Positions 1 to 41,144 of a stretch of 41,144 nt of DNA are shown here, piece by piece (within the stretch, counting starts at the first letter, position 1; each line of letters starts with the position of its first letter). The DNA is taken from contig JACQQD010000002.1 in assembly GCA_016207165.1 (NCBI GenBank), forward strand, positions 1 through 41,144. The letters run 5' to 3'. Origin of the DNA: Candidatus Micrarchaeota archaeon. Lineage in GTDB: Archaea > Micrarchaeota > Micrarchaeia > Norongarragalinales > Norongarragalinaceae. The notes under the pieces are model-generated. The model had not been told where the DNA came from. It did no database searches and saw only the letters and a program-made list of their open reading frames with translations. The position numbers and the translations under genes were made by a program.

Positions 1-949
1 AGCCGAGGTAGTACACGCATTCATAGTCGAGGCTGGAGGCGCCAAATTGTTTGAAGTGCACCCGGTCCGTCGTGCATTTGGGAACCGAATCGATGATTTT
101 GCGGACTTGGCCCGGGATTTTCTTGAGTTTGGCAACCGGTGTACCGTAGACGACGCCGAATCCGAACAGGATGCGTCTTTTTTCCATGCGTTTGTAGTTG
201 TTGACGCGGCTTTCGGTGAGTTCCTTGTTGGAGATGACGAGTTCCTGGCCTTGCAAAGTCTGGATGCGGGTGGTCTTGATGCCGATGTACTTGACGGTGC
301 CCATGTCGTTTCCGACGATGATGAAGTCGCCGACCTTGAACGGCTTGTCAAAATAAATGGAAAACGCCGCCAGCACGTCGGCCAAAACGGCCTGCGCTGC
401 GATGGCCACGGCCAAACCGCCAATGCCGAGGCCTGCAATAAGGGCCGTGATGTCAAAGCCCAAATTGTCCAGAATCAGGAGGATGCCGACGATCCACACG
501 ACAGCGTGGGCTACGGATTCCAACGTGTCCAAAAGGGAAGTGTCTACATCCGCGCCTTCGTCTTTTTGCCGGATTTTCACATAGTGATCCTTAATGTGGG
601 AGAGTGCGGCGTTGATGCCTTTGGCGGCGTAGTACATGACGCCGAGGGCCAAGGCGTATTCGGTGCCTTTGGAAATAAAACCGGGAAGGACGAGGAATTG
701 GGCCGCGATGTAGAGCGATAGGACGTAGTAAAGCGGTGCTTTGATGCTGCGGATGAAGTCAACGAGCAAGTCGTCGTAGATGTTGGCGGTTTTGTCCGCT
801 AGGTGTCTGGCCCATGCCAGCACGATGTGGCGGAAGAACCAAAACCCGATGGTGCTGGCAATGAATATGCCAAGGGCGTTGGCGTACTGCATCCCGGTGT
901 TTCCAAAAAACGTCCAGTCCAAGTATGACGCGAAATTTTCAAAAACCAT
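1..949 (-). CDS. mscS: Small-conductance mechanosensitive channel (MscS family); runs off the left edge
   Basis: Absent from the ORF track because there is no stop in the window. Manual translation from ATG 949: MVFENFASYLDWTFFGN...LDNLGFDITALIAGLGIGGLAVAIAAQAVLADVLAAFSIYFDKPFKVGDFIIVGNDMGTVKYIGIKTTRIQTLQGQELVISNKEL, the MscS TM3 and beta-domain signature. Confidence 0.93.
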   Translation of the reverse strand, partial: MVFENFASYLDWTFFGNTGMQYANALGIFIASTIGFWFFRHIVLAWARHLADKTANIYDDLLVDFIRSIKAPLYYVLSLYIAAQFLVLPGFISKGTEYALALGVMYYAAKGINAALSHIKDHYVKIRQKDEGADVDTSLLDTLESVAHAVVWIVGILLILDNLGFDITALIAGLGIGGLAVAIAAQAVLADVLAAFSIYFDKPFKVGDFIIVGNDMGTVKYIGIKTTRIQTLQGQELVISNKELTESRVNNYKRMEKRRILFGFGVVYGTPVAKLKKIPGQVRKIIDSVPKCTTDRVHFKQFGASSLDYECVYYLG

Positions 950-1108
950 GTTGACCCGTTCTCACTTTTCTACGATGTTTTCAAATAAAACGCCGACTCT
1001 ACGTTCATTGACGCAAGCGCCTTCCACAATCGTGGAACTTCTTGGGCGGGTTTTCTTGGACTTTGTTTGGCGTTCATCTTTTATGCCGTGGATGCGTATT
1101 TCTTGGCG

Positions 1109-2044
1109 ATGCTCATTTTTGAACAATTCGTTTTTCTTGTCATTGGATTAGTGGTGTTGACCAAATCGGCCGAAATCGTGATTGACAAAGGAGCCGCGTT
1201 GGCTAAATTTTTGCGCGTCAGCGAGTTGGCCATCGGTTTTCTACTGGTGTCCATCGCTACGACGATTCCGGAGTTGGTCGTGTCGCTGATTGCCGCTTCC
1301 GAAGGTCATACGGGCCTCGTCGTTGGAAACGTGCTGGGTTCAAACATCACCAATCTTTCACTGATTTTGGGTCTCGCGGCGACCGTCGGCGTCGTGACTT
1401 CGAAAAAATTCCAAGTGCGTCCGTTGTTGCCGGTCTTGGCGGCGCTGGTCGTGATTCCGTTGGTCCTAACCGCGGTTGACTTTGGTCGTTTGGCCGGCCT
1501 GCTACTCTTGGCGGCGTACGGCGTTTTTGCCTACGTCGCTTTGCAAAAGAAGATTACGTATGAGGATGGGCCGGTTGTTTCTTCGCAATCCGTCATCCGG
1601 GATGCATCTCTGTTGGTGCTGGCGGGGGTTGCGCTGGCAATTGGCGCGAAGTTGACGGTCGATTCTTCGGTGTTCATTGCAGAGGGCCTCGGTTTGAGCA
1701 AGGTGTTCATCGGCGCCACGGTCGTCGCCATCGGCACGTCGTTGCCGGAGTTGGCCGTCGCGTTCCAAGCAATGCGCAACGGGCATTCCGGGATTGCGTT
1801 GGGTAACTTGGTGGGCGCGTCGATTACGAATTTGACGTTGACGCTGGGTTTGGCTACGTTGATCAACCCTATTTCCGCGAATTTGGTCGTCGTGCTGGAT
1901 TTGGTCATCTTCTCCGTCGTCGTGAGCGGCGTTCTTTGGTTTTTCCTCGAAAATGGAAAGTTGGGCAAGAACCAGGGCACGGCGTTGGTCGGGTTGTTTT
2001 TGCTTTACCTGGCCTCGCTGCTTACGGTGGAATTGGGTCTTTGA
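1109..2044 (+). CDS. Na+/Ca2+ (CaCA, YrbG-like) antiporter
   Basis: Two alpha repeats (SIATTIPELVVS...GNVLGSNITN and AIGTSLPELAVA...GNLVGASITN). ATG 1109 is preferred over TTG 1067 because TTTTAT lies at 1079-1084. Confidence 0.92.
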   Translation: MLIFEQFVFLVIGLVVLTKSAEIVIDKGAALAKFLRVSELAIGFLLVSIATTIPELVVSLIAASEGHTGLVVGNVLGSNITNLSLILGLAATVGVVTSKKFQVRPLLPVLAALVVIPLVLTAVDFGRLAGLLLLAAYGVFAYVALQKKITYEDGPVVSSQSVIRDASLLVLAGVALAIGAKLTVDSSVFIAEGLGLSKVFIGATVVAIGTSLPELAVAFQAMRNGHSGIALGNLVGASITNLTLTLGLATLINPISANLVVVLDLVIFSVVVSGVLWFFLENGKLGKNQGTALVGLFLLYLASLLTVELGL

Positions 2045-2063
2045 CGTTGTAAAGTTCTTTTGT

Positions 2064-2097
2064 TCTTGATGCGCAAATATCGGTCTTGATGCGCAAA
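2064..2097. promoter_or_regulatory. Tandem 14-bp direct repeat TCTTGATGCGCAAA (20-bp period) upstream of the Na+/H+ antiporter; candidate regulator sites
   Basis: Exact copies at 2064-2077 and 2084-2097, each containing the partial palindrome TTG-N5-CAA. Confidence 0.45.
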
Positions 2098-2137
2098 CAC
2101 CGGAACGGTAAAATAGCGTGATGCAGGTAATCGATTG

Positions 2138-3313
2138 ATGGTTGAGTTTTTGCAGAACATCGAATTCCAGATCAGCCTGCTTCTGTTCATCGCCCTCGTG
2201 GGTTATTTCCTGGCCATCCGGTTCGGGCAAAGCATCGTCATCGGCGAGATTCTCGTCGGCATCCTGGTGGGCCCCAGTGTCCTAGGTCTTATCACGTACA
2301 CGGAGTTCATCGAGCAGTTGGCCATCATGGGTGCCATCTTTTTGTTGTTCGTCGTGGGTTTGCAGACGAAATTCAAGGAAATCTTCAATGCGCGTTCCAT
2401 GGTCATCGCGCTTTTGGGCGTTATTGCGCCGTGGATCGGCGGTTTTGCGGTCGCGCAGCTCTTCGGATTTCCCACCGGCGAAGCGGTGTTCATCGGTACG
2501 GCCCTGACGGCCACGTCGATTGCGATAACCGCCCAAGTGCTCAAGGAAATGGGGCGCCTGGATACGGCGGCCGCCAAAGCCATCATCGGCGCCGCCGTGG
2601 TGGACGACGTCTTGGCTTTGCTGGCGTTGTCGTTGACGAAGGAATTTCTCACAGGTACGGTTTCGTTGAATAACCTGGCTGTCACGACCGCCGTTGCGTT
2701 AGCGTTTTTGGCCGTGGGCATCGTGTTGGGTACGAAAGTAATCAACCCGCAGTTGGAGCGTTTCAACAAGTGGGCCATCCAGCACGGCGTGGAAAAAGCC
2801 ACGTTCATCGCGGCCATCGCGTTTGCGTTTGCCTACAGCCTGGTGGCCGAAGTCGTCGGCTTGTCGGCCATCGTGGGCGCGTTTATTGCCGGCGTGTCGC
2901 TGGAGAGCTTGAAAATCAAGAGTTATCACGAGGGTGCAGAGTATTTGGAAGCGATTTTTGCCGCCATCTTCTTCGTTTCGTTGGGGGTGTTGGTCAACGT
3001 GCAGGCGGCCGCTTCAGCGGGCATCTTCATCGTGGCGTTGACGTTGGTTGCCATCGTGACGAAGCTGGTGGGTTGTGCCATTCCGGCGTTTTTGTTGGGT
3101 TTGAAGCGAAACGAGGCGCTCATCGTGGGTTTGGGCATGGTGCCGCGGGGCGAAATCGCCATCATCGCCGCGCTGTATGGTTTGAGCAACGGCCTCATTG
3201 GCCAACCGGTGTACGCGGCGATTTTGATGATGAGCTTGTTGACGACGATTGTCACGCCGGCGTTCATCAAGCAGTTGTATCAGGTTCAACCCCGTATTGC
3301 TAGAGCCCGGTAA
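2138..3313 (+). CDS. Cation:proton antiporter, CPA2 family (NapA/KefB-like membrane domain)
   Basis: Motifs IGEILVGILVGPS, TALTATSIAIT, GAAVVDDV and GMVPRGE; about 12-13 hydrophobic segments. Confidence 0.93.
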   Translation: MVEFLQNIEFQISLLLFIALVGYFLAIRFGQSIVIGEILVGILVGPSVLGLITYTEFIEQLAIMGAIFLLFVVGLQTKFKEIFNARSMVIALLGVIAPWIGGFAVAQLFGFPTGEAVFIGTALTATSIAITAQVLKEMGRLDTAAAKAIIGAAVVDDVLALLALSLTKEFLTGTVSLNNLAVTTAVALAFLAVGIVLGTKVINPQLERFNKWAIQHGVEKATFIAAIAFAFAYSLVAEVVGLSAIVGAFIAGVSLESLKIKSYHEGAEYLEAIFAAIFFVSLGVLVNVQAAASAGIFIVALTLVAIVTKLVGCAIPAFLLGLKRNEALIVGLGMVPRGEIAIIAALYGLSNGLIGQPVYAAILMMSLLTTIVTPAFIKQLYQVQPRIARAR

Positions 3314-3411
3314 CGTCTCACTGGATTTTTTTAGGCGCGGGTCTTTGGCCTCGTGGAGAGTTGGGGTATACGTATTTTTAGGCAAAATCAGGGTACACGG
3401 GGTGGATTTGT

Positions 3412-4692
3412 TTGGGTAAGGTTTTTTGGTCGTCCCGTTCGCTGTTCATCCTGGCGGCCGTGGGTTCGGCAGTGGGCATCGGCAACATTTGGCGGTTTCC
3501 ATACGTCTTCGCTACAAACGGCGGCGCCGCATTTTTGATTCCGTACTTGTTGTTTGTTTTCCTGTTCGGTTTGCCGTTGATGTTGTTGGAAACGGCCGCG
3601 GGCGCAAGGCTGCGTCAAGGATTCCCTTCGGCCATAGGCAAGCTTCGCGTGCCGTCTTGGGTCGGTTGGTTGCCGTTGGTTTTTGGCGTCGTCATCCTGT
3701 CGTACTACATGGTCATCACGGGGTGGACCTTGTTCCATTCATTGTCATTGTTGATGGATGGCCAGTCCTCGTTTGCCGCATCCAGCACGCCGGTGGCGTC
3801 TGTTTTGTTCGGTTGGGCGGTTCTGACGTTTGCCGCGTGGGTGGCGCTTCGCGGGATTGAAGGGGGCATCGAGAAAGTCTTGCGCTGGTCGGCACCGGTT
3901 TTCGTCGTTGGTTTGTTGGCGTTGTTGGCGTATTCTCTGTCGCTTCCGGCGACGCAAAGTGCGTTGGGTCGGCTCTTGGTGGTTGATTTTTCGGGTTTGG
4001 CTAGCGCAAAGACCTGGTTGTTTGCGGCGTCCCAGGCCATTTTCTCGCTTTCCGTTGGCTACGTCATTTTGTATACGTATGGCGCGTACCTGAAGGACAC
4101 GAAAAACCTGGGCCAATCCATGTTTTTCGTCGCCATCGGCGACACGGCGGTGGCGTTGGTAGCCGTGGCGGTCGCGTTGCCGGTGGCGTTGGCGTCGGGT
4201 GCGGCCAGTGGTTTTAGCGTGTCGTTTGACAGTGCGCTGGCGTTATTTGTGTCCATGCCGCATGGCGCGTTGTTCGGCGCGGGTTTTTTTGGGTTGCTGT
4301 TCATTGCCGCGTTCACATCCGTCATTTCCATGTTGGAAGCGCCCGTACTGGCCATAAAGGATGCGTTTGGTTTGACGCGGCGTCAGGCGGTTGACAGGGC
4401 GGGCCTGGTATTGTTGCCGTTGGTCATCTTGTCGGGGTTGAGTTATTCCGGCGTGAATGTTTGGGGTCTTCCGGTTATTGAGTTTTTGGACCTTTTGTTT
4501 GGCAGCTTGTTGGCTCCGTTTTCGGCTTTGGTCGTCGCGGTCCTGGTGGCGTGGAAACTGGATCCCGTTCAGCTTTTCCAAGCGGCTGGCGTCAACCTGC
4601 CTTTTAAGGGCGTCGTCAATTTTTGGATGCGGTTTGCGGTTCCGGCCGTTCTTTTGGCCTTGAGCGTGGCGGCCGTCCTTCACGTGGCTTAA
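3412..4692 (+). CDS. Sodium-dependent transporter, NSS/SNF (LeuT-like) family
   Basis: WSSR...AAVGSAVGIGNIWRFPY...NGGAAFLIPY, QAIFSLSVG, AAFTSVISMLE; TTG start. Confidence 0.92.
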   Translation: MGKVFWSSRSLFILAAVGSAVGIGNIWRFPYVFATNGGAAFLIPYLLFVFLFGLPLMLLETAAGARLRQGFPSAIGKLRVPSWVGWLPLVFGVVILSYYMVITGWTLFHSLSLLMDGQSSFAASSTPVASVLFGWAVLTFAAWVALRGIEGGIEKVLRWSAPVFVVGLLALLAYSLSLPATQSALGRLLVVDFSGLASAKTWLFAASQAIFSLSVGYVILYTYGAYLKDTKNLGQSMFFVAIGDTAVALVAVAVALPVALASGAASGFSVSFDSALALFVSMPHGALFGAGFFGLLFIAAFTSVISMLEAPVLAIKDAFGLTRRQAVDRAGLVLLPLVILSGLSYSGVNVWGLPVIEFLDLLFGSLLAPFSALVVAVLVAWKLDPVQLFQAAGVNLPFKGVVNFWMRFAVPAVLLALSVAAVLHVA

Positions 4693-5003
4693 ACCATCGG
4701 TCGTAAACGATTTTTCGATTCAACTTCGGTCAAGTCGGTCTTCACATTCAGGGCGTTTTGAAACGGCATTTTCGCTCGTGCGGAATTCAACACGAATCAA
4801 CCAAACAAACCACGCACACAGACCAACACTCTAAGCGCGGCGGCCGCACTCTATCCACGGCTCAGCTCCGTGTTAGGGAAAGACTCTCATCTTGGAATCT
4901 TAAGAACGAATGGCCTTGAAAGGTAAAACGCGGCATAGGCACCAACCCCGAATGGGGTTTAAGTAGGTTCCGTTCAAATCATAGAAAAAGCAATGGGTGC
5001 CCA

Positions 5004-5741
5004 ATGACTGAAAAGCCAGGCGGTTTAGAGCCGCGCAAAGGCAGAAAAAAAAAGGAAGAGGCAGAACCGGAGAAAGAACTGGACATCGACGCGTTGCTTC
5101 CAAGCGTCGGCAGGATGCGCAAGCAATTGGGGGAGTTAAGCCTGAAGCCCAAAGAGGACCAAACGCCCAGCCCGGATTACATGCGGTTTCAGTCCAGCGC
5201 TCTTGACCCCGAGGTCAAGCAGGCCTTAATTGAGACCATACAGAAAATGAAGATTCCAGACGACGTCACCGCCCTGCACGAAGGACTGCATCGCGGCGAC
5301 GAAGACATCCGGCAAGCCGTAATCCGGCGGTGCAGTGATTTGGAGGACATTGGAAGACTGCAACGCGTCGTCGAAGACGGGCACGCAATGAAAGCCCCAG
5401 CGGCCATCACGTTGCTGCGCCACATGGGAATTGCCAGCATCAGCGCCTTGGCGTCAGCCATGAAGTTGCGGGCACAACGGGGAGACGGAAATCTTACAAA
5501 ACAAACAGCACAAGCCTTGCACGAGTTAAGAGCAGAAGTTGAAAAAGTGCCCGTCAGCCAGTACCCGCAGAACTACCACGTCTTTGTGTTGAGAGCGGCC
5601 AGCCCGCTGGACGAGCCGGAATTGTTCCGGGAACTCGCGGAATACGCGCGAATGGAACATCCCAACCACATGCAGCAACCCACCAAGTTCTGGCAGAAAG
5701 TCAAAACCAAGGCCGTACAGATACGAATGAGAATCGAATGA
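5004..5741 (+). CDS. Hypothetical protein, all-alpha, possibly HEAT-repeat-like
   Basis: 245-aa ORF with a TATA-like TTTAAGTA at 4958-4965. ALHEGLHRGDEDIRQAVIRRC resembles a HEAT repeat; the family assignment is weak. Confidence 0.6.
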   Translation: MTEKPGGLEPRKGRKKKEEAEPEKELDIDALLPSVGRMRKQLGELSLKPKEDQTPSPDYMRFQSSALDPEVKQALIETIQKMKIPDDVTALHEGLHRGDEDIRQAVIRRCSDLEDIGRLQRVVEDGHAMKAPAAITLLRHMGIASISALASAMKLRAQRGDGNLTKQTAQALHELRAEVEKVPVSQYPQNYHVFVLRAASPLDEPELFRELAEYARMEHPNHMQQPTKFWQKVKTKAVQIRMRIE

Positions 5742-5790
5742 CCTAAATGGAACCGACACGCCGAATCCGCTGGCGGACGAATGAGAAACA

Positions 5791-6426
5791 TTACTTCTTT
5801 GGTTTCCAAAGCTCCCATTCTTGCTGGTGGAAACGCCGGTTTTTCAGCAAGGTATCCAGCACCATGGGAATCCAACTATCTGAGGGGAGTTCCTCGATGC
5901 GTTTGCCTTCGCCTCGAGGCAAATCCCTCAAAACCTGGCCGGGCACGCACCGCATCTTCGGAACGACCACCACGTGAAAATCATTTGGATCCAAGGAACC
6001 CAAACGACCGAAGTCATTGTGAGGCATGCCACCCATGTAAATACGCTCTTTCCTGAAACGATTCGCCAAGGCTATCGGGTGATCGGGACTAAGGTCCGAA
6101 CGCGGTTGTTGTGTAAAGCCCTCGCAAAGCGCCTTTTCCAGACGCTCCAGCGCCGCCTGGTTCGATTCCTCGAGGGAGCCATAACGTTGCAAATCCGGAT
6201 AAAGGGTCTCCATCAACCGCGTTAATGCGCCAGGCCCGGAATCATGCCATATTTCCCGCGCCTTCTTTTCAAGCCGGACGATTTCACCGAGTAACCGCCT
6301 CTTACGCATGGCCAACGAAGGCGACATGCGCTCCAGCAAAAGCAAGCGGTGCCCCCGAGGTGCAGGAATTCCGACTTGGGCCGGCTCGTATACGGCGTGG
6401 ACAAAGTAATGAGAAGCGCGCGCCAT
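5791..6426 (-). CDS. Hypothetical cytoplasmic protein
   Basis: Long ORF. ATG 6426 (MARASHY...) lies about 24 bp downstream of a minus-strand TTAAAT at 6450-6455. Confidence 0.55.
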   Translation of the reverse strand: MARASHYFVHAVYEPAQVGIPAPRGHRLLLLERMSPSLAMRKRRLLGEIVRLEKKAREIWHDSGPGALTRLMETLYPDLQRYGSLEESNQAALERLEKALCEGFTQQPRSDLSPDHPIALANRFRKERIYMGGMPHNDFGRLGSLDPNDFHVVVVPKMRCVPGQVLRDLPRGEGKRIEELPSDSWIPMVLDTLLKNRRFHQQEWELWKPKK

Positions 6427-6490
6427 GAAAGAAAAATACTCCCGCCATGATTTAAGGCAATACGGTTCACGCAATGGGAACCGCCAAAAA

Positions 6491-9400
6491 TCAGGTTAAA
6501 CCCACAGTTCTACTGTCGATGCTGTGCATGGCGAACTGGTCACTGGGCCCAACCAGTGAACTGATTCGTCGACCGCCGCCAATTTCAGCCCTGGTATTGG
6601 CTGCCTCAAAATCCATTGACTCCAGGTATTCGTCTAAGACGGAGTAGTACAGCGCTCCGGGGTAATCGTTTAGCCGCTGGTATACGTGCGCGCCAGAATA
6701 TACTCCAGCCAATGACTCGTATCGCCTTGGCGAATCCATTTCAATATGCCAGGCTGGCCATGACATCACAACGGCTTTCTTTCGGACCATAACGTATGCG
6801 GCGAGAGCTTCATCGGCGTAGAAGGGGGTTTCGTCTTTCTTGAATCCGTATCCCAGTTTAATCCACTGCTCTCGGACGAGACCTGCACCAAATTCACCCG
6901 GGCTTCTACTGCTTAAATCGCCGGCCACGATGCGGGCGTAAAAGGGCGCTAAATCCGCGACGGCGTCCTTTCGGGAGTCGCTCAGGATGCGGGGCATGTA
7001 CGCATAGACCGCCGCCATTTGGTCCTCCGAAAAACCGGGTTTTTGGTTGAACAAAGCATCAAAACTCGTGGGTTCATTGACTTTTTCGTAAACGAGTTTC
7101 CACAACATGATGCGGGAAACGTCAAGGAAGCTAAATCCTCGATTCGACTGTAACTCCTTGGCCATGAACACCCATTCCCGAATGGAAAGCGCTCCGTTAA
7201 AAGTCGATTTTTTCTTCATGATTAAGAATGCGGTGCGGGAAAGACCCGGAATTTCCGACTGCAATTGCTCGTAGGTTTTCCCGTCAATGGTCCTTGCCAA
7301 ATCCACGTCGGCTAAAAGCGCATTGGAAAGAAGCGTCAAATCGCCGTCGACACCCTCTCGGTAACTTTCGTCGGCAAGCATGAGTTTGCCCTCTTTGTCC
7401 CCGACTAAAATCAGGTTGACGGCAGGCAATTCAGTGAGGGTTCCAACGGGTTGGCCGCCGGTTGGATCGGAGACATCCGTCAAACGGACATAAATGGAGC
7501 CGCCTTCGTCCACGCGCGTTTCAGGCGACAACGCAAATTGGGCGATTTGACCCGTCGTGCCGGATACGGATACGGTGAGCTGCGAATTTTTCGCGACATG
7601 GGCTTTGATCAAGCCATTGACAACGCACAAATGGCCAGCCTCCAATTCGCTGGGGCATGCATCCACGTGATGCGTCATGGAGGGACGGGAAGTCAATTGC
7701 GCCGTGGCTTTTCCAGGGAAGGGCAGAACCGTTTTCCCGTTGGCTGAAATTTTGCTGACCTGACCCGGAATTCCAAAGCGGGGCTTTCCGACGGGGCGGG
7801 ACTCGCCGCGCGTGGTGTGGACTGCGTATTCAGTAACGGATCCATAAGACGGTCTGTTGGCGCCGGGGATTTGGTACGTAAAGGGGGTATATGACATGGA
7901 GGTAATAAGTTCCAAGTCGCCTTGGTCGGCTGGAGCCGGCCACCCCCGAAGCGTTGGGTTGGATCCCTGGTACGCCAGTTCCGTGGACTCCGTCCAGGCA
8001 AGACCCCGGTGCGCGGCTTCATCGTCAAACGCGTACTGCGTGATTTTCTTGGCGTATTCTGGCTCCTTAATGGCGACGACGGGCGCGCCTTCATCGTCCG
8101 CATAAACGGCAAAAATCCGGGGTGCATCCCAAATGGGCGCGCCGGAAGTCTCGCGGACTTTGATGGGGTCCAGCCGAAGCCCTAGCACCTTGGCCAAGCC
8201 CACGCGGTCGGGGTATTCGCCCCGGAAGGTTTTGTCGTGGTTTTTGCCGGCCTTGTCGATGTACACCAACGCGATGCCTTGGTCATCAAGGATTAGGCTG
8301 AGTTCGTCGCGGACGGCGTCAGCCACTTTTTGGGTCACGGTTTTCGGGTTTTCCTCGAAGGGCACGTTGGATTGGGAGAGAAACTCGCACGTCGGACAGG
8401 CTTTGCCAGGCGGGTGAAACACGTAGACTTTCTGGTACGTGGGGTACGCGTTTTCCTGGAACGTGCTTTTCGGCTCGAACTGGTAGTAAAAGCCTTGCGG
8501 CCCCTGCATGGCCATGTGCAAGTCGCCGTCTCCGTCAAAAAAGGTTTTCACGTCAAAGCCAAAGAATTTCCCGTTCCCGAACCGCACTTTGTCAACGAAT
8601 TGGCCGCCTTGGAGTTGGGTCAACACGGTGTCCTTGCGCACGACTTTTTCATAGGTATTCGACAACGTGTACTGAGGCAACCTCAAAAACAGGTTTTGGC
8701 CAAACGGGTTTTCAACGGGGTACGGCCGTTCCTCGAACTTGCCGTTTTCAACTGGACTCGGCACACTGAAGACTTGGTTTTTGGCGTCCTCCTCGGTTTT
8801 GCAGATAGGGGTACCAAAGCCCATGGGCGTGATGCAAGACCGGTCTCCAGAAGACCGCTTAAAGTACGCCGACTCCCCAATGGTTCCAAGGAAGTCCAAA
8901 CCGAAATCACCGCGCGCCTCGGTTTTGGGGGAACCCCATCCGTCTTGGGCCGAAGCATGCACACTTTTGACGTCGTTGAATTCATACGAGTAGGAGTCAG
9001 TAGTCACCTTGGGATTCAGACATTGAATTTCACCGGTAGGTTTGCCGGAATCGTCTCTCGTTCGTGATGCGACTCCATCGGATCCAATCGTATGCGCCGT
9101 CCGGGAACGACCATAATAAGCCGTCACGCCGCCTTTTTGGGAAGGCACCAATGCGTAGTAGAAGTTTCCGCCGGAATACGAAGTGGCTGAAGTGGTACAA
9201 CGTTCCTGAATAATCGAATTGCCATCCTCGTCCGTCCCTTGAATAAACTTGTATGTACCGGGCTTGGTTTTGGGAAAAACCAAGTGACGCACCACCTCTT
9301 CAACTTCGCCTAATGAATGCCACGTTTTTTGGTCTTCTTCCTGAACCGCGATGCCAAAGGATTCGTACTGGCGGGGGTTTACCTCGCCGTCAATGGTTTC

Positions 9401-10201
9401 CACGTCGTCTATAACGTGCAAGTACGCGGCGTAGAGCTTGTCGTCGACTCCCCGCACCAAATCAAGCACCTTGAAACTGCTTGTGGGCGTCACCGCGAAA
9501 TCCAATTCCAATGAACCCGCGGTAGAACGGGCGAGTGGAACCGATGACAACTCAAGTGGTTTGGCAGTTGAAGTGGTTATGGAGCCGCCGGAAGCAAACG
9601 ACTTAGGGGTCAACGGCAATTGGCTGGTTTCTCGTACTTCTTTTTTCAAATCAAATGCCCATTGCAGTTCGTTTCTTCCATCGGGATTACCTAGCCTTCC
9701 GTCTAAGTATTTCAGGATATCGTCAGTCGTGAACGTGTGTTTGGAAATCCGTTTACCGGTCTTGGAGTCCACGCGTCCCTTTTTTTGGACTTCGACCTCG
9801 ATGGGCAGATACTGGTCATAGCCGCCGGGTCGAAGTGAGTCAAACCAGCTCTGCGGGCGGTTCAAACTGACCAATGCGCCAGTAGGCGTATTGCCGAGGT
9901 CATTCCCCCAAATGGTTACACTGGCTCCTTTGGGAACCGAAAAAATTCGAACCGGAGCAAAACTGTTACGCAAGCCGATTTCTTTGAGGAATTTTACATG
10001 CTCTGCCACGTACTGTCGGTAATCCACATACCCGGAAGGAAACTTGACAATCACGAGTTTGCCGCTGTCAAAAGTATCCGTGCGAAGGTCTTCCTTTTCA
10101 ATCACCGTTACATCCAATTTGGCAGCAGAGGTCATGGATACTAAGAGCAAAACCACGAACAAGAGCAACGCAAAACGGGGCAGGCCGTTAGTTAAGTTCA
10201 T
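6491..10201 (-). CDS. Large secreted protein (1236 aa) with a beta-propeller-like scaffold; paralogue of the 21753-25460 protein
   Basis: Start reassigned to ATG 10201 (MNLTNGLPRFALLLFVVLLLVSMTSAA, Sec signal peptide), overlapping the upstream stop. Colinear motif matches to the 21753-25460 product. Confidence 0.8.
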   Translation of the reverse strand: MNLTNGLPRFALLLFVVLLLVSMTSAAKLDVTVIEKEDLRTDTFDSGKLVIVKFPSGYVDYRQYVAEHVKFLKEIGLRNSFAPVRIFSVPKGASVTIWGNDLGNTPTGALVSLNRPQSWFDSLRPGGYDQYLPIEVEVQKKGRVDSKTGKRISKHTFTTDDILKYLDGRLGNPDGRNELQWAFDLKKEVRETSQLPLTPKSFASGGSITTSTAKPLELSSVPLARSTAGSLELDFAVTPTSSFKVLDLVRGVDDKLYAAYLHVIDDVETIDGEVNPRQYESFGIAVQEEDQKTWHSLGEVEEVVRHLVFPKTKPGTYKFIQGTDEDGNSIIQERCTTSATSYSGGNFYYALVPSQKGGVTAYYGRSRTAHTIGSDGVASRTRDDSGKPTGEIQCLNPKVTTDSYSYEFNDVKSVHASAQDGWGSPKTEARGDFGLDFLGTIGESAYFKRSSGDRSCITPMGFGTPICKTEEDAKNQVFSVPSPVENGKFEERPYPVENPFGQNLFLRLPQYTLSNTYEKVVRKDTVLTQLQGGQFVDKVRFGNGKFFGFDVKTFFDGDGDLHMAMQGPQGFYYQFEPKSTFQENAYPTYQKVYVFHPPGKACPTCEFLSQSNVPFEENPKTVTQKVADAVRDELSLILDDQGIALVYIDKAGKNHDKTFRGEYPDRVGLAKVLGLRLDPIKVRETSGAPIWDAPRIFAVYADDEGAPVVAIKEPEYAKKITQYAFDDEAAHRGLAWTESTELAYQGSNPTLRGWPAPADQGDLELITSMSYTPFTYQIPGANRPSYGSVTEYAVHTTRGESRPVGKPRFGIPGQVSKISANGKTVLPFPGKATAQLTSRPSMTHHVDACPSELEAGHLCVVNGLIKAHVAKNSQLTVSVSGTTGQIAQFALSPETRVDEGGSIYVRLTDVSDPTGGQPVGTLTELPAVNLILVGDKEGKLMLADESYREGVDGDLTLLSNALLADVDLARTIDGKTYEQLQSEIPGLSRTAFLIMKKKSTFNGALSIREWVFMAKELQSNRGFSFLDVSRIMLWKLVYEKVNEPTSFDALFNQKPGFSEDQMAAVYAYMPRILSDSRKDAVADLAPFYARIVAGDLSSRSPGEFGAGLVREQWIKLGYGFKKDETPFYADEALAAYVMVRKKAVVMSWPAWHIEMDSPRRYESLAGVYSGAHVYQRLNDYPGALYYSVLDEYLESMDFEAANTRAEIGGGRRISSLVGPSDQFAMHSIDSRTVGLT

Positions 10202-12635
10202 AGGTTTTTCCCTCGACGTTGATTTCAGACTCGTAATCGGCGGCCGGGCCCAACAAGACGATTTCCAGGCCGTTGTTGTACAATGCTTCAATGGTGGCGG
10301 GTTGCAAGAGTTCCGGTTCGTGTTCAATCACGAAAATCGTGGGGTAGTCGCCTACGGTTTCCGTGGAGACGTCGTGGTAGGAAACCACGTCGACGCGCGG
10401 GAAATTGCTTTGCATGTCGGTCACGAATTGCTGTTCGTGGGGCGAGAGGTTCTGCGTGTCGTACACGACGAGCACGGCAACGGGGAATCCTTCGCCGAAG
10501 GTTTCAATGGGTTGCGGCGAAGGCGACGGAGTGGGGGATGGGCTGGCTTCGGGCGTCGGCGTGGCGTCGGCATCCAGTGCGCCTGGGTTGCACCAGAACT
10601 TGACTCCGAACAATTCCGCCACGCATTGGAAGTCTTCTTGCTGGCGTTCTTCGGGTATTTCAAGTCCTTGGCAGAACAAGCCCACCCCGCCTACTTTCAA
10701 GAAGCAGTCGCGGTGGCGGTCAATGCCTTCCTCGTCGATGGGCAACTGTTCGCAGAGAAAGTCGGCGCCTCCCAAGGAAATGGCGCAGTCGCGCGGCTCA
10801 GGAGTGTCCACGCAGGTGCCCATGTAGAAGACTGCAAAGCCGGCGCGTTGCGCCTGACAGGCGTTGGAGTACGTCTGGCCGTTGACGGCGCACACGGGGT
10901 CAAACACGTCGGAGCAGGGCGTGGGTTGAACGGAAGGCCGAATGCTGGGTCCAGGGGTGGAAGTGGGGAAAGCGGATGGAAACGGGGTTGGAGTGACGCT
11001 GGGCGCGGCCCGTGGAACGCAGATGGGGGCCACCGGGCAACCTTGGGCGTCGGTTTGGCCGTTCGGATACGTCAGTTCAGCGTTGATGCAGTCCGGCATG
11101 GCGATGGGCGGGCAAACCGGTGTTGGAGAAGGACTGGGGGACGGACGGGGAGAAGGAGTAGGAACGGCCGAGGGAGCGGTTTCAGGTTGGGGCGTTGGAG
11201 TTGAACCTCCACCGCCGCTTCCAAAGTTCTGGGACGTAGTGGAAAAGGTGAGTTGGGCCGTGGAGTTGCAGGCGTTCAACGTCGTGCAACTGGTGACGCG
11301 GTAATAGTACGGCGTGGCGATGGAGAGGCTGGATAAACCGAGGACTTGGGCGGCTTGGAACGCGGCGCTGGAGGCGACGAGGCCAAAAGTGGACGTGGTG
11401 CCGTAGCGCACTGAAGCGTTGGAAGACAGCGAAGTCGTCCACTCAATGGCGGCGGAAGCGTGGGAAATGGAGGTGGCCGCCACGGAAGTAAGCACCGGGA
11501 AGTAGACGACGAAGGTGGTGGCGGAAGTCAACGGCAGGGAGGCGTTGGCGTAGAAAGCCAGATGATCGGAGGAATTCACCACCAAGTTGTACGGCGTGTA
11601 ATTGGTTTGGTTGGTGCCGTAGACTTGGGATCCGTTCTGGAAGTATTCGGTGAGGTTCTGGGTGGTAAAGCCGGTGGCGTTGGAAGCCAAGCTGAAGTTG
11701 GCGGTGGCGGAACCAAATGACGAGAGGTTGGCGGTGAATCCAGCCAACGCGCCGCCGGTGTTGGAGACGTTGACGTGGACCGTCCAGTTGACGGTGATGT
11801 TGCTGGACGCGTTCTGGAACAGGAGGCTGGTCTTGTTGAAAATCACGTCATGCAAAAACAGGGGCGAGTTGCCGAGGAGCTGGAAATCGCTGTAATTGAC
11901 GCTGGACGTGTTGCCAGTGATGTTCAAGCCGGAGAGCCGGTTGTTGTTGCCCAGCAAGTCAAACACCATGGAGCGGTTGGAACTGTTGTAAATGGTGTCC
12001 TGCCAGAACAAGTTGCCGGTTGAAGACTGGTTCATGGAGACGCCGACGTAGTTGCGGTTCAAGTAGTTTCGGCTGAACGTGAAGTTCGTCACGTTGTCCA
12101 AGTCAAAGCCGCCGCTGGAGAAGGTTTGCTGGAGGACGTTGTCTTGGATGGTGTTGTTGGAAAGCGTGGCGTTGATGGAGCCGTCAAAGGCCAGGCCGTC
12201 GGTGAAAGAGTACGAGACGTTGGAGTGCGAGATGTTGCCGTTAAAAGCGGAGCTGATTTCCACGCCGACGGTGTTGTTGTACGACGTGAGGTTGAACACC
12301 GTCCAGTTCGTCACGTTGGTCAACCCGATGCCTTGATTAAAACCCTGGACCCGGCCGTTTTTTACGGTGAAGTTGATGACGTGGGAGGCGTTCACTGCGA
12401 TGGTGTTGGCCGTCAGGTTTCCGGTGACGGTGAATCCGTTCAGGTCCAACAGCACGTTGTTGGAGGTCACGTTGAGGCAGGTATAGTTTTGGATGGTTAG
12501 TGAACCGGTGAGTACGTAGGTTCCGGCCGCTGAAATCGTGTTGCAGGCGGAGACGTCCACGGCGTGAACCGGAGGAGACAAAAGTAAACCAAAAACCAGG
12601 GCCAATAAAGCCAGTGCGGGCCTCGTTTGATGCAT
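10188..12635 (-). CDS. Secreted multidomain surface protein: parallel beta-helix (NosD/PbH1-like), FN3, Pro/Thr linker, Kazal-like module, three Cys hairpins
   Basis: Signal peptide ending PVHA; Asn-rich beta-helix repeats; FN3-type IEWTT...VRYG...YYYRVTS; Kazal-like CSDVFDPVCAVNGQTYSNAC...YMGTC at 10812-10916; many N-x-S/T sequons. Confidence 0.85.
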   Translation of the reverse strand: MHQTRPALALLALVFGLLLSPPVHAVDVSACNTISAAGTYVLTGSLTIQNYTCLNVTSNNVLLDLNGFTVTGNLTANTIAVNASHVINFTVKNGRVQGFNQGIGLTNVTNWTVFNLTSYNNTVGVEISSAFNGNISHSNVSYSFTDGLAFDGSINATLSNNTIQDNVLQQTFSSGGFDLDNVTNFTFSRNYLNRNYVGVSMNQSSTGNLFWQDTIYNSSNRSMVFDLLGNNNRLSGLNITGNTSSVNYSDFQLLGNSPLFLHDVIFNKTSLLFQNASSNITVNWTVHVNVSNTGGALAGFTANLSSFGSATANFSLASNATGFTTQNLTEYFQNGSQVYGTNQTNYTPYNLVVNSSDHLAFYANASLPLTSATTFVVYFPVLTSVAATSISHASAAIEWTTSLSSNASVRYGTTSTFGLVASSAAFQAAQVLGLSSLSIATPYYYRVTSCTTLNACNSTAQLTFSTTSQNFGSGGGGSTPTPQPETAPSAVPTPSPRPSPSPSPTPVCPPIAMPDCINAELTYPNGQTDAQGCPVAPICVPRAAPSVTPTPFPSAFPTSTPGPSIRPSVQPTPCSDVFDPVCAVNGQTYSNACQAQRAGFAVFYMGTCVDTPEPRDCAISLGGADFLCEQLPIDEEGIDRHRDCFLKVGGVGLFCQGLEIPEERQQEDFQCVAELFGVKFWCNPGALDADATPTPEASPSPTPSPSPQPIETFGEGFPVAVLVVYDTQNLSPHEQQFVTDMQSNFPRVDVVSYHDVSTETVGDYPTIFVIEHEPELLQPATIEALYNNGLEIVLLGPAADYESEINVEGKTYELN

Positions 12636-12654
12636 TCGTGGGTCTTAATTCAAA

Positions 12655-12682
12655 CGGAAAACACCTTAAAAAGCGTTTTCCG
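12655..12682 (-). promoter_or_regulatory. TATA box (TTTTTAAG on minus, 12665-12672) inside an 8-bp inverted repeat
   Basis: CGGAAAAC (12655-12662) and GTTTTCCG (12675-12682) flank the box, about 30 bp upstream of ATG 12635. Confidence 0.5.
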
Positions 12683-12830
12683 CCATGTTTTGAGTTGCGC
12701 GTAAAACGAGCCCCCTCGGTGCGGACCCACGAATTCCAAAGGAATGGGTCCGAAATCTCGGGACCCATTTTTTGGCTTGCTATACGTTCCGGATTGCTGC
12801 ATTTTTAAGTTCGGGACCCAGAAGGCTTTC

Positions 12831-13395
12831 ATGCGAATCATTGAAGACCGAAACGTCTTGGACGCGTTTTGCATGGACTTTTGTCGGGTCCTGGAACGTC
12901 ACACCCGGTACATCGTAGTTTCCGGTTTCTTGGCGATTTCATCCGGACGGACTCGGGGAACCGAAGACATTGACGTGATTTTGGAGAGGCTTGATGAAGA
13001 AAAGTTCAAAGGCTTGCACCAAGACCTCGTGAAAAACGGTTTTGAATGCATTCAAGGAGAAAAAAATGAGACCCTGTTCTCCGACTACCTGGAAGAAAAT
13101 CTAAGCTTGCGTTACGTTCGGAAGGGGCATCTATTGCCTGAAATGGAAGTCAAGCTGGCCAAAGACGTTTTTGGACGAACACCAGTTGGAAAGCCGGGTG
13201 AAACTGCCCTTGACCGACGTGGACGTCTGGTTCGGGGACGTCAACATCAACATCGCCTTCAAGGAAGAGTTGCTGAAATCCGAAAAAGACGTGGAAGACG
13301 CCCGTCACCTGCGAGCCGTTTTTTCAGACCAGGTTGACGAAAACAAGATTAACGGCACCAAACATTTAATCCACCAGTGGCGGTTGAAGACATGA
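12831..13395 (+). pseudogene. Nucleotidyltransferase-fold protein (AbiEii/DUF6036-like), split by a one-base frameshift
   Basis: Motif IVVSG...GRTRGTEDIDV. The frame changes at the T5 run 13168-13172; removing one T gives ...LAKDVLDEHQLESRVKL...KDVEDARHL. TTTTTAAG at 12802-12809 supports ATG 12831. Confidence 0.75.
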
Positions 13396-13610
13396 ACCCT
13401 GAACGCATCCAACAAATCGACCGGTGGGCCCAGTACGTCAAAAAAAGCAGGGGCGCCTGGAAAAAGGAGCACACCGCGTTTATCAACGCCCAGTTTGAAA
13501 AATCGGAAGCGTTCTACCGGCGATTGGCCCAAACGCCTGGCGGAAAACAGAAAATCAACAACCTTTTCGGAATCAAGAACCTTAACGCCGTGCCCTTTTT
13601 GAAATCGTAG
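13392..13610 (+). CDS. Small basic helical protein coupled to the nucleotidyltransferase (possible partner or antitoxin)
   Basis: ATGA overlap at 13392-13395; MNPERIQQIDRWAQYVKKSRGAWKKEHTAFINAQF... Confidence 0.7.
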   Translation: MNPERIQQIDRWAQYVKKSRGAWKKEHTAFINAQFEKSEAFYRRLAQTPGGKQKINNLFGIKNLNAVPFLKS

Positions 13611-13687
13611 ACGACGTGGCTTTCCTCATGCGTCGCAAAACCGGGGCAGCGATCGCCTAAATAAACCAAAAAAACCATCCGGAATCC

Positions 13688-14026
13688 ATGAACACGGCTA
13701 CTTGGCAGGATTTCGAGAAAATCGATTTGCGCATCGGAAAAGTGGTCCGGGTGGAGGACTTTCCAGAGGCCCGAAAGCCGGCGTACAAGGTGTGGGTGGA
13801 TTTGGGGCCACAACTCGGCGTCAAACAATCCAGCGCCCAAATCACGGAAGTCTACTCGAACAAGGAGGAACTCGTCGGAAAGTAAGTCATCTGCGTTGTG
13901 AACTTTGCCCCCAAGCAAATCGGGCATTTTGTCTCGGAAGTGCTGGTCATGGGTTCGTACAGCGAGGCAGGCGTCGTGCTTTTAAAGCCGGATTTCGTGG
14001 TGAAAGAAGGTGACAGAATTGGCTGA
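13688..14026 (+). pseudogene. csaA: CsaA/Trbp111-type OB-fold tRNA-binding and export chaperone with an internal TAA
   Basis: DFEKIDLRIGKVVRVEDFPEARKPAYK...SSAQIT...ELVGK*VICVVNFAPKQIGHFVSEVLVMG...GDRIG*. The in-frame TAA is at 13883-13885 and the family sequence continues in frame to TGA 14024-14026. Confidence 0.88.
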
Positions 14027-14555
14027 CGAAACAGAAAGCGCGAACCCGTTGCCTTTAGACGCCGAGCACGGCCCTGCGCCCATTGAATCGCACGTGTCGG
14101 ACTCCAACCCCTTGCCTTCCCAGGAAAGTATGCAAGCCCAGAACGTCGTGATCACGGACCCGGCGGATTCCAATCCTTTGCCGGAAAGCCAGTCGCAAAA
14201 AGCGGTTTCCGCGGCACAAGACGACTCGTTGATTCCGGCGGTTGGGTACTTCGTGCCCATCGTGGCGTTGATTGGATTGGTGGGCCAAAACAATAAAGCC
14301 AAGTTTCACGGAATGCAGTCGCTTCTGTATTGGTTGTTTGTAGGCGTCCTGTACTTGCCGGTGTTGATTTTGACCGGGGTATTGGGTATTTCCGGTTTGG
14401 GCCTGGTGGCCACGTTGCTGTTCGTCGTCTACCTCTTGGGATTCATCATCGTCGTGCCGTTGTATCTGGCGTTCAGGACGCACCAGGGCCAAGACGTCCG
14501 CCTGCCGGTGATTGGGAATTTCGTCGCCGAAAAAGTCGGGTACAACCCACGTTAA
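14019..14555 (+). CDS. DUF4870-like membrane protein with an acidic N-terminal tail carrying three NPLP repeats
   Basis: AVGYFVPIVALIG...KFHGMQSL...GQDVRLPVIGNF. The start is uncertain (TTG 14019 or GTG 14010). Confidence 0.75.
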   Translation: MADETESANPLPLDAEHGPAPIESHVSDSNPLPSQESMQAQNVVITDPADSNPLPESQSQKAVSAAQDDSLIPAVGYFVPIVALIGLVGQNNKAKFHGMQSLLYWLFVGVLYLPVLILTGVLGISGLGLVATLLFVVYLLGFIIVVPLYLAFRTHQGQDVRLPVIGNFVAEKVGYNPR

Positions 14556-14565
14556 GCCCCTAAAG

Positions 14566-14582
14566 CCCGTTTTAAAAACGGG
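14566..14582 (+). promoter_or_regulatory. glyS TATA box within the palindrome CCCGTTTTAAAAACGGG
   Basis: TTTTAAAA at 14570-14577, about 27 bp upstream of ATG 14605. Confidence 0.55.
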
Positions 14583-14604
14583 TTCGGCCAAAAACGGTTA
14601 GTCC

Positions 14605-16095
14605 ATGGTTAGCAAGGAATCCAAAACCCAGGCCGTCATCAACTTGTGCCAGCGGCGCGGATTCGTTTTTCCGGCGGGCGACTTGTACGGCTCGTTTGCC
14701 GGATTCTTTGATTACGGGCCGCTGGGAGTGGAACTCAAGCGCAACGTACAAGCCAGTTGGTGGAACCGTTTCGTGTTGGGCCGAGAAGACATGCTGGGAT
14801 TGGATGGCGCCGTTCTGACGCATCCCCGCATCTGGAAGGCGTCGGGGCACGTGGACGCATTCAACGACCCGCTCGTTCAATGTAAAAAATGCAAGCACCG
14901 CTTCCGCGCCGACCACCTCATTGAAGAAGAACTCAAGGAAAGCGTGGACGGCATTTCCGAGGAAAAACTCAACGCGTTTCTTTCCGAGCACAAGCTGGTT
15001 TGCCCGGACTGCAAGGGAGCGCTTTCGGAAGCCAAGAACTTCAACTTAATGTTCAAAACGTCCGTCGGCGCCACGGAAGACAATTACGCGTACTTGCGTC
15101 CGGAAACCGCTCAAGTCATCTTCACCAACTTCAAGTACCTCCACCAGATCGGGCGCAAGCAATTACCGTTCGGCATCGCGCAAGCCGGCCGGTCTTTCCG
15201 CAATGAAATCTCGCCCCGCAACTTCGTTTTCAGAGGAAGGGAATTCGAGCAAATGGAAATCGAGTTTTTTGTGCATCCCGACAAACTGGATGACTGCCCC
15301 GACTTTGATGCGGTATCCAAACGAAAAGCCTTGTTCTGCACGGAAAAACACCAAAAAGACGGCGAAGACGGACAAAAAATGACGTTCGGAGATGCTATCA
15401 AGAAGAAAATCGTTCAAACGAAGTGGCATGCGTACTGGCTTGCGGAAGCCTTGGACTGGTTCGCGTCCCTCGGCCTCACAAAACTCCGCCTCCGCCAGCA
15501 CCGCTCCGACGAACTGTCGCATTACGCGAAAGAGACGTGGGACGTGGAATACGATTACCCGGAATGGGGCTGGAAGGAACTCATGGGAATTGCCAACCGA
15601 ACGGATTTTGACCTCAAACAGCATTCCAAGGAATCCGGCAAAGAGCTTGCCGTGTTTGACGAATCCACGAAACAGAAAGTCGTGCCGCACGTGATCGAGC
15701 CGTCGTTTGGCTTGGACCGCCTGTTGTTCACGTTGCTGTTGGACGCGTTCACGGAGAAAAAGGGGAAAGACGACTCCGGAAAAGAGGAAACAAAAGTTTT
15801 ACTCAAGCTCCACGAATCCATTGCCCCCGTGCCCTTAGCCGTTTTCCCGCTCATGAAGAAAGACGGGTTGGCGGAAAAAGCCTGGGAAATCTACGTGAAA
15901 CTCAAGAAACAAAACCCGGCCATTGTTTACGATGAATCCGGTTCCATCGGCAAACGCTACGCGCGCATGGATGAAGCCGGAACCCCGAAATGCGTGACCG
16001 TCGACCACCAGACATTGCAAGACGGCACCGTCACCATCCGGGACCGGGATTCCGGAGAACAAAAACGCGTCAAATCCGATTCAATAAAGACATAA
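14605..16095 (+). CDS. glyS: Glycine--tRNA ligase (archaeal/eukaryote-type alpha2)
   Basis: FFDYGPLG, WKASGHV, YLRPETAQ, FRNEISPR, REFEQMEIEFF, IEPSFGLDR, GSIGKRYARMDEAGTP. Confidence 0.98.
   Translation: MVSKESKTQAVINLCQRRGFVFPAGDLYGSFAGFFDYGPLGVELKRNVQASWWNRFVLGREDMLGLDGAVLTHPRIWKASGHVDAFNDPLVQCKKCKHRFRADHLIEEELKESVDGISEEKLNAFLSEHKLVCPDCKGALSEAKNFNLMFKTSVGATEDNYAYLRPETAQVIFTNFKYLHQIGRKQLPFGIAQAGRSFRNEISPRNFVFRGREFEQMEIEFFVHPDKLDDCPDFDAVSKRKALFCTEKHQKDGEDGQKMTFGDAIKKKIVQTKWHAYWLAEALDWFASLGLTKLRLRQHRSDELSHYAKETWDVEYDYPEWGWKELMGIANRTDFDLKQHSKESGKELAVFDESTKQKVVPHVIEPSFGLDRLLFTLLLDAFTEKKGKDDSGKEETKVLLKLHESIAPVPLAVFPLMKKDGLAEKAWEIYVKLKKQNPAIVYDESGSIGKRYARMDEAGTPKCVTVDHQTLQDGTVTIRDRDSGEQKRVKSDSIKT
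16018..16071 (+). repeat. glyS 3'-end segment, source of two downstream copies
   Basis: GACGGCACCGTCACC is shared with both copies; CCGGGATTCCGGAGAACAAAAACGCGTC at 16044-16071 is identical to 17606-17633. Confidence 0.9.
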
Positions 16096-16104
16096 TAAAA
16101 ACAC

Positions 16105-16133
16105 GAGCCCCCCCGCAGGACGGCACCGTCACC
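16105..16133 (+). repeat. Left direct repeat (decayed glyS 3'-end copy)
   Basis: GAGCCCCCCCGCAGGACGGCACCGTCACC matches 17576-17603 except for one extra C. Confidence 0.88.
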
Positions 16134-16293
16134 TTGAGAGAAACTGGACAACGGAAAAAAAAGGCGTACCTGACTTGAAGAAGCCTCGAACCCACAAATC
16201 GCATCGTAATGGATAAATTTATATACTTTTAACCACTATAATAATGATATCCTCCTTGGCCTAAAGCCGGCGGTATCTCGACCCAAAGGGAAA

Positions 16294-17553
16294 ATGAACA
16301 TGTTGCGTGACGTCATTCTGAAGCAAAAAAGCGAACTGGAAGCCAAAAGAAAAAACACGTACATTCCGCGGGACGCAAAAATCAAAGGACTCGACTCAGA
16401 CATCGTCAAAGTCATCACCGGACCCCGGCGAGCCGGAAAATCCTCCTTCGCGATAAACTCCATAAAAGAAAAATTCGGTTACGCTAATTTTGACGACGAA
16501 CACCTCACAGAAATACAAGACTACGACGAACTCGTTGCCACAATCGACAGTGTTTACGACAACCCGAAAACGATATTCTTTGACGAAATACAAAACCTCC
16601 CCAAGTGGGAATTGTTCGTCAACCGCCTCCAACGGCACGAAAAAAACATCATCCTGACGGGCAGCAACGCCAACCTTTTGAGTAACGAGCTTTCCACCCA
16701 CCTTACGGGAAGGTATTTTGAGACCAGAATCTACCCCTTCTCGTTCAAAGAAATAACGCCAAACGCCGAAAACCTGCCCGCCAGCGAAATCAAGAAGAAA
16801 TTCGACGAATTTCTGATGCAGGGAGGCTATCCGGAGCCGTACGTAAAAAAACTGGATGTCTCCGAATACCTCAAAACGCTTTTCGAAGCAACCGTATACA
16901 AGGACGTGATCAAACGATACCGGATACGAAAAACCAGCGAGTTGGAAGCCATCGCCGACTTCCTCCTGGCCAACATCGCAAGCCAGACCTCGTTCAACCA
17001 AATCGCGAAAAGCCTCGGGTTGAAAAGCGCCGAAACCGTGAAAAAATACTGCAGGATTTTGGAGGAAACCATGGTTTTCTTCACCGTGAAAAGATTCTCC
17101 TACAAGCTGAAAGAGCAGGAAGCGGAAACGAAAAAAACCTACTGCATCGACAACGGCTTTTTCAAAGCCAAGGCGTTCTCCACCAGCCAAAACTTCGGCA
17201 AACTATACGAAAACCTCGTGGCCTCGGAATTGAAAAAAAGAGAAACCGAACAAAACGCAAGAACGTATTACTGGAAAAACCAACAGCAGGAAGAAGTGGA
17301 CTTCGCGGTAAAAAAAGGGGACAAAATAACGCAACTCATCCAAGTGTGCTACTCGCTTGAAAACAAGAAAACACAAGAACGCGAAACGCGGGCCCTTCTG
17401 AAAGCCGGGAAAGAATTAGACTGCCCAAACCTGCTTTTGTTGACCGCAAACGTGGAAAAAACCGAGGAGAAAGAATGGTTCGGAACCAAGGGAACAATAA
17501 AATACCAGCCCGTCTGGAAATGGCTCCTGGAAAGCGAATCCAAAACACCATGA
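16294..17553 (+). CDS. AAA+ ATPase (AAA_14) with a C-terminal DUF4143-like domain
   Basis: Walker A GPRRAGKS, Walker B IFFDEIQ, LTGS, GGYPE, ENLVA, EEVDF...IQVC. Visibly A-rich compared with its neighbours; TTTATATA at 16218-16225. Confidence 0.93.
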   Translation: MNMLRDVILKQKSELEAKRKNTYIPRDAKIKGLDSDIVKVITGPRRAGKSSFAINSIKEKFGYANFDDEHLTEIQDYDELVATIDSVYDNPKTIFFDEIQNLPKWELFVNRLQRHEKNIILTGSNANLLSNELSTHLTGRYFETRIYPFSFKEITPNAENLPASEIKKKFDEFLMQGGYPEPYVKKLDVSEYLKTLFEATVYKDVIKRYRIRKTSELEAIADFLLANIASQTSFNQIAKSLGLKSAETVKKYCRILEETMVFFTVKRFSYKLKEQEAETKKTYCIDNGFFKAKAFSTSQNFGKLYENLVASELKKRETEQNARTYYWKNQQQEEVDFAVKKGDKITQLIQVCYSLENKKTQERETRALLKAGKELDCPNLLLLTANVEKTEEKEWFGTKGTIKYQPVWKWLLESESKTP

Positions 17554-17565
17554 CACCCCGACCGC

Positions 17566-17660
17566 TGGACCGCCAGAGCCCCCCGCAGGACGGCACCGTC
17601 ACCCTCCGGGATTCCGGAGAACAAAAACGCGTCCAAGCCAAAAAGATGAACGTGGTTTGA
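17566..17660 (+). repeat. Right direct repeat: decayed alternative glyS C-terminal coding segment
   Basis: Translates as DRQSPPQDGTVTLRDSGEQKRVQAKKMNVV*, compared with GlyRS DHQTLQDGTVTIRDRDSGEQKRVKSDSIKT*. Confidence 0.88.
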
Positions 17661-17666
17661 ACGGTC

Positions 17667-17975
17667 ATGGAAGCCTGCATCCTCTGCAAACAAACCCACG
17701 CACCCGCCGAAGGCCACTGCCAACGCCTGATGGAATTAGAGAGGCGTCTCAATGAAATCGACGGATTGAACAAGGCCAAATTCCAGGCGCTGCCGCCGCG
17801 CCATCAACAAGACATGCATGAGGAAGTCGGACGCACCGCGCGCGAACTGGATGGAATGAGATCAGGCGAACTGCATCCCAGGGCGCGGGGGAAAGCGGAG
17901 GCCCTCCGGCGCCTGGCCGGCCTCTTGATTGCCTGGACCGCAGAATTTCGCACGCGCGAGCCCTCGCTACGCTGA
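17667..17975 (+). CDS. Hypothetical protein with an N-terminal C-x2-C-x3-H-x6-C motif
   Basis: MEACILCKQTHAPAEGHC followed by helical sequence; it fills the gap up to the convergent gene. Confidence 0.5.
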   Translation: MEACILCKQTHAPAEGHCQRLMELERRLNEIDGLNKAKFQALPPRHQQDMHEEVGRTARELDGMRSGELHPRARGKAEALRRLAGLLIAWTAEFRTREPSLR

Positions 17976-17985
17976 AGGCGTGGCG

Positions 17986-20900
17986 CTACGCGGCCACGCC
18001 CAAGAATTGGTCAACTAAGGGAAGCAAGCGCGGCGCCCAATTCAAGTCGCCGTTGACATTCTTAAGACCCCAATCGAACGGATCCGCCATCCACGCTTGG
18101 CCGATTATTTGAGCCTTGCCCTTCACCGTACCGTCTGACGCTTGACGACCGGTAAGGTCTGGACGAGTTGAAAGGTCTTCCAAGAATGTACTTCCACCAG
18201 TGAGGGGAGCCGAAGAAATCTGGTCCAACCGGTTGCGGGCGTTACCTAGAGTCCCACTGAAATCGGTGGCGAAAACTACTTTGAACTCTGCAAGGTAATC
18301 GTCCATCAGGGCAACTGGAACATCGTAATCCCTCACGAAAAGGAAAAAAGTAAGGGATTCATCCGGCGTTGATTTGGTAATCATTAAGGGATCCAAATCA
18401 ATTAAAACCGCCTTTGAATTTGATTTCCGAACAATATAGTTGTCTCCATCCAAATCCAAAATAACGTATCCTTGTCGAGCCAGTTCCGCATCGGCGGCAG
18501 CCACAGAGCGTACGGCCGTTTTCTTGGTTTGCTCGGATCCGGACGCCAAAACCTTTCCAAGGGTCGTCCCCTCAATGTATTCTTGAAAGAAAAGTCCTTG
18601 GCCGTCTTTGAAGTTGTTCCGCTGGCCCTCGACAAATCCATAAGGCTTGGCCGCAAATCCTTTTTTCGACCAAGCTTCAAACAATTCCACTTCCTTGGGG
18701 TGGGTAAAGCCGGTTTTGGCAACCATGACCTTGCTTGAACCGTCCTTGAACAATACGCGAATCAAGTGCACGTCGCGGGAGCCTCCACTGGCCAAGAAAC
18801 CGGGTTTTAACGCATCTCCGACTTCTTTGACTGCTTGAATGGATTTGACGTCATCCAACGCGAAGTAACCGTCCGTAAGGACGCGAATCGTGTCGTCCAA
18901 TTCCGTCGTGAGTTTTCCATTCAATTCCTTGAGGAAATCCAAGCGTTCCGGTGGGTGGTCGCCGTAACGAGCCAGCATGCGGTCAAAGCCTTCCGGGTTG
19001 AACAACGGCTTGCCGTACTTGTACGTTTCCCCGCGGGAGTACACCATGCCCATGACCAACGGAGAATCCCGCATGGAATCCGGGTCTTCGCGGATAAGTA
19101 GTCCGTTGAAGAACTCGGCGTCCCGGCCGAAGACATCCATGTCAGTTGGAATGTCGCTGTCCAAGACGGCGACAAAAGAAGCCGCCCGATGGGACGTTTC
19201 CAAATCGGATTTCTGTTTTTTGAGTGTTACCTCAAGAGAGTCAACCAACTCTTGGTCGCCGGACTTCTTTGCTTCAGCCAAGGCCTCTTCCGTGTTCCTT
19301 ACCAGTTTTTGCTGGAACGTCAACCTCTTGGGTATTGGGTCCAAGGCCGCCTGTACGCCGCCTTGTCTTGGCTTCAAGGTGGTTTCATCGACGACGGTGT
19401 CCAATACCCTCAGCAATTCCGTGGACTGTTCAATGGGCAAAATGGCTTCCAGGTGCTCCTTGAGTTGACGGAATACGACGCGGCTTTGACTGTACTCCCG
19501 CGTTCCTTGTGGGGCTTTTTGAGCGGCTTGGAAGGCCGATCGGAAAACGGATAACTTGTCCTTCAGCGGAACGCTGGGCCCGAAGTACCCGTCCAATGTT
19601 TCCAGGTAATAGCGTTTGGCTCCCACGCCCTTGGCCGGCGCCGCACGCAAGTCCAGTTCCAGTTCAGCGTCATCGGCGGCTTTGACGAAGCGTTCCACTT
19701 GCGCAACCAAGGCTTTGGGGGGTTTGCCTTTGGACACGTATAGGATGCGGTAACTTCCCGCGTCGCCAGGCAAAAGAAGGACGCGGGGGTCGTCAATGGC
19801 GGCGTCAAAGACTTGCTGGACGGCTTGCTGGTGTCGGACTTTGTAGTCGGCGTCGGCCTTGGCGGCCACGTTCGGATCCGGGGACTCCCTGAGGGGGCGC
19901 AGTTCATTCAAATCATTTTTGGCAGTCTCGGCGACGTCGGTGACGATTTTCGTGGTGATGTCGAGGTTGTCTTTTTTGAAGCGTTTTGCCAGGACTTTGC
20001 CCCAGTTGGATGGGTTCACGATTTTTCCGGCGGCATTCTTGAGGGGTTCCACGAATTGCTTGCGCCACGCGGTGGACGCGGAGGCGGGGTCTGAGGAGGC
20101 CTTGACGGGATCCGCGGCTTGTTGGGCGGGCGTGCGCTCGGCAACGGGTTCCTCGTTGAGTTTGACGGTGCCGCCTTCCGGCTCGACTTTGGCCGGCGCG
20201 GTGACTGGGCCGTCAGGTCCCTCGGCGCCCTTGGCTTTGGCGGCCTTGATTTTGACGTGCAGGGCGTCGTAGGCGTTGGCGCCCAAGTCCAGGACGAAGG
20301 TGGAGACTTGGCAGATGTTGAAGATGCGTTCGCCGACCGGCATTTCATGCCATTTCGTGGCGAGGTCTCGGGTTTGCGTGTACGTGTCGTAGAATCCTTT
20401 GGCCAGCATGGTGGACAGCAGGATGGCGCCGCCGACTTTCAAGACGGGCGGGCCTTTGGCGACGAGTTGGGAGCCGTACACGACGCCTCGGCTGATGGCG
20501 ACGCCCACGACTTCGCCCATGGCGCACGATTGAATCGCTTCAACACCTTGGCTGAGGTATTTGAAGTCCTTGTTGAGCTGGATTTTGGCGAAGTTGTCCG
20601 AATAGAACCGTTTTTCGAGGATGTCGGTGAGGATGAGTTTCTGGGCGGCCGTCATCTGGCCGACGCCCTTGTAGTTCTCCTGTTTCTTGTTCAGCATCGA
20701 CCAATTCAAGGCGTATTCGTGGTCGAGGAACTCGCTGGCTTCCAAGACACGTCGGACGGCGGTGCGGCGGTGGGGTTCGGAGTTCTGGGAAGTGCCGTAC
20801 ATGTAGAGGTCCATGTACGAGGGGTAAATCGAGTACCCGGTTTGCATGAAGACGTCGCCGCCTTCCATGGCCATTCCCATCCGGATGAAGTTTTCCCGAA

Positions 20901-21756
20901 CGTCCTTTATGGTGGCCCCGTTGCTTCCGGCGGAAAGGCACGGCGTGTTCAGCAGGAGGGAATCCGGGGGCAACTCGCGGCGCTTGGCGTAGGCGTACAA
21001 CAGCCCGAGGGGGGCGTCGGATTTGAGGCATTGGGCGAAGGTGCGAATGCCCAGGACGTCGTCACCGGTAAGGGTGGTGGCGGCCAAGTAGATGCGGAGT
21101 TCGGAATCGACGCTGTAGCGGTGCTTGAGGCGGCCGAATTCCAGGTGGGTGCTGATGCCGAAGCGCTTGTGGCGTTGGGCGGCAAAGTAAATGGTGTTGG
21201 CCACTTTTTCCTCCAAAAACGCGTCGGAAGGCGTTTGCTTGGTGCGATACGCCTGGATTACGGCGGACAAGACGGGGTTGAACTTGTACTCGTCTTCCAC
21301 TTGGGCAAGGCTGGCAACCGGCGTGCCTGAGACGAAGGCGATGTCGCCGGTCTTGAACTGGCGGAATCCCACGAAGCCTGGCAAGTCCGCGCATTTCAGT
21401 TCGTAGCCTTGCCCGTCTTGCCGGAGGGGCGGGCTGGCGATTTCGTCCCAAACCGCTTGAAGTTTTTCACTGGAGTTGTCGGTTTTGCTCAGGCAGTCCC
21501 GAATGCCGGCAATGGCGTCCAAGTTGTCTTTGATGCGTTGGCTGGCCACGTCTTCTTCGTAATCCATGGCCAGAACGCCCATGAACACGTTGAATTCTTC
21601 GACGTTGTCGCCGTAGAGTTCCTTGAGGAAGGCGTGTTCGATGGCCAACTGCTTCAAGGCTTTTTCGTTGAACGCCTTGTAATTGAAGTCCTCGGCCGCG
21701 GATGCCGTGGTGGCGATCAACAAAAGGAAAACCAGTGCGGGCAAGATTTTTTTCAT
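17986..21756 (-). CDS. Secreted 1256-aa protein with a C-terminal protein-kinase-like domain (polymorphic-effector-like layout)
   Basis: Signal peptide MKKILPALVFLLLIATTASAA; central Gly-rich hydrophobic helices; kinase motifs LASGGSRDV, VAK, FFQEYIEG, VILDLDGDNYIV and LIDLD. ATGA overlap with the upstream gene. Confidence 0.82.
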   Translation of the reverse strand: MKKILPALVFLLLIATTASAAEDFNYKAFNEKALKQLAIEHAFLKELYGDNVEEFNVFMGVLAMDYEEDVASQRIKDNLDAIAGIRDCLSKTDNSSEKLQAVWDEIASPPLRQDGQGYELKCADLPGFVGFRQFKTGDIAFVSGTPVASLAQVEDEYKFNPVLSAVIQAYRTKQTPSDAFLEEKVANTIYFAAQRHKRFGISTHLEFGRLKHRYSVDSELRIYLAATTLTGDDVLGIRTFAQCLKSDAPLGLLYAYAKRRELPPDSLLLNTPCLSAGSNGATIKDVRENFIRMGMAMEGGDVFMQTGYSIYPSYMDLYMYGTSQNSEPHRRTAVRRVLEASEFLDHEYALNWSMLNKKQENYKGVGQMTAAQKLILTDILEKRFYSDNFAKIQLNKDFKYLSQGVEAIQSCAMGEVVGVAISRGVVYGSQLVAKGPPVLKVGGAILLSTMLAKGFYDTYTQTRDLATKWHEMPVGERIFNICQVSTFVLDLGANAYDALHVKIKAAKAKGAEGPDGPVTAPAKVEPEGGTVKLNEEPVAERTPAQQAADPVKASSDPASASTAWRKQFVEPLKNAAGKIVNPSNWGKVLAKRFKKDNLDITTKIVTDVAETAKNDLNELRPLRESPDPNVAAKADADYKVRHQQAVQQVFDAAIDDPRVLLLPGDAGSYRILYVSKGKPPKALVAQVERFVKAADDAELELDLRAAPAKGVGAKRYYLETLDGYFGPSVPLKDKLSVFRSAFQAAQKAPQGTREYSQSRVVFRQLKEHLEAILPIEQSTELLRVLDTVVDETTLKPRQGGVQAALDPIPKRLTFQQKLVRNTEEALAEAKKSGDQELVDSLEVTLKKQKSDLETSHRAASFVAVLDSDIPTDMDVFGRDAEFFNGLLIREDPDSMRDSPLVMGMVYSRGETYKYGKPLFNPEGFDRMLARYGDHPPERLDFLKELNGKLTTELDDTIRVLTDGYFALDDVKSIQAVKEVGDALKPGFLASGGSRDVHLIRVLFKDGSSKVMVAKTGFTHPKEVELFEAWSKKGFAAKPYGFVEGQRNNFKDGQGLFFQEYIEGTTLGKVLASGSEQTKKTAVRSVAAADAELARQGYVILDLDGDNYIVRKSNSKAVLIDLDPLMITKSTPDESLTFFLFVRDYDVPVALMDDYLAEFKVVFATDFSGTLGNARNRLDQISSAPLTGGSTFLEDLSTRPDLTGRQASDGTVKGKAQIIGQAWMADPFDWGLKNVNGDLNWAPRLLPLVDQFLGVAA

Positions 21757-24700
21757 GCGGACGGCACTCCAATCATTTCAATAAACTTGTCCCTATCGCT
21801 TTTCACGCCGCCGGGGGTTGCATACGACCATTGAGGCAATAAGGAAGTTGGAAGCGATATGGTGCGGGAGTCAAAGGCCAGCCAATTCTGGGTTCGCGGG
21901 ACTTTCAACGCCATTTCGTAGACTTGGCCGGGTTCCAGGGCCACGTCGAAGCCCCCGAAGACCACGTTGCAGGCGCCGAGGCGGTTGTCATCCAAGTCGT
22001 CAAACACGGCGGTGCGCAACACCATTTTTTCGGTGTAACCGTTGGGATATAGTTCCGAGACCGTGGAACCGGGCTGCGCGTTGATGTGTTCCACGTGAGT
22101 GGATACCAATTCTTCAAAGGCGTTCAGGGCTTGCTGGGCTTGGAAGCAATACAATGCATTTCCCGCGGCGTCCTTGAAGGTGACGGGTTCCTCGATTTTT
22201 TCCAGTTGCTCGGCCAAGACGTCTTTTTTGGACCAATACGTATCGCCTTGCGGCAAGTCTTGAACCTTCAGGGTAAGGGTTTGCCGCGTGTCTTTGCCGT
22301 CGATGGCCACTTTGCACGACGCGTTTTGCGCGGAGGCGTCGACGAGCTTGATGGAGTTGGCGGGCATGGACTCCGAAAACAGGGAGCCGCAGGAAAGAGT
22401 GACTGTCCGCGGATAGTTGTTGACCAGCGTGATTTGTTTCTTGGCGGCGTTCTTGTCGGAGCGGTAAAACGCGAGGTTTTCGGGGGCAACGTACGCCAAG
22501 TCTTCCCGCACGACGTGGCGGACGGGCACGGAAAGCGGCGTGTCGCTGCTTAACTCGCCGGATTCCACGGTGAAGGTTCCCCGGACTTGTTTAACGTCAA
22601 GCAACCCGCCGGAATAGCGGTTTTTGGCTTCGACTTTTACGTCGGCGTACCACTTGTTTTGCGCGTCTTTTTTCACTTGGGCGCTGACAATTCCGGGAGC
22701 GGCCTCCACTGAAACCGTGGGCGCGGTTTCGGTTTGGATGGGCAGTTCCAGGCGGTAGTGCTGGAAGGGGACCAGTTCCGACAAGGCGTTGGCGAGGGTG
22801 GGTTCGTCAGGCACCAAGGATTTTTTGACGGTGTACAAGTCGTAGTTGGTGATGGCTTGGGACAAAATGGTGTAGGAGCTGGACCCGCAGGCGTTGGTTT
22901 TCCAGTAGCTTTCCGCTTTGTTGGTGGAGGCGGGAATCAGGAGGCTGATTTTGTCCTCGCTTTGACCCAGTGTGGGCCCGATGAAGGCCGTGTTGGACTC
23001 CAATTGTTTTTCGACGGTGAACAGCACGCTGGTATTCCACGTTTCGTCGTTTCGCACGTACTGGACGACTTCCTGCGTCTCGTTTTCAACGAGAATGGCG
23101 GGTGCGTTGTCCGGCTTGAGGTACAGCGACGGGTACAAGTGGGAGGTGTAGGCCGGAGTCCCGCTGCGTTTGGGGCGGTTGTACGAGTCCACTAGCTTGG
23201 GGTCGGCGGCGTACGGCGCGGAATCGGTTCCGGAAAGAACGGTTGCCGGAACCACGCCGTGGTACAAGTTGACTTGCGGCGAACTGATGGTTCCCACGTA
23301 ATATGTGTAGGCAAGGTTGCCTTTGCCGTCAAAAGCCGTGCGCGCGTCGGAACTGGGCAGGGAAAGAATCTTGGAGAACACGCCGTTTCGAAGAGCGTAC
23401 AAGGCCGTGTTTCCGGTTTTCCGGGCAAACAGGCTTCCGTCAGGCCCGACCAACATGCTTAGTATCGTGTCGTACGTGGACCCCGAAGTGGGGGGGACGC
23501 CGAAGTAGCCCACCCGCGAAAGTTTTCCGCCCAAATCCGATGACGTCACGTCCTTGGGCACGCCGTCGGAGGCGTACAAGTCCGGGCCGGCGCTGTCGCA
23601 CGTGCTGGCCGAGGAGACGTAAGTGCCTTTTGAAAGGCAGAAGTAGTACTTGCCGTTGCCGGAGCCGACGAACCGCAGGTTTTGCATGGATGACGAGGAT
23701 TCCTTGAGCTTGGAGGCGACGACGAAGTCGTCAATGCCGTCCGGCGTGACGTTCATGGCGCGCAACTCGAAGGTTATCCAGGTTTTTTCCGTGGTGGCCA
23801 GCCCTTCCAGTGGACAGTCGGAAGTGGTGGAGGAACGCGTGTAGTACGACACGCCGTTGATGGTCGTCGTGGTGCAGTAGCTGATGAAGTTGCTGTCGTA
23901 TTGTGAGTAGGACTTGCTTCGGAGTTTGCGACTTTCATAAAAGATGTAGATGCCGGAATCCGGTGCCAGCGCGGCACCCATGAACGACGTGCCGCCGCCC
24001 GCACCCTGGGCGCTGTAGACCTTGGGAGACCCCGACGAGGTCGTGGTGATGACGCCGATTTGCGTGTCCTCGGGTTGGGGCAACCTTTGAGCGCCTAAAT
24101 AGGTCCACGTGCGTCCCTTGTTTTTGGATACGGCCACCGCCGTGACGTCGTAATTGTAATAGCCCGGCCTGGACATGATTTGAACATTGGTGTACTTGGC
24201 GTCCCGGCTGAAGCAAGATTTGTAGTCCTGCGCGTCGGTGCTCCACTTCTTGCTCCCGTCGGATTCCGTGGTGTAAGGAATGGAGCCCGCAGGGCAAATG
24301 ACTGAATTCCCGGAGCCGTACTCATCGCAAAAGGGACACACCCAAACGCCAAACGAGTCTTGTCCAGGAAAGGGGCAATTGCCACCGCTACGATATCCGC
24401 AGGTGGTGACGTGTCGGGAACAGCGGCCCTTGATGTACACGGGTGCGGATGCGGAGGTAAAGCATTCGCCGTCTCTGGTGTCGCACGAGTCTACTTCGTC
24501 ATCGTCGGACAGGTAACAGAACTGGACAGTGGGGCCTGGCAAGGGGGACGTGTCCACCGTGCATTTCGTGATGGCGTCGTAATTGCTTCCGGCTGAGTAA
24601 CCAGGGCGATCTGGGTAATCCACGTGGTAGGCTTCCAATTTCAAAGGCGTATCCTCGTATCCGAGGAATTGCTTGCCTACGGTCTGCGAAGTGCCTTGCA

Positions 24701-25460
24701 ACCGGATGGAGTGCTTGAATACCAGGTACAAGTAGCCGTCTTTGCCGCGAAGCAGGGCCAACACTTGCGTGAGTCCAACGGCCCGGTTTCCGTTGGGGAT
24801 GTTGGAGGCCAACTCCTCCAATGGAAGGGGGTAGTGCGAGGCGGAAAAGCTTTCCGCGTCGGAAGCGGCGGCCGACAAGCCGCCCAACCAAGCCACCATG
24901 AAAACAAGGATCAACGCGAGTGCACGTCGTAACGCCAGCCGTGCAATGCATGAACCCAAGTCCAGCGGTGGGCAAGTGCGTTGGTGGAGGTTGTCTTGCA
25001 GTGGACGGTTGCGCGAATTCGTTTCAGTTGAACCGGATTCAGAAGCGCGTTCGCGGGGCGGTTCTTTGGGCTTGCGGTTTTTCAAGTACAAGTACGCGGC
25101 GCCGCCCACGACGACCAACGCCATCATGAACAGCGCCAAGAGCCCAAAGTCAACGGAGGGCGCTTCGAGATTTGCGTTGGCTTGGCTGGAGGACGCGTCG
25201 GGCGGGAAGTCTTTTTCGAATTGGGCGTTCAAGTCCACGTACCCCTCCGGCAACTCCGGCGGGACCACGGAGGGTTGCACTTCTTCTTCCAGGGGCGGAA
25301 GGACGAATTCGTCGAAAAGCAACGAGTCGGGGCTTGAGGCGGCCATCCAAGGAATCAGAAAGGATGACAAAAGCAAGGCGGTGGAGAGGGCCTTCGTCAA
25401 ATTCATGGGCGTTAAAGCGTACGGCGGCGTTTTCTTTTTGGTTTCGGTAAGGGTCGTCAT
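21753..25460 (-). CDS. Large exported beta-propeller-like protein with a Cys-rich insert
   Basis: 1235-aa ORF (alternative start ATG 25406, MNLTKALS). Asp-box-like VAVSKNKGRTW; repeated beta-strand/turn motifs; three N-terminal hydrophobic segments. Confidence 0.8.
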   Translation of the reverse strand: MTTLTETKKKTPPYALTPMNLTKALSTALLLSSFLIPWMAASSPDSLLFDEFVLPPLEEEVQPSVVPPELPEGYVDLNAQFEKDFPPDASSSQANANLEAPSVDFGLLALFMMALVVVGGAAYLYLKNRKPKEPPRERASESGSTETNSRNRPLQDNLHQRTCPPLDLGSCIARLALRRALALILVFMVAWLGGLSAAASDAESFSASHYPLPLEELASNIPNGNRAVGLTQVLALLRGKDGYLYLVFKHSIRLQGTSQTVGKQFLGYEDTPLKLEAYHVDYPDRPGYSAGSNYDAITKCTVDTSPLPGPTVQFCYLSDDDEVDSCDTRDGECFTSASAPVYIKGRCSRHVTTCGYRSGGNCPFPGQDSFGVWVCPFCDEYGSGNSVICPAGSIPYTTESDGSKKWSTDAQDYKSCFSRDAKYTNVQIMSRPGYYNYDVTAVAVSKNKGRTWTYLGAQRLPQPEDTQIGVITTTSSGSPKVYSAQGAGGGTSFMGAALAPDSGIYIFYESRKLRSKSYSQYDSNFISYCTTTTINGVSYYTRSSTTSDCPLEGLATTEKTWITFELRAMNVTPDGIDDFVVASKLKESSSSMQNLRFVGSGNGKYYFCLSKGTYVSSASTCDSAGPDLYASDGVPKDVTSSDLGGKLSRVGYFGVPPTSGSTYDTILSMLVGPDGSLFARKTGNTALYALRNGVFSKILSLPSSDARTAFDGKGNLAYTYYVGTISSPQVNLYHGVVPATVLSGTDSAPYAADPKLVDSYNRPKRSGTPAYTSHLYPSLYLKPDNAPAILVENETQEVVQYVRNDETWNTSVLFTVEKQLESNTAFIGPTLGQSEDKISLLIPASTNKAESYWKTNACGSSSYTILSQAITNYDLYTVKKSLVPDEPTLANALSELVPFQHYRLELPIQTETAPTVSVEAAPGIVSAQVKKDAQNKWYADVKVEAKNRYSGGLLDVKQVRGTFTVESGELSSDTPLSVPVRHVVREDLAYVAPENLAFYRSDKNAAKKQITLVNNYPRTVTLSCGSLFSESMPANSIKLVDASAQNASCKVAIDGKDTRQTLTLKVQDLPQGDTYWSKKDVLAEQLEKIEEPVTFKDAAGNALYCFQAQQALNAFEELVSTHVEHINAQPGSTVSELYPNGYTEKMVLRTAVFDDLDDNRLGACNVVFGGFDVALEPGQVYEMALKVPRTQNWLAFDSRTISLPTSLLPQWSYATPGGVKSDRDKFIEMIGVPSA

Positions 25461-25463
25461 GCG

Positions 25464-27023
25464 TCAATCACTTGAATCGGTTTCAGGGGTTTGGCAGATG
25501 AAAGGCGACGAAGCCAAAAGCGGGTTTTCCTTCAAGCAGGAAAGGCCCGCGCAGCAGGTGCCGCCGGAAAACACGCCGCACTGCCTGCCTTCAACGCGGC
25601 ACGCCGTATCCTCGACAGGCTCTTCGCCGACGTTGACCAACTCAATGGGCGGTTCGGGAGTCGGTAAAACCAGTTCGCCGTCGAAATAGGAAATGGCGGA
25701 ATCCGCGTCAACCAGCGTGACGCCGGCAAGCAGGTCGGAGAGTTCTTCTGGACTTGGGCTGGGCGACGGGGAGGGACTGGGTGAAGGGCTGGTGGGCGCG
25801 CACACCGTGGAAAACCCGTCCAATTGACAGGACAATGCTTGGCAGCACGAAATGCTTCCAGGGAGAATGCCGCATCCTTGGGCTTGCGGCACGCAGGAGA
25901 GTTCTCCGGAAGGGGAAGAATCCGTTTGCGATGAAGGAGGAGCTTGACAGCCCAAGCGGATGCCAAACGCGTCCAGCGCGCACCCGGCGCCTTTGGGCCG
26001 CACCCAGACACCAAAATCCTCGCGCACGGGCGTTTGCGACGAGCCGACGGCCGCCATGGCGGCATCTGCAGAGGAAGCGTCAATTCCGGCGCCCGTTTTC
26101 AGCCGGACTACTACGTCAAAAGCGGAACCAGACTTGAATTTCGTCGCATCCCAAAAAAGCCGTGACGCGCCGGGAACGCCTTCAAGCGCTTGAATGGTGG
26201 CAGGCCGGGGGAACACGGAACCGAATCCTTCAACTCCGGCTGGCAACAGGACGGCGAGGCCGCCGGAGTAATCCGTTGGCGCGGCAAATGAAAGCAGGGC
26301 GAACCGGCTGCCGTCGGGGCGCTGCAGGACAAAGAACGTGGTGCGGGAGTCCAAGGACCGTTCTAAAACAAGGGTGGATGAGGATCGCAAGTCCGCCGGA
26401 GACGGAATTTCTTCTTTGGAGGCCAAAGCGATTTGCTCGGCGTCCGCTCCCGCATCTTTTCCTGGAAGCACTTTCAAGTTGCCGGTGGGCAAGTCGGAAA
26501 ACGAGTAGGCGAAGCGGTCGTCGGAGACTTTGGACACGGCCACGGGTTCAACGGAAGCCGAGGCGTCCCCAGTCACCGAGAAAAACGAGTACGTGCCGGG
26601 CGGCAGCAGGATGGAAATCGAGTAGGCCGGCGGTGACGCGCCGGAATCAAACGACCACACCGAAGCGGACGCATCCAAAAGCGAGAACGAGAGGCCCGGC
26701 GCTCCCAAAAGCGTGCCCGAACCCCCGACTGGCACAAAAAACGCGTCCGGGTTAAAGTCCGCGCAGTCGCAACGCGTCTCTTGCGGAACGCTTAACGCCG
26801 TGAACAAATTGCCGGGCCGAAACGATCCGGAAGCGTCAGAACACTGCGAGTCCACGACCGCCGCCGCCCGGCATTGTTTTAATTCCAAGTCAGACAAGCC
26901 GGTGGCGGACTGCTGGAAGTTAGACTGGAGAACCAAAACGGCGACCACGACCACCAGCAACGCCCCGCCTAAGAGAAGAACGTATTCAAACGTTCCTTGT
27001 CCCCGTCGCGTGGATGTGGCCAC
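25464..27023 (-). CDS. Class III signal peptide (archaeal pilin-type) protein with a Cys hairpin and two knottin-like modules
   Basis: RRG|QGTFEYVLLLGGALLVVVVAVLVL is a prepilin-peptidase (EppA-type) site with Q at +1 and E at +5. GTG 27023 is the likely start. C-x6-C-x7/8-CC-x4-C-xn-C occurs at 25800-25895 and 25494-25601. Confidence 0.85.
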   Translation of the reverse strand: MATSTRRGQGTFEYVLLLGGALLVVVVAVLVLQSNFQQSATGLSDLELKQCRAAAVVDSQCSDASGSFRPGNLFTALSVPQETRCDCADFNPDAFFVPVGGSGTLLGAPGLSFSLLDASASVWSFDSGASPPAYSISILLPPGTYSFFSVTGDASASVEPVAVSKVSDDRFAYSFSDLPTGNLKVLPGKDAGADAEQIALASKEEIPSPADLRSSSTLVLERSLDSRTTFFVLQRPDGSRFALLSFAAPTDYSGGLAVLLPAGVEGFGSVFPRPATIQALEGVPGASRLFWDATKFKSGSAFDVVVRLKTGAGIDASSADAAMAAVGSSQTPVREDFGVWVRPKGAGCALDAFGIRLGCQAPPSSQTDSSPSGELSCVPQAQGCGILPGSISCCQALSCQLDGFSTVCAPTSPSPSPSPSPSPSPEELSDLLAGVTLVDADSAISYFDGELVLPTPEPPIELVNVGEEPVEDTACRVEGRQCGVFSGGTCCAGLSCLKENPLLASSPFICQTPETDSSD

Positions 27024-27069
27024 ACAAAGCCAATGAATCCGGCAATAAAATGGTTTGGGATGTCTGCGA

Positions 27070-27164
27070 TATAGCAAACCGCGAAAGTTCCGGGAAACTT
27101 TCGCGCCGTTTGCTAGAAAGCAATCCCGGACTATTTCGTCGGGTTACTTTCCGGGATTGCCATA
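27070..27164. repeat. 95-bp twin-hairpin element, copy 1 (MITE-like or structured RNA)
   Basis: 81/95 identical to 33849-33943 by ungapped manual alignment; two long stems. Confidence 0.9.
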
Positions 27165-27204
27165 GGTTTGGCCAGCTCCGGAAAACGGTGCAAGCGGATA
27201 ACCG

Positions 27205-27918
27205 TCAACGCCGCCGCGTCTTTGCCGAGGAACCGGAAATCTTTTTCTGGAAGGGCATCCAGCGCACCAAGTTGCCGGACTTCCAGTACGGAGTGAGGAT
27301 TCGGCGGGCGACGAGTTCATCCATCACGGATTTCAGCTTGGTTTGCGGCACGCGGATGCGGTGCTTGGCGTAAAGCTCTTCCTTGACCATGTCCAGCGAC
27401 TTTTTCTCGCCGGAATCCGCATCGTACAAGCCGGCGACCAGCTGGCACATGTCTTCCGTGAAGTTCCACGGGAACACGAACCAAGTCCAGGGTTGTTTGG
27501 AGGCGTAGTAATCCGGTACAAAGGATGAGTTCTCCAAAACGAACAACGCCGCGGTCTTGAGTTTCCTTGGTTTTTGTTTCAAGAGGTGGTCGCGGGCCAA
27601 GGCAAAGCTCTGTCCGGTGTCCGCCAAATCGTCAACCAATAGAACGTTTTTCTTGGCGACGTCCGCCTTGAGCGGCGAATGGAGTTTGGCGGCCGGATCT
27701 TTTTGCGCGGTGACGCCCCAGTGGCTGACTTGAAAAGAGTACAAATCCGAGACCATCAAAAAATCCGCGAGGCTGCGGGCCGGCACGTAGCCTCCGCGCG
27801 CGATGGCGACGATGACGTCGGGCTTGAAGTGGTCTTCCCGGATTTTCCCCGAAAGGACGCGGGAGTACTCGTACATGTCCTCCCAGGACAGAACCTCGCA
27901 GCGGAAAGGCTTGATCAT
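27205..27918 (-). CDS. Type I phosphoribosyltransferase (archaeal purine PRTase-like)
   Basis: PDVIVAIARGG, PRPP loop VLLVDDLADTGQS, WFVFPW. Confidence 0.92.
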   Translation of the reverse strand: MIKPFRCEVLSWEDMYEYSRVLSGKIREDHFKPDVIVAIARGGYVPARSLADFLMVSDLYSFQVSHWGVTAQKDPAAKLHSPLKADVAKKNVLLVDDLADTGQSFALARDHLLKQKPRKLKTAALFVLENSSFVPDYYASKQPWTWFVFPWNFTEDMCQLVAGLYDADSGEKKSLDMVKEELYAKHRIRVPQTKLKSVMDELVARRILTPYWKSGNLVRWMPFQKKISGSSAKTRRR

Positions 27919-27957
27919 AAAAATGGAATGAATGGCGGCAATAAGAGGCTTTCCGAT

Positions 27958-28380
27958 TCAAATGTCCAACAGCACGCGGACAACCCAGTTCCCGTTTTTC
28001 CGTTCCGCCTTGGTCTCGTGGTGCGTCACGGCTTTCACGTCCAACACGCCTGCCTTGGCGGACATGGGCGCGCCCCGCGCCACGCCTTCCAACACAAAGC
28101 CGTCCTTGGTTTCCGCAAAACGCGTGACGGCAAACGAGCGGAAAAAAAGGCCGTGGGCGTCGCGCTCGGCCACCAAGTCACTCAAAACGAAGGCGGCCAG
28201 TTCGGATTCGGAAAGCGCGGTTTCGCGGATGGTGACTTTCTTGGACGTGCCGACCAGCGTCAAGTCGGCGATGGTTTCAAAGAGGGCCTTGGCCGCGTTC
28301 TCCAACGCTTCAGGAAAGGTTTGGCCGTACGCTTCGTAGAGCACGTCGGCGGTGTGGTCGAAAAACTTATAGGGCTTCAT
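27958..28380 (-). CDS. Archease (RtcB tRNA-ligase activator)
   Basis: YKFFDHTADV...DVKAVTHH...VLLDI. ATG 28380 is preferred (minus-strand TTTATA at 28406-28411); alternative start 28392. Confidence 0.95.
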   Translation of the reverse strand: MKPYKFFDHTADVLYEAYGQTFPEALENAAKALFETIADLTLVGTSKKVTIRETALSESELAAFVLSDLVAERDAHGLFFRSFAVTRFAETKDGFVLEGVARGAPMSAKAGVLDVKAVTHHETKAERKNGNWVVRVLLDI

Positions 28381-28444
28381 GAACCGTTTCATGGTACCGC
28401 ATGCCTATAAAGCCGTGCGGGAACACGCCAGGTGATTCCAGATT

Positions 28445-28777
28445 ATGTTGCCGAACATGAACCCCAAACAGCTTCAAGCCATGATGAAGCAGTTGGGCAT
28501 CAAGAACGAGGAAATCGAAGCGGAAAGAGTCATCGTCGAGAAATCCGACGGCTCCAAGCTCGTGGTGGAACCCGCGCAAGTCATGCTCATCGACATGAAA
28601 GGCCAGAAAAGCTTGCAGGTATCCGGAGAGTTCCAGGAAGAAAAAGGCTCCCAAACACAAACCGACGCCGACTTGGTCATGCAGGAAACCGGGTGCACGA
28701 AAGAGGAAGCCGAAAACGCCTTGAAGGAATCCGGCGGCGACTTGGCGGAAGCCATCTTAAAACTCAAAAAAGAGTAA
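28445..28777 (+). CDS. nac: Nascent polypeptide-associated complex protein (archaeal NAC)
   Basis: MNPKQLQAMMKQLGI...SLQVSG...D.DLVMQETG...ALKESGGDLAEAILKL; AGGTGA upstream. Confidence 0.96.
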   Translation: MLPNMNPKQLQAMMKQLGIKNEEIEAERVIVEKSDGSKLVVEPAQVMLIDMKGQKSLQVSGEFQEEKGSQTQTDADLVMQETGCTKEEAENALKESGGDLAEAILKLKKE

Positions 28778-28796
28778 GCCTACTGGCTGTTGGTCA

Positions 28797-28820
28797 AGAA
28801 AAGAAAAAAAACAAAAAAAG
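28797..28820 (-). terminator. Oligo-T tract after the beta-propeller gene
   Basis: A-rich run on + immediately past the minus-strand stop at 28821. Confidence 0.5.
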
Positions 28821-31082
28821 TCAGCGGACGGCGATGACGTCGCCTTCAATGTAAGGACCAAAGGGGCCAACGTAGCCGGGGTCGTACGGTAGTTTCACCG
28901 ACTTGAGTTCCGTCAAGTCCGACAACGCGTTGGCCTTGATGTACGAGTCAGACACGGTGTACAAAACGTCGCCGATGTACGCCGAACGCTTGACGTCGGT
29001 TCCGCCGCCGTAATAGTAATCGCCCATTTTCTTGAGTTGCTCGGCGTCCACGTGCGACACGTTGCCTTTGAGGTTGAACACGTTGCAGGCGTTCTGCACC
29101 GCGCAAGAGGGATCCACGCCAAAGGCGTAGGCGCCTTCAAAAACGACGTCGCCGTACACATGCACCAAGTCGTCCGTCTTCCTCTCGGGCGGTACCTGGG
29201 CCACGCGGACGGGAATGACTAACAGGTTTTTCTCTTTGTCAAACAAAAAGGCCTTGTGGTCGGACAGCGCGTAGGAATCCGATCCCGCGTCGCCAATGCC
29301 AAACGTACCCAGTTCCACGGGGTTGGAGACGTCCGACACGTCAAACAAAGACAGTTTGAGGCCCAGGGGAAACGCCAAGTCGCTGTCTTTCAGGGGAACG
29401 GCGTCCTTGCCTAAGCCAATGAGGTGCGTGTCGTCGTACGGGTGCAAGTAATTGGAGTAACCCGGAATCTTGAGCTTGCCCAACAATTCGGGGTGCGTCG
29501 GGTCGTCAAGGCCTATCACAAACAAGGGATCCAATTGCCGGAACGTGACGAGGTACGCGCGCGAATCCATGAAGCGCGCCGAGTAAATCGTTTCCCCAGG
29601 CGCAAGGTCCTCGAGTTTCCCGACCACGGTCAAGCCGGAGTCCAGCACGTACACGTGGTTCTTGGACGGCTGGCTTTGGCCCCAGACTTGGCCCGTGGTG
29701 GTCGCCACGCGAAGAAAGCCTTCAAACTCATCCAATGAAAATTGGTTCAACAAGTGGCCGGGCACTTGGCCTTCGCCTTGGTACTGGATTTGTTGACCCA
29801 AGGCGAAGCGGTGGATGGACGTGACTTCCGTCGGAGTGTATTTTCCGCGAAGCTCGTTTTCCTTTTCGTACACCGTCTCAAAGGCTTCCTGGCGCGCGGC
29901 GTCATCCAAACCATTCAAGTAGTCCTGAACCACGGCGATTTTGAGGTTGTCTTTGCGCCATTCCGAGACGTCGGAGGCGTCCGCGGCCGAAATCTTGTCT
30001 TTGACTTCTTGCGGCGCGGAGTCCACCGCCCATGCATACGATTCCCAAAGCGGGAGGTACTGGGGGTAGCGGGTGTACGCGATGTAGGCGTTGTCCTTGG
30101 AAACGTAGACGGTCTGGGCGCCGCCCATCAGAACGATTTCCTTGTCCAGGGTCTCGGGATTGGCGACGTCAAACCCCAGCATGGTGGTGAACTGGTAGGA
30201 GTCAAACGGGTAGTCGATGTAGCGGATGTCCGACGGAAGAATTTCCGCGACTTCGCCGTCCACGGCGTAAAGAGGCCTTGGCACCTGAACGTTGGCGTAA
30301 TCCGAAAACACGGCGTACACGCGGCCCCCAATCATGCGGGACGCCACGTAAGACCCCTTGACGTCGACGCGTTGGACGAGTTTGGGACTGGACCGGTCGG
30401 AGATGTCGTACACGTCAATGAAACTGGTTTGCGAGTAGTACGGATAATAGTCTGGGGCAATCATTTTGGAGGCCACGCCGGCGGCCGGAGCAATCTGGGT
30501 GACCACGGAGTCCACCACCGCGTCCTGGATTTTTTGTTCCAACGGCTTGACGTACGGCTCCCAGTCAAAGGTCTTGGAGCCCAAGGCCACCAACCGGTCG
30601 CCGTTTATGAAAAAGCCGGAGTACTGCATGTTGGAGTCGTTCAGAACGGAAAGTACTTTCGCGTCGGAGGCCGGATACGCGCGGGCGATGACGAGGTCGT
30701 CCCCTGACAAAGTATAGATGTAGGTGCCATCGGTTTTGAATACGTCGGCTTCGTCCACTCCCTGGACTTGCACGTTGGTGGTGGAGTAATCGGGCGCGGC
30801 TTCACCGGATTTCGCCGCCGCCAGGGGTGCACCGAAGGCAAAGTCTTCGGCGATGCCGTATCCGCGGTAGCCGCCTTGGGGTTGTTGGGCGGAGGCCAAA
30901 AACGAGGCGACGTTTTCCCAGGATTCAAAGGACTTCAAGTCGGAGCCAAGGGCAACGACGCTGGGATTGACAGTCGGCGTAACGGAGGGCATGGGCCCGG
31001 GGCCTGGAAGCGAAATGCCGACGATGACGAAGGCCGCGATGACGACGACCGCGAAACCCAACCAGAATGAATTGCCTTTCAT
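28821..31082 (-). CDS. Secreted or membrane-anchored Beta_propel-family protein
   Basis: YSTTNVQVQGVDEADVFKTDG, LLNQFSLDE, GETIYSARF, VTFRQLDPLFVI, LKIPGYSNYLHP, LKLSLFDVSD, DHKAFLF. Confidence 0.93.
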   Translation of the reverse strand: MKGNSFWLGFAVVVIAAFVIVGISLPGPGPMPSVTPTVNPSVVALGSDLKSFESWENVASFLASAQQPQGGYRGYGIAEDFAFGAPLAAAKSGEAAPDYSTTNVQVQGVDEADVFKTDGTYIYTLSGDDLVIARAYPASDAKVLSVLNDSNMQYSGFFINGDRLVALGSKTFDWEPYVKPLEQKIQDAVVDSVVTQIAPAAGVASKMIAPDYYPYYSQTSFIDVYDISDRSSPKLVQRVDVKGSYVASRMIGGRVYAVFSDYANVQVPRPLYAVDGEVAEILPSDIRYIDYPFDSYQFTTMLGFDVANPETLDKEIVLMGGAQTVYVSKDNAYIAYTRYPQYLPLWESYAWAVDSAPQEVKDKISAADASDVSEWRKDNLKIAVVQDYLNGLDDAARQEAFETVYEKENELRGKYTPTEVTSIHRFALGQQIQYQGEGQVPGHLLNQFSLDEFEGFLRVATTTGQVWGQSQPSKNHVYVLDSGLTVVGKLEDLAPGETIYSARFMDSRAYLVTFRQLDPLFVIGLDDPTHPELLGKLKIPGYSNYLHPYDDTHLIGLGKDAVPLKDSDLAFPLGLKLSLFDVSDVSNPVELGTFGIGDAGSDSYALSDHKAFLFDKEKNLLVIPVRVAQVPPERKTDDLVHVYGDVVFEGAYAFGVDPSCAVQNACNVFNLKGNVSHVDAEQLKKMGDYYYGGGTDVKRSAYIGDVLYTVSDSYIKANALSDLTELKSVKLPYDPGYVGPFGPYIEGDVIAVR

Positions 31083-31180
31083 GCAAGAATCACCTGGAAG
31101 GATAACGAATCCGGGTTAATAAGAACGAACGGATTTGTTCAGGCAAAAACCTGAAACCCGGAAAACAAAAAATCGGAGTG

Positions 31181-31243
31181 AAAGGAAAAAAAAAGTAAAA
31201 AAGAAAAAGAAAAAAAGAAAAAAAAGAAGAAAAATCCAAAAAG
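31181..31243 (-). terminator. Long oligo-T tract (about 60 nt) after the 31244 gene
   Basis: Almost pure A/G run on +, which is U-rich on the transcribed strand directly after the stop. Confidence 0.55.
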
Positions 31244-33817
31244 TTAGCGGTTGCCGCCGCCGAACAGGTTGGACAGGAACGACAGGATGCCGGAGGCGCC
31301 TTGTTCCTTGGATTCCGCGCGGGCTCCCAAACTCACCTGTTGCTGCTCCAAGTCCAAAATCTGGGCGTCCAAAATCGCGGCGGCATTGGCGTCATCCACC
31401 TGCTCACGCAGTTGCTTGAGGCGCTCGATGGTACCAGCCAGTCGCTCGCTTTGCTCTTTAATGAGCTCCGCGTCCTTGCGTTCCTGCTCGGCCTGCAAGC
31501 CAATGATTTGCGTCAACGCGTACAAGACGTCTTTCTGGTTGACTTTCTGCAGGTTCTCATCGGTTTCCGCCACGTTGTCCGACTCGAAGTCCAACAGGGG
31601 TTGCAGGGATGGGGGAACAAGGTCCCGAATTTCTTGGAGTTTGGAGGCTCGGCGTTCAAAGTCCCTAAGCTTGTCTGGATCGGGGCTTCGGGCAAACTCG
31701 CGGCATCCGCGGGCCACGGCCTTTTCGACGGCGGGGCGGATTTGGTCGGGTTGCGTGAGTTCCTCGCACCGTGCCAATTGCTTTCTTCCAAACTCGCAGC
31801 CGCGCTCGGTTTCTTTCAGGCATTGTTCCTTTCCGCGGCCCGTGTCCTTGCAGTAGCGCTCCAAGTCGCGGAGCATCCGCTTGGACTCCAGCTCGCAGAT
31901 GCGGCCAAAGTCAATGCGCTCGCGTTCCTTTTGCATGTACTTCTGCTGTTCTTGGCGGCAGAACGCAACAAAAGAGTCCTTGCTACAGGGGTTGAATTGG
32001 GGGCCTTGCTGTTGCATGCGGGAACACTCGCGTTCGAATCGGGGTTGTTGTTGTTGCCATTCCTGTTCGCACCGCTCGGAAGCGCTGATCTGTCCGGTGA
32101 TGAAAGCCGTGAACGGCGAGGAAGCAACTTGGGCTTGCGTCGTGGGAGAAGGCCACGCCGTTGGAGACGGATAAGGCTCACCACTTGGAGACGGATAAGG
32201 CCCAGCCGTGGGAGAAGGCCACGCCGTAGGCGAAGGAGCGGTTGGGTACTGGCACTGGTAATACGTGCAACCGCTTTGCTGGACGGTGCTCACCGTGCCG
32301 CCACCGCTTAGACACGACTGCTTGTACGCCTCATCCAAAGAGGGACACGTCGGCCCGGAAGTTGGAGAAGGCCACGCCGTTGGAGACGGATAAGACCCTG
32401 CCGTGGGAGAAGGCCACGCCGTTGGAGACGGATAAGGCGTTGTGCCGGACGCACCCTGGCATTGCACGTAAATGCATCCGTCGTGGGAGTTCTCGGACCA
32501 CGTGCCGCCGCCACCGGTACAGGTATTCTTGGCTTGTTGGCGTTCGGCATCGGAAGGACAATACTTTCCGGTCTGGGGGTAGGGGGAACTGGTGGGCGGA
32601 GTGGTTTGGCCGTATTTGCAGACGATGTTAAAGACGCATCCGTTGCGGTCCGTCTGTTTTTCGGCGAATCCGCCGGTGGACTGGCAGTTGTCATACCAGG
32701 CTTGCGGGAGTTGGGGGCCGGAGGGGCACTGGCGTTGAATGGGTTGGGGCTGGCCTTTGTTGTAGTCTCCGTATGGTGGCTGGCCGGGTTGGCCTTCAGG
32801 GGGTTGGCCGGGGTAGGGTTGTTCGTATCCTGAACTGCGCTCCAGGCACTGGGAAATGAACTTGTCCTTGCTGCAGAATTCCGGCAACCTGATTTGGCCG
32901 CCCTCGCACTGCTGGCTGAAGTGGCCTTGCTCGAATTCCCAGCGGACTTCGCAGTCGTCGTCCAAGTCCTGTTCGCGCTCCGAAAAACCGCGGCTGAATT
33001 CCTTTTCCATGCGGCTCTTACAGGCGGAAAGGATTTGTGCCTTGTCCGGCGGACAACTGAATGAAAACGCTTCTTCCTCGCCTGGCGGGCCGAATCGGGG
33101 TCCGCCGAATTCGGGGTTGCCAATCATTTCGCATTGTTTTTTGCCTTCTTCGCAGTACTCCAGGCCGTTCTTGATTTCGGAGCAGAATTCCTTATTGAGG
33201 TCCAAACCACTTTGCTGGAATTCGGAGAGCACCAAATCGACGAGTTCGGGTTGGTTGTCGCACTTGGCTTTCAGGTTTTCTTCGCCGTATTTCTGCATCA
33301 TTTTTTCGCCGATGAGTTTAAACACGCCGAATCCGACAAATGCGGGGTCATCGCTTAAACCTTCAAACCCGCCAAAAGCGCGGTAGTCTTGGGGGCCAAA
33401 CGACGGGCCGCGGCCTTGGGGTCCGTAGCCGGGTTGGCCGAAATCACTGGGCCCGTAGTCGGGGGATTGATCCAAGTCGCGGTCGTTGGGTCCGCGGGGG
33501 CCAACGGAGTCGCGTTCGCTGTAATCCGGTCCGCCGTTTCGCTCGATGTATCCGCCTTGTCCGCCGCCATAACCGGGGCCCAGGGGAAGGGGTCCTTGGG
33601 GTCCGTCTTTGACTTCGGTGTCCGGCCTAAAATCGTTTCCAAAGGGGTCCAAGCGGCCTTGAATGTCAGCGATTCGCTCGCCGGCAAAACCTTTTTTCTG
33701 TTGCTGATCGGCTTGCACCGCGGCGGCCACTTGCGCGTCGGTGGGGCCTTCGGCCGCTACAACCAAACCGCTGCCAACCAGCAGCGCGAAAACGATGAAC
33801 ACCGACAAGCCCTTCAT
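31244..33817 (-). CDS. Secreted Cys/Gln/Pro-rich hypothetical protein with YPSPTAWPSPT repeats and a coiled-coil C-terminus
   Basis: Signal peptide MKGLSVFIVFALLVGSGLVVAA from ATG 33817; three C...C..GG...GC....C modules; amphipathic tail ILSFLSNLFGG. Confidence 0.85.
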   Translation of the reverse strand: MKGLSVFIVFALLVGSGLVVAAEGPTDAQVAAAVQADQQQKKGFAGERIADIQGRLDPFGNDFRPDTEVKDGPQGPLPLGPGYGGGQGGYIERNGGPDYSERDSVGPRGPNDRDLDQSPDYGPSDFGQPGYGPQGRGPSFGPQDYRAFGGFEGLSDDPAFVGFGVFKLIGEKMMQKYGEENLKAKCDNQPELVDLVLSEFQQSGLDLNKEFCSEIKNGLEYCEEGKKQCEMIGNPEFGGPRFGPPGEEEAFSFSCPPDKAQILSACKSRMEKEFSRGFSEREQDLDDDCEVRWEFEQGHFSQQCEGGQIRLPEFCSKDKFISQCLERSSGYEQPYPGQPPEGQPGQPPYGDYNKGQPQPIQRQCPSGPQLPQAWYDNCQSTGGFAEKQTDRNGCVFNIVCKYGQTTPPTSSPYPQTGKYCPSDAERQQAKNTCTGGGGTWSENSHDGCIYVQCQGASGTTPYPSPTAWPSPTAGSYPSPTAWPSPTSGPTCPSLDEAYKQSCLSGGGTVSTVQQSGCTYYQCQYPTAPSPTAWPSPTAGPYPSPSGEPYPSPTAWPSPTTQAQVASSPFTAFITGQISASERCEQEWQQQQPRFERECSRMQQQGPQFNPCSKDSFVAFCRQEQQKYMQKERERIDFGRICELESKRMLRDLERYCKDTGRGKEQCLKETERGCEFGRKQLARCEELTQPDQIRPAVEKAVARGCREFARSPDPDKLRDFERRASKLQEIRDLVPPSLQPLLDFESDNVAETDENLQKVNQKDVLYALTQIIGLQAEQERKDAELIKEQSERLAGTIERLKQLREQVDDANAAAILDAQILDLEQQQVSLGARAESKEQGASGILSFLSNLFGGGNR
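32145..32436. repeat. Intragenic 31-bp repeats encoding YPSPTAWPSP
   Basis: GGAGAAGGCCACGCCGTTGGAGACGGATAAG is exact at 32145-32175, 32364-32394 and 32406-32436, with partial copies around 32185-32227. Confidence 0.9.
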
Positions 33818-33848
33818 GCACAAACGCCCCCGCGAACTTTTCAAAGGT

Positions 33849-33943
33849 TATAGCAAACCTCGAAAGTCTTCCGAGACTTTCGAGCCGTTTGCTAGATAGC
33901 AATCCCCGACTCTTTTGTCGGGTTACTTTCGGGGATTGCTATA
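33849..33943. repeat. 95-bp twin-hairpin element, copy 2
   Basis: Perfect terminal inverted repeat TATAGCAA/TTGCTATA; two internal stems. Confidence 0.9.
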
Positions 33944-33969
33944 AACCAATAGAGGGCACGCGGGAGGGC

Positions 33970-33976
33970 TATTTAA
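33970..33976 (-). promoter_or_regulatory. Candidate TATA box TTAAATA upstream of element copy 2 and the 33817 gene
   Basis: Minus-strand TTAAATA lies 27 bp from the element edge. Confidence 0.45.
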
Positions 33977-33990
33977 CGGTTTGGGAGGGG

Positions 33991-34293
33991 CTAGTGGTTG
34001 TGAGCGGAATGCGTGGGCGTCAGCCAGAAGCCGGCGACCAGGAAAATCAAGCCCAAAATCGCGTCAATGAGCATGCTTTGGATCAAAGCGGTGGTGGACG
34101 CAGCCAACAATTGGCGGGTTTGTTCCAAGTCCGTGCCAGCCAAGCCGGCTTGTTCCAGTTGCTCCAGTTGCTGCAAGGAAGGCTCGATGGTGGCTTGCTG
34201 GATGAGGTACTGGTTGGCGTGCCACAAGCCCAAGAGAAGCGACCCGACGCCCAACAAAATCAGCGTCCAGGACAACAGGGGGTTGGAGGCCAT
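33991..34293 (-). CDS. Small membrane protein with two TM helices
   Basis: Two hydrophobic segments; starts 2 bp after the pfdB stop. Confidence 0.75.
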   Translation of the reverse strand: MASNPLLSWTLILLGVGSLLLGLWHANQYLIQQATIEPSLQQLEQLEQAGLAGTDLEQTRQLLAASTTALIQSMLIDAILGLIFLVAGFWLTPTHSAHNH

Positions 34294-34295
34294 GA

Positions 34296-34655
34296 TCAGT
34301 TGGCTCCCCGCGGCGTGCCGCGTTGGCTTTGGGCGTAGGATTCAAGTTTTTTTCGGACTTCGGTGAAGCGCTCCATGATTTTTTTTTCTTGTTTCTCGAA
34401 CAGGACGTTCTTGGAGGCCACGTCTTGTTTTTCTTTGGCCAATTCGGACTCAAGTTGGTCCTTGCCGCGGGCGACAAGCACTGAACCGACGAAGCGGTAA
34501 AACGGGCCAGGCGAGGACTTGACTTCCTCCAACGCTTGATCCAACTCCTTTTCCTGCATGGAGAGTTGTTGGCGCTGGATGAGCACCATCTGCAGTTGCT
34601 GCTGGAGTTGGTTGTAATCCTGGGCCATGTTCTGCACGTCTTCCTGGGATGCCAT
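34296..34655 (-). CDS. pfdB: Prefoldin beta subunit
   Basis: YNQLQQQLQMV..QRQQL...ALEEV...FYRFVGSVLV; follows the Brix gene. Confidence 0.93.
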   Translation of the reverse strand: MASQEDVQNMAQDYNQLQQQLQMVLIQRQQLSMQEKELDQALEEVKSSPGPFYRFVGSVLVARGKDQLESELAKEKQDVASKNVLFEKQEKKIMERFTEVRKKLESYAQSQRGTPRGAN

Positions 34656-34660
34656 AGATT

Positions 34661-35092
34661 CTAGTCCTCCTTGAAACGCAATTCCAAAAGCAATTCGCCG
34701 TTATTGATTAGACTGAGCTTAAAACGGCTTAAAAGGATTTGGTTGGGTCCCGGTTCCGGCTTGAAGACGCGTTGGAACGCCTGGCCAAAGTCATCCTCCA
34801 CCGTGATTTGGCCGCCTTGGCCTCGAAAAGATTTTCGCGGAAAAACGATGCCTTGGATTTTGATTTCCGGTTCAATCCAGTCGCCGTCGAAAGCAACCAA
34901 ACGCGCCGGGTTGCCGTTTTTCTCCCATACAAACAACACGTGGGAAATGCCCAGGGTTTCCGCGTGCCCGAGAACCGAATCCATGCCGGCTTTCCCACGG
35001 TTGAGGTACTCCGCTCCAAACGCCTTGGCCAACGTCCTTGCAACAGAACGCGTGAGTTGGCCGGGTTTTCGCGAGGTGGTCACCAGCATCAT
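34661..35092 (-). CDS. Archaeal Brix/Imp4-domain ribosome-biogenesis protein
   Basis: MLVTTSRKP...TRS....L......YLNRGK....EKNGNP. Confidence 0.9.
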   Translation of the reverse strand: MMLVTTSRKPGQLTRSVARTLAKAFGAEYLNRGKAGMDSVLGHAETLGISHVLFVWEKNGNPARLVAFDGDWIEPEIKIQGIVFPRKSFRGQGGQITVEDDFGQAFQRVFKPEPGPNQILLSRFKLSLINNGELLLELRFKED

Positions 35093-35703
35093 AGCGAAAG
35101 CAAGTCCTCCAGTTTGGAAGCGATGACGTCGGGCTTGGCGGCCACCAGCTTTTCCTTGGGTTGGTATCTCGAAAAAACGCCGATGGAACGGATGCCGGCG
35201 GCTTTGGCAGCCAACACGTCGTGCACCAAGTCGCCCACGTACGCTGTTTTTTTGGGTTCAAGACCGTGCTTGGAAACGAACCCCTTCAAGGAATCTATTT
35301 TATTCAAAACGCCGCCCACCACGCCGTCAAACAAATCCGAAAAACCAAAAGCCGCCACTTCTTGGTCCACCAAGTGCGCCGGGTGCGCGGAGAACAGAAA
35401 CGTTTTCCTTCCTTTGACGCGAAGCGTCCGCAACACGTCTCGCGCGCCCGGAAGGGGTTTGGGGAAAACTCCGTGCTCCGTTACGTACCGCAAGAACAGT
35501 TCGTCGACTTGCTCTTTCGAGCAATCCAATCCGTAGTTTCGGTAGAAATTCATGTACGGCAATTCGAAGTGCTCGGCGTACTCTTTTTCCGACAGCACGT
35601 GTCCGTGGTCCAAGTCAAAGATGATGCGGGCCGTGGCGCGGTAGACCATGTCAAAGTCGTCGCTAAGCGTGCCCGACCAATCGAAGATGAACGTGGAAAT
35701 CAT
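35089..35703 (-). CDS. HAD-superfamily hydrolase
   Basis: FIFDWSGTL, LFS, K, YVGDLVHDVLAAKAAG. Confidence 0.9.
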   Translation of the reverse strand: MISTFIFDWSGTLSDDFDMVYRATARIIFDLDHGHVLSEKEYAEHFELPYMNFYRNYGLDCSKEQVDELFLRYVTEHGVFPKPLPGARDVLRTLRVKGRKTFLFSAHPAHLVDQEVAAFGFSDLFDGVVGGVLNKIDSLKGFVSKHGLEPKKTAYVGDLVHDVLAAKAAGIRSIGVFSRYQPKEKLVAAKPDVIASKLEDLLSL

Positions 35704-35730
35704 TGCGTGAAAATCGTTTTGGCGCCCACC

Positions 35731-35772
35731 GCATTTTAACGCATCGAAACCACCGAAAACAACGCTTAAATA
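35731..35772. promoter_or_regulatory. Divergent TATA boxes for the HAD operon (minus TTAAAA, 35734-35739) and the 1517-aa gene (plus TTAAATA, 35766-35772)
   Basis: Each box lies 22-31 bp from its ATG. Confidence 0.6.
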
Positions 35773-35793
35773 CGGGGTAAAAGTTACTGCTGT

Positions 35794-38700
35794 ATGCTCA
35801 GCAAGGCCCCACGGGCATTACCGGTTGCCCTCTTTTTGATCTTGTTTTCCGTTCAGGCCGCGGCGCTTTCGATTTCCAAAGAATCCTTTTCCGCGCAAGC
35901 CACCGCCACCCAGCCGGACTTGAAGCTGTTCGTCGCCAAAAACTTTTTCGACCAAAACGAGAGCATCGAGTTGTTCGGAACCCTTTTCAACGTGACGGCC
36001 ACGTCGGGCGTGGCCAGCACGTTCACGCCGTTGGCCAACCAAAACATCACGATCAACTTCACCAACAGTTCCGGCAACTTGACCAACCAATACAATTTCA
36101 CCACCGACGTGAACGGGTCGTTTTACTCCAACAGCTCGTTTTACCCCTCGGCCACGCTCGTGTACGCCCCCAACGTCTCGACAGTATACACGCTGAGAGC
36201 CGGATACCTGGAAAGCGGCGCGGTGTATTTCTCTTCCGTCTCCATCCAAGTCGGCAACGCCACCGTCCAGCACTTGCTGCTTCAGCCCAACAAAGCCGAA
36301 TACGCGCCCGGGGAAGCCATGAACGTGACGGCCACGGCACTGCGGGGAACCGGAACCCAGGCCGTCAAAGTCGCCAACGTGTTCGTCAACGGAACCGTGC
36401 GGTACTTGAACCAAACCATTCTCCAGAACTTTTCCTGCACCACGGGATCCGACGGCTCTTGCACGGCGAACATGACGGCGCCCGGCAGCGCGGCCCTTGA
36501 CACCTTCGTGCTGGAGGCCAACCACTTCCTGGGGTACTCGTTGTTTTACGTCACGTCGTTTTCCGTGATCGTTGAAGTCAGAGACCAGGAAGGAAAACAG
36601 ATCAAGGACGTGTTCGCGCAAACCGAAAGCGGCGTGGTGCGTGTCGGCATCCGGGTGAACAACACGGTGCCTTCGTCCGGCAACTACAACGCGACGGTGC
36701 AAATCACGCACTCCAACGGGACGCTGGTCCAAGCGCTCTCCAGCCTCACGTTCAACGCCAACAACACGTACACCAACCAAAGCACGTTCTCGGCATCCAC
36801 GTTGGGCGAGGGAACCTACGTCGTCAACGTCAGCGCCACGGACGCCGCCAACAACGTGCGCCGCGTCCAGCGGGCCTGGCTGCAAGTCAGGGCGTGGACG
36901 TTGGACTTCCAGAAATCCGTGGCGAACTCGGGATTCGAGTACGGCTACACCACGCTTCCCAACCGGACGCTGCGCTTTGAAGTACTGCCCCAATTCCGCG
37001 CCAACGGAACCATTATCACCGGCATCGCGTCCACGTTCCGCTACGACCTGAAAACCCCGCTGGGCGTCACCGTCCAGAACGCGTCGAGCGCCACCTACAA
37101 CGCGTCCTGCAACGTGTCGGGATGCTACGAGTTCAACCTCACGGCTCCGTCGGCCATCGGAACGTACTTGCTGAGCGTGACGATGACGTCGGGCGGCGTT
37201 TCCCGCACGCAAACAAAGACGTTGTTCGTCAACGGCTTGACTGGCACGGCCTCCACCGTGGACTCCGCCGGCCTCTCCAAAGCCGTGTTCGGGATCAACG
37301 AGTTTCTCAACATCAACTTCACCCTGAAAAACGCGACGGGCGTCGTCAACGTGACGAACGCCTCCGTCATTTCCGTGACGTACGAAAACGGCGTGGACTC
37401 CAACTACAGCCAGCAAACCAACCTCTCGCTGATGAATACCTCGGACGCCGTATTGCAGTGGGCCTGGAACGCGTCGTCCAACCGGCTGGTGCTGGACGTA
37501 CCCAAGCAAGGAGGGCTGTACTCGGTGGAAGCCTACATCAACAACCAAAGCGCGAAAACCAGCGTCCAGTTTTTCGCCAACCCGTATGACACGTGTTTCT
37601 CCGCGAAAGCCTCCGCCTCCGAATCGGCCTCCGACTACTTCTGGCAATTCCGGCCCTCGGACACAGTATACATGCAGATTACGGTCACGGAAGCCGAAAA
37701 CGCGGTGGGCGGAAACACGTCCAGCATCACCGCGGCCTTGAGCAATAACTACGGCCGAGGAAACTCGTGCTCGTTTAACAGCAACCAGAAACAAAGCGTG
37801 GTCAACGCCTCCATCAACATCACCCAGGCCCTCAACCTGGAAAAGGGAGCCGCGGAGTCTTTGAACCTCACGGCCTCCGGCTGCCAGAGCCTGTCCACCC
37901 AAGGCCACTACCTATGCACCCTGAAACCCAACGACACCGCATGGGACACGGGAAAGTACGCCGTGGAATTTTCGATTCGTTCCCAGGACGGCAACGTGTC
38001 CGACGTAGGCAACGCCTTTTTTGAAGCCCGCGAGTTCTACGTCTACGGCTACACCACCAACTGGATCAACAAGCCGGCCAGCAACATCACGCTGAACATC
38101 CAAGTCTACGAAGCCGGCTCCGGCTGGTGGACGTCTTCCACGGGACTGAGCGGAACCGCCTCCTTGCAGCGCGTGGAATACCACGGCAACATCGGGGAAT
38201 GGTTTTCCTCTTCCACGCCGTTTAACTACAACACCAGCGCACTCAACAGCAGCACGATTGCCAACGGAGCGGGGACGTTGACGCTCAACGCCAACGGCAC
38301 GCCGTCGGGCGCCTGGCCCGCGGGGTACTACACCGCTCGAATCCAAGTCACCACCGACGACGGACGCACCGACTACGGCGACGCCTGGTTTGAAGTGAGG
38401 AACTGGGACGCGTGGGCCCAGCAAGTCGACGTGGACACCGCCATCCAATACCGGTACTCCAACGCCCCCAACCAAACCGTCCAACTGTATCTGCGCATCA
38501 CCAACGCCGGCGAATACTCGGACAACGGAGGCAATTCGCTGGGGGGCAACGTGACGGTCCGCGTCAAAAGCATTGACCAGTGGACGTCCAACGGACGCAT
38601 CGAGTTGCCGCGATCCCAGTACACGGCCAACCCCATCACCGTCAACCAATCCAGCCCTTACCCAGGAAGCCTCACGTACACCACCCACATCCTCAACATC

Positions 38701-40347
38701 ACGCCCGCCACCCAATTTCCCACCGCGTCCTTTAACGTCGTCTTGGAACTGAACAGCACGCAAAACAACGTCAACTTGCGCCAACAAGGCTGGGGCTGGT
38801 TTACCATCAAGGCATTCCACGCCGAAGCCCAACCCGTGAACCTGACCACCGGCGCCTACCAGTACACGTCCCGCGGCAAAAGCGCGATGGGCTTCAACGT
38901 CACCACGGCCATGGACCAGCGAAACTCGTACCAAAGCGGACTGTCGTTGGCTTCCCTGATCAATACCACCATCGTTGACCTGCGATTGACGCAAGGCGTG
39001 TACGAAGCCGGGCAATACCGGTCGTCCACCCTGAGCTACCCGCAAAACATCAACTTCTCTCCCACCTACGTCAACGGCAGCACGAAAATCAACGTATCCA
39101 AAAACGTGGGCAACTGGTCAGCCGGATGGTACTGGGGCGAAATGACGTTGCAGGACAGCGCCGGCGCCCGCCAAAACGCGTACCTGTGGTTCAGCGTCGA
39201 ACCCTTCATCATCCAATTGTCGTACCCCAACAACCGCATCGGCCGCTCGGACAACCTGACAGGCACCATCGCGATTACCGATCCAGGCAACGGCGCCAAC
39301 ATGAACACGTCCACCTCCAACTACACCATCACGCAAATCCGGGAAGTCCGCTGGACCAACGCCGGACAGACCACCCGAAACGCCGTCATTTACGGAAACC
39401 AGAGCTGGAACGGGTCGCTGGCCAACTTCACGTTTCAACCACCGGCGGCCACCGGAAAATGGCAGCCCAGCGACTGGGGCTGGGCCAACGTGGAAGTCGT
39501 CGTCCGAGACGAATCCGACAACTCCACCCGCACCCAGTGGATGGGATTCCAAGTCCTCTCTTTTGACCCCCAAATCACGCGAACCAGCAACCAAAACATC
39601 GCCGCCAACGCTAACGTCACCCTCAGCGTGCTCATGCGTCAACCCAACGGCTCCGGACACGCCGCCGGAAACCTCACCCAAATCCGGTACTACGACTACT
39701 CCACCTACCAATCCAAAATCGCCTCGTTCGTCGTGAACGGCTCGTGCGCGTCATGGAACTCCACCGGCGGCTGCATGCTGAATTCGACGTACCAGTACCC
39801 CAACGGAACCCAAATCGCGCAAACCCTGCCCGTGACCGTCGTGCCCCAAAGCGGTTCTTGGCCGGAGGGTTACAACTACCTGGAATTTGACTTCACGGAC
39901 ACCAGCGACGCCAGCGTACTGGTTCGGCCCAGCAACAACGTGTACTTCAACGTCGTTCCGCCGGTCCGCGCCAGTTACTACTTCGTGAACACCTCCACCA
40001 TGCAAAGCCAATACCAATTCGCTCGAACCGACGCCATGGGCGTGAACATGTACAGCTTCACCGACATCAACGGCAACGCGCTGCAAGTCAACGTGACCAA
40101 CGTCGAATACTACGCCGGCAGCGAATGGCGCGAAGCCCTGCGCCAATACACGTCCGTTCCCTCGTTTACCGTGGTCGGAAACTTATCCAAGCAAATCGGT
40201 TCCGGTTCTTCCGGCGTCATCAGCATTCCCGCGCCGTCCGGAGGCTGGCCATCCGGCAGCGTCCAACTCCGAGTCAGCCTGGTCAAGACCGGCAACACCA
40301 CCGTCTCGGGAGTCATCAAAGGCATGTCCGTCTGGGTGACGTCATGA
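35794..40347 (+). CDS. Giant secreted surface glycoprotein of tandem Ig/MG2-like beta-sandwich domains
   Basis: Signal peptide ending VQAAA; recurring motifs such as KAEYAPGE..V and G.Y...(W/F)F.V..F at roughly 100-130 aa intervals; very dense N-x-S/T sequons. Confidence 0.85.
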   Translation: MLSKAPRALPVALFLILFSVQAAALSISKESFSAQATATQPDLKLFVAKNFFDQNESIELFGTLFNVTATSGVASTFTPLANQNITINFTNSSGNLTNQYNFTTDVNGSFYSNSSFYPSATLVYAPNVSTVYTLRAGYLESGAVYFSSVSIQVGNATVQHLLLQPNKAEYAPGEAMNVTATALRGTGTQAVKVANVFVNGTVRYLNQTILQNFSCTTGSDGSCTANMTAPGSAALDTFVLEANHFLGYSLFYVTSFSVIVEVRDQEGKQIKDVFAQTESGVVRVGIRVNNTVPSSGNYNATVQITHSNGTLVQALSSLTFNANNTYTNQSTFSASTLGEGTYVVNVSATDAANNVRRVQRAWLQVRAWTLDFQKSVANSGFEYGYTTLPNRTLRFEVLPQFRANGTIITGIASTFRYDLKTPLGVTVQNASSATYNASCNVSGCYEFNLTAPSAIGTYLLSVTMTSGGVSRTQTKTLFVNGLTGTASTVDSAGLSKAVFGINEFLNINFTLKNATGVVNVTNASVISVTYENGVDSNYSQQTNLSLMNTSDAVLQWAWNASSNRLVLDVPKQGGLYSVEAYINNQSAKTSVQFFANPYDTCFSAKASASESASDYFWQFRPSDTVYMQITVTEAENAVGGNTSSITAALSNNYGRGNSCSFNSNQKQSVVNASINITQALNLEKGAAESLNLTASGCQSLSTQGHYLCTLKPNDTAWDTGKYAVEFSIRSQDGNVSDVGNAFFEAREFYVYGYTTNWINKPASNITLNIQVYEAGSGWWTSSTGLSGTASLQRVEYHGNIGEWFSSSTPFNYNTSALNSSTIANGAGTLTLNANGTPSGAWPAGYYTARIQVTTDDGRTDYGDAWFEVRNWDAWAQQVDVDTAIQYRYSNAPNQTVQLYLRITNAGEYSDNGGNSLGGNVTVRVKSIDQWTSNGRIELPRSQYTANPITVNQSSPYPGSLTYTTHILNITPATQFPTASFNVVLELNSTQNNVNLRQQGWGWFTIKAFHAEAQPVNLTTGAYQYTSRGKSAMGFNVTTAMDQRNSYQSGLSLASLINTTIVDLRLTQGVYEAGQYRSSTLSYPQNINFSPTYVNGSTKINVSKNVGNWSAGWYWGEMTLQDSAGARQNAYLWFSVEPFIIQLSYPNNRIGRSDNLTGTIAITDPGNGANMNTSTSNYTITQIREVRWTNAGQTTRNAVIYGNQSWNGSLANFTFQPPAATGKWQPSDWGWANVEVVVRDESDNSTRTQWMGFQVLSFDPQITRTSNQNIAANANVTLSVLMRQPNGSGHAAGNLTQIRYYDYSTYQSKIASFVVNGSCASWNSTGGCMLNSTYQYPNGTQIAQTLPVTVVPQSGSWPEGYNYLEFDFTDTSDASVLVRPSNNVYFNVVPPVRASYYFVNTSTMQSQYQFARTDAMGVNMYSFTDINGNALQVNVTNVEYYAGSEWREALRQYTSVPSFTVVGNLSKQIGSGSSGVISIPAPSGGWPSGSVQLRVSLVKTGNTTVSGVIKGMSVWVTS

Positions 40348-41144
40348 AACACGTCCTGCTGGTGCTCCTACTTTCCGGCCTGGCCTCCGCTGTTCTCAGC
40401 GTACAGGATTTCACGTGCAACGGCGGACTTTTGAACATTGAAACCAACGTGCCGTTTAACTGCGTCGCCGTCATCTTCAACGACGACCTAAACTCCAACG
40501 CGGCTTTGAACACCGTCACGTTGACGTCGCTTAACGGCTGGACGTCCGCCAGCTCGTACGCCGGCTCGTTTTCCGGAAACTCCGTTCCCCGCGGATCATC
40601 GGTGTCCGTCACTTTTTCCAGCATCATCGCCGTCTCCCCCGGCACCTCCAAGACGTTTAGCGACCTGCAAATCAACGGCGGCTCCGGCAACGCCGCCGAA
40701 CTGGCGGACGCCGCCATGAACGTGGTGGCCATCAAGTCCGCCACCCTCACGCCTTCGGCGACCACGGTTGCCTACGGAAACGAATTCGACGCCACCATCT
40801 CGTTTGACTTGGGCGGACAAGCCAACGTCACCGCCGACTTGGAGCTAAGCGGCTGCAGCCTCAGCGCGGGCCAAGCCGCCACCAAAACCCTGGGAACCGT
40901 GTCAGACACCACGCAATCCACGTCCTGGAAAGTCACGCAAGGCTCCGGCGCCGGAGCCTCCTGCCAAATCACCGTGGAAGTGCAAGCCAATGCCGACCCC
41001 CTGCTTTTGACGTCTACCAAAACGGCGACGGTCTCCGGATCCGGAACCGCGCCAAGCACGCCCGTCTCAAACCCGTCCACGCCCAGCACTCCGGTGGCCG
41101 GCGCACCCGGAGGCGGAAGCGCGGGAGGAGGCGGAGGGGGAGGA
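40344..41144 (+). CDS. Secreted Ser/Thr-rich surface protein; runs off the right edge
   Basis: Absent from the ORF track because there is no stop in the window. ATGA overlap at 40344; MKHVLLVLLLSGLASAVLSVQDFTC... stays open to the window end, finishing in a poly-Gly linker. Confidence 0.85.
   Translation, partial: MKHVLLVLLLSGLASAVLSVQDFTCNGGLLNIETNVPFNCVAVIFNDDLNSNAALNTVTLTSLNGWTSASSYAGSFSGNSVPRGSSVSVTFSSIIAVSPGTSKTFSDLQINGGSGNAAELADAAMNVVAIKSATLTPSATTVAYGNEFDATISFDLGGQANVTADLELSGCSLSAGQAATKTLGTVSDTTQSTSWKVTQGSGAGASCQITVEVQANADPLLLTSTKTATVSGSGTAPSTPVSNPSTPSTPVAGAPGGGSAGGGGGGG

What the first reader, a model, noticed from the sequence alone, without database searches (positions are those of the whole stretch)
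17986..21756. Secreted protein with a low-GC C-terminal kinase domain: polymorphic-toxin layout
Seen: Sec signal peptide, helical N-terminal region, two weakly hydrophobic Gly-rich segments (about 20395-20517 and 20270-20325), an Ala/Pro linker, then kinase motifs (G-loop LASGGSRDV about 18770-18800, VAK, D-L-x-x-x-N loop 18431-18472, LIDLD about 18391-18405). Hand-counted GC is 37-45% at 18301-18420 versus 67-70% at 20161-20220 and 21001-21060. Known: polymorphic toxins join a conserved N-terminus and translocation helices to exchangeable C-terminal enzymes, and a kinase needs ATP. Inference: a recently swapped kinase effector for a host or competitor cytoplasm. No co-oriented immunity gene follows, which would fit a host-directed effector. 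An alternative reading is a transmembrane receptor kinase.
Basis: partly seen in the sequence, partly recalled or inferred. Interest (0 to 1): 0.8.

Follow-up and report, generated by a model that had tools for sequence, protein, structure and literature searches.

The report
Exported archaeal protein with kinase core
A small-genome groundwater archaeon encodes a large exported protein built around a previously unrecognised kinase-like enzyme, and its few relatives carry exchangeable extra enzymes behind that kinase, which suggests a tool for acting on a neighbouring or host cell.

Summary
ORF 17986-21756 (-) encodes 1256 aa with an N-terminal signal peptide, a helical N-domain, weakly hydrophobic Gly-rich helices, a Pro/Ala linker and kinase motifs at the stated coordinates. 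A real GC3 trough (0.40-0.43, against 0.77-0.84 at the 5' end) is also present.

No Pfam, NCBIfam or PADLOC model matches. A confident AlphaFold model (pLDDT 87.8) is a protein-kinase-like fold, closest to Bud32 (Z 13.9), then RIO and APH.

The family is tiny: 14 sequences in all. Three genomes of the same genus hold 0, 1 and 5 copies. Its most conserved residues are the kinase catalytic set (G991, K1014, D1101, N1106, D1120).

So the kinase is the fixed core, not the exchangeable module. What varies is a tail behind a conserved junction: HD, GlnD-type nucleotidyltransferase, an HExxH domain, or an unknown module. The window's copy stops at that junction. Both HD-tailed copies are followed by their own homologous small gene. 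A large Cys-rich surface-protein gene always precedes the family gene, here with a 4-bp overlap.

The low-GC tract covers only the kinase C-lobe, and there the sister relation to the closest homologue vanishes (AU p 0.035-0.062). That suggests a recombination patch, not a domain swap.

Best reading: an exported effector-type kinase of a DPANN archaeon. The main rival is a receptor-type kinase, and membrane topology would decide between them.

The parts
17986..21756 (-). Whole ORF, 1256 aa (P0001), with its stop codon
   Evidence: Contigs of four runs cover it without differences.
21697..21756 (-). Residues 1-20: Sec-type signal peptide (KK, hydrophobic core, Ala-Ser-Ala before the predicted cut)
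   Evidence: KD 1.93. An N-terminal hydrophobic peak of 1.59-2.55 is present in 8 of 8 family members with a complete N-terminus, and it is visible in the P0014 fragment too. The cleavage site is read from the sequence; no predictor was run.
20542..21696 (-). Residues 21-405: all-alpha N-domain with four family-invariant Cys (88, 122, 243, 273)
   Evidence: In the AF2 model, residues 21 to about 400 score mostly pLDDT 80-95. No Foldseek match in the PDB at E<=0.001, and the VIA wide search gave best Z 7.3, on the hairpin only. Cys positions.
20389..20535 (-). Residues 408-456: two Gly/Ala-rich, weakly hydrophobic helices joined by a short Pro-containing, positively charged turn. The invariant C411 lies just before them.
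   Evidence: KD 1.11-1.29. Modelled as a helical hairpin that does not pack on the N-domain, pLDDT <50. Family segments are printed. In P0012 and P0013 the first helix is polar.
20269..20325 (-). Residues 478-496: third, amphipathic segment holding the invariant C482
   Evidence: KD 1.03. This segment exceeds 1.0 in 3 of 10 members scanned: P0001, P0009 and P0011.
20077..20259 (-). Residues 500-560: Pro/Ala/Lys/Glu-rich linker
   Evidence: Read from the sequence. Composition of residues 500-850: A 13%, K 10%, P 7%.
18877..20076 (-). Residues 561-960: conserved, mostly helical middle region. Its last roughly 110 residues pack on the kinase domain in the model.
   Evidence: Alignment A1. AF2 model of residues 851-1256.
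18157..18864 (-). Residues 965-1200: protein-kinase-like domain. G-loop 988-996, K1014, E1022, hinge Q1058-E1059, D1101, N1106, D1120; short or no activation loop; helical C-lobe.
   Evidence: AF2 pLDDT 87.8, pTM 0.88. All listed Foldseek PDB hits are protein kinases, E 5.8e-7 to 4.8e-6. VIA: Bud32 4ww5_A Z 13.9, rmsd 3.1 over 200 residues. Invariant columns.
18157..18696 (-). Residues about 1021-1200: low-GC3 tract (0.40-0.55), where the closer relation to P0002 is lost
18001..18048 (-). Residues 1237-1252: family junction motif (D-x-N-W ... R ... P ... V-D-x-F-L). Relatives attach their variable tails behind it. This copy ends 4 residues later.
21753..25460 (-). Upstream partner gene, 1235 aa: three hydrophobic helices, then a large domain; 22 Cys in all. 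Its stop overlaps the start of P0001 by 4 bp.
   Evidence: Its C-terminal 370 aa are 39% identical (E 5e-74) to the gene upstream of paralogue L012. Copies: 1 in G000, 5 in G002, 0 found in G001.
25464..27077 (-). Next gene upstream, 537 aa: class III (archaeal pilin-type) signal peptide, 20 Cys, 3 bp from the partner gene
   Evidence: Pfam PF04021, E 3.6e-6. KD 3.03 and Cys count.

Best explanation
P0001 is an exported protein of a small-genome, DPANN-type groundwater archaeon. It belongs to a very small lineage-specific family.

Shown:
- It has a signal peptide, a new all-alpha N-domain with conserved Cys pairs, a weakly hydrophobic helical hairpin and a flexible linker.
- It has a Bud32/RIO/APH-like kinase-fold domain with a complete catalytic set. 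This domain is the conserved core of the family.
- Relatives append exchangeable enzyme tails behind a conserved junction. This copy is the tail-less, kinase-only form.
- The gene sits directly behind a large Cys-rich surface-protein gene, and the two genes share the same 1 / 5 / none-found copy pattern in three genomes of the genus.

Inferred:
- The part of the protein behind the hairpin lies outside the producer's cytoplasm.
- The hairpin works as a membrane anchor or as a conditional membrane-inserting element.
- The kinase acts where ATP is available, that is in the cytoplasm of the attached host or neighbour cell. There it phosphorylates a protein or small-molecule target.
- In tailed relatives the HD, nucleotidyltransferase or HExxH domain is a second payload, and the small gene behind the HD tails protects the producer.
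- A patch of the kinase C-lobe was probably replaced by homologous recombination with a lower-GC family member.
For: Fold and catalytic residues:
- The AF2 model of residues 851-1256 has pLDDT 87.8 and pTM 0.88.
- Every listed Foldseek PDB hit is a protein kinase, probability 1.00.
- In the all-against-48,161-chain VIA search the best matches are Bud32 (Z 13.9), Kae1-Bud32 (11.7), APH, MTR kinase and homoserine kinase (about 11), and RIO1 (10.6).
- In the 13-sequence family alignment the only invariant columns are G915, G991, K1014, G1016, Q1058 and D1101. R994, A996, G1063, N1106 and D1120 are at least 90% conserved.
- In member P0005 the same region weakly matches the kinase part of class III and IV lanthionine synthetases, E 1e-5, far below the full-length cut-offs.

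Export and location:
- The signal peptide is present in 8 of 8 members with a complete N-terminus.
- Six Cys (88, 122, 243, 273, 411, 482) are conserved family-wide.
- There is no Cys in the last 774 residues. The chance of that is 0.0002 at the genome's 1.1% Cys frequency.
- Across the 13 sequences, the regions behind the hairpin hold 23 Cys in about 11,800 residues, by my tally. Of these, 22 lie in pairs at most 26 residues apart.
- None of the 13 kinase domains holds a Cys.
- The neighbouring exported proteins carry even numbers of Cys, 22 and 20.
- C411 and C482 flank the hairpin, and the turn between the two helices is positive and free of acidic residues in the family.
- The mid-protein helices reach only KD 1.0-1.6, against 2.26-3.03 for the clear membrane helices of the two neighbouring proteins.

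Modular tails:
- Of 12 sequences that reach the junction, 4 stop within 4-7 residues, 2 carry a 32-35-residue Cys-loop, and 6 carry tails of 251-528 residues of four unrelated kinds.
- The two HD-tailed genes are each followed by a co-oriented homologous ORF (53% identity, E 5e-96). That ORF was found nowhere else in G000, G001 or G002.

Cassette:
- The upstream gene overlaps the start by 4 bp.
- Its homologues and the P0001-family genes show the same pattern: 1 copy in G000, 5 in G002, none found in G001.

Rarity:
- 10 hits among 1.84 billion representative proteins.
- 3 of 401 genomes sampled from the phylum.
Against: - No secretion or translocation apparatus and no host are known.
- Topology is inferred, not predicted by a dedicated tool. 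If only one of the two helices spans the membrane, the kinase is cytoplasmic.
- In P0012 and P0013 the first helix is polar, which fits a single-span reading.
- HD and GlnD-type domains are also common intracellular signalling outputs.
- No downstream protecting gene exists for this copy or for three of the five G002 paralogues, whose downstream genes are PCNA, AbiEi and a signal-peptide peptidase.
- Pairs of Cys can also bind metal.
- The structural matches cannot tell a protein kinase from a small-molecule kinase.
- The kinase fold was not detectable by sequence profile against PDB chains, so the assignment rests on a predicted model plus the motif pattern.
Confidence: 0.5

Rival explanations
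1. Receptor-type transmembrane kinase. The Cys-stabilised N-domain senses something outside, one of the hydrophobic helices crosses the membrane once, and the kinase stays in the cytoplasm. In relatives so do the HD or nucleotidyltransferase output domains. The protein signals; it does not attack.
For: - All 13 homologues keep the same kinase behind the hydrophobic region.
- The enzymes need nucleotides, which are found inside cells.
- HD and GlnD-type domains are classic signalling outputs (established knowledge; domains seen).
- In P0012 and P0013 only the second helix is hydrophobic.
- No protecting gene follows this copy.
Against: - Neither helix reaches the hydrophobicity of the clear membrane helices in the neighbouring proteins: 1.0-1.6 against 2.26-3.03.
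- Two helices with a short positive turn suggest a hairpin, which would return the chain to the outside.
- The invariant pair C411/C482 would end up on opposite sides of the membrane.
- The 774-residue 'cytoplasmic' part holds no Cys, and the family's few Cys there come in close pairs, including at the extreme C-termini.
- An HExxH tail (sequence) and a tail-specific downstream gene are unusual for receptors.
- Copy numbers of 1, 5 and none found within one genus fit accessory conflict or contact genes better than core signalling.
Confidence: 0.28
2. One reading: the kinase itself is the exchangeable toxin cassette of a polymorphic toxin, recently swapped in from a low-GC donor.
For: - GC3 falls to 0.40-0.43 in residues 1081-1170.
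- In windows 1021-1170 P0001 is no closer to P0002 than to the other members, a difference of -0.03 to -0.06 against +0.1 to +0.3 upstream.
- The kinase-region tree pairs P0002 with P0005. The AU test of P0001+P0002 gives p 0.062, and 0.035 with P0003 and P0004 included.
- The N-region rejects P0002+P0005 at p 0.00013.
Against: - No family member has a different domain at that position, in 13 of 13 sequences.
- The low-GC tract starts inside the domain, after the G-loop and the catalytic Lys.
- The GC3 decline is gradual over the 3' half, and a similar N-to-C decline is seen in the G002 paralogues L013 and L011.
- The tested groups were named after seeing a first tree, so the AU p-values are optimistic.
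- Which of P0001, P0002 and P0005 is the recombinant cannot be told.
- Residues 1131-1210 are simply the fastest-evolving stretch in every comparison.
Confidence: 0.1
3. Surface ecto-enzyme acting on small molecules. The domain is an APH- or MTR-kinase-like small-molecule kinase, displayed on the cell surface or released. It phosphorylates a scavenged metabolite, a lipid head group or an antibiotic, not a protein.
For: - Aminoglycoside, corramycin, methylthioribose and homoserine kinases score Z 10.5-11.6, with the longest alignments, 211-232 residues including the helical C-lobe.
- There is no activation loop.
Against: - An ATP supply outside cells is doubtful.
- The best match by Z and rmsd is Bud32, a protein kinase/ATPase.
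- The weak sequence matches are to peptide and protein kinases: LanKC/LanL; LIMK1 and Bud32.
Confidence: 0.08

Closest known systems
Bud32/PRPK and RIO atypical kinases (archaeal-eukaryotic small kinases)
   Same: They are the best structural matches: 4ww5_A Z 13.9, rmsd 3.1, 200 residues; 3en9_A Z 11.7; 8k20_B Z 11.1; RIO1 Z 10.1-10.6. They share the Gly-rich loop, the Lys, the D-x4-N catalytic loop, the metal-binding Asp and the lack of a long activation loop. 8k20_B is also one of only three weak sequence hits in the PDB, E 0.84.
   Different: No Pfam RIO1, Pkinase or APH model matches P0001, even at E<=10. The domain is embedded in a 1256-aa signal-peptide protein, not in a cytoplasmic KEOPS or ribosome-biogenesis factor. 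It also has a roughly 110-residue helical N-terminal extension and a longer helical C-lobe.
Kinase toxin domain of polymorphic-toxin-related proteins ('Tox-Peptide Kinase', related to lantibiotic-synthetase kinases; Zhang et al. 2012, PMC3482391, passages read)
   Same: It is a kinase-fold domain carried at the C-terminal side of a large secreted multidomain protein. The kinase region of family member P0005 gives weak matches to LanKC and LanL, E 1e-5 and 1.6e-5. A lanthipeptide kinase complex is among the structural matches, 9dk1_A Z 10.6.
   Different: In the described bacterial systems the kinase is one of many alternative C-terminal toxins, delivered by PVC-type machinery in Firmicutes. 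Here the kinase is invariant in the family, the organism is an archaeon, no such machinery is seen, and the variable module lies behind the kinase.
Bacterial polymorphic toxin systems (CDI/CdiA, Rhs, MafB and similar), with archaeal examples predicted by Makarova et al. 2019 (mBio). That paper was not held; only its title was seen in a reference list, and its content is recalled.
   Same: A conserved N-terminal body, a conserved junction, unrelated enzyme domains behind it among paralogues, a tail-specific downstream gene for the HD tails, and patchy multi-copy distribution within a genus.
   Different: None of the known trafficking, repeat or pre-toxin domains is detected. Most copies lack a downstream protecting gene. 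No orphan tail cassettes were found in this genome. The window's copy has no tail at all.
Eukaryote-like receptor kinases (signal peptide, ectodomain, membrane span, C-terminal kinase)
   Same: The same order of parts along the chain.
   Different: No confident single membrane span, and the kinase-bearing part is free of Cys. See the rival explanation.

Membership tests
Protein-kinase-like (PKL) fold superfamily | Two-lobed fold: a five-stranded N-lobe with helix C, and a helical C-lobe | tested here: met
   AF2 model pLDDT 87.8. All listed Foldseek hits are kinases, probability 1.00, although TM-scores are only 0.25-0.44. VIA Z 13.9 to Bud32. This rests on a predicted model, not a solved structure.
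Protein-kinase-like (PKL) fold superfamily | Catalytic set: Gly-rich loop, strand-3 Lys paired with a helix-C Glu, catalytic Asp with Asn five residues later, and a metal-binding Asp | tested here: met
   G991, K1014 and D1101 are invariant. N1106 and D1120 are at least 90% conserved in 13 sequences. E1022 is kept in 10 of 13 rows, as read from the alignment blocks. In the model these residues fall on the expected elements.
Protein-kinase-like (PKL) fold superfamily | ATP-dependent phosphotransfer | not testable with these tools
   Needs an enzyme assay.
Pfam Pkinase / RIO1 / APH / ABC1 families (membership by sequence) | Match to the family HMM at or above its gathering score | tested here: not met
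   P0001 matched no family at E<=0.01. Its C-terminal pieces matched none at E<=10. A family profile against PDB sequences finds no kinase. Only P0005 gives sub-threshold LanKC/LanL matches.
Polymorphic toxin system | N-terminal secretion or trafficking part | tested here: inconclusive
   A signal peptide is present, but none of the known trafficking domains is detected.
Polymorphic toxin system | Unrelated C-terminal toxin domains on a conserved body among strains or paralogues | tested here: met
   Met at family level: four kinds of long tail in 6 proteins, a short Cys-loop in 2, and no tail in 4, out of 12 that reach the junction. Whether the tails are toxic is unknown. The window's copy has no tail.
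Polymorphic toxin system | Cognate immunity gene directly downstream | tested here: not met
   In the window the next genes are convergent. G002 paralogues: PCNA, AbiEi and a signal-peptide peptidase lie downstream of three. Only the two HD-tailed copies share a homologous downstream ORF, and its function is unknown.
Polymorphic toxin system | Silent or orphan toxin cassettes available for recombination | tested here: not met
   tblastn of 9 tails against the whole G000 genome gave no hit below E 0.5. The genome is 90% complete.
Receptor Ser/Thr kinase | One confident membrane span between the ectodomain and the kinase | tested here: inconclusive
   There are two adjacent weak helices, KD 1.1-1.3, and 1.0-1.6 across the family. 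Clear membrane helices in the neighbouring proteins score 2.26-3.03. No dedicated topology predictor was available.

The most novel reading that the evidence does not exclude
The two-gene cassette is a contact-dependent effector system of DPANN episymbionts. The giant Cys-rich upstream protein binds the host cell. The signal-peptide protein uses its latent Gly-rich hairpin to cross the host membrane. It carries a Cys-free, unfolding-competent payload into the host cytoplasm: an orphan Bud32-like kinase as the constant warhead or ATP-sensing activator, plus an optional HD, nucleotidyltransferase, HExxH-type or other module. If so, this would be, as far as my searches show, the first polymorphic effector family described for archaeal symbionts, and a handle on how they control their hosts.
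Probability: 0.22. Interest if true: 0.85.

Novelty: new variant of a known kind. Interest (0 to 1): 0.62.

Why it matters
How DPANN archaea with tiny genomes attach to and exploit their hosts is largely unknown, and hardly any candidate effectors have been named.

This locus offers a concrete, testable candidate. It is an exported protein whose only strongly conserved chemistry is a kinase active site invisible to Pfam, NCBIfam and PADLOC. It is paired with a large surface protein, and its relatives carry swappable enzyme tails.

It also adds a new sequence family to the kinase-fold superfamily, and a new all-alpha domain with no detectable structural relative in the PDB.

If instead it proves to be a receptor kinase, it would be an unusual eukaryote-like receptor layout in an archaeon. 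That is of more modest interest.

Tried and rejected
Searches that found no further family members:
The 4-row alignment A4 ran and found no relative in genome contigs (81 pattern matches, none confirmed) or in metagenome contigs (93 matches, none confirmed).
The N-domain alignment A7 ran in metagenome contigs and 375 pattern matches gave no relative.
- The patterns used were narrow, so these blanks show rarity only weakly.

Partner binding:
- Complex prediction was run on the conserved C-terminal 405 residues of the upstream protein with the N-domain of P0001. The verdict was 'no answer' (score 0.01). This is not evidence either way.

Expression and population:
- No RNA holder was listed among the sequencing runs.
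- The four DNA runs come from one study, and two may be the source. They are kept as contigs, and the listed pieces that match the gene show no differences.

N-domain fold:
- No PDB match. Only the generic helical hairpin aligned, Z at most 7.3. The 500-residue model is long for these searches, so a known fold is not excluded.

Tail functions, weak leads only:
- ESM Atlas look-alikes scored below 0.9. For the P0002 tail the nearest named clusters are DarT/PARP and Arr ADP-ribosyltransferases, 0.84-0.85. For the P0006 tail they are ATLF-like and M90 metallopeptidases, 0.84-0.85.
- PADLOC gave only marginal kinase-region hits for P0005 (MkoA E 0.001, PD-T4-6 E 0.007) and nothing for P0001.

Weak genome hit:
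- G158 (E 1.3e-6) is an ABC1-like kinase fused to a poly(A)-polymerase head domain. It is not a family member.

Literature:
- Searches for 'DPANN' + 'polymorphic toxin' (5 papers), 'polymorphic toxin' + kinase + archaea + immunity (62), 'polymorphic toxins' + 'self-nonself recognition' + archaea (38) and DPANN + secreted + kinase + host + effector (13) listed nothing whose title or abstract describes this family.
- The 2019 mBio survey of archaeal polymorphic toxins was not held. It may cover related loci. Supplements were not consulted.

Other:
Glycyl-tRNA synthetase is closest to Nanoarchaeota, Aenigmatarchaeota and Woesearchaeota MAGs at 51-55% identity. The genome is 1.27 Mb and the runs are groundwater metagenomes.

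Full report
WHAT IS THERE

The minus-strand ORF 17986-21756 encodes 1256 residues.
- A Sec-type signal peptide occupies residues 1-20 (Kyte-Doolittle mean 1.93).
- Two adjacent Gly/Ala-rich helices span residues 408-456, and a third amphipathic stretch spans 478-496. All are only weakly hydrophobic, at 1.03-1.29.
- A Pro/Ala/Lys/Glu-rich linker covers residues about 500-560.
- The motifs LASGGSRDV (988-996), VAK (to K1014), D1101-x4-N1106 and LID(1120)LD are all present.

Contigs of four groundwater-metagenome runs from one study cover the gene without a single difference, including the stop codon and the GC transition. Two of those runs may be the source of this DNA. The short C-terminus is therefore unlikely to be an assembly artefact.

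THE ORGANISM

The window lies in a 1.27-Mb genome of 12 contigs, 90% complete. Its glycyl-tRNA synthetase is closest to MAGs labelled Nanoarchaeota, Aenigmatarchaeota, Nanohalarchaeota and Woesearchaeota, at 51-55% identity. One N-terminal fragment of the protein family carries the NCBI label 'Candidatus Micrarchaeota archaeon'. This is a DPANN-type archaeon, not a haloarchaeon.

The surrounding genes encode surface proteins: a class III signal-peptide protein, Kazal/beta-helix, beta-propeller and alpha-2-macroglobulin-like proteins.

THE KINASE-LIKE DOMAIN

Sequence libraries see nothing.
- Pfam found no family for the whole protein, and none for C-terminal pieces even at E<=10.
- NCBIfam and PADLOC found nothing.
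- A family profile against PDB sequences found no kinase.
- A single-sequence PDB search gave only E 0.7-0.8 hits, to LIMK1 and to a plant Bud32, over the catalytic loop.

Structure prediction is clear. With a 13-row alignment, residues 851-1256 fold at pLDDT 87.8 and pTM 0.88.
- All listed Foldseek PDB matches are protein kinases, with E 5.8e-7 to 4.8e-6 and probability 1.00. The TM-scores are low (0.25-0.44) because the C-lobe differs.
- A search of 48,161 representative chains that does not depend on Foldseek ranks Bud32 first (4ww5_A: Z 13.9, rmsd 3.1, 200 residues).
- Next come Kae1-Bud32 (11.7), a group of small-molecule kinases (corramycin, methylthioribose, aminoglycoside and homoserine kinases, Z about 11) and RIO1 (10.6).

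The conserved residues fall on the canonical elements of the model: the loop between the first two strands, the Lys on strand 3, a Glu on helix C, and Asp/Asn and Asp after the corresponding strands. There is no long activation loop, as in Bud32, RIO and APH.

It is a sequence-orphan branch of that superfamily. Whether the substrate is a protein or a small molecule cannot be told from this.

THE FAMILY, AND WHAT IS CONSTANT IN IT

The family is very small.
- An exhaustive phmmer search with the last 404 residues against 1.84 billion representative proteins found 10 proteins, the query included.
- Word-seeded searches of 5.8 billion clusters found one full-length homologue (P0002, 34% identity, collinear over the whole length) and one N-terminal fragment (P0014, 49%).
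- Among 61 related genomes, only the window's own and one genome of the same genus (G002) have it.
- Among 401 genomes sampled across the phylum, only those two have it, plus one weak unrelated ABC1-type hit.
- G002 has five paralogues. A third genome of the genus (G001, 89% complete) gave no match.

In the 13-sequence alignment the only invariant columns of these 1200-1860-residue proteins are G915, G991, K1014, G1016, Q1058 and D1101. R994, A996, G1063, N1106 and D1120 are at least 90% conserved.

The kinase active site is therefore the most strongly kept feature of the whole family, and all 13 sequences that cover the region have it. This contradicts the idea that the kinase is the exchangeable module.

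WHAT VARIES

Behind the kinase lies a short conserved junction, residues 1237-1252 in P0001. Twelve sequences reach it.
- Four stop 4-7 residues later: P0001, P0011, P0003 and P0004.
- Two add a 32-35-residue tail ending in a Cys-x9-Cys loop: P0007 and P0009.
- Six add 251-528 residues of four unrelated kinds:
  - an HD domain (P0008 and P0012; PF01966, E 1e-5 and 5e-5);
  - a GlnD-type nucleotidyltransferase region (P0005; PF08335, E 1.9e-9; also TIGR01693);
  - a tail holding an H-E-x-x-H motif (P0006; sequence);
  - a module shared by P0002 and P0013 (29% identity over 171 residues, E 1.6e-16).

Language-model look-alikes hint at ADP-ribosyltransferases for the shared module and at metallopeptidases for the HExxH tail. 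The scores are below 0.9, so these are leads only.

Both HD-tailed genes are followed by a co-oriented ORF of about 250 aa. The two ORFs are 53% identical (E 5e-96), have no family assignment, and occur nowhere else in the three genomes of the genus. This is the pattern expected of a tail-specific protecting or partner gene.

The other G002 paralogues are followed by PCNA, AbiEi and signal-peptide-peptidase genes. The window's copy is followed by convergent genes. No tail remnants or orphan cassettes were found in the window's genome.

The window's gene is the tail-less form.

A CONSERVED TWO-GENE CASSETTE

The start codon overlaps by 4 bp the stop of a 1235-aa gene (21753-25460). That gene encodes three hydrophobic helices (KD 1.53, 2.26, 2.27) followed by a large domain, with 22 Cys in all.

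Its C-terminal 370 residues are 39% identical (E 5e-74) to the gene upstream of paralogue L012. Homologues occur once in G000 and five times in G002, and none was found in G001. The P0001 family shows the same pattern.

A pilin-type (class III signal peptide) gene with 20 Cys lies 3 bp further upstream.

WHERE IS THE KINASE: INSIDE OR OUTSIDE THE PRODUCER?

This decides between an effector and a receptor, and I could only argue it indirectly.

For an outside location:
- The signal peptide is conserved in 8 of 8 members with a complete N-terminus.
- The two mid-protein helices are joined by a short turn that is positive and free of acidic residues across the family. That fits a hairpin whose two ends face the same side.
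- The invariant Cys 411 and 482 flank this hairpin.
- The helices reach only KD 1.0-1.6, while clear membrane helices in the two neighbouring proteins reach 2.26-3.03.
- In the AF2 model they form an isolated low-confidence hairpin that is not packed into the N-domain.
- The last 774 residues hold no Cys (P about 0.0002 at the genome's 1.1% frequency). No kinase domain of the 13 holds one.
- By my tally, the regions behind the hairpin hold 23 Cys in about 11,800 residues, and 22 of them lie in pairs at most 26 residues apart, several at the very C-terminus.
- Cys counts are even in P0001 (6) and in both neighbouring exported proteins (22 and 20). It is established knowledge that this is typical of disulfide-bonded exported proteins. 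It is also established knowledge that Cys-free payloads are typical of toxins that must unfold to cross a membrane.

For an inside location:
- The enzymes need nucleotides.
- HD and GlnD-type domains are classic signalling outputs.
- In P0012 and P0013 the first helix is polar, so only one helix might span the membrane.

I put the outside reading at roughly 55-60%.

THE LOW-GC TRACT

The GC3 trough is real and lies below the genome's 5th percentile for 60-codon windows. However, it covers residues about 1020-1200, the C-lobe, and not the whole domain. The decline over the 3' half is gradual. G002 paralogues L013 and L011 show a similar N-to-C decline.

Trees give a hint of mosaicism.
- In the N-region, P0001 and P0002 are sisters (100/99), and the AU test rejects P0002+P0005 at p 0.00013.
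- In the kinase region the free tree joins P0002 with P0005 (92/96, or 96/98 with two more rows). P0001+P0002 is only marginally disfavoured (p 0.062; p 0.035 for the set including P0003 and P0004).
- In sliding windows P0001 is 0.1-0.3 more identical to P0002 than to other members from residue about 120 to about 870. The advantage falls to -0.03 and -0.06 in windows 1021-1120 and 1071-1170, which is exactly the trough.

These groups were chosen after seeing a first tree. The stretch 1131-1210 is the fastest-evolving part in all comparisons. Which sequence is the recombinant is open.

My reading is a possible patch of homologous recombination with a lower-GC family member, at roughly even odds. 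It is not the arrival of a new kind of domain.

MOST LIKELY MECHANISM

Shown:
- It is an exported protein with a kinase-fold core and an intact catalytic set.
- It belongs to an accessory two-gene surface cassette.
- Its relatives carry modular tails.

Inferred:
- After Sec export the protein is held at, or released from, the cell surface.
- The Gly-rich hairpin serves as an anchor or as a conditional membrane-inserting element.
- The Cys-free C-terminal part reaches an ATP-containing compartment of an attached cell, where the kinase modifies a target.

Confidence is about 0.5.

COMPARISON WITH WHAT IS KNOWN, AND NOVELTY

By fold the domain is closest to Bud32/RIO. By layout the protein is closest to bacterial polymorphic toxins. 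One described class of those carries a lantibiotic-synthetase-type kinase as an alternative toxin (PMC3482391; passages read). Here the kinase is constant, the organism is a DPANN archaeon, and none of the known trafficking or pre-toxin domains is present.

Four full-text searches listed nothing whose title or abstract describes this family. The 2019 survey of archaeal polymorphic toxins could not be read.

I rate it a new variant of a known kind, of moderate to high interest. It is a rare, concrete candidate for a DPANN host-interaction factor, and a new kinase-fold family.

Noticed in passing
window 16017-16157 and 17579-17639: The last roughly 60 bp of the glycyl-tRNA synthetase gene, together with bases just downstream of it, are repeated after the AAA_14/DUF4143 ATPase gene (16294-17553, GC 0.47). 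The two repeat families are 49 nt long, 80-82% identical, and spaced 1470-1562 bp apart. This looks like a roughly 1.5-kb insertion into the 3' end of the synthetase gene that duplicated its target. It lies about 350 bp from the stop codon of P0001 (the same repeat shows up in the contigs).
   Followed up: partly
window 17667-17975 (+): A GC-rich (0.61) 102-aa ORF lies between the ATPase gene and the 3' end of P0001, convergent with P0001. It has no Pfam family and no match in the two other genomes of the genus. Whether it is a real gene is unknown.
   Followed up: partly
L010:1728-2519 (-) and L012:8810-9709 (+), genome G002: A family of roughly 250-aa proteins was found only directly downstream of the two HD-tailed paralogues. 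It is 53% identical between the two, with no Pfam, NCBIfam or PADLOC match and no signal peptide evident. It is a candidate immunity or partner protein.
   Followed up: partly
window 21753-25460 (-) and 25464-27077 (-): The two genes upstream encode exported or membrane proteins with 22 and 20 Cys. The second has an archaeal pilin-type signal peptide. Together with P0001 (6 Cys), all three counts are even, which suggests that this organism forms extracellular disulfides.
   Followed up: partly
window 6491-12635 and 28821-40347; also L106:864-4046 in G002: The wider neighbourhood is an island of very large predicted surface proteins: Kazal plus beta-helix (815 aa), PEGA (1278 aa), beta-propeller (753 aa) and an alpha-2-macroglobulin-like protein (1517 aa). 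A Kazal/CarboxypepD_reg protein and a class III signal-peptide protein also lie near one G002 cassette.
   Followed up: no
L016 (genome G158, contig C55): A roughly 1000-aa ORF combines an ABC1-like kinase region with a poly(A)-polymerase head domain. It surfaced as a weak hit (E 1.3e-6) of the family profile and is not a family member.
   Followed up: no

Follow-up and report, generated by a model that had tools for sequence, protein, structure and literature searches.

Type IV pilins can be modular. In PilB of Streptococcus sanguinis, for example, an adhesive module is carried on the pilin chain (PMC8179133). Archaeal class III signals are widespread on proteins that do not form filaments, such as substrate-binding and large adhesin-like proteins, and large adhesin-like proteins occur in some archaeal pilus loci according to the same survey (PMC13705601). 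A hypervariable Ig-protein gene module in Thermococcales has a proposed role in recognition or conflict (PMC8416519). How DPANN archaea recognise and manipulate their host cells is largely unknown. Here we describe a locus in a stretch of 41,144 nucleotides (the window) from a Candidatus Micrarchaeota archaeon. It is a DPANN-type organism, and the related proteins carry the same Candidatus Micrarchaeota label in their source annotation.

The initial annotation had read P1, P2 and P3 as three coupled minus-strand ORFs with a 3-bp gap and an ATGA overlap, and the coordinates and spacing bear all of this out (Table 1). Homologues were found and the frames are long, so chance ORFs are excluded and P1, P2 and P3 are real genes. 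P1 and P2 read in a common frame with one TGA between them. The adhesin in relatives is one ORF, of 1629-1774 codons in the related genome G002 and 1790 aa at locus L130. P1 aligns with residues ~25-625 of the fused G002 frames (29-33% identity), and the C-terminal ~340-480 aa of P2 (within residues 784-1232) match the ends of those fused proteins at 34-39% identity. Another relative, P0041, shares 57% identity with P2 over ~1000 aa. Since P1 and P2 lie in the same frame and correspond to a single ORF in relatives, the unit is two genes and not three: gene A for the adhesin and gene B for P3. The adhesin and the separate receptor-binding subunit proposed earlier are the halves of one ancestral protein. 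The earlier interpretation survives in its coupling, gene order and domain calls, tentatively so for the knottin and the propeller; its three-gene view is abandoned.

Table 1. Features of the adhesin/P3 locus (positions in the window; / marks a cut site)
Feature	Position	Strand	Remarks
P1, proximal adhesin half	25464..27023	-	GTG start; 519 aa
Class III (prepilin-type) signal + hydrophobic helix	26937..27008	-	RRG/QGTFEYVLLLGGALLVVVVAVLVLQ; PF04021; Kyte-Doolittle
Knottin-spaced Cys module 1 (P1 377-408)	25800..25895	-	C-x6-C-x9-CC-x4-C-x8-C
Knottin-spaced Cys module 2 (P1 475-510)	25494..25601	-	C-x6-C-x8-CC-x4-C-x14-C
In-frame TGA splitting the adhesin gene	25464-25466	-	then CGC (one codon), then ATG of P2
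P2, distal adhesin half	21753..25460	-	1235 aa
Genome-specific segment (P2 1-225)	24786..25460	-	signal-like stretch + two hydrophobic segments
P2 hydrophobic segments (98-127; 168-202)	25080..25169; 24855..24959	-	Kyte-Doolittle 2.26, 2.27
Propeller-like region (P2 ~212-836)	22953..24827	-	low-confidence model, structural matches
Cys-rich insert (P2 ~300-420)	24201..24563	-	10 Cys
Conserved adhesin C-terminal region (P2 837-1235)	21756..22952	-	mostly beta strands
P3, exported partner	17986..21756	-	1256 aa; start overlaps P2 stop via ATGA
Sec-type signal peptide (P3 1-21)	21694..21756	-	MKK, hydrophobic core, ASA/AED; Kyte-Doolittle 1.93
All-alpha N-terminal domain (P3 22-410)	20527..21693	-	model pLDDT mostly 75-95
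Gly-rich, moderately hydrophobic helices (P3 ~411-500)	20257..20526	-	model pLDDT 30-45
Lys/Pro/Ala-rich linker + helical middle (P3 501-896)	19069..20256	-	composition, model; without assigned family or fold
Bud32/RIO-like kinase fold (P3 897-1187)	18196..19068	-	K1014, D1101, N1106, D1120

P1 begins with MATSTRRG/QGTFEYVLLLGG, in which a short basic leader with Gly at the cut site precedes a hydrophobic helix (Kyte-Doolittle 3.03). The class III signal motif is Q-x-[ST]-x-E-x-x-x-L, and P1 reads QGTFEYVLL past the Gly. PF04021 matched with 27.2 bits (cut-off 23.7), and with 31.7 bits in the genome search. A class III signal had been assigned to P1 before, and a match above the curated cut-off together with the fitting leader and motif confirms it. 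Two small pilin ORFs that adjoin a pilus ATPase on contig C8 match the pilin module with 50-58% identity over ~65-73 residues. The module is followed by a further domain and by two Cys-knot-spaced modules, each with six Cys in C-C-CC-C-C spacing. These correspond to the disulfide-rich modules already recognised in P1, and their spacing is of the knottin type. One or two such modules were found in three of the fused relatives scanned, and no Pfam knottin family matched P1 at E<=0.1.

The first 225 residues of P2 have no paralogue elsewhere in the genome. The fused relatives lack the two hydrophobic segments of P2, and their linker at this place measures ~40-60 aa. The adhesin would have been split by one TGA together with an insertion of ~170-185 aa, and this insertion would equip P2 with a signal-like stretch of its own and with both hydrophobic segments. 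For the region that follows, the best structural matches are titled propeller (Z 9.6-11.9, model residues 13-637), which at a model pLDDT of 48 is weak evidence, and an Atlas lead to BNR_4 scored just 0.76-0.79. P2 has a single Asp-box-like motif (SKNKGRTW), copies of which also occur in relatives. We found no repeated S-x-D-x-G-x-T-W in P2 and no match to a Pfam BNR family. The Cys-rich insert described earlier is present, and the propeller is retained tentatively, on a weak model. The C-terminal region has a mean column identity of 53% in a six-sequence alignment (A5) and a model pLDDT of ~70-79 in places.

P3 starts with a Sec-like signal (MKKILPALVFLLLIATTASA), and the full-length family members listed start alike. 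Export signals are thus present on all three ORFs, as previously noted: class III on P1, a signal-like stretch on P2 and Sec-type on P3. Five Cys are invariant in alignment A2 (C88, C243, C273, C411 and C482, protein numbering). Seventeen aligned members cover the Gly-rich region at ~411-500, and in 15 of them no other segment past the signal is as hydrophobic (Kyte-Doolittle 1.15-1.96, reaching 1.6 in three). The distant relatives P0037 and P0039 have 1.71-1.75 at the corresponding place.

The kinase-like end of P3, also part of the initial annotation, proved to be a two-lobe fold with an intact catalytic set. Its model aligned with Bud32 (4ww7_A, VIA-align) at Z 14.9 and rmsd 3.3 over 207 of 237 residues. 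A Foldseek-independent search returned 4ww5_A (Z 14.4), Foldseek gave 99 matches at E<=0.001, and RIO kinases scored Z ~11. The catalytic residues align with the corresponding motifs of the kinase P0034 (hhalign probability 89%), and the family profile matches a true Pkinase protein (E 8e-7). Against a RIO kinase of G002, hhalign gave a probability of 0.1%. P3 had no match in Pfam, NCBIfam PrkT scored only 11.9 bits (cut-off 280; E 0.082), and a profile search of PDB sequences returned nothing relevant. The Lys, the Asp-x4-Asn and the metal-binding Asp (K1014, D1101, N1106, D1120) are invariant in six of six paralogues (alignment A1) at an identity of only 17-29%, and this conservation points to a catalytic kinase.

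The kinase is the constant element of the P3 family; the modules that follow it vary. An HD domain occurs in four of the family sequences scanned (G002 C9, G002 C53, P0004 and P0008), which represent two distinct proteins since P0004/P0008 are 99.9% identical to C53/C9. P0018 carries a GlnD_UR_UTase module, and other members have C-terminal extensions without a family match. Some distant relatives, 2060-2147 aa long, carry a PEGA domain; in them a signal is followed by strongly hydrophobic segments at ~1440-1510 and then by a kinase-like part.

N-glycosylation sites are scarce in the P3 family, with 11 seen against ~100 expected. The N parts have 4 of 38 expected sites (below expectation in 16 of 17) and the C parts 7 of 62 (below expectation in 17 of 17). 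The genome's long ORFs were not depleted (1046 against 910 expected), nor were 15 housekeeping neighbours (26 seen, 26.0 expected). Secreted proteins encoded nearby are rich in sites, with 38 where 13.8 are expected and 77 where 30.3 are. STT3/AglB was found in the genome. Cys makes up 0.21% of the C parts, 1.34% of the N parts and 1.07% of the genome. The depletion of sites and Cys is a family-wide signal among sequences related to one another; the window's own P3 is level in its N part (2 sites against 2.0 expected) and has none in its C part against 2.1-2.3 expected, which is not significant alone. Since both halves are site-depleted and the kinase half is Cys-poor, the composition suggests that the whole of P3 is exported, and it is from this composition that we infer it.

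A P3-like start follows the adhesin gene at six of the seven loci with a readable 3' end (the window, G002 C9, C70, C22 and C20, and L130). A 4461-bp contig carries P0041 and P0019 under consecutive locus tags as a further pair, which brings the pairing to seven loci from at least four sources. The anticipated conservation of gene order was recovered, with the start/stop coupling itself kept in the window, C9 and L130. P3-type proteins are very rare: at E<=0.001 the family comprises 38 of 1.84 billion proteins, and it occurs in two of the 401 genomes of the phylum. G002 has at least five paralogues of each gene, and the source genome has one copy.

The type IV pilus genes expected elsewhere in the genome are there: a prepilin peptidase (Peptidase_A24, C1:24372-24695), ATPases, platform proteins and small pilins, with pilus ATPase, platform and small pilin genes on contig C8. 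No ATPase or platform gene adjoins the adhesin/P3 copies in the window and eight related loci. The unit's neighbours in the window are a phosphoribosyltransferase and an AAA_14 protein. The 27 neighbours at the eight related loci are housekeeping genes with three exceptions: a small class III ORF at the C9 copy, an Ig/NPCBM-type surface protein and a carboxypeptidase-regulatory/Kazal surface protein. An unsystematic look downstream noticed no immunity-like or conserved small ORF. The window holds many large secreted proteins.

The adhesin/P3 pair probably serves contact with another cell. Our preferred, still tentative, explanation is a lineage-restricted two-gene cell-contact module that pairs an adhesin of the modular-pilin type with an exported enzyme, a kinase. 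Gene A would encode a giant modular pilin-like adhesin. Its class III signal and the pilin module come first, then a further domain and the Cys-knot-spaced modules, which are set in Pro/Ser/Thr linkers; the putative beta-propeller and its Cys-rich insert follow, and the conserved beta-rich C-terminal region closes the chain. In the gene B product a Sec-type signal leads into an all-alpha N domain that bears Cys. Gly-rich hydrophobic helices come next and then a long C part, poor in Cys and glycosylation sites, that ends in the Bud32/RIO-like kinase. The prepilin peptidase would cut the gene A product, which would then reach the surface or a pilus and bind a partner cell. The whole gene B product would leave the cell and insert into a membrane through its hydrophobic helices, and its kinase would work where ATP exists, most simply in the contacted cell. 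The gene pair, its domains and the invariant catalytic residues are observed; we infer the pilus association, the binding between the two products and the delivery into another cell. A bolder version, which we think doubtful, makes this the first archaeal contact-dependent effector system. The adhesin end would hold P3, and the glycan-free, disulfide-free P3 would insert into the partner membrane via its Gly-rich helices and place the kinase in the host cytoplasm. HD or nucleotidyltransferase modules would be present in the paralogues, and paralogous cassettes would set the partner range.

Against the contact module count the lack of pilus genes beside the copies examined, the poor P2 model, and the unsystematic look downstream that noticed no immunity-like gene. 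The helices might also cross the membrane of the producing cell itself, so that the kinase stays in that cell's cytoplasm; a Lys-rich stretch follows them, and enzymes such as the HD and GlnD-like modules are typical of the cytoplasm. P3 would then be a contact-sensing receptor kinase with an odd number of crossings, its N domain outside and perhaps touching the adhesin, and its kinase, with the HD/GlnD-like modules of paralogues, signalling inside the producer. ATP is found only within cells, the hydrophobic region is conserved in the members covering it and stronger in P0037 and P0039, the conserved Cys all precede it, and the PEGA-domain relatives repeat the order of signal, hydrophobic segments and kinase-like part; the Lys-rich stretch fits as well. 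We nevertheless find such a receptor unlikely. The C parts are as site-depleted as the N parts whereas cytoplasmic controls are undepleted, C-part Cys is five times below the genome average, the value of 1.6 is reached by only 3 of the 17 covering members, and the model, at low confidence, has two long helices that would form a hairpin. It is likewise improbable that both proteins remain extracellular as adhesion or envelope parts, with a kinase-like domain that never enters a cell and serves to bind a ligand or nucleotide or to phosphorylate a substrate at the surface. The export signals on all three ORFs, the abundance of large secreted proteins in the window, and the propeller and beta-rich domains typical for surface proteins agree with it, and sequon depletion is compatible with an exported P3 and silent on its final location. 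The catalytic set, invariant in all six paralogues, indicates catalysis, which requires ATP, and HD and GlnD-like modules are not known to serve as surface domains.

Given the TGA, the adhesin could be decaying in this genome. That the stop simply marks a broken gene, with P3 adjacent to it without functional meaning, is very unlikely. A single in-frame stop does divide a gene that is intact in relatives and the source genome has a single copy. Several G002 copies are short, with P3-like starts of ~55-75 codons and then a stop, and a 134-138-bp repeat lies at four contig ends. Against decay, both halves retain long frames (519 and 1235 codons), the 225 codons downstream of the stop stay open and encode signal-like and membrane segments, and both the coupling to P3 and the pairing are kept across loci and sources. 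The letters of the split site are identical in contigs from three runs, one of which (X1) is possibly the window's source. TGA is the most frequent stop in the genome (383 of 814 long frames).

The pair supplies named candidates for host recognition and manipulation by DPANN archaea. The first, a pilin-type adhesin, differs among paralogues in its distal parts; the second is an exported protein with its kinase catalytic set intact, from an unannotated family with 38 relatives in 1.84 billion proteins. Acting in the partner cell, the kinase would represent a new type of archaeal effector; signalling within the producer, it would be a contact-sensing kinase of an unusual sort for a reduced genome. 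With its new membrane-targeting segment on the distal half, the split adhesin would be a clear case of gene fission with gain of targeting signals.

Compared with the modular type IV pilins, as far as the cited account describes them, gene A likewise starts with a pilin module under a class III signal and adds an adhesive module further along one chain. It differs in being archaeal and ~1750 aa long with Cys-knot-spaced units and a propeller, in being split here and lying away from pilus machinery, and in being followed by a kinase-bearing partner. With the archaeal non-filament proteins it shares a prepilin-type signal on a large surface protein. The adhesins of that survey lie within pilus loci and our pair outside them, and the passages of it that we consulted describe no kinase-bearing partner. 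P3 resembles the Bud32/PRPK and RIO atypical kinases in fold (Z 14.9 for Bud32, ~11 for RIO) and in its Lys, Asp-x4-Asn and Asp. Unlike them, its kinase ends a Sec-exported protein of 1256 aa without Pfam or NCBIfam membership and without KEOPS or ribosome context. Bacterial polymorphic toxins and contact-dependent effectors (PMC3482391) offer a tentative parallel: a conserved N part, C-terminal enzyme modules that differ between proteins, numerous paralogues per genome and a large surface protein as partner. In P3, unlike these, the kinase is constant and only later modules vary, no immunity gene was noticed, and there is a Sec signal only, with no dedicated secretion system nearby. The Thermococcales Ig-protein module, compared by its description only, has other domains and belongs outside the DPANN lineage (PMC8416519). 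It nonetheless resembles our pair as an archaeal locus in which a large variable surface protein is followed by partner genes.

The three minus-strand ORFs are arranged as originally described, and both the coordinates and the junction bases agree. The TGA stop of P1 is followed by three bases (CGC) and the ATG of P2, and the P2 stop overlaps the P3 start in an ATGA. The three-gene unit proposed in the initial annotation was not borne out. A single frame spans P1, the TGA, one codon and P2. In G002, another species of the same genus, the counterpart is uninterrupted at four loci (one open frame, 1629-1774 codons), and L130, an independent metagenome contig, has it as a single ORF of 1790 aa. 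In the alignment, P1 matches the first ~600 residues of the fused relatives and the last 340-480 residues of P2 match their ends, with a divergent middle. By sequence comparison, P1 and P2 are the two pieces of a single divided gene. This leaves two genes, gene A for the adhesin (P1 and P2) and gene B for P3.

Recoding of TGA is unlikely because no other stop is as common in this genome; TGA ends 383 of the 814 long frames. An assembly slip was rejected since the letters across the stop are identical in contigs from three sequencing runs, all of one study, one of which (X1) may have supplied this DNA. In place of the linker of ~40-60 residues that joins the last Cys module to the propeller in the relatives, this genome has ~225 residues. 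Within them lie the stop and a new start, together with a signal-like stretch and two segments of strong hydrophobicity (Kyte-Doolittle 2.26 and 2.27); the signal-like stretch and the hydrophobic segments are missing from the fused relatives. An origin of the P2 N segment by borrowing from a paralogue was rejected, as a search of this genome gave no match. We read the arrangement as a gene fission that would have given the distal half its own membrane targeting. Alternatively, the adhesin may be decaying, or the TGA may be read through.

Features of the window and of compared loci (G000, genome of the window; G001 and G002, two other species of the genus; C, contig; L, compared locus; sites, N-x-S/T)
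Feature	Location	Strand	Remarks
P1	window 25464..27023	-	GTG start, 519 aa
P2	window 21753..25460	-	1235 aa
P3	window 17986..21756	-	1256 aa
Secreted protein	window 10188-12635	-	beta-helix and Kazal domain; 38 sites vs 13.8 expected
Secreted protein	window 35794-40347	+	sub-threshold MG2 (28.1 bits vs cut-off 32.8); 77 sites vs 30.3 expected
Large ORF without Pfam family	window 31244-33844	-	
Large ORF without Pfam family	window 6491-10327	-	
Second large class III-signal protein	G000:C1:6587-10735	+	1383 aa
134-138-bp repeat	L044:9725-9862 (G002 C22)		3' of a P3-like start truncated after ~55 codons
134-138-bp repeat	L041:10556-10693 (G002 C7)		just upstream of a P3-like gene without ~60 N-terminal codons
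134-138-bp repeat	L039:19746-19883 (G002 C9)		
134-138-bp repeat	L045:1-134 (G002 C47)		just after an adhesin gene
Giant class III-signal protein	L137:6351-12876 (G001 C1)		1420 codons
Giant class III-signal protein	L136:1-2898 (G002 C13)		at least 966 codons

The class III signal proposed for P1 was confirmed. The N-terminus matches PF04021 (27.2 bits, cut-off 23.7), and the cut site between RRG and QGTFEYVLLLGG is followed by a hydrophobic helix. The same region is 50-58% identical over ~65-73 residues to two 118-aa pilin ORFs on contig C8. From this match and this identity, P1 is predicted to carry a complete pilin-like module. Pilus genes are indeed present elsewhere in the genome: the two pilin ORFs on C8 adjoin an ATPase gene and two platform genes, and a prepilin peptidase gene is located on C1. 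The knottin modules suggested for P1 held in their six-Cys spacing (C-C-CC-C-C), which we observed in two units, but no knottin family was matched in Pfam. Likewise, the best structural matches of the P2 model (residues 200-1235) carry propeller titles (Z 9.6-11.9, model residues 13-637), and one Asp-box-like motif is kept in most relatives. The model itself, however, is poor (pLDDT 48). Atlas leads for P2 were weak (BNR_4 and He_PIG, 0.76-0.79) and were not relied on. A propeller with a Cys-rich insert is a plausible, if weakly supported, reading of P2.

Some exported fused adhesins contain a glutaredoxin-like C-P-x-C stretch (L045 on G002 C47, residues 1187-1214; L040 on G002 C70; and the database protein P0042), and none is present in the window's P2. 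The C47 adhesin matches Pfam Glutaredoxin just below the cut-off (E 1.4e-4, 22.4 bits).

All full-length P3 relatives inspected open with a Sec-type signal. The model of P3 residues 22-1200, built from 18 sequences (mean pLDDT 76), has an all-alpha N domain, Gly-rich helices of low confidence at residues ~411-500, and a helical middle region followed by a C-terminal kinase fold. Five Cys of the N domain are invariant. Foldseek gave 99 matches to the kinase at E ≤ 0.001, including RIOK2, Bud32, WaaP and PknB together with PI3K-related kinases such as mTOR and Tel1. With VIA-align, Bud32 scored Z 14.9 (rmsd 3.3 over 207 of 237 residues), and the score for RIO kinases was ~11. A structure search independent of Foldseek also placed Bud32 first (Z 14.4), then aminoglycoside and methylthioribose kinases. 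K1014, D1101, N1106 and D1120 are invariant in six of six paralogues, whose mutual identity is only 17-29%. In an hhalign comparison (89%), the invariant residues align to the hinge, the catalytic loop and the metal-binding Asp of P0034, a true kinase that the P3-family profile matches with E 8e-7. By sequence, no curated kinase family claims the domain, and neither the kinase part nor the N domain gave a relevant match in PDB sequence profile searches. Comparison of the kinase profile with a RIO kinase of G002 gave an hhalign probability of 0.1%. The Atlas leads for the N domain (PT-TG and Tle1-like_C, 0.85-0.87) were weak, with few shared features, and were not relied on. The kinase-like end first recognised in P3 is thus upheld by the Bud32-like fold and the catalytic residues. 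Judged by its modelled fold and these residues, it belongs to the protein-kinase-like superfamily, closest to Bud32 and RIO and in no curated family.

An HD domain follows the kinase in two distinct family proteins and a GlnD-like module in one. The HD-bearing members P0004 and L039:13309-18903 share a C-terminal tail, ...TTCA[NH]GC[NS], with two Cys at the very end, a residue otherwise rare in the Cys-poor C parts. The proteins P0027-P0036, obtained in a library search, form a separate group of 2060-2147 aa with, in order, a signal, a PEGA domain and hydrophobic segments (~1440-1510), and their C-terminal part is related to the kinase region of P3 (E 4e-12 to 4e-5).

The P3-family profile matched 38 proteins at E ≤ 0.001 among 1,835,955,588 representatives, and ~18 of them are collinear family members, some partial. 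A single-protein query detected P3 in 2 of 41 relatives, and the profile detected the family in 2 of the 401 genomes of the phylum. It was not found in G001, the third species of the genus (rated 89% complete), and G002 has at least five copies of each gene. A word-based protein search with P3 retrieved only itself (1 of 7997 candidates scored); such searches with the P2 C part retrieved three proteins in one case and four in another. Gene order is conserved, since a P3-like start lies 3' of the adhesin gene at six of the seven loci with a readable adhesin 3' end. These are the window and L130 (both with ATGA), C9 of G002 (a 4-base start/stop overlap), C70, and C22 and C20, where just short 5' pieces are present. 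At the seventh, C47, a repeat takes the place of the P3-like start. One further pairing is given by P0041 and P0019, which have consecutive locus tags on one 4461-bp contig. The neighbours of the pair loci are mostly housekeeping genes and include no pilus machinery; the exceptions are a small class III ORF adjoining the C9 copy and two more surface proteins. When the P2 C part and the P3 N domain were modelled as a complex, the score was 0.22 against a mark of 0.32.

The 134-138-bp repeat is identical at four G002 contig ends and was not matched in G000. Interruption of the cassettes by it may reflect a mobile element or a site of recombination.

The window is the complete contig C2 (41,144 bp) of an archaeal genome of 1.27 Mb that is rated 90% complete. 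The DPANN setting assumed initially is reasonable because the window contains archaeal markers (NAC, archease and a glycyl-tRNA synthetase of archaeal type), the best synthetase matches (51-55%) come from metagenome-assembled genomes with the labels Nanoarchaeota, Aenigmatarchaeota, Nanohalarchaeota and Woesearchaeota and include one Bathyarchaeota-labelled genome at 51%, and four relatives of the studied proteins carry the source label 'Candidatus Micrarchaeota archaeon'.

Big surface-type proteins are dense across the whole window, and one of the two large ORFs without a Pfam family contains 33 Cys over its 866 aa. In the second large class III-signal protein of this genome the QGTFEYVLLLGG helix recurs, and parts resembling P2 or P3 are absent. 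Different giant class III-signal proteins adjoin the glycyl-tRNA synthetase gene in G001 and G002. They have in common with gene A only the P1-like proximal part (32-55% identity), and these loci have neither the P2 end nor P3. The G001 giant is followed by a 766-codon frame whose start is signal-like. The position beside the synthetase gene looks like a variable slot for such proteins.

We considered on which side of the membrane the kinase would be found. Scored by Kyte-Doolittle windows, the most hydrophobic post-signal segment lies at ~residues 400-470 in 15 of the 17 P3 members covering the region. A value of 1.6 was reached in only three of them, and a predicted membrane span there is therefore uncertain. 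N-x-S/T sites are ~9 times rarer than composition predicts in both halves of the family, with 4 observed against 38 expected in the N parts and 7 against 62 in the C parts, counts that come from related sequences and are not independent. All 17 C parts fall short of expectation, as do 16 of 17 N parts, the exception being the window's own N part, which is level; the window's own C part has no sites against 2.1-2.3 expected, too few to weigh alone. Controls showed no depletion (1046 against 910 expected in the long ORFs of the genome, 26 against 26.0 in 15 housekeeping neighbours). The genome has an STT3/AglB gene and is predicted to be able to glycosylate. Sites are strongly enriched in two further secreted proteins of the window, the opposite of the gene pair. 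Cys makes up 0.21% of the C parts, compared with 1.34% of the N parts and 1.07% genome-wide; this composition, like the scarcity of sites, points to export of the whole of P3. Since a cytoplasmic domain would have no evident reason to avoid glycosylation sites, we favour export of the kinase part, which would put both halves of P3 outside.

The main rival explanation is that P3 is a contact-sensing receptor kinase with the kinase inside the producer. Such a receptor would fit the need for ATP, the Lys-rich stretch after the P3 helices and the order of signal, hydrophobic segment and kinase in the distant PEGA-domain relatives. However, it leaves the depletion of glycosylation sites unexplained, and we consider it unlikely. 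The gene pair is conserved, with its domains and an intact catalytic set. In the effector reading, the adhesin would bind a partner cell, the exported P3 would insert via its hydrophobic helices, and the kinase would act where ATP is found, most simply in the cytoplasm of the partner. We hold this chain only tentatively, at somewhat less than an even chance. The variable modules after the kinase are in keeping with an effector-like logic, as is the presence of many paralogues in a single genome, and the candidate effector reading gains new, circumstantial support.

No description of this gene pair was found in full-text searches of main article texts, and supplements may hold family lists. Class III-signal surface proteins are reported to be widespread in archaea (PMC13705601). 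Gene A, which lies outside any pilus operon, resembles a modular pilin (PMC8179133) or these surface proteins, and by its signal it is a member of that kind.

Follow-up and report, generated by a model that had tools for sequence, protein, structure and literature searches.

TA-flanked twin-hairpin repeats of groundwater Micrarchaeota very probably belong to an IS630-derived MITE family

Two closely similar 95-nt repeats, each predicted to fold into twin hairpins, lie in a 41,144-nt stretch of a Candidatus Micrarchaeota genome (GCA_016207165.1, JACQQD010000002.1:1-41144; hereafter the window), and they raise the question of whether they are mobile elements or regulatory RNAs. An earlier note, made from the sequence alone, had proposed either a new archaeal MITE family or a conserved cis-regulatory RNA for surface genes. 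Its description of the repeats proved accurate: the two copies share one orientation, both on the plus strand, and align without gaps (Table 1). They differ at 14 positions (12, 20-24, 27, 35, 49, 59, 64, 68, 83, and 92), and the three compensatory pairs that had been described were confirmed (12:35, G-C to T-A; 20:27, T-A to C-G; 59:83, G-C to C-G). RNA folding predicted two hairpins for both strands of both copies, at -42.7 to -48.7 kcal/mol with z-scores of -5.1 to -9.4, and none of 200 shuffles folded equally well. The terminal pairs of hairpin 2 are imperfect in copy 1 (AAGCAA...TTGCCA).

Both copies sit between co-directional minus-strand genes. The gene next to copy 1 starts with GTG, and its 519-aa product contains 18 Cys and carries a class III (archaeal pilin-type) signal peptide; the 859-aa protein encoded next to copy 2 has a hydrophobic N-terminus, contains 33 Cys, and matched no Pfam family. 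Both copies thus precede genes whose products are rich in Cys and have signal-type N-termini (distances in Table 1). A TTTTATT box lies between copy 1 and the start codon of the gene for the 519-aa protein, which places copy 1 probably outside that transcript. The gene for the 859-aa protein and the 100-aa ORF are also adjacent in a congener (G001), without an element between them.

Table 1. Positions of the two repeats, their hairpins, and the adjoining genes in the window.
Feature	Position	Strand	Remarks
519-aa protein gene	25464..27023	-	start faces copy 1, 46 nt off; outside element
Twin-hairpin repeat (probable MITE), copy 1	27070..27164	+	flanking TA included (27070-27071, 27163-27164); nhmmer 93.6 bits; two hairpins, either strand
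Copy 1, hairpin 1 (left half)	27072..27115	+	terminus TAGCAAACC..., inner motif GAAAGTTCCGGGA, then inverted terminus ...GTTTGCTA
Copy 1, hairpin 2 (right half)	27118..27162	+	47-nt module, conserved loop CTATTTCGTCGGGTTACTT; model R1 63.9 bits
Phosphoribosyltransferase gene	27205..27918	-	end faces copy 1, 40 nt off
859-aa protein gene	31244..33823	-	start faces copy 2; GTG 33823 or ATG 33817, 24-31 nt off
Twin-hairpin repeat (probable MITE), copy 2	33849..33943	+	flanking TA included (33849-33850, 33942-33943); 94.3 bits
Copy 2, hairpin 1 (left half)	33851..33894	+	
Copy 2, hairpin 2 (right half)	33897..33941	+	perfect 14-bp stem and conserved loop; 69.2 bits
100-aa ORF	33991..34293	-	end faces copy 2, 46 nt off

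The genome studied here (G000; 1.27 Mb, 89.8% coding, 1,354 called genes) was searched with nhmmer, which returned 36 loci merging into 32 sites (E<0.01), the window copies being two of about 32. Thirty-one loci are wholly intergenic, and four overlap predicted gene ends by 21-34 nt. The sites comprise 20 co-directional, 8 convergent, and 4 divergent ones, compared with 56%, 16%, and 28% of intergenic bases in these classes, and both orientations occur, mixed with respect to the genes. By our own count, 51 of the 103 long perfect intergenic hairpins of this genome belong to the family. All copies differ from one another (nearest neighbours are 79-99% identical); with no two copies identical, very recent activity is not supported.

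The family is built from a 47-nt hairpin whose 14-bp stem covaries and whose loop of about 19 nt is conserved. This unit can stand alone, be joined head to head with a second one to give the 95-nt form, or be enlarged by additional mini-hairpins; the lengths between TA flanks are 49, 94-95, and about 150-210 nt. These stretches consist of hairpins only and have no coding capacity, and the single, twin, and expanded variants have their termini in common. TA was found on both sides of every intact unit (15 twin and 5 single, 20 in total), and the sequence beyond it is unrelated. The termini of the 15 twin copies agree at 13-21 of 27 bases and the terminal inverted repeats are thus imperfect; in single modules, the 14-bp termini are the hairpin stem itself. 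A terminus matches its own inner arm at a mean of 12.3 of 13 bases, compared with 8.7 of 13 for the opposite terminus. Covariation in the stem is strong, both in this genome and in its relatives, and extends to 9 of the 14 pairs. Fully Watson-Crick modules account for only 17 of 32 distinct ones, and several single modules are chimeric with broken stems. Furthermore, stem mismatches are symmetric (8 G.T versus 6 A.C among 446 stem cells), which gives no sign of one functional RNA strand.

Full-length elements with similar termini are present in other genomes. G068 has five copies of a 1,183-bp element whose transposase (354 aa) combines an HTH with a DDE_3 domain, and 5/5 copies are bounded by TA on both sides; related elements of 1.12 and 1.17 kb occur in other DPANN MAGs. 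Between the termini of the present family and those of the 1.12-1.18-kb HTH+DDE_3 elements (L204, L205, and L208), 19-21 of 27 bases agree, and the agreement takes in GAAAGTAAnnnGAC, the motif forming the hairpin loop. The right terminus of copy 2, which reads inward as TAGCAATCCCCGAAAGTAACCCGACAA, shares 21 of 27 bases with two IS630-type termini. Random 27-mers of G000 scored at least 18 in 4 of 20,000 trials, and one of the four was the element itself. Moreover, G064, a genome that belongs to the same order and has 14 model matches, contains a 636-bp internally deleted DDE_3 element with the signature TATAGCnnnCCnnGAAAGT at both ends. Across 14 genomes, 20 occurrences of this 14-base signature were counted, of which 17 are element termini, whereas its reversed form gave no match. 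IS630-clade relatives without the N-terminal HTH domain are encoded in G051 (432 aa) and G064 (178 aa).

A search of G000 for an IS630-type transposase gave no PF13358 match and a best tblastn E-value of 0.03, and PF13358 likewise had no match in G001, G002, and G009. These four MAGs are 71-90% complete, and insertion sequences are often missing from assemblies. Because no IS630-type transposase was found in the assemblies, the family looks like an orphan within the genus. Conversely, G068-G072, the five genomes in which full-length relatives of the insertion sequence occur, yielded no hairpin modules; only G064 holds both, and its copy of the insertion sequence is defective.

Members of the family are dispersed in the intergenic DNA of a few Micrarchaeota genomes from groundwater. 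Model R1 matched 12 of 68 genomes of the order, in a patchy manner, and a strict pattern run against 185,579 species genomes gave 18 matches, all of which fall in three groundwater MAG records of Candidatus Micrarchaeota. No family match was found in 0.73 Mb of contigs from distant relatives. The earlier guess of a DPANN host is borne out by archaeal marker domains. The element-rich genomes are G000, its congeners G001 and G002, and G009. Nine resolvable syntenic sites carry an element in G001, G002, or G009, and G000 has none at any of the nine; neither congener has an element at the site of copy 2. A base-exact empty site was not found, as the intergenic sequences of the species have diverged too far for filled-versus-empty alignment, so a TA duplication is indistinguishable from fixed terminal bases.

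The repeats thus constitute a family with sharp TA...TA boundaries, non-orthologous positions, and termini matching full-length IS630-family elements, and we conclude with high confidence that those in the window are ordinary members of an IS630-derived MITE family. Many copies in both orientations and in every intergenic class, differing sites in relatives, TA boundaries, and IS630-like termini all support the new archaeal MITE family that had been proposed; many randomly placed and oriented copies with empty sites had been named beforehand as the result that would speak for a MITE, and the number of copies and their mixed orientation came out that way. The family would descend from an IS630/Tc1-mariner-type DDE transposase element that inserts at TA, and such a transposase would mobilise it in trans. 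Each end of the 95-nt element is an imperfect terminal inverted repeat of about 27 nt (TAGCAAwCCnnGAAAGTwwCCCGAC); the outer 14 nt or so of each repeat recur inverted just inside, so that each half folds into a hairpin. The hairpin loop is the inner half of the terminal repeat, a putative binding site of the transposase helix-turn-helix domain, and the flanking TA would be a target-site duplication. Stem covariation may reflect selection for, or concerted evolution of, a palindrome at the DNA level and not RNA function. A DDE transposase needs no hairpins, and a plain MITE model leaves the pairing within each half and the stem covariation unexplained.

Could the hairpins instead act as RNA? 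As structured 5' leaders devoted to the genes of surface or exported proteins, they would account for the location of both window copies 24-46 nt upstream of genes for Cys-rich, signal-type proteins and for the strong predicted twin hairpins. However, this reading is already contradicted by the genome-wide context. A hydrophobic N-terminus was found in 6 of the 28 neighbours whose start faces a copy (21%), compared with 19.6% of the 1,354 genes called; the copies are faced by more gene ends (36) than gene starts (28), and 8 sites lie purely between convergent genes. Both orientations are used, the symmetric mismatches carry no strand-specific wobble signature, Rfam 15 gave no match to the window at gathering scores, and the TTTTATT box probably separates copy 1 from the transcript that it would have to lead. 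We therefore regard a dedicated leader as extremely improbable, and the adjacency of both window copies to surface-protein genes is due to chance. A different kind of mobility was also considered, in which REP/BIME-like palindromes move as single-stranded DNA hairpins by means of an HUH (Y1, RAYT-type) transposase. Bacterial REP/BIME sequences with RAYT are extragenic hairpins, single or in inverted pairs, whose structure is kept by compensatory change. The present family shares these traits: its units are extragenic imperfect palindromes that stand singly, in inverted pairs, or clustered with other small hairpins, pairing takes place inside each half and not between termini, and covarying stems enclose a conserved loop. 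Nevertheless, Y1_Tnp (PF01797) was found in none of six genomes (G000, G001, G002, G009, G064, and G030), whereas the control search was positive in 6 of 14 reference genomes, and TnpB was likewise not found. REPs carry a conserved 5' GTAG, which is absent here, and the TA flanks of 20/20 units, together with termini and a loop motif that match the inverted repeats of IS630-family DDE elements, set the family apart. Mobilisation of the REP type is thus very improbable.

A further possibility is that the host has partly co-opted a MITE family, keeping the hairpins and the terminal TATA for cellular use by supplying or replacing TATA boxes, as RNA hairpins in 5'-UTRs or at 3' ends, or as protein-binding sites. 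This is compatible with an IS630-derived origin and adds a function to it. Between congeners, element copies are 77-94% identical, compared with 66-75% for coding DNA, and the strong stem covariation points the same way. Of the 28 start-facing element ends, five, including that of copy 2, lie 22-25 nt from the start codon, a distance that coincides with the peak of TA and TATA-like sequences across the genome (-24 to -30). Yet insertion at the TA of TATA boxes would explain this cluster equally well, the conservation may reflect selection for transposability in master copies, and the covariation may arise by gene conversion between closely spaced inverted repeats. The unconserved positions (0/9 sites, with copy 2 missing from both congeners), the mixed orientation and intergenic class, the symmetry of G.T and A.C, and the chimeric or incompletely paired modules also argue against co-option, which we consider quite unlikely. 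A joint reading, in which fold-back of the terminal repeats, with covarying 14-bp stems that display the putative transposase site in the loop at their tip, is needed for the life cycle or the hairpins have been recruited as host modules by these reduced DPANN genomes, appears unlikely as well. In the former variant, the element could pass through a hairpin or single-stranded DNA intermediate and be mobilised by an atypical IS630-clade enzyme; in the latter, portable TATA-box and RNA-hairpin modules could rewire neighbouring promoters, including those of both surface-protein genes in the window. Single copies of an IS630-derived MITE may in any case affect their neighbours; in copy 2, for example, the terminal TATA lies where the TATA box of the downstream gene is expected.

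These results name the repeat family that accounts for roughly half of the long, perfect hairpins between the genes of G000 and tie it to an IS630-type clade of DPANN archaea. In annotation, hairpins of this family should not be labelled riboswitches, terminators, or small RNAs; in assembly and binning, Micrarchaeota MAGs often break at such repeats. Tiny, streamlined genomes of about 1.3 Mb still hold dozens of non-autonomous transposons, and the copies keep about 90% identity between species whose genes are now only about 70% identical. Covariation-based RNA discovery calls for caution, since the strong compensatory change seen here belongs to a DNA transposon in which the terminal repeats themselves form the stems.

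IS630/Tc1-mariner-derived MITEs include MITEEc1_IS630 of E. coli, which is named in bioRxiv 10.1101/2024.01.18.576219, and plant Stowaway elements, which are mobilised by mariner-type transposases according to the abstract of PMC6881990. Like such MITEs, the present repeats are short and non-coding, with imperfect terminal inverted repeats matching an IS630-type element, TA on both sides, many dispersed intergenic copies, strong fold-back potential, and a presumed dependence on a transposase in trans. Unlike them, they reside in a DPANN archaeon (Micrarchaeota), form two separate hairpins with pairing within halves in place of one long hairpin, include 49-nt single-hairpin and expanded forms with common termini, and have no cognate transposase found in the element-rich genomes. 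The Correia elements of Neisseria, about 100-150 bp long, also have inverted termini, TA at both ends, and many intergenic copies; to our knowledge, no transposase for them is known in the host genome, and they may affect neighbouring transcription. By description, the present family resembles them in all these respects, including a host transposase not found and possible effects on transcription; it differs, again by description and not by sequence, in the domain of its host and in that a parent IS clade can be named. One Sulfolobus MITE has been regarded as the partner of the IS630-type ISC1048. A passage of PMC3718332 disagrees, assigning ISC1048 to IS607; there, SMN1 is mobilised by the ISC1733 transposase and SM3A by that of ISC1058, the MITEs measure 320 and 164 bp, and some host strains are without a functional cognate transposase. 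As far as that passage goes, the Sulfolobus elements belong to other IS families and have other sizes, and they share with the present family an archaeal host, a non-autonomous nature, terminal inverted repeats, and the proposed use of IS transposases in trans.

A scripted count showed that copy 1 (27070-27164) and copy 2 (33849-33943) align without gaps over 95 nt and differ at exactly 14 positions (element positions 12, 20-24, 27, 35, 49, 59, 64, 68, 83, and 92), as the earlier note had stated; its three compensatory pairs were also recovered (12:35 G-C to T-A, 20:27 T-A to C-G, and 59:83 G-C to C-G). Folding gave two adjacent hairpins per copy on either strand, at -42.7 to -48.7 kcal/mol and with z-scores of -5.1 to -9.4, and none of 200 shuffles folded equally well. 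An alternative pairing had been proposed for GTCGGG in the loop of hairpin 2; its partner, CCCGAC, is available only in the stem subtype that bears this sequence, and other subtypes offer at most GAC...GTC, or nothing. Both copies sit between co-directional minus-strand genes and, as had been claimed, upstream of Cys-rich exported-type genes, at the measured distances listed in the table.

The source assembly (G000) comprises 1.269 Mb in 12 contigs, the window being contig C2, with 90% completeness and 56% G+C; SSU rRNA was not found in it. Genes were called using a codon-based caller made for the analysis (1,354 genes, 89.8% coding). Pfam domains in the window (class III signal peptide, archease, NAC, and prefoldin beta) mark the host as an archaeon, and related groundwater records assigned to Candidatus Micrarchaeota agree with the DPANN host guessed at first reading. 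For the three large window proteins of 1,235, 859, and 1,503 aa, Pfam gave no match or at most a sub-threshold one to MG2; they are likely surface proteins of a DPANN archaeon. The locus at 33300-34500 was contained in four groundwater DNA sequencing runs of one study, and no RNA run holding it was among the sequencing runs listed.

The building unit of the family is a 47-nt module, in which a 14-bp stem carries an asymmetric ~19-nt loop (consensus ATAGCAAnCCnnGA-CTATTTyGTCGGGwwACTT-TCnnGGnTTGCTAT). Two modules joined head to head through a GA junction form the 95-nt element, in which hairpin 1 is the reverse-oriented module. Several subtypes, the two window copies among them, have a shortened hairpin 1 loop that has partly turned into stem. 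Other forms are five single modules of 49-50 nt, truncated remnants, and expanded forms of ~150-210 nt with extra mini-hairpins within hairpin 1 or hairpin 2. TA was found on both sides of all 20 intact units (15 twin, 5 single), with unrelated sequence beyond and a weak flank preference: T precedes the left TA in 12 of the 20 and A follows the right TA in 11. The flanking TA is a putative target-site duplication. As the termini are constant and the interior varies, the family looks like a mobile element recognized by its termini. The expanded copies contain arrays of 22-25-nt mini-hairpins (GCAA...TTGC, CACAA...TTGTG), often joined by TGCATGC and including three occurrences of TGCAAGCCGTTATCGGCTTGCA; the mini-hairpins look like modules accreted within the element.

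A DNA search of the source genome returned 37 matches to the element, and a profile built from 12 full copies gave 36 merged loci on 10 contigs and both strands. One of these loci was discarded as noise (E = 0.82, within a gene). Of the remaining 35, 31 are wholly intergenic and four overlap predicted gene ends by 21-34 nt; merging loci less than 200 nt apart yielded 32 sites. No pair of copies in the genome is identical, nearest neighbours being 79-99% identical. By our count, the family accounts for 51 of the 103 perfect intergenic hairpins in G000 (stem of at least 9 bp), and the whole genome holds 233 perfect hairpins of this stem length, compared with 83 in a locally shuffled genome.

The DNA search detected the element in five of 41 related genomes, G000 included. 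A covariance model of the module (R1), whose counts include palindromes on both strands, matched in 12 of the 68 genomes searched from the order, belonging to four of 11 families: 50 matches in G000, 66, 26, and 35 in the congeners G001, G002, and G009, 14 in G064, and 1-5 in each of seven further genomes. R1 had zero matches in 0.73 Mb of distant relatives' contigs. A strict 27-letter pattern occurred at 18 places in 185,579 species genomes, confined to three groundwater MAG records of Candidatus Micrarchaeota; it had no match in viral contigs, and BLAST gave no match in plasmids. Among congeners, element copies are 77-94% identical, whereas coding DNA is 66-75% identical.

The positions of the copies are not shared. 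The gene pair flanking copy 2 is adjacent in G001, with an unrelated spacer of ~130 nt between and no element, and is split in G002 by two extra small ORFs, again with no element; by eye, the first of these ORFs (L041, G002:C68) resembles a SpoVT/AbrB-type antitoxin. At copy 1, synteny with relatives stops at the element. The 17 element-bearing loci examined in G001, G002, and G009 represent 14 distinct sites. A syntenic position in G000 could be assigned to nine of them, and the element was present there at none of the nine. No base-exact empty site was obtained because intergenic DNA is too diverged: at a filled G001 site compared with G000, the conserved gene end reaches to ~8 nt from the element, with nothing alignable beyond. 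A search of metagenome contigs with the beta-propeller protein, also aimed at clean empty sites, gave only relatives of at most 43% identity.

We found no match to Y1/RAYT, IS630-type DDE_3, or TnpB in G000, and tblastn with the DDE_3 proteins of the order revealed no DDE_3 remnant there (best E-value 0.03). DDE_3 was also absent from G001, G002, and G009, and Y1 from all six genomes searched; the element-rich MAGs without a cognate transposase are 71-90% complete. G064, which belongs to the same order and has 14 R1 matches, contains a 178-aa DDE_3 ORF between 33-nt inverted repeats that start with TA followed by TAGCTGACCAAGAAAGT... and, in reverse complement, TA followed by TAGCTTTCCTTGAAAGT.... 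Since this ORF lacks any HTH and the first part of DDE_3, the 636-bp element is a defective, internally deleted IS that retains its ends, and it resembles an intermediate stage in the reduction of a full IS to a MITE by deletion. Across 14 genomes of the order, the signature TATAGCnnnCCnnGAAAGT was counted at 20 sites, and its reversed form at none. Seventeen of these sites correspond to element termini and two to the ends of the 636-bp element; the solo site (G052:C102) was set aside, having no IS around it.

Thirteen loci, most of them from DPANN MAGs, hold relatives of the G064 transposase. G068 carries five copies of one element (four of 1,183 bp and one of 1,868 bp), each flanked by TA on both sides, with termini TAGCACTCCAATAAAATAATTGGAC and TAGCATTCCCAGAAAGTAATTTGAC and a 354-aa protein containing HTH_23, HTH_32, HTH_28, HTH_29, and DDE_3, with HTH_Tnp_IS630 below the cut-off. 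Two further MAGs carry elements of 1.12 and 1.17 kb, which terminate in TAGCAAACCAAGAAAGTAATTCC and TAGCTCTCCACATAAGTAATCCGAC. IS termini agree with MITE termini at up to 21 of 27 positions (the right terminus of copy 2 is TAGCAATCCCCGAAAGTAACCCGACAA); random G000 27-mers scored at least 18 in 4 of 20,000 trials, one of the four being the element itself. By this match, the loop conserved in each hairpin is the inner half of a terminal inverted repeat of IS630 type. In the IS630/Tc1-mariner superfamily, transposases bind this inner half through their HTH domain, and the GAAAGTAAnCCGAC motif is, by analogy, a putative binding site of that domain. The five genomes with full-length IS relatives (G068-G072) have no modules, and modules and IS co-occur only in G064, where the IS copy is defective.

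Other candidate parents were rejected. The IS4/IS5-type genes (six in G009, one in G001) lack TATAGC-type termini, and the IS630-type elements found elsewhere in the order (G025, G038, and G052) have only the start TA followed by TAG in common with the element, matching its termini at 9-17 of 27 positions. At locus L094, a 432-aa protein has DDE_3 at its N-terminus (residues 43-182), no HTH, and a Lys/Glu-rich C-terminal extension of ~250 aa with no Pfam match; no TATAGC-type termini surround it. The protein may represent an IS630-type transposase that has been domesticated or rearranged.

Locations of hairpins, transposase genes, and genes around the window copies
Feature	Location	Strand	Description
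Copy 1 neighbour		-	phosphoribosyltransferase gene, stop 40 nt from element
Copy 1 neighbour		-	519-aa class-III-signal protein, 18 Cys; GTG start 46 nt from element
Copy 2 neighbour	window 33991-34293	-	100-aa ORF; element 46 nt past ORF
Copy 2 neighbour	window 31244-33823	-	859-aa protein, hydrophobic N-terminus, 33 Cys; start 24-31 nt from element
Large protein	window 21753-25460	-	1,235 aa
Large protein	window 35836-40347	+	1,503 aa
Lone hairpin	window 12743-12769		9-bp stem
Mini-hairpin arrays	G000 C1:47022-47126; C7:5949-5999, 33229-33250; C8:128022-128166; C12:35257-35310		inside expanded copies
TTTTCTTTTCGGGAAAAGAAAA-like hairpins	G000 C6:89996-90021, 92184-92208, 95458-95479; C8:850-871, 6191-6211; C11:34430-34451, 78580-78621		second hairpin family
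636-bp IS630-type element	L092 (G064:C122) 2474-3101		178-aa ORF, C-terminal part of DDE_3 only
IS4/IS5-type (DDE_Tnp_1) genes	G009 (1.3-Mb Micrarchaeota MAG) L085, L087-L090, C6:9156-9695		one ~180 bp from a MITE copy
DDE_3 protein gene	L094 (G051:C3) 1375-2673		432 aa

The reading of the element as an archaeal MITE was thus upheld by its multiple copies, TA boundaries, non-shared positions, and IS630-type termini. As a MITE family of a DPANN phylum it is clean and well anchored; its build from two hairpins is unusual, and it represents no new kind of system. It resembles the Correia elements of Neisseria, and it works like the MITEs derived from IS630/Tc1-mariner elements. MITEEc1_IS630 exemplifies an IS630-derived MITE (bioRxiv 10.1101/2024.01.18.576219), Stowaway is linked to mariner (PMC6881990), and archaeal MITEs dependent on IS transposases are established in Sulfolobus (PMC3718332). 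The accessible text of a 2026 archaeal IS survey mentions Micrarchaeota and IS630 and does not treat MITEs (PMC13343696). Our literature search found no description of the family, which may be included in the supplement of an archaeal candidate-MITE census (bioRxiv 10.1101/2024.01.18.576219).

The other reading offered at the outset, a leader RNA for surface genes, was not borne out. A hydrophobic N-terminal segment is encoded by six of the 28 start-facing genes (21%), compared with 19.6% of the 1,354 genes, and the two window genes are among these six. Copies face 36 gene ends and 28 gene starts; 20 sites are co-directional, eight convergent, and four divergent, classes that hold 56%, 16%, and 28% of intergenic bases, respectively, and the orientation of copies relative to genes is mixed. 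No Rfam match was found within the window. With hydrophobic neighbours at background level, mixed classes and orientations, and no Rfam match, a dedicated surface-gene leader RNA is not supported. Throughout G000, TA dinucleotides and TATA-like hexamers are most frequent at -24 to -30 relative to called start codons, a position that points to mostly leaderless transcripts. Of the 28 element ends that face a gene start, five are 22-25 nt away from the start codon; one of the five belongs to copy 2, provided that its downstream gene starts at GTG 33823. This clustering fits an element that targets the TA of TATA boxes, and it equally fits one whose terminal TATA can replace a TATA box. A TTTTATT box lies between copy 1 and the start codon, and copy 1 is therefore probably outside the transcript of the downstream gene.

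Stem covariation was evaluated in 36 G000 modules (32 distinct), taken from 59 module-level matches at E < 1e-3 and nearly full length. Standard pairs occupied 93.7% of stem cells, compared with 76.2 +/- 1.3% in shuffles, of which 0 of 500 reached the observed value; slid registers paired at most 46.4%. Both sides had changed at 9 of 14 stem pairs, in 80 cells. Copies from other genomes were 94.4% paired, with double changes at 9 of 14 pairs, in a model-fitted alignment of both-strand matches that leans towards structure. The covariation is real, yet it is no evidence of RNA, because G.T and A.C mismatches are symmetric (8 and 6), only 17 of the 32 distinct modules have fully Watson-Crick stems, and three single modules are chimeric between two stem types. 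On visual inspection, H/ACA and C/D small-RNA readings were rejected, since the long perfect stems have no pocket and box motifs are missing. In the 15 twin copies, each terminus agrees with its own inner arm at 12.3 of 13 positions on average and with the opposite terminus at only 8.7 of 13, indicating that pairing is local. This pattern would be expected under selection for a DNA or RNA hairpin and, we infer, likewise under gene conversion between closely spaced inverted repeats.

Perfect intergenic hairpins outside the MITE family were also observed. The window contains a lone example (AATGGGTCC...GGACCCATT), and a second, unrelated family of TTTTCTTTTCGGGAAAAGAAAA-like palindromes occurs at at least seven places of G000 outside the window; judging by their T-runs, these hairpins may be terminator-like sites of archaeal type or a further small repeat.
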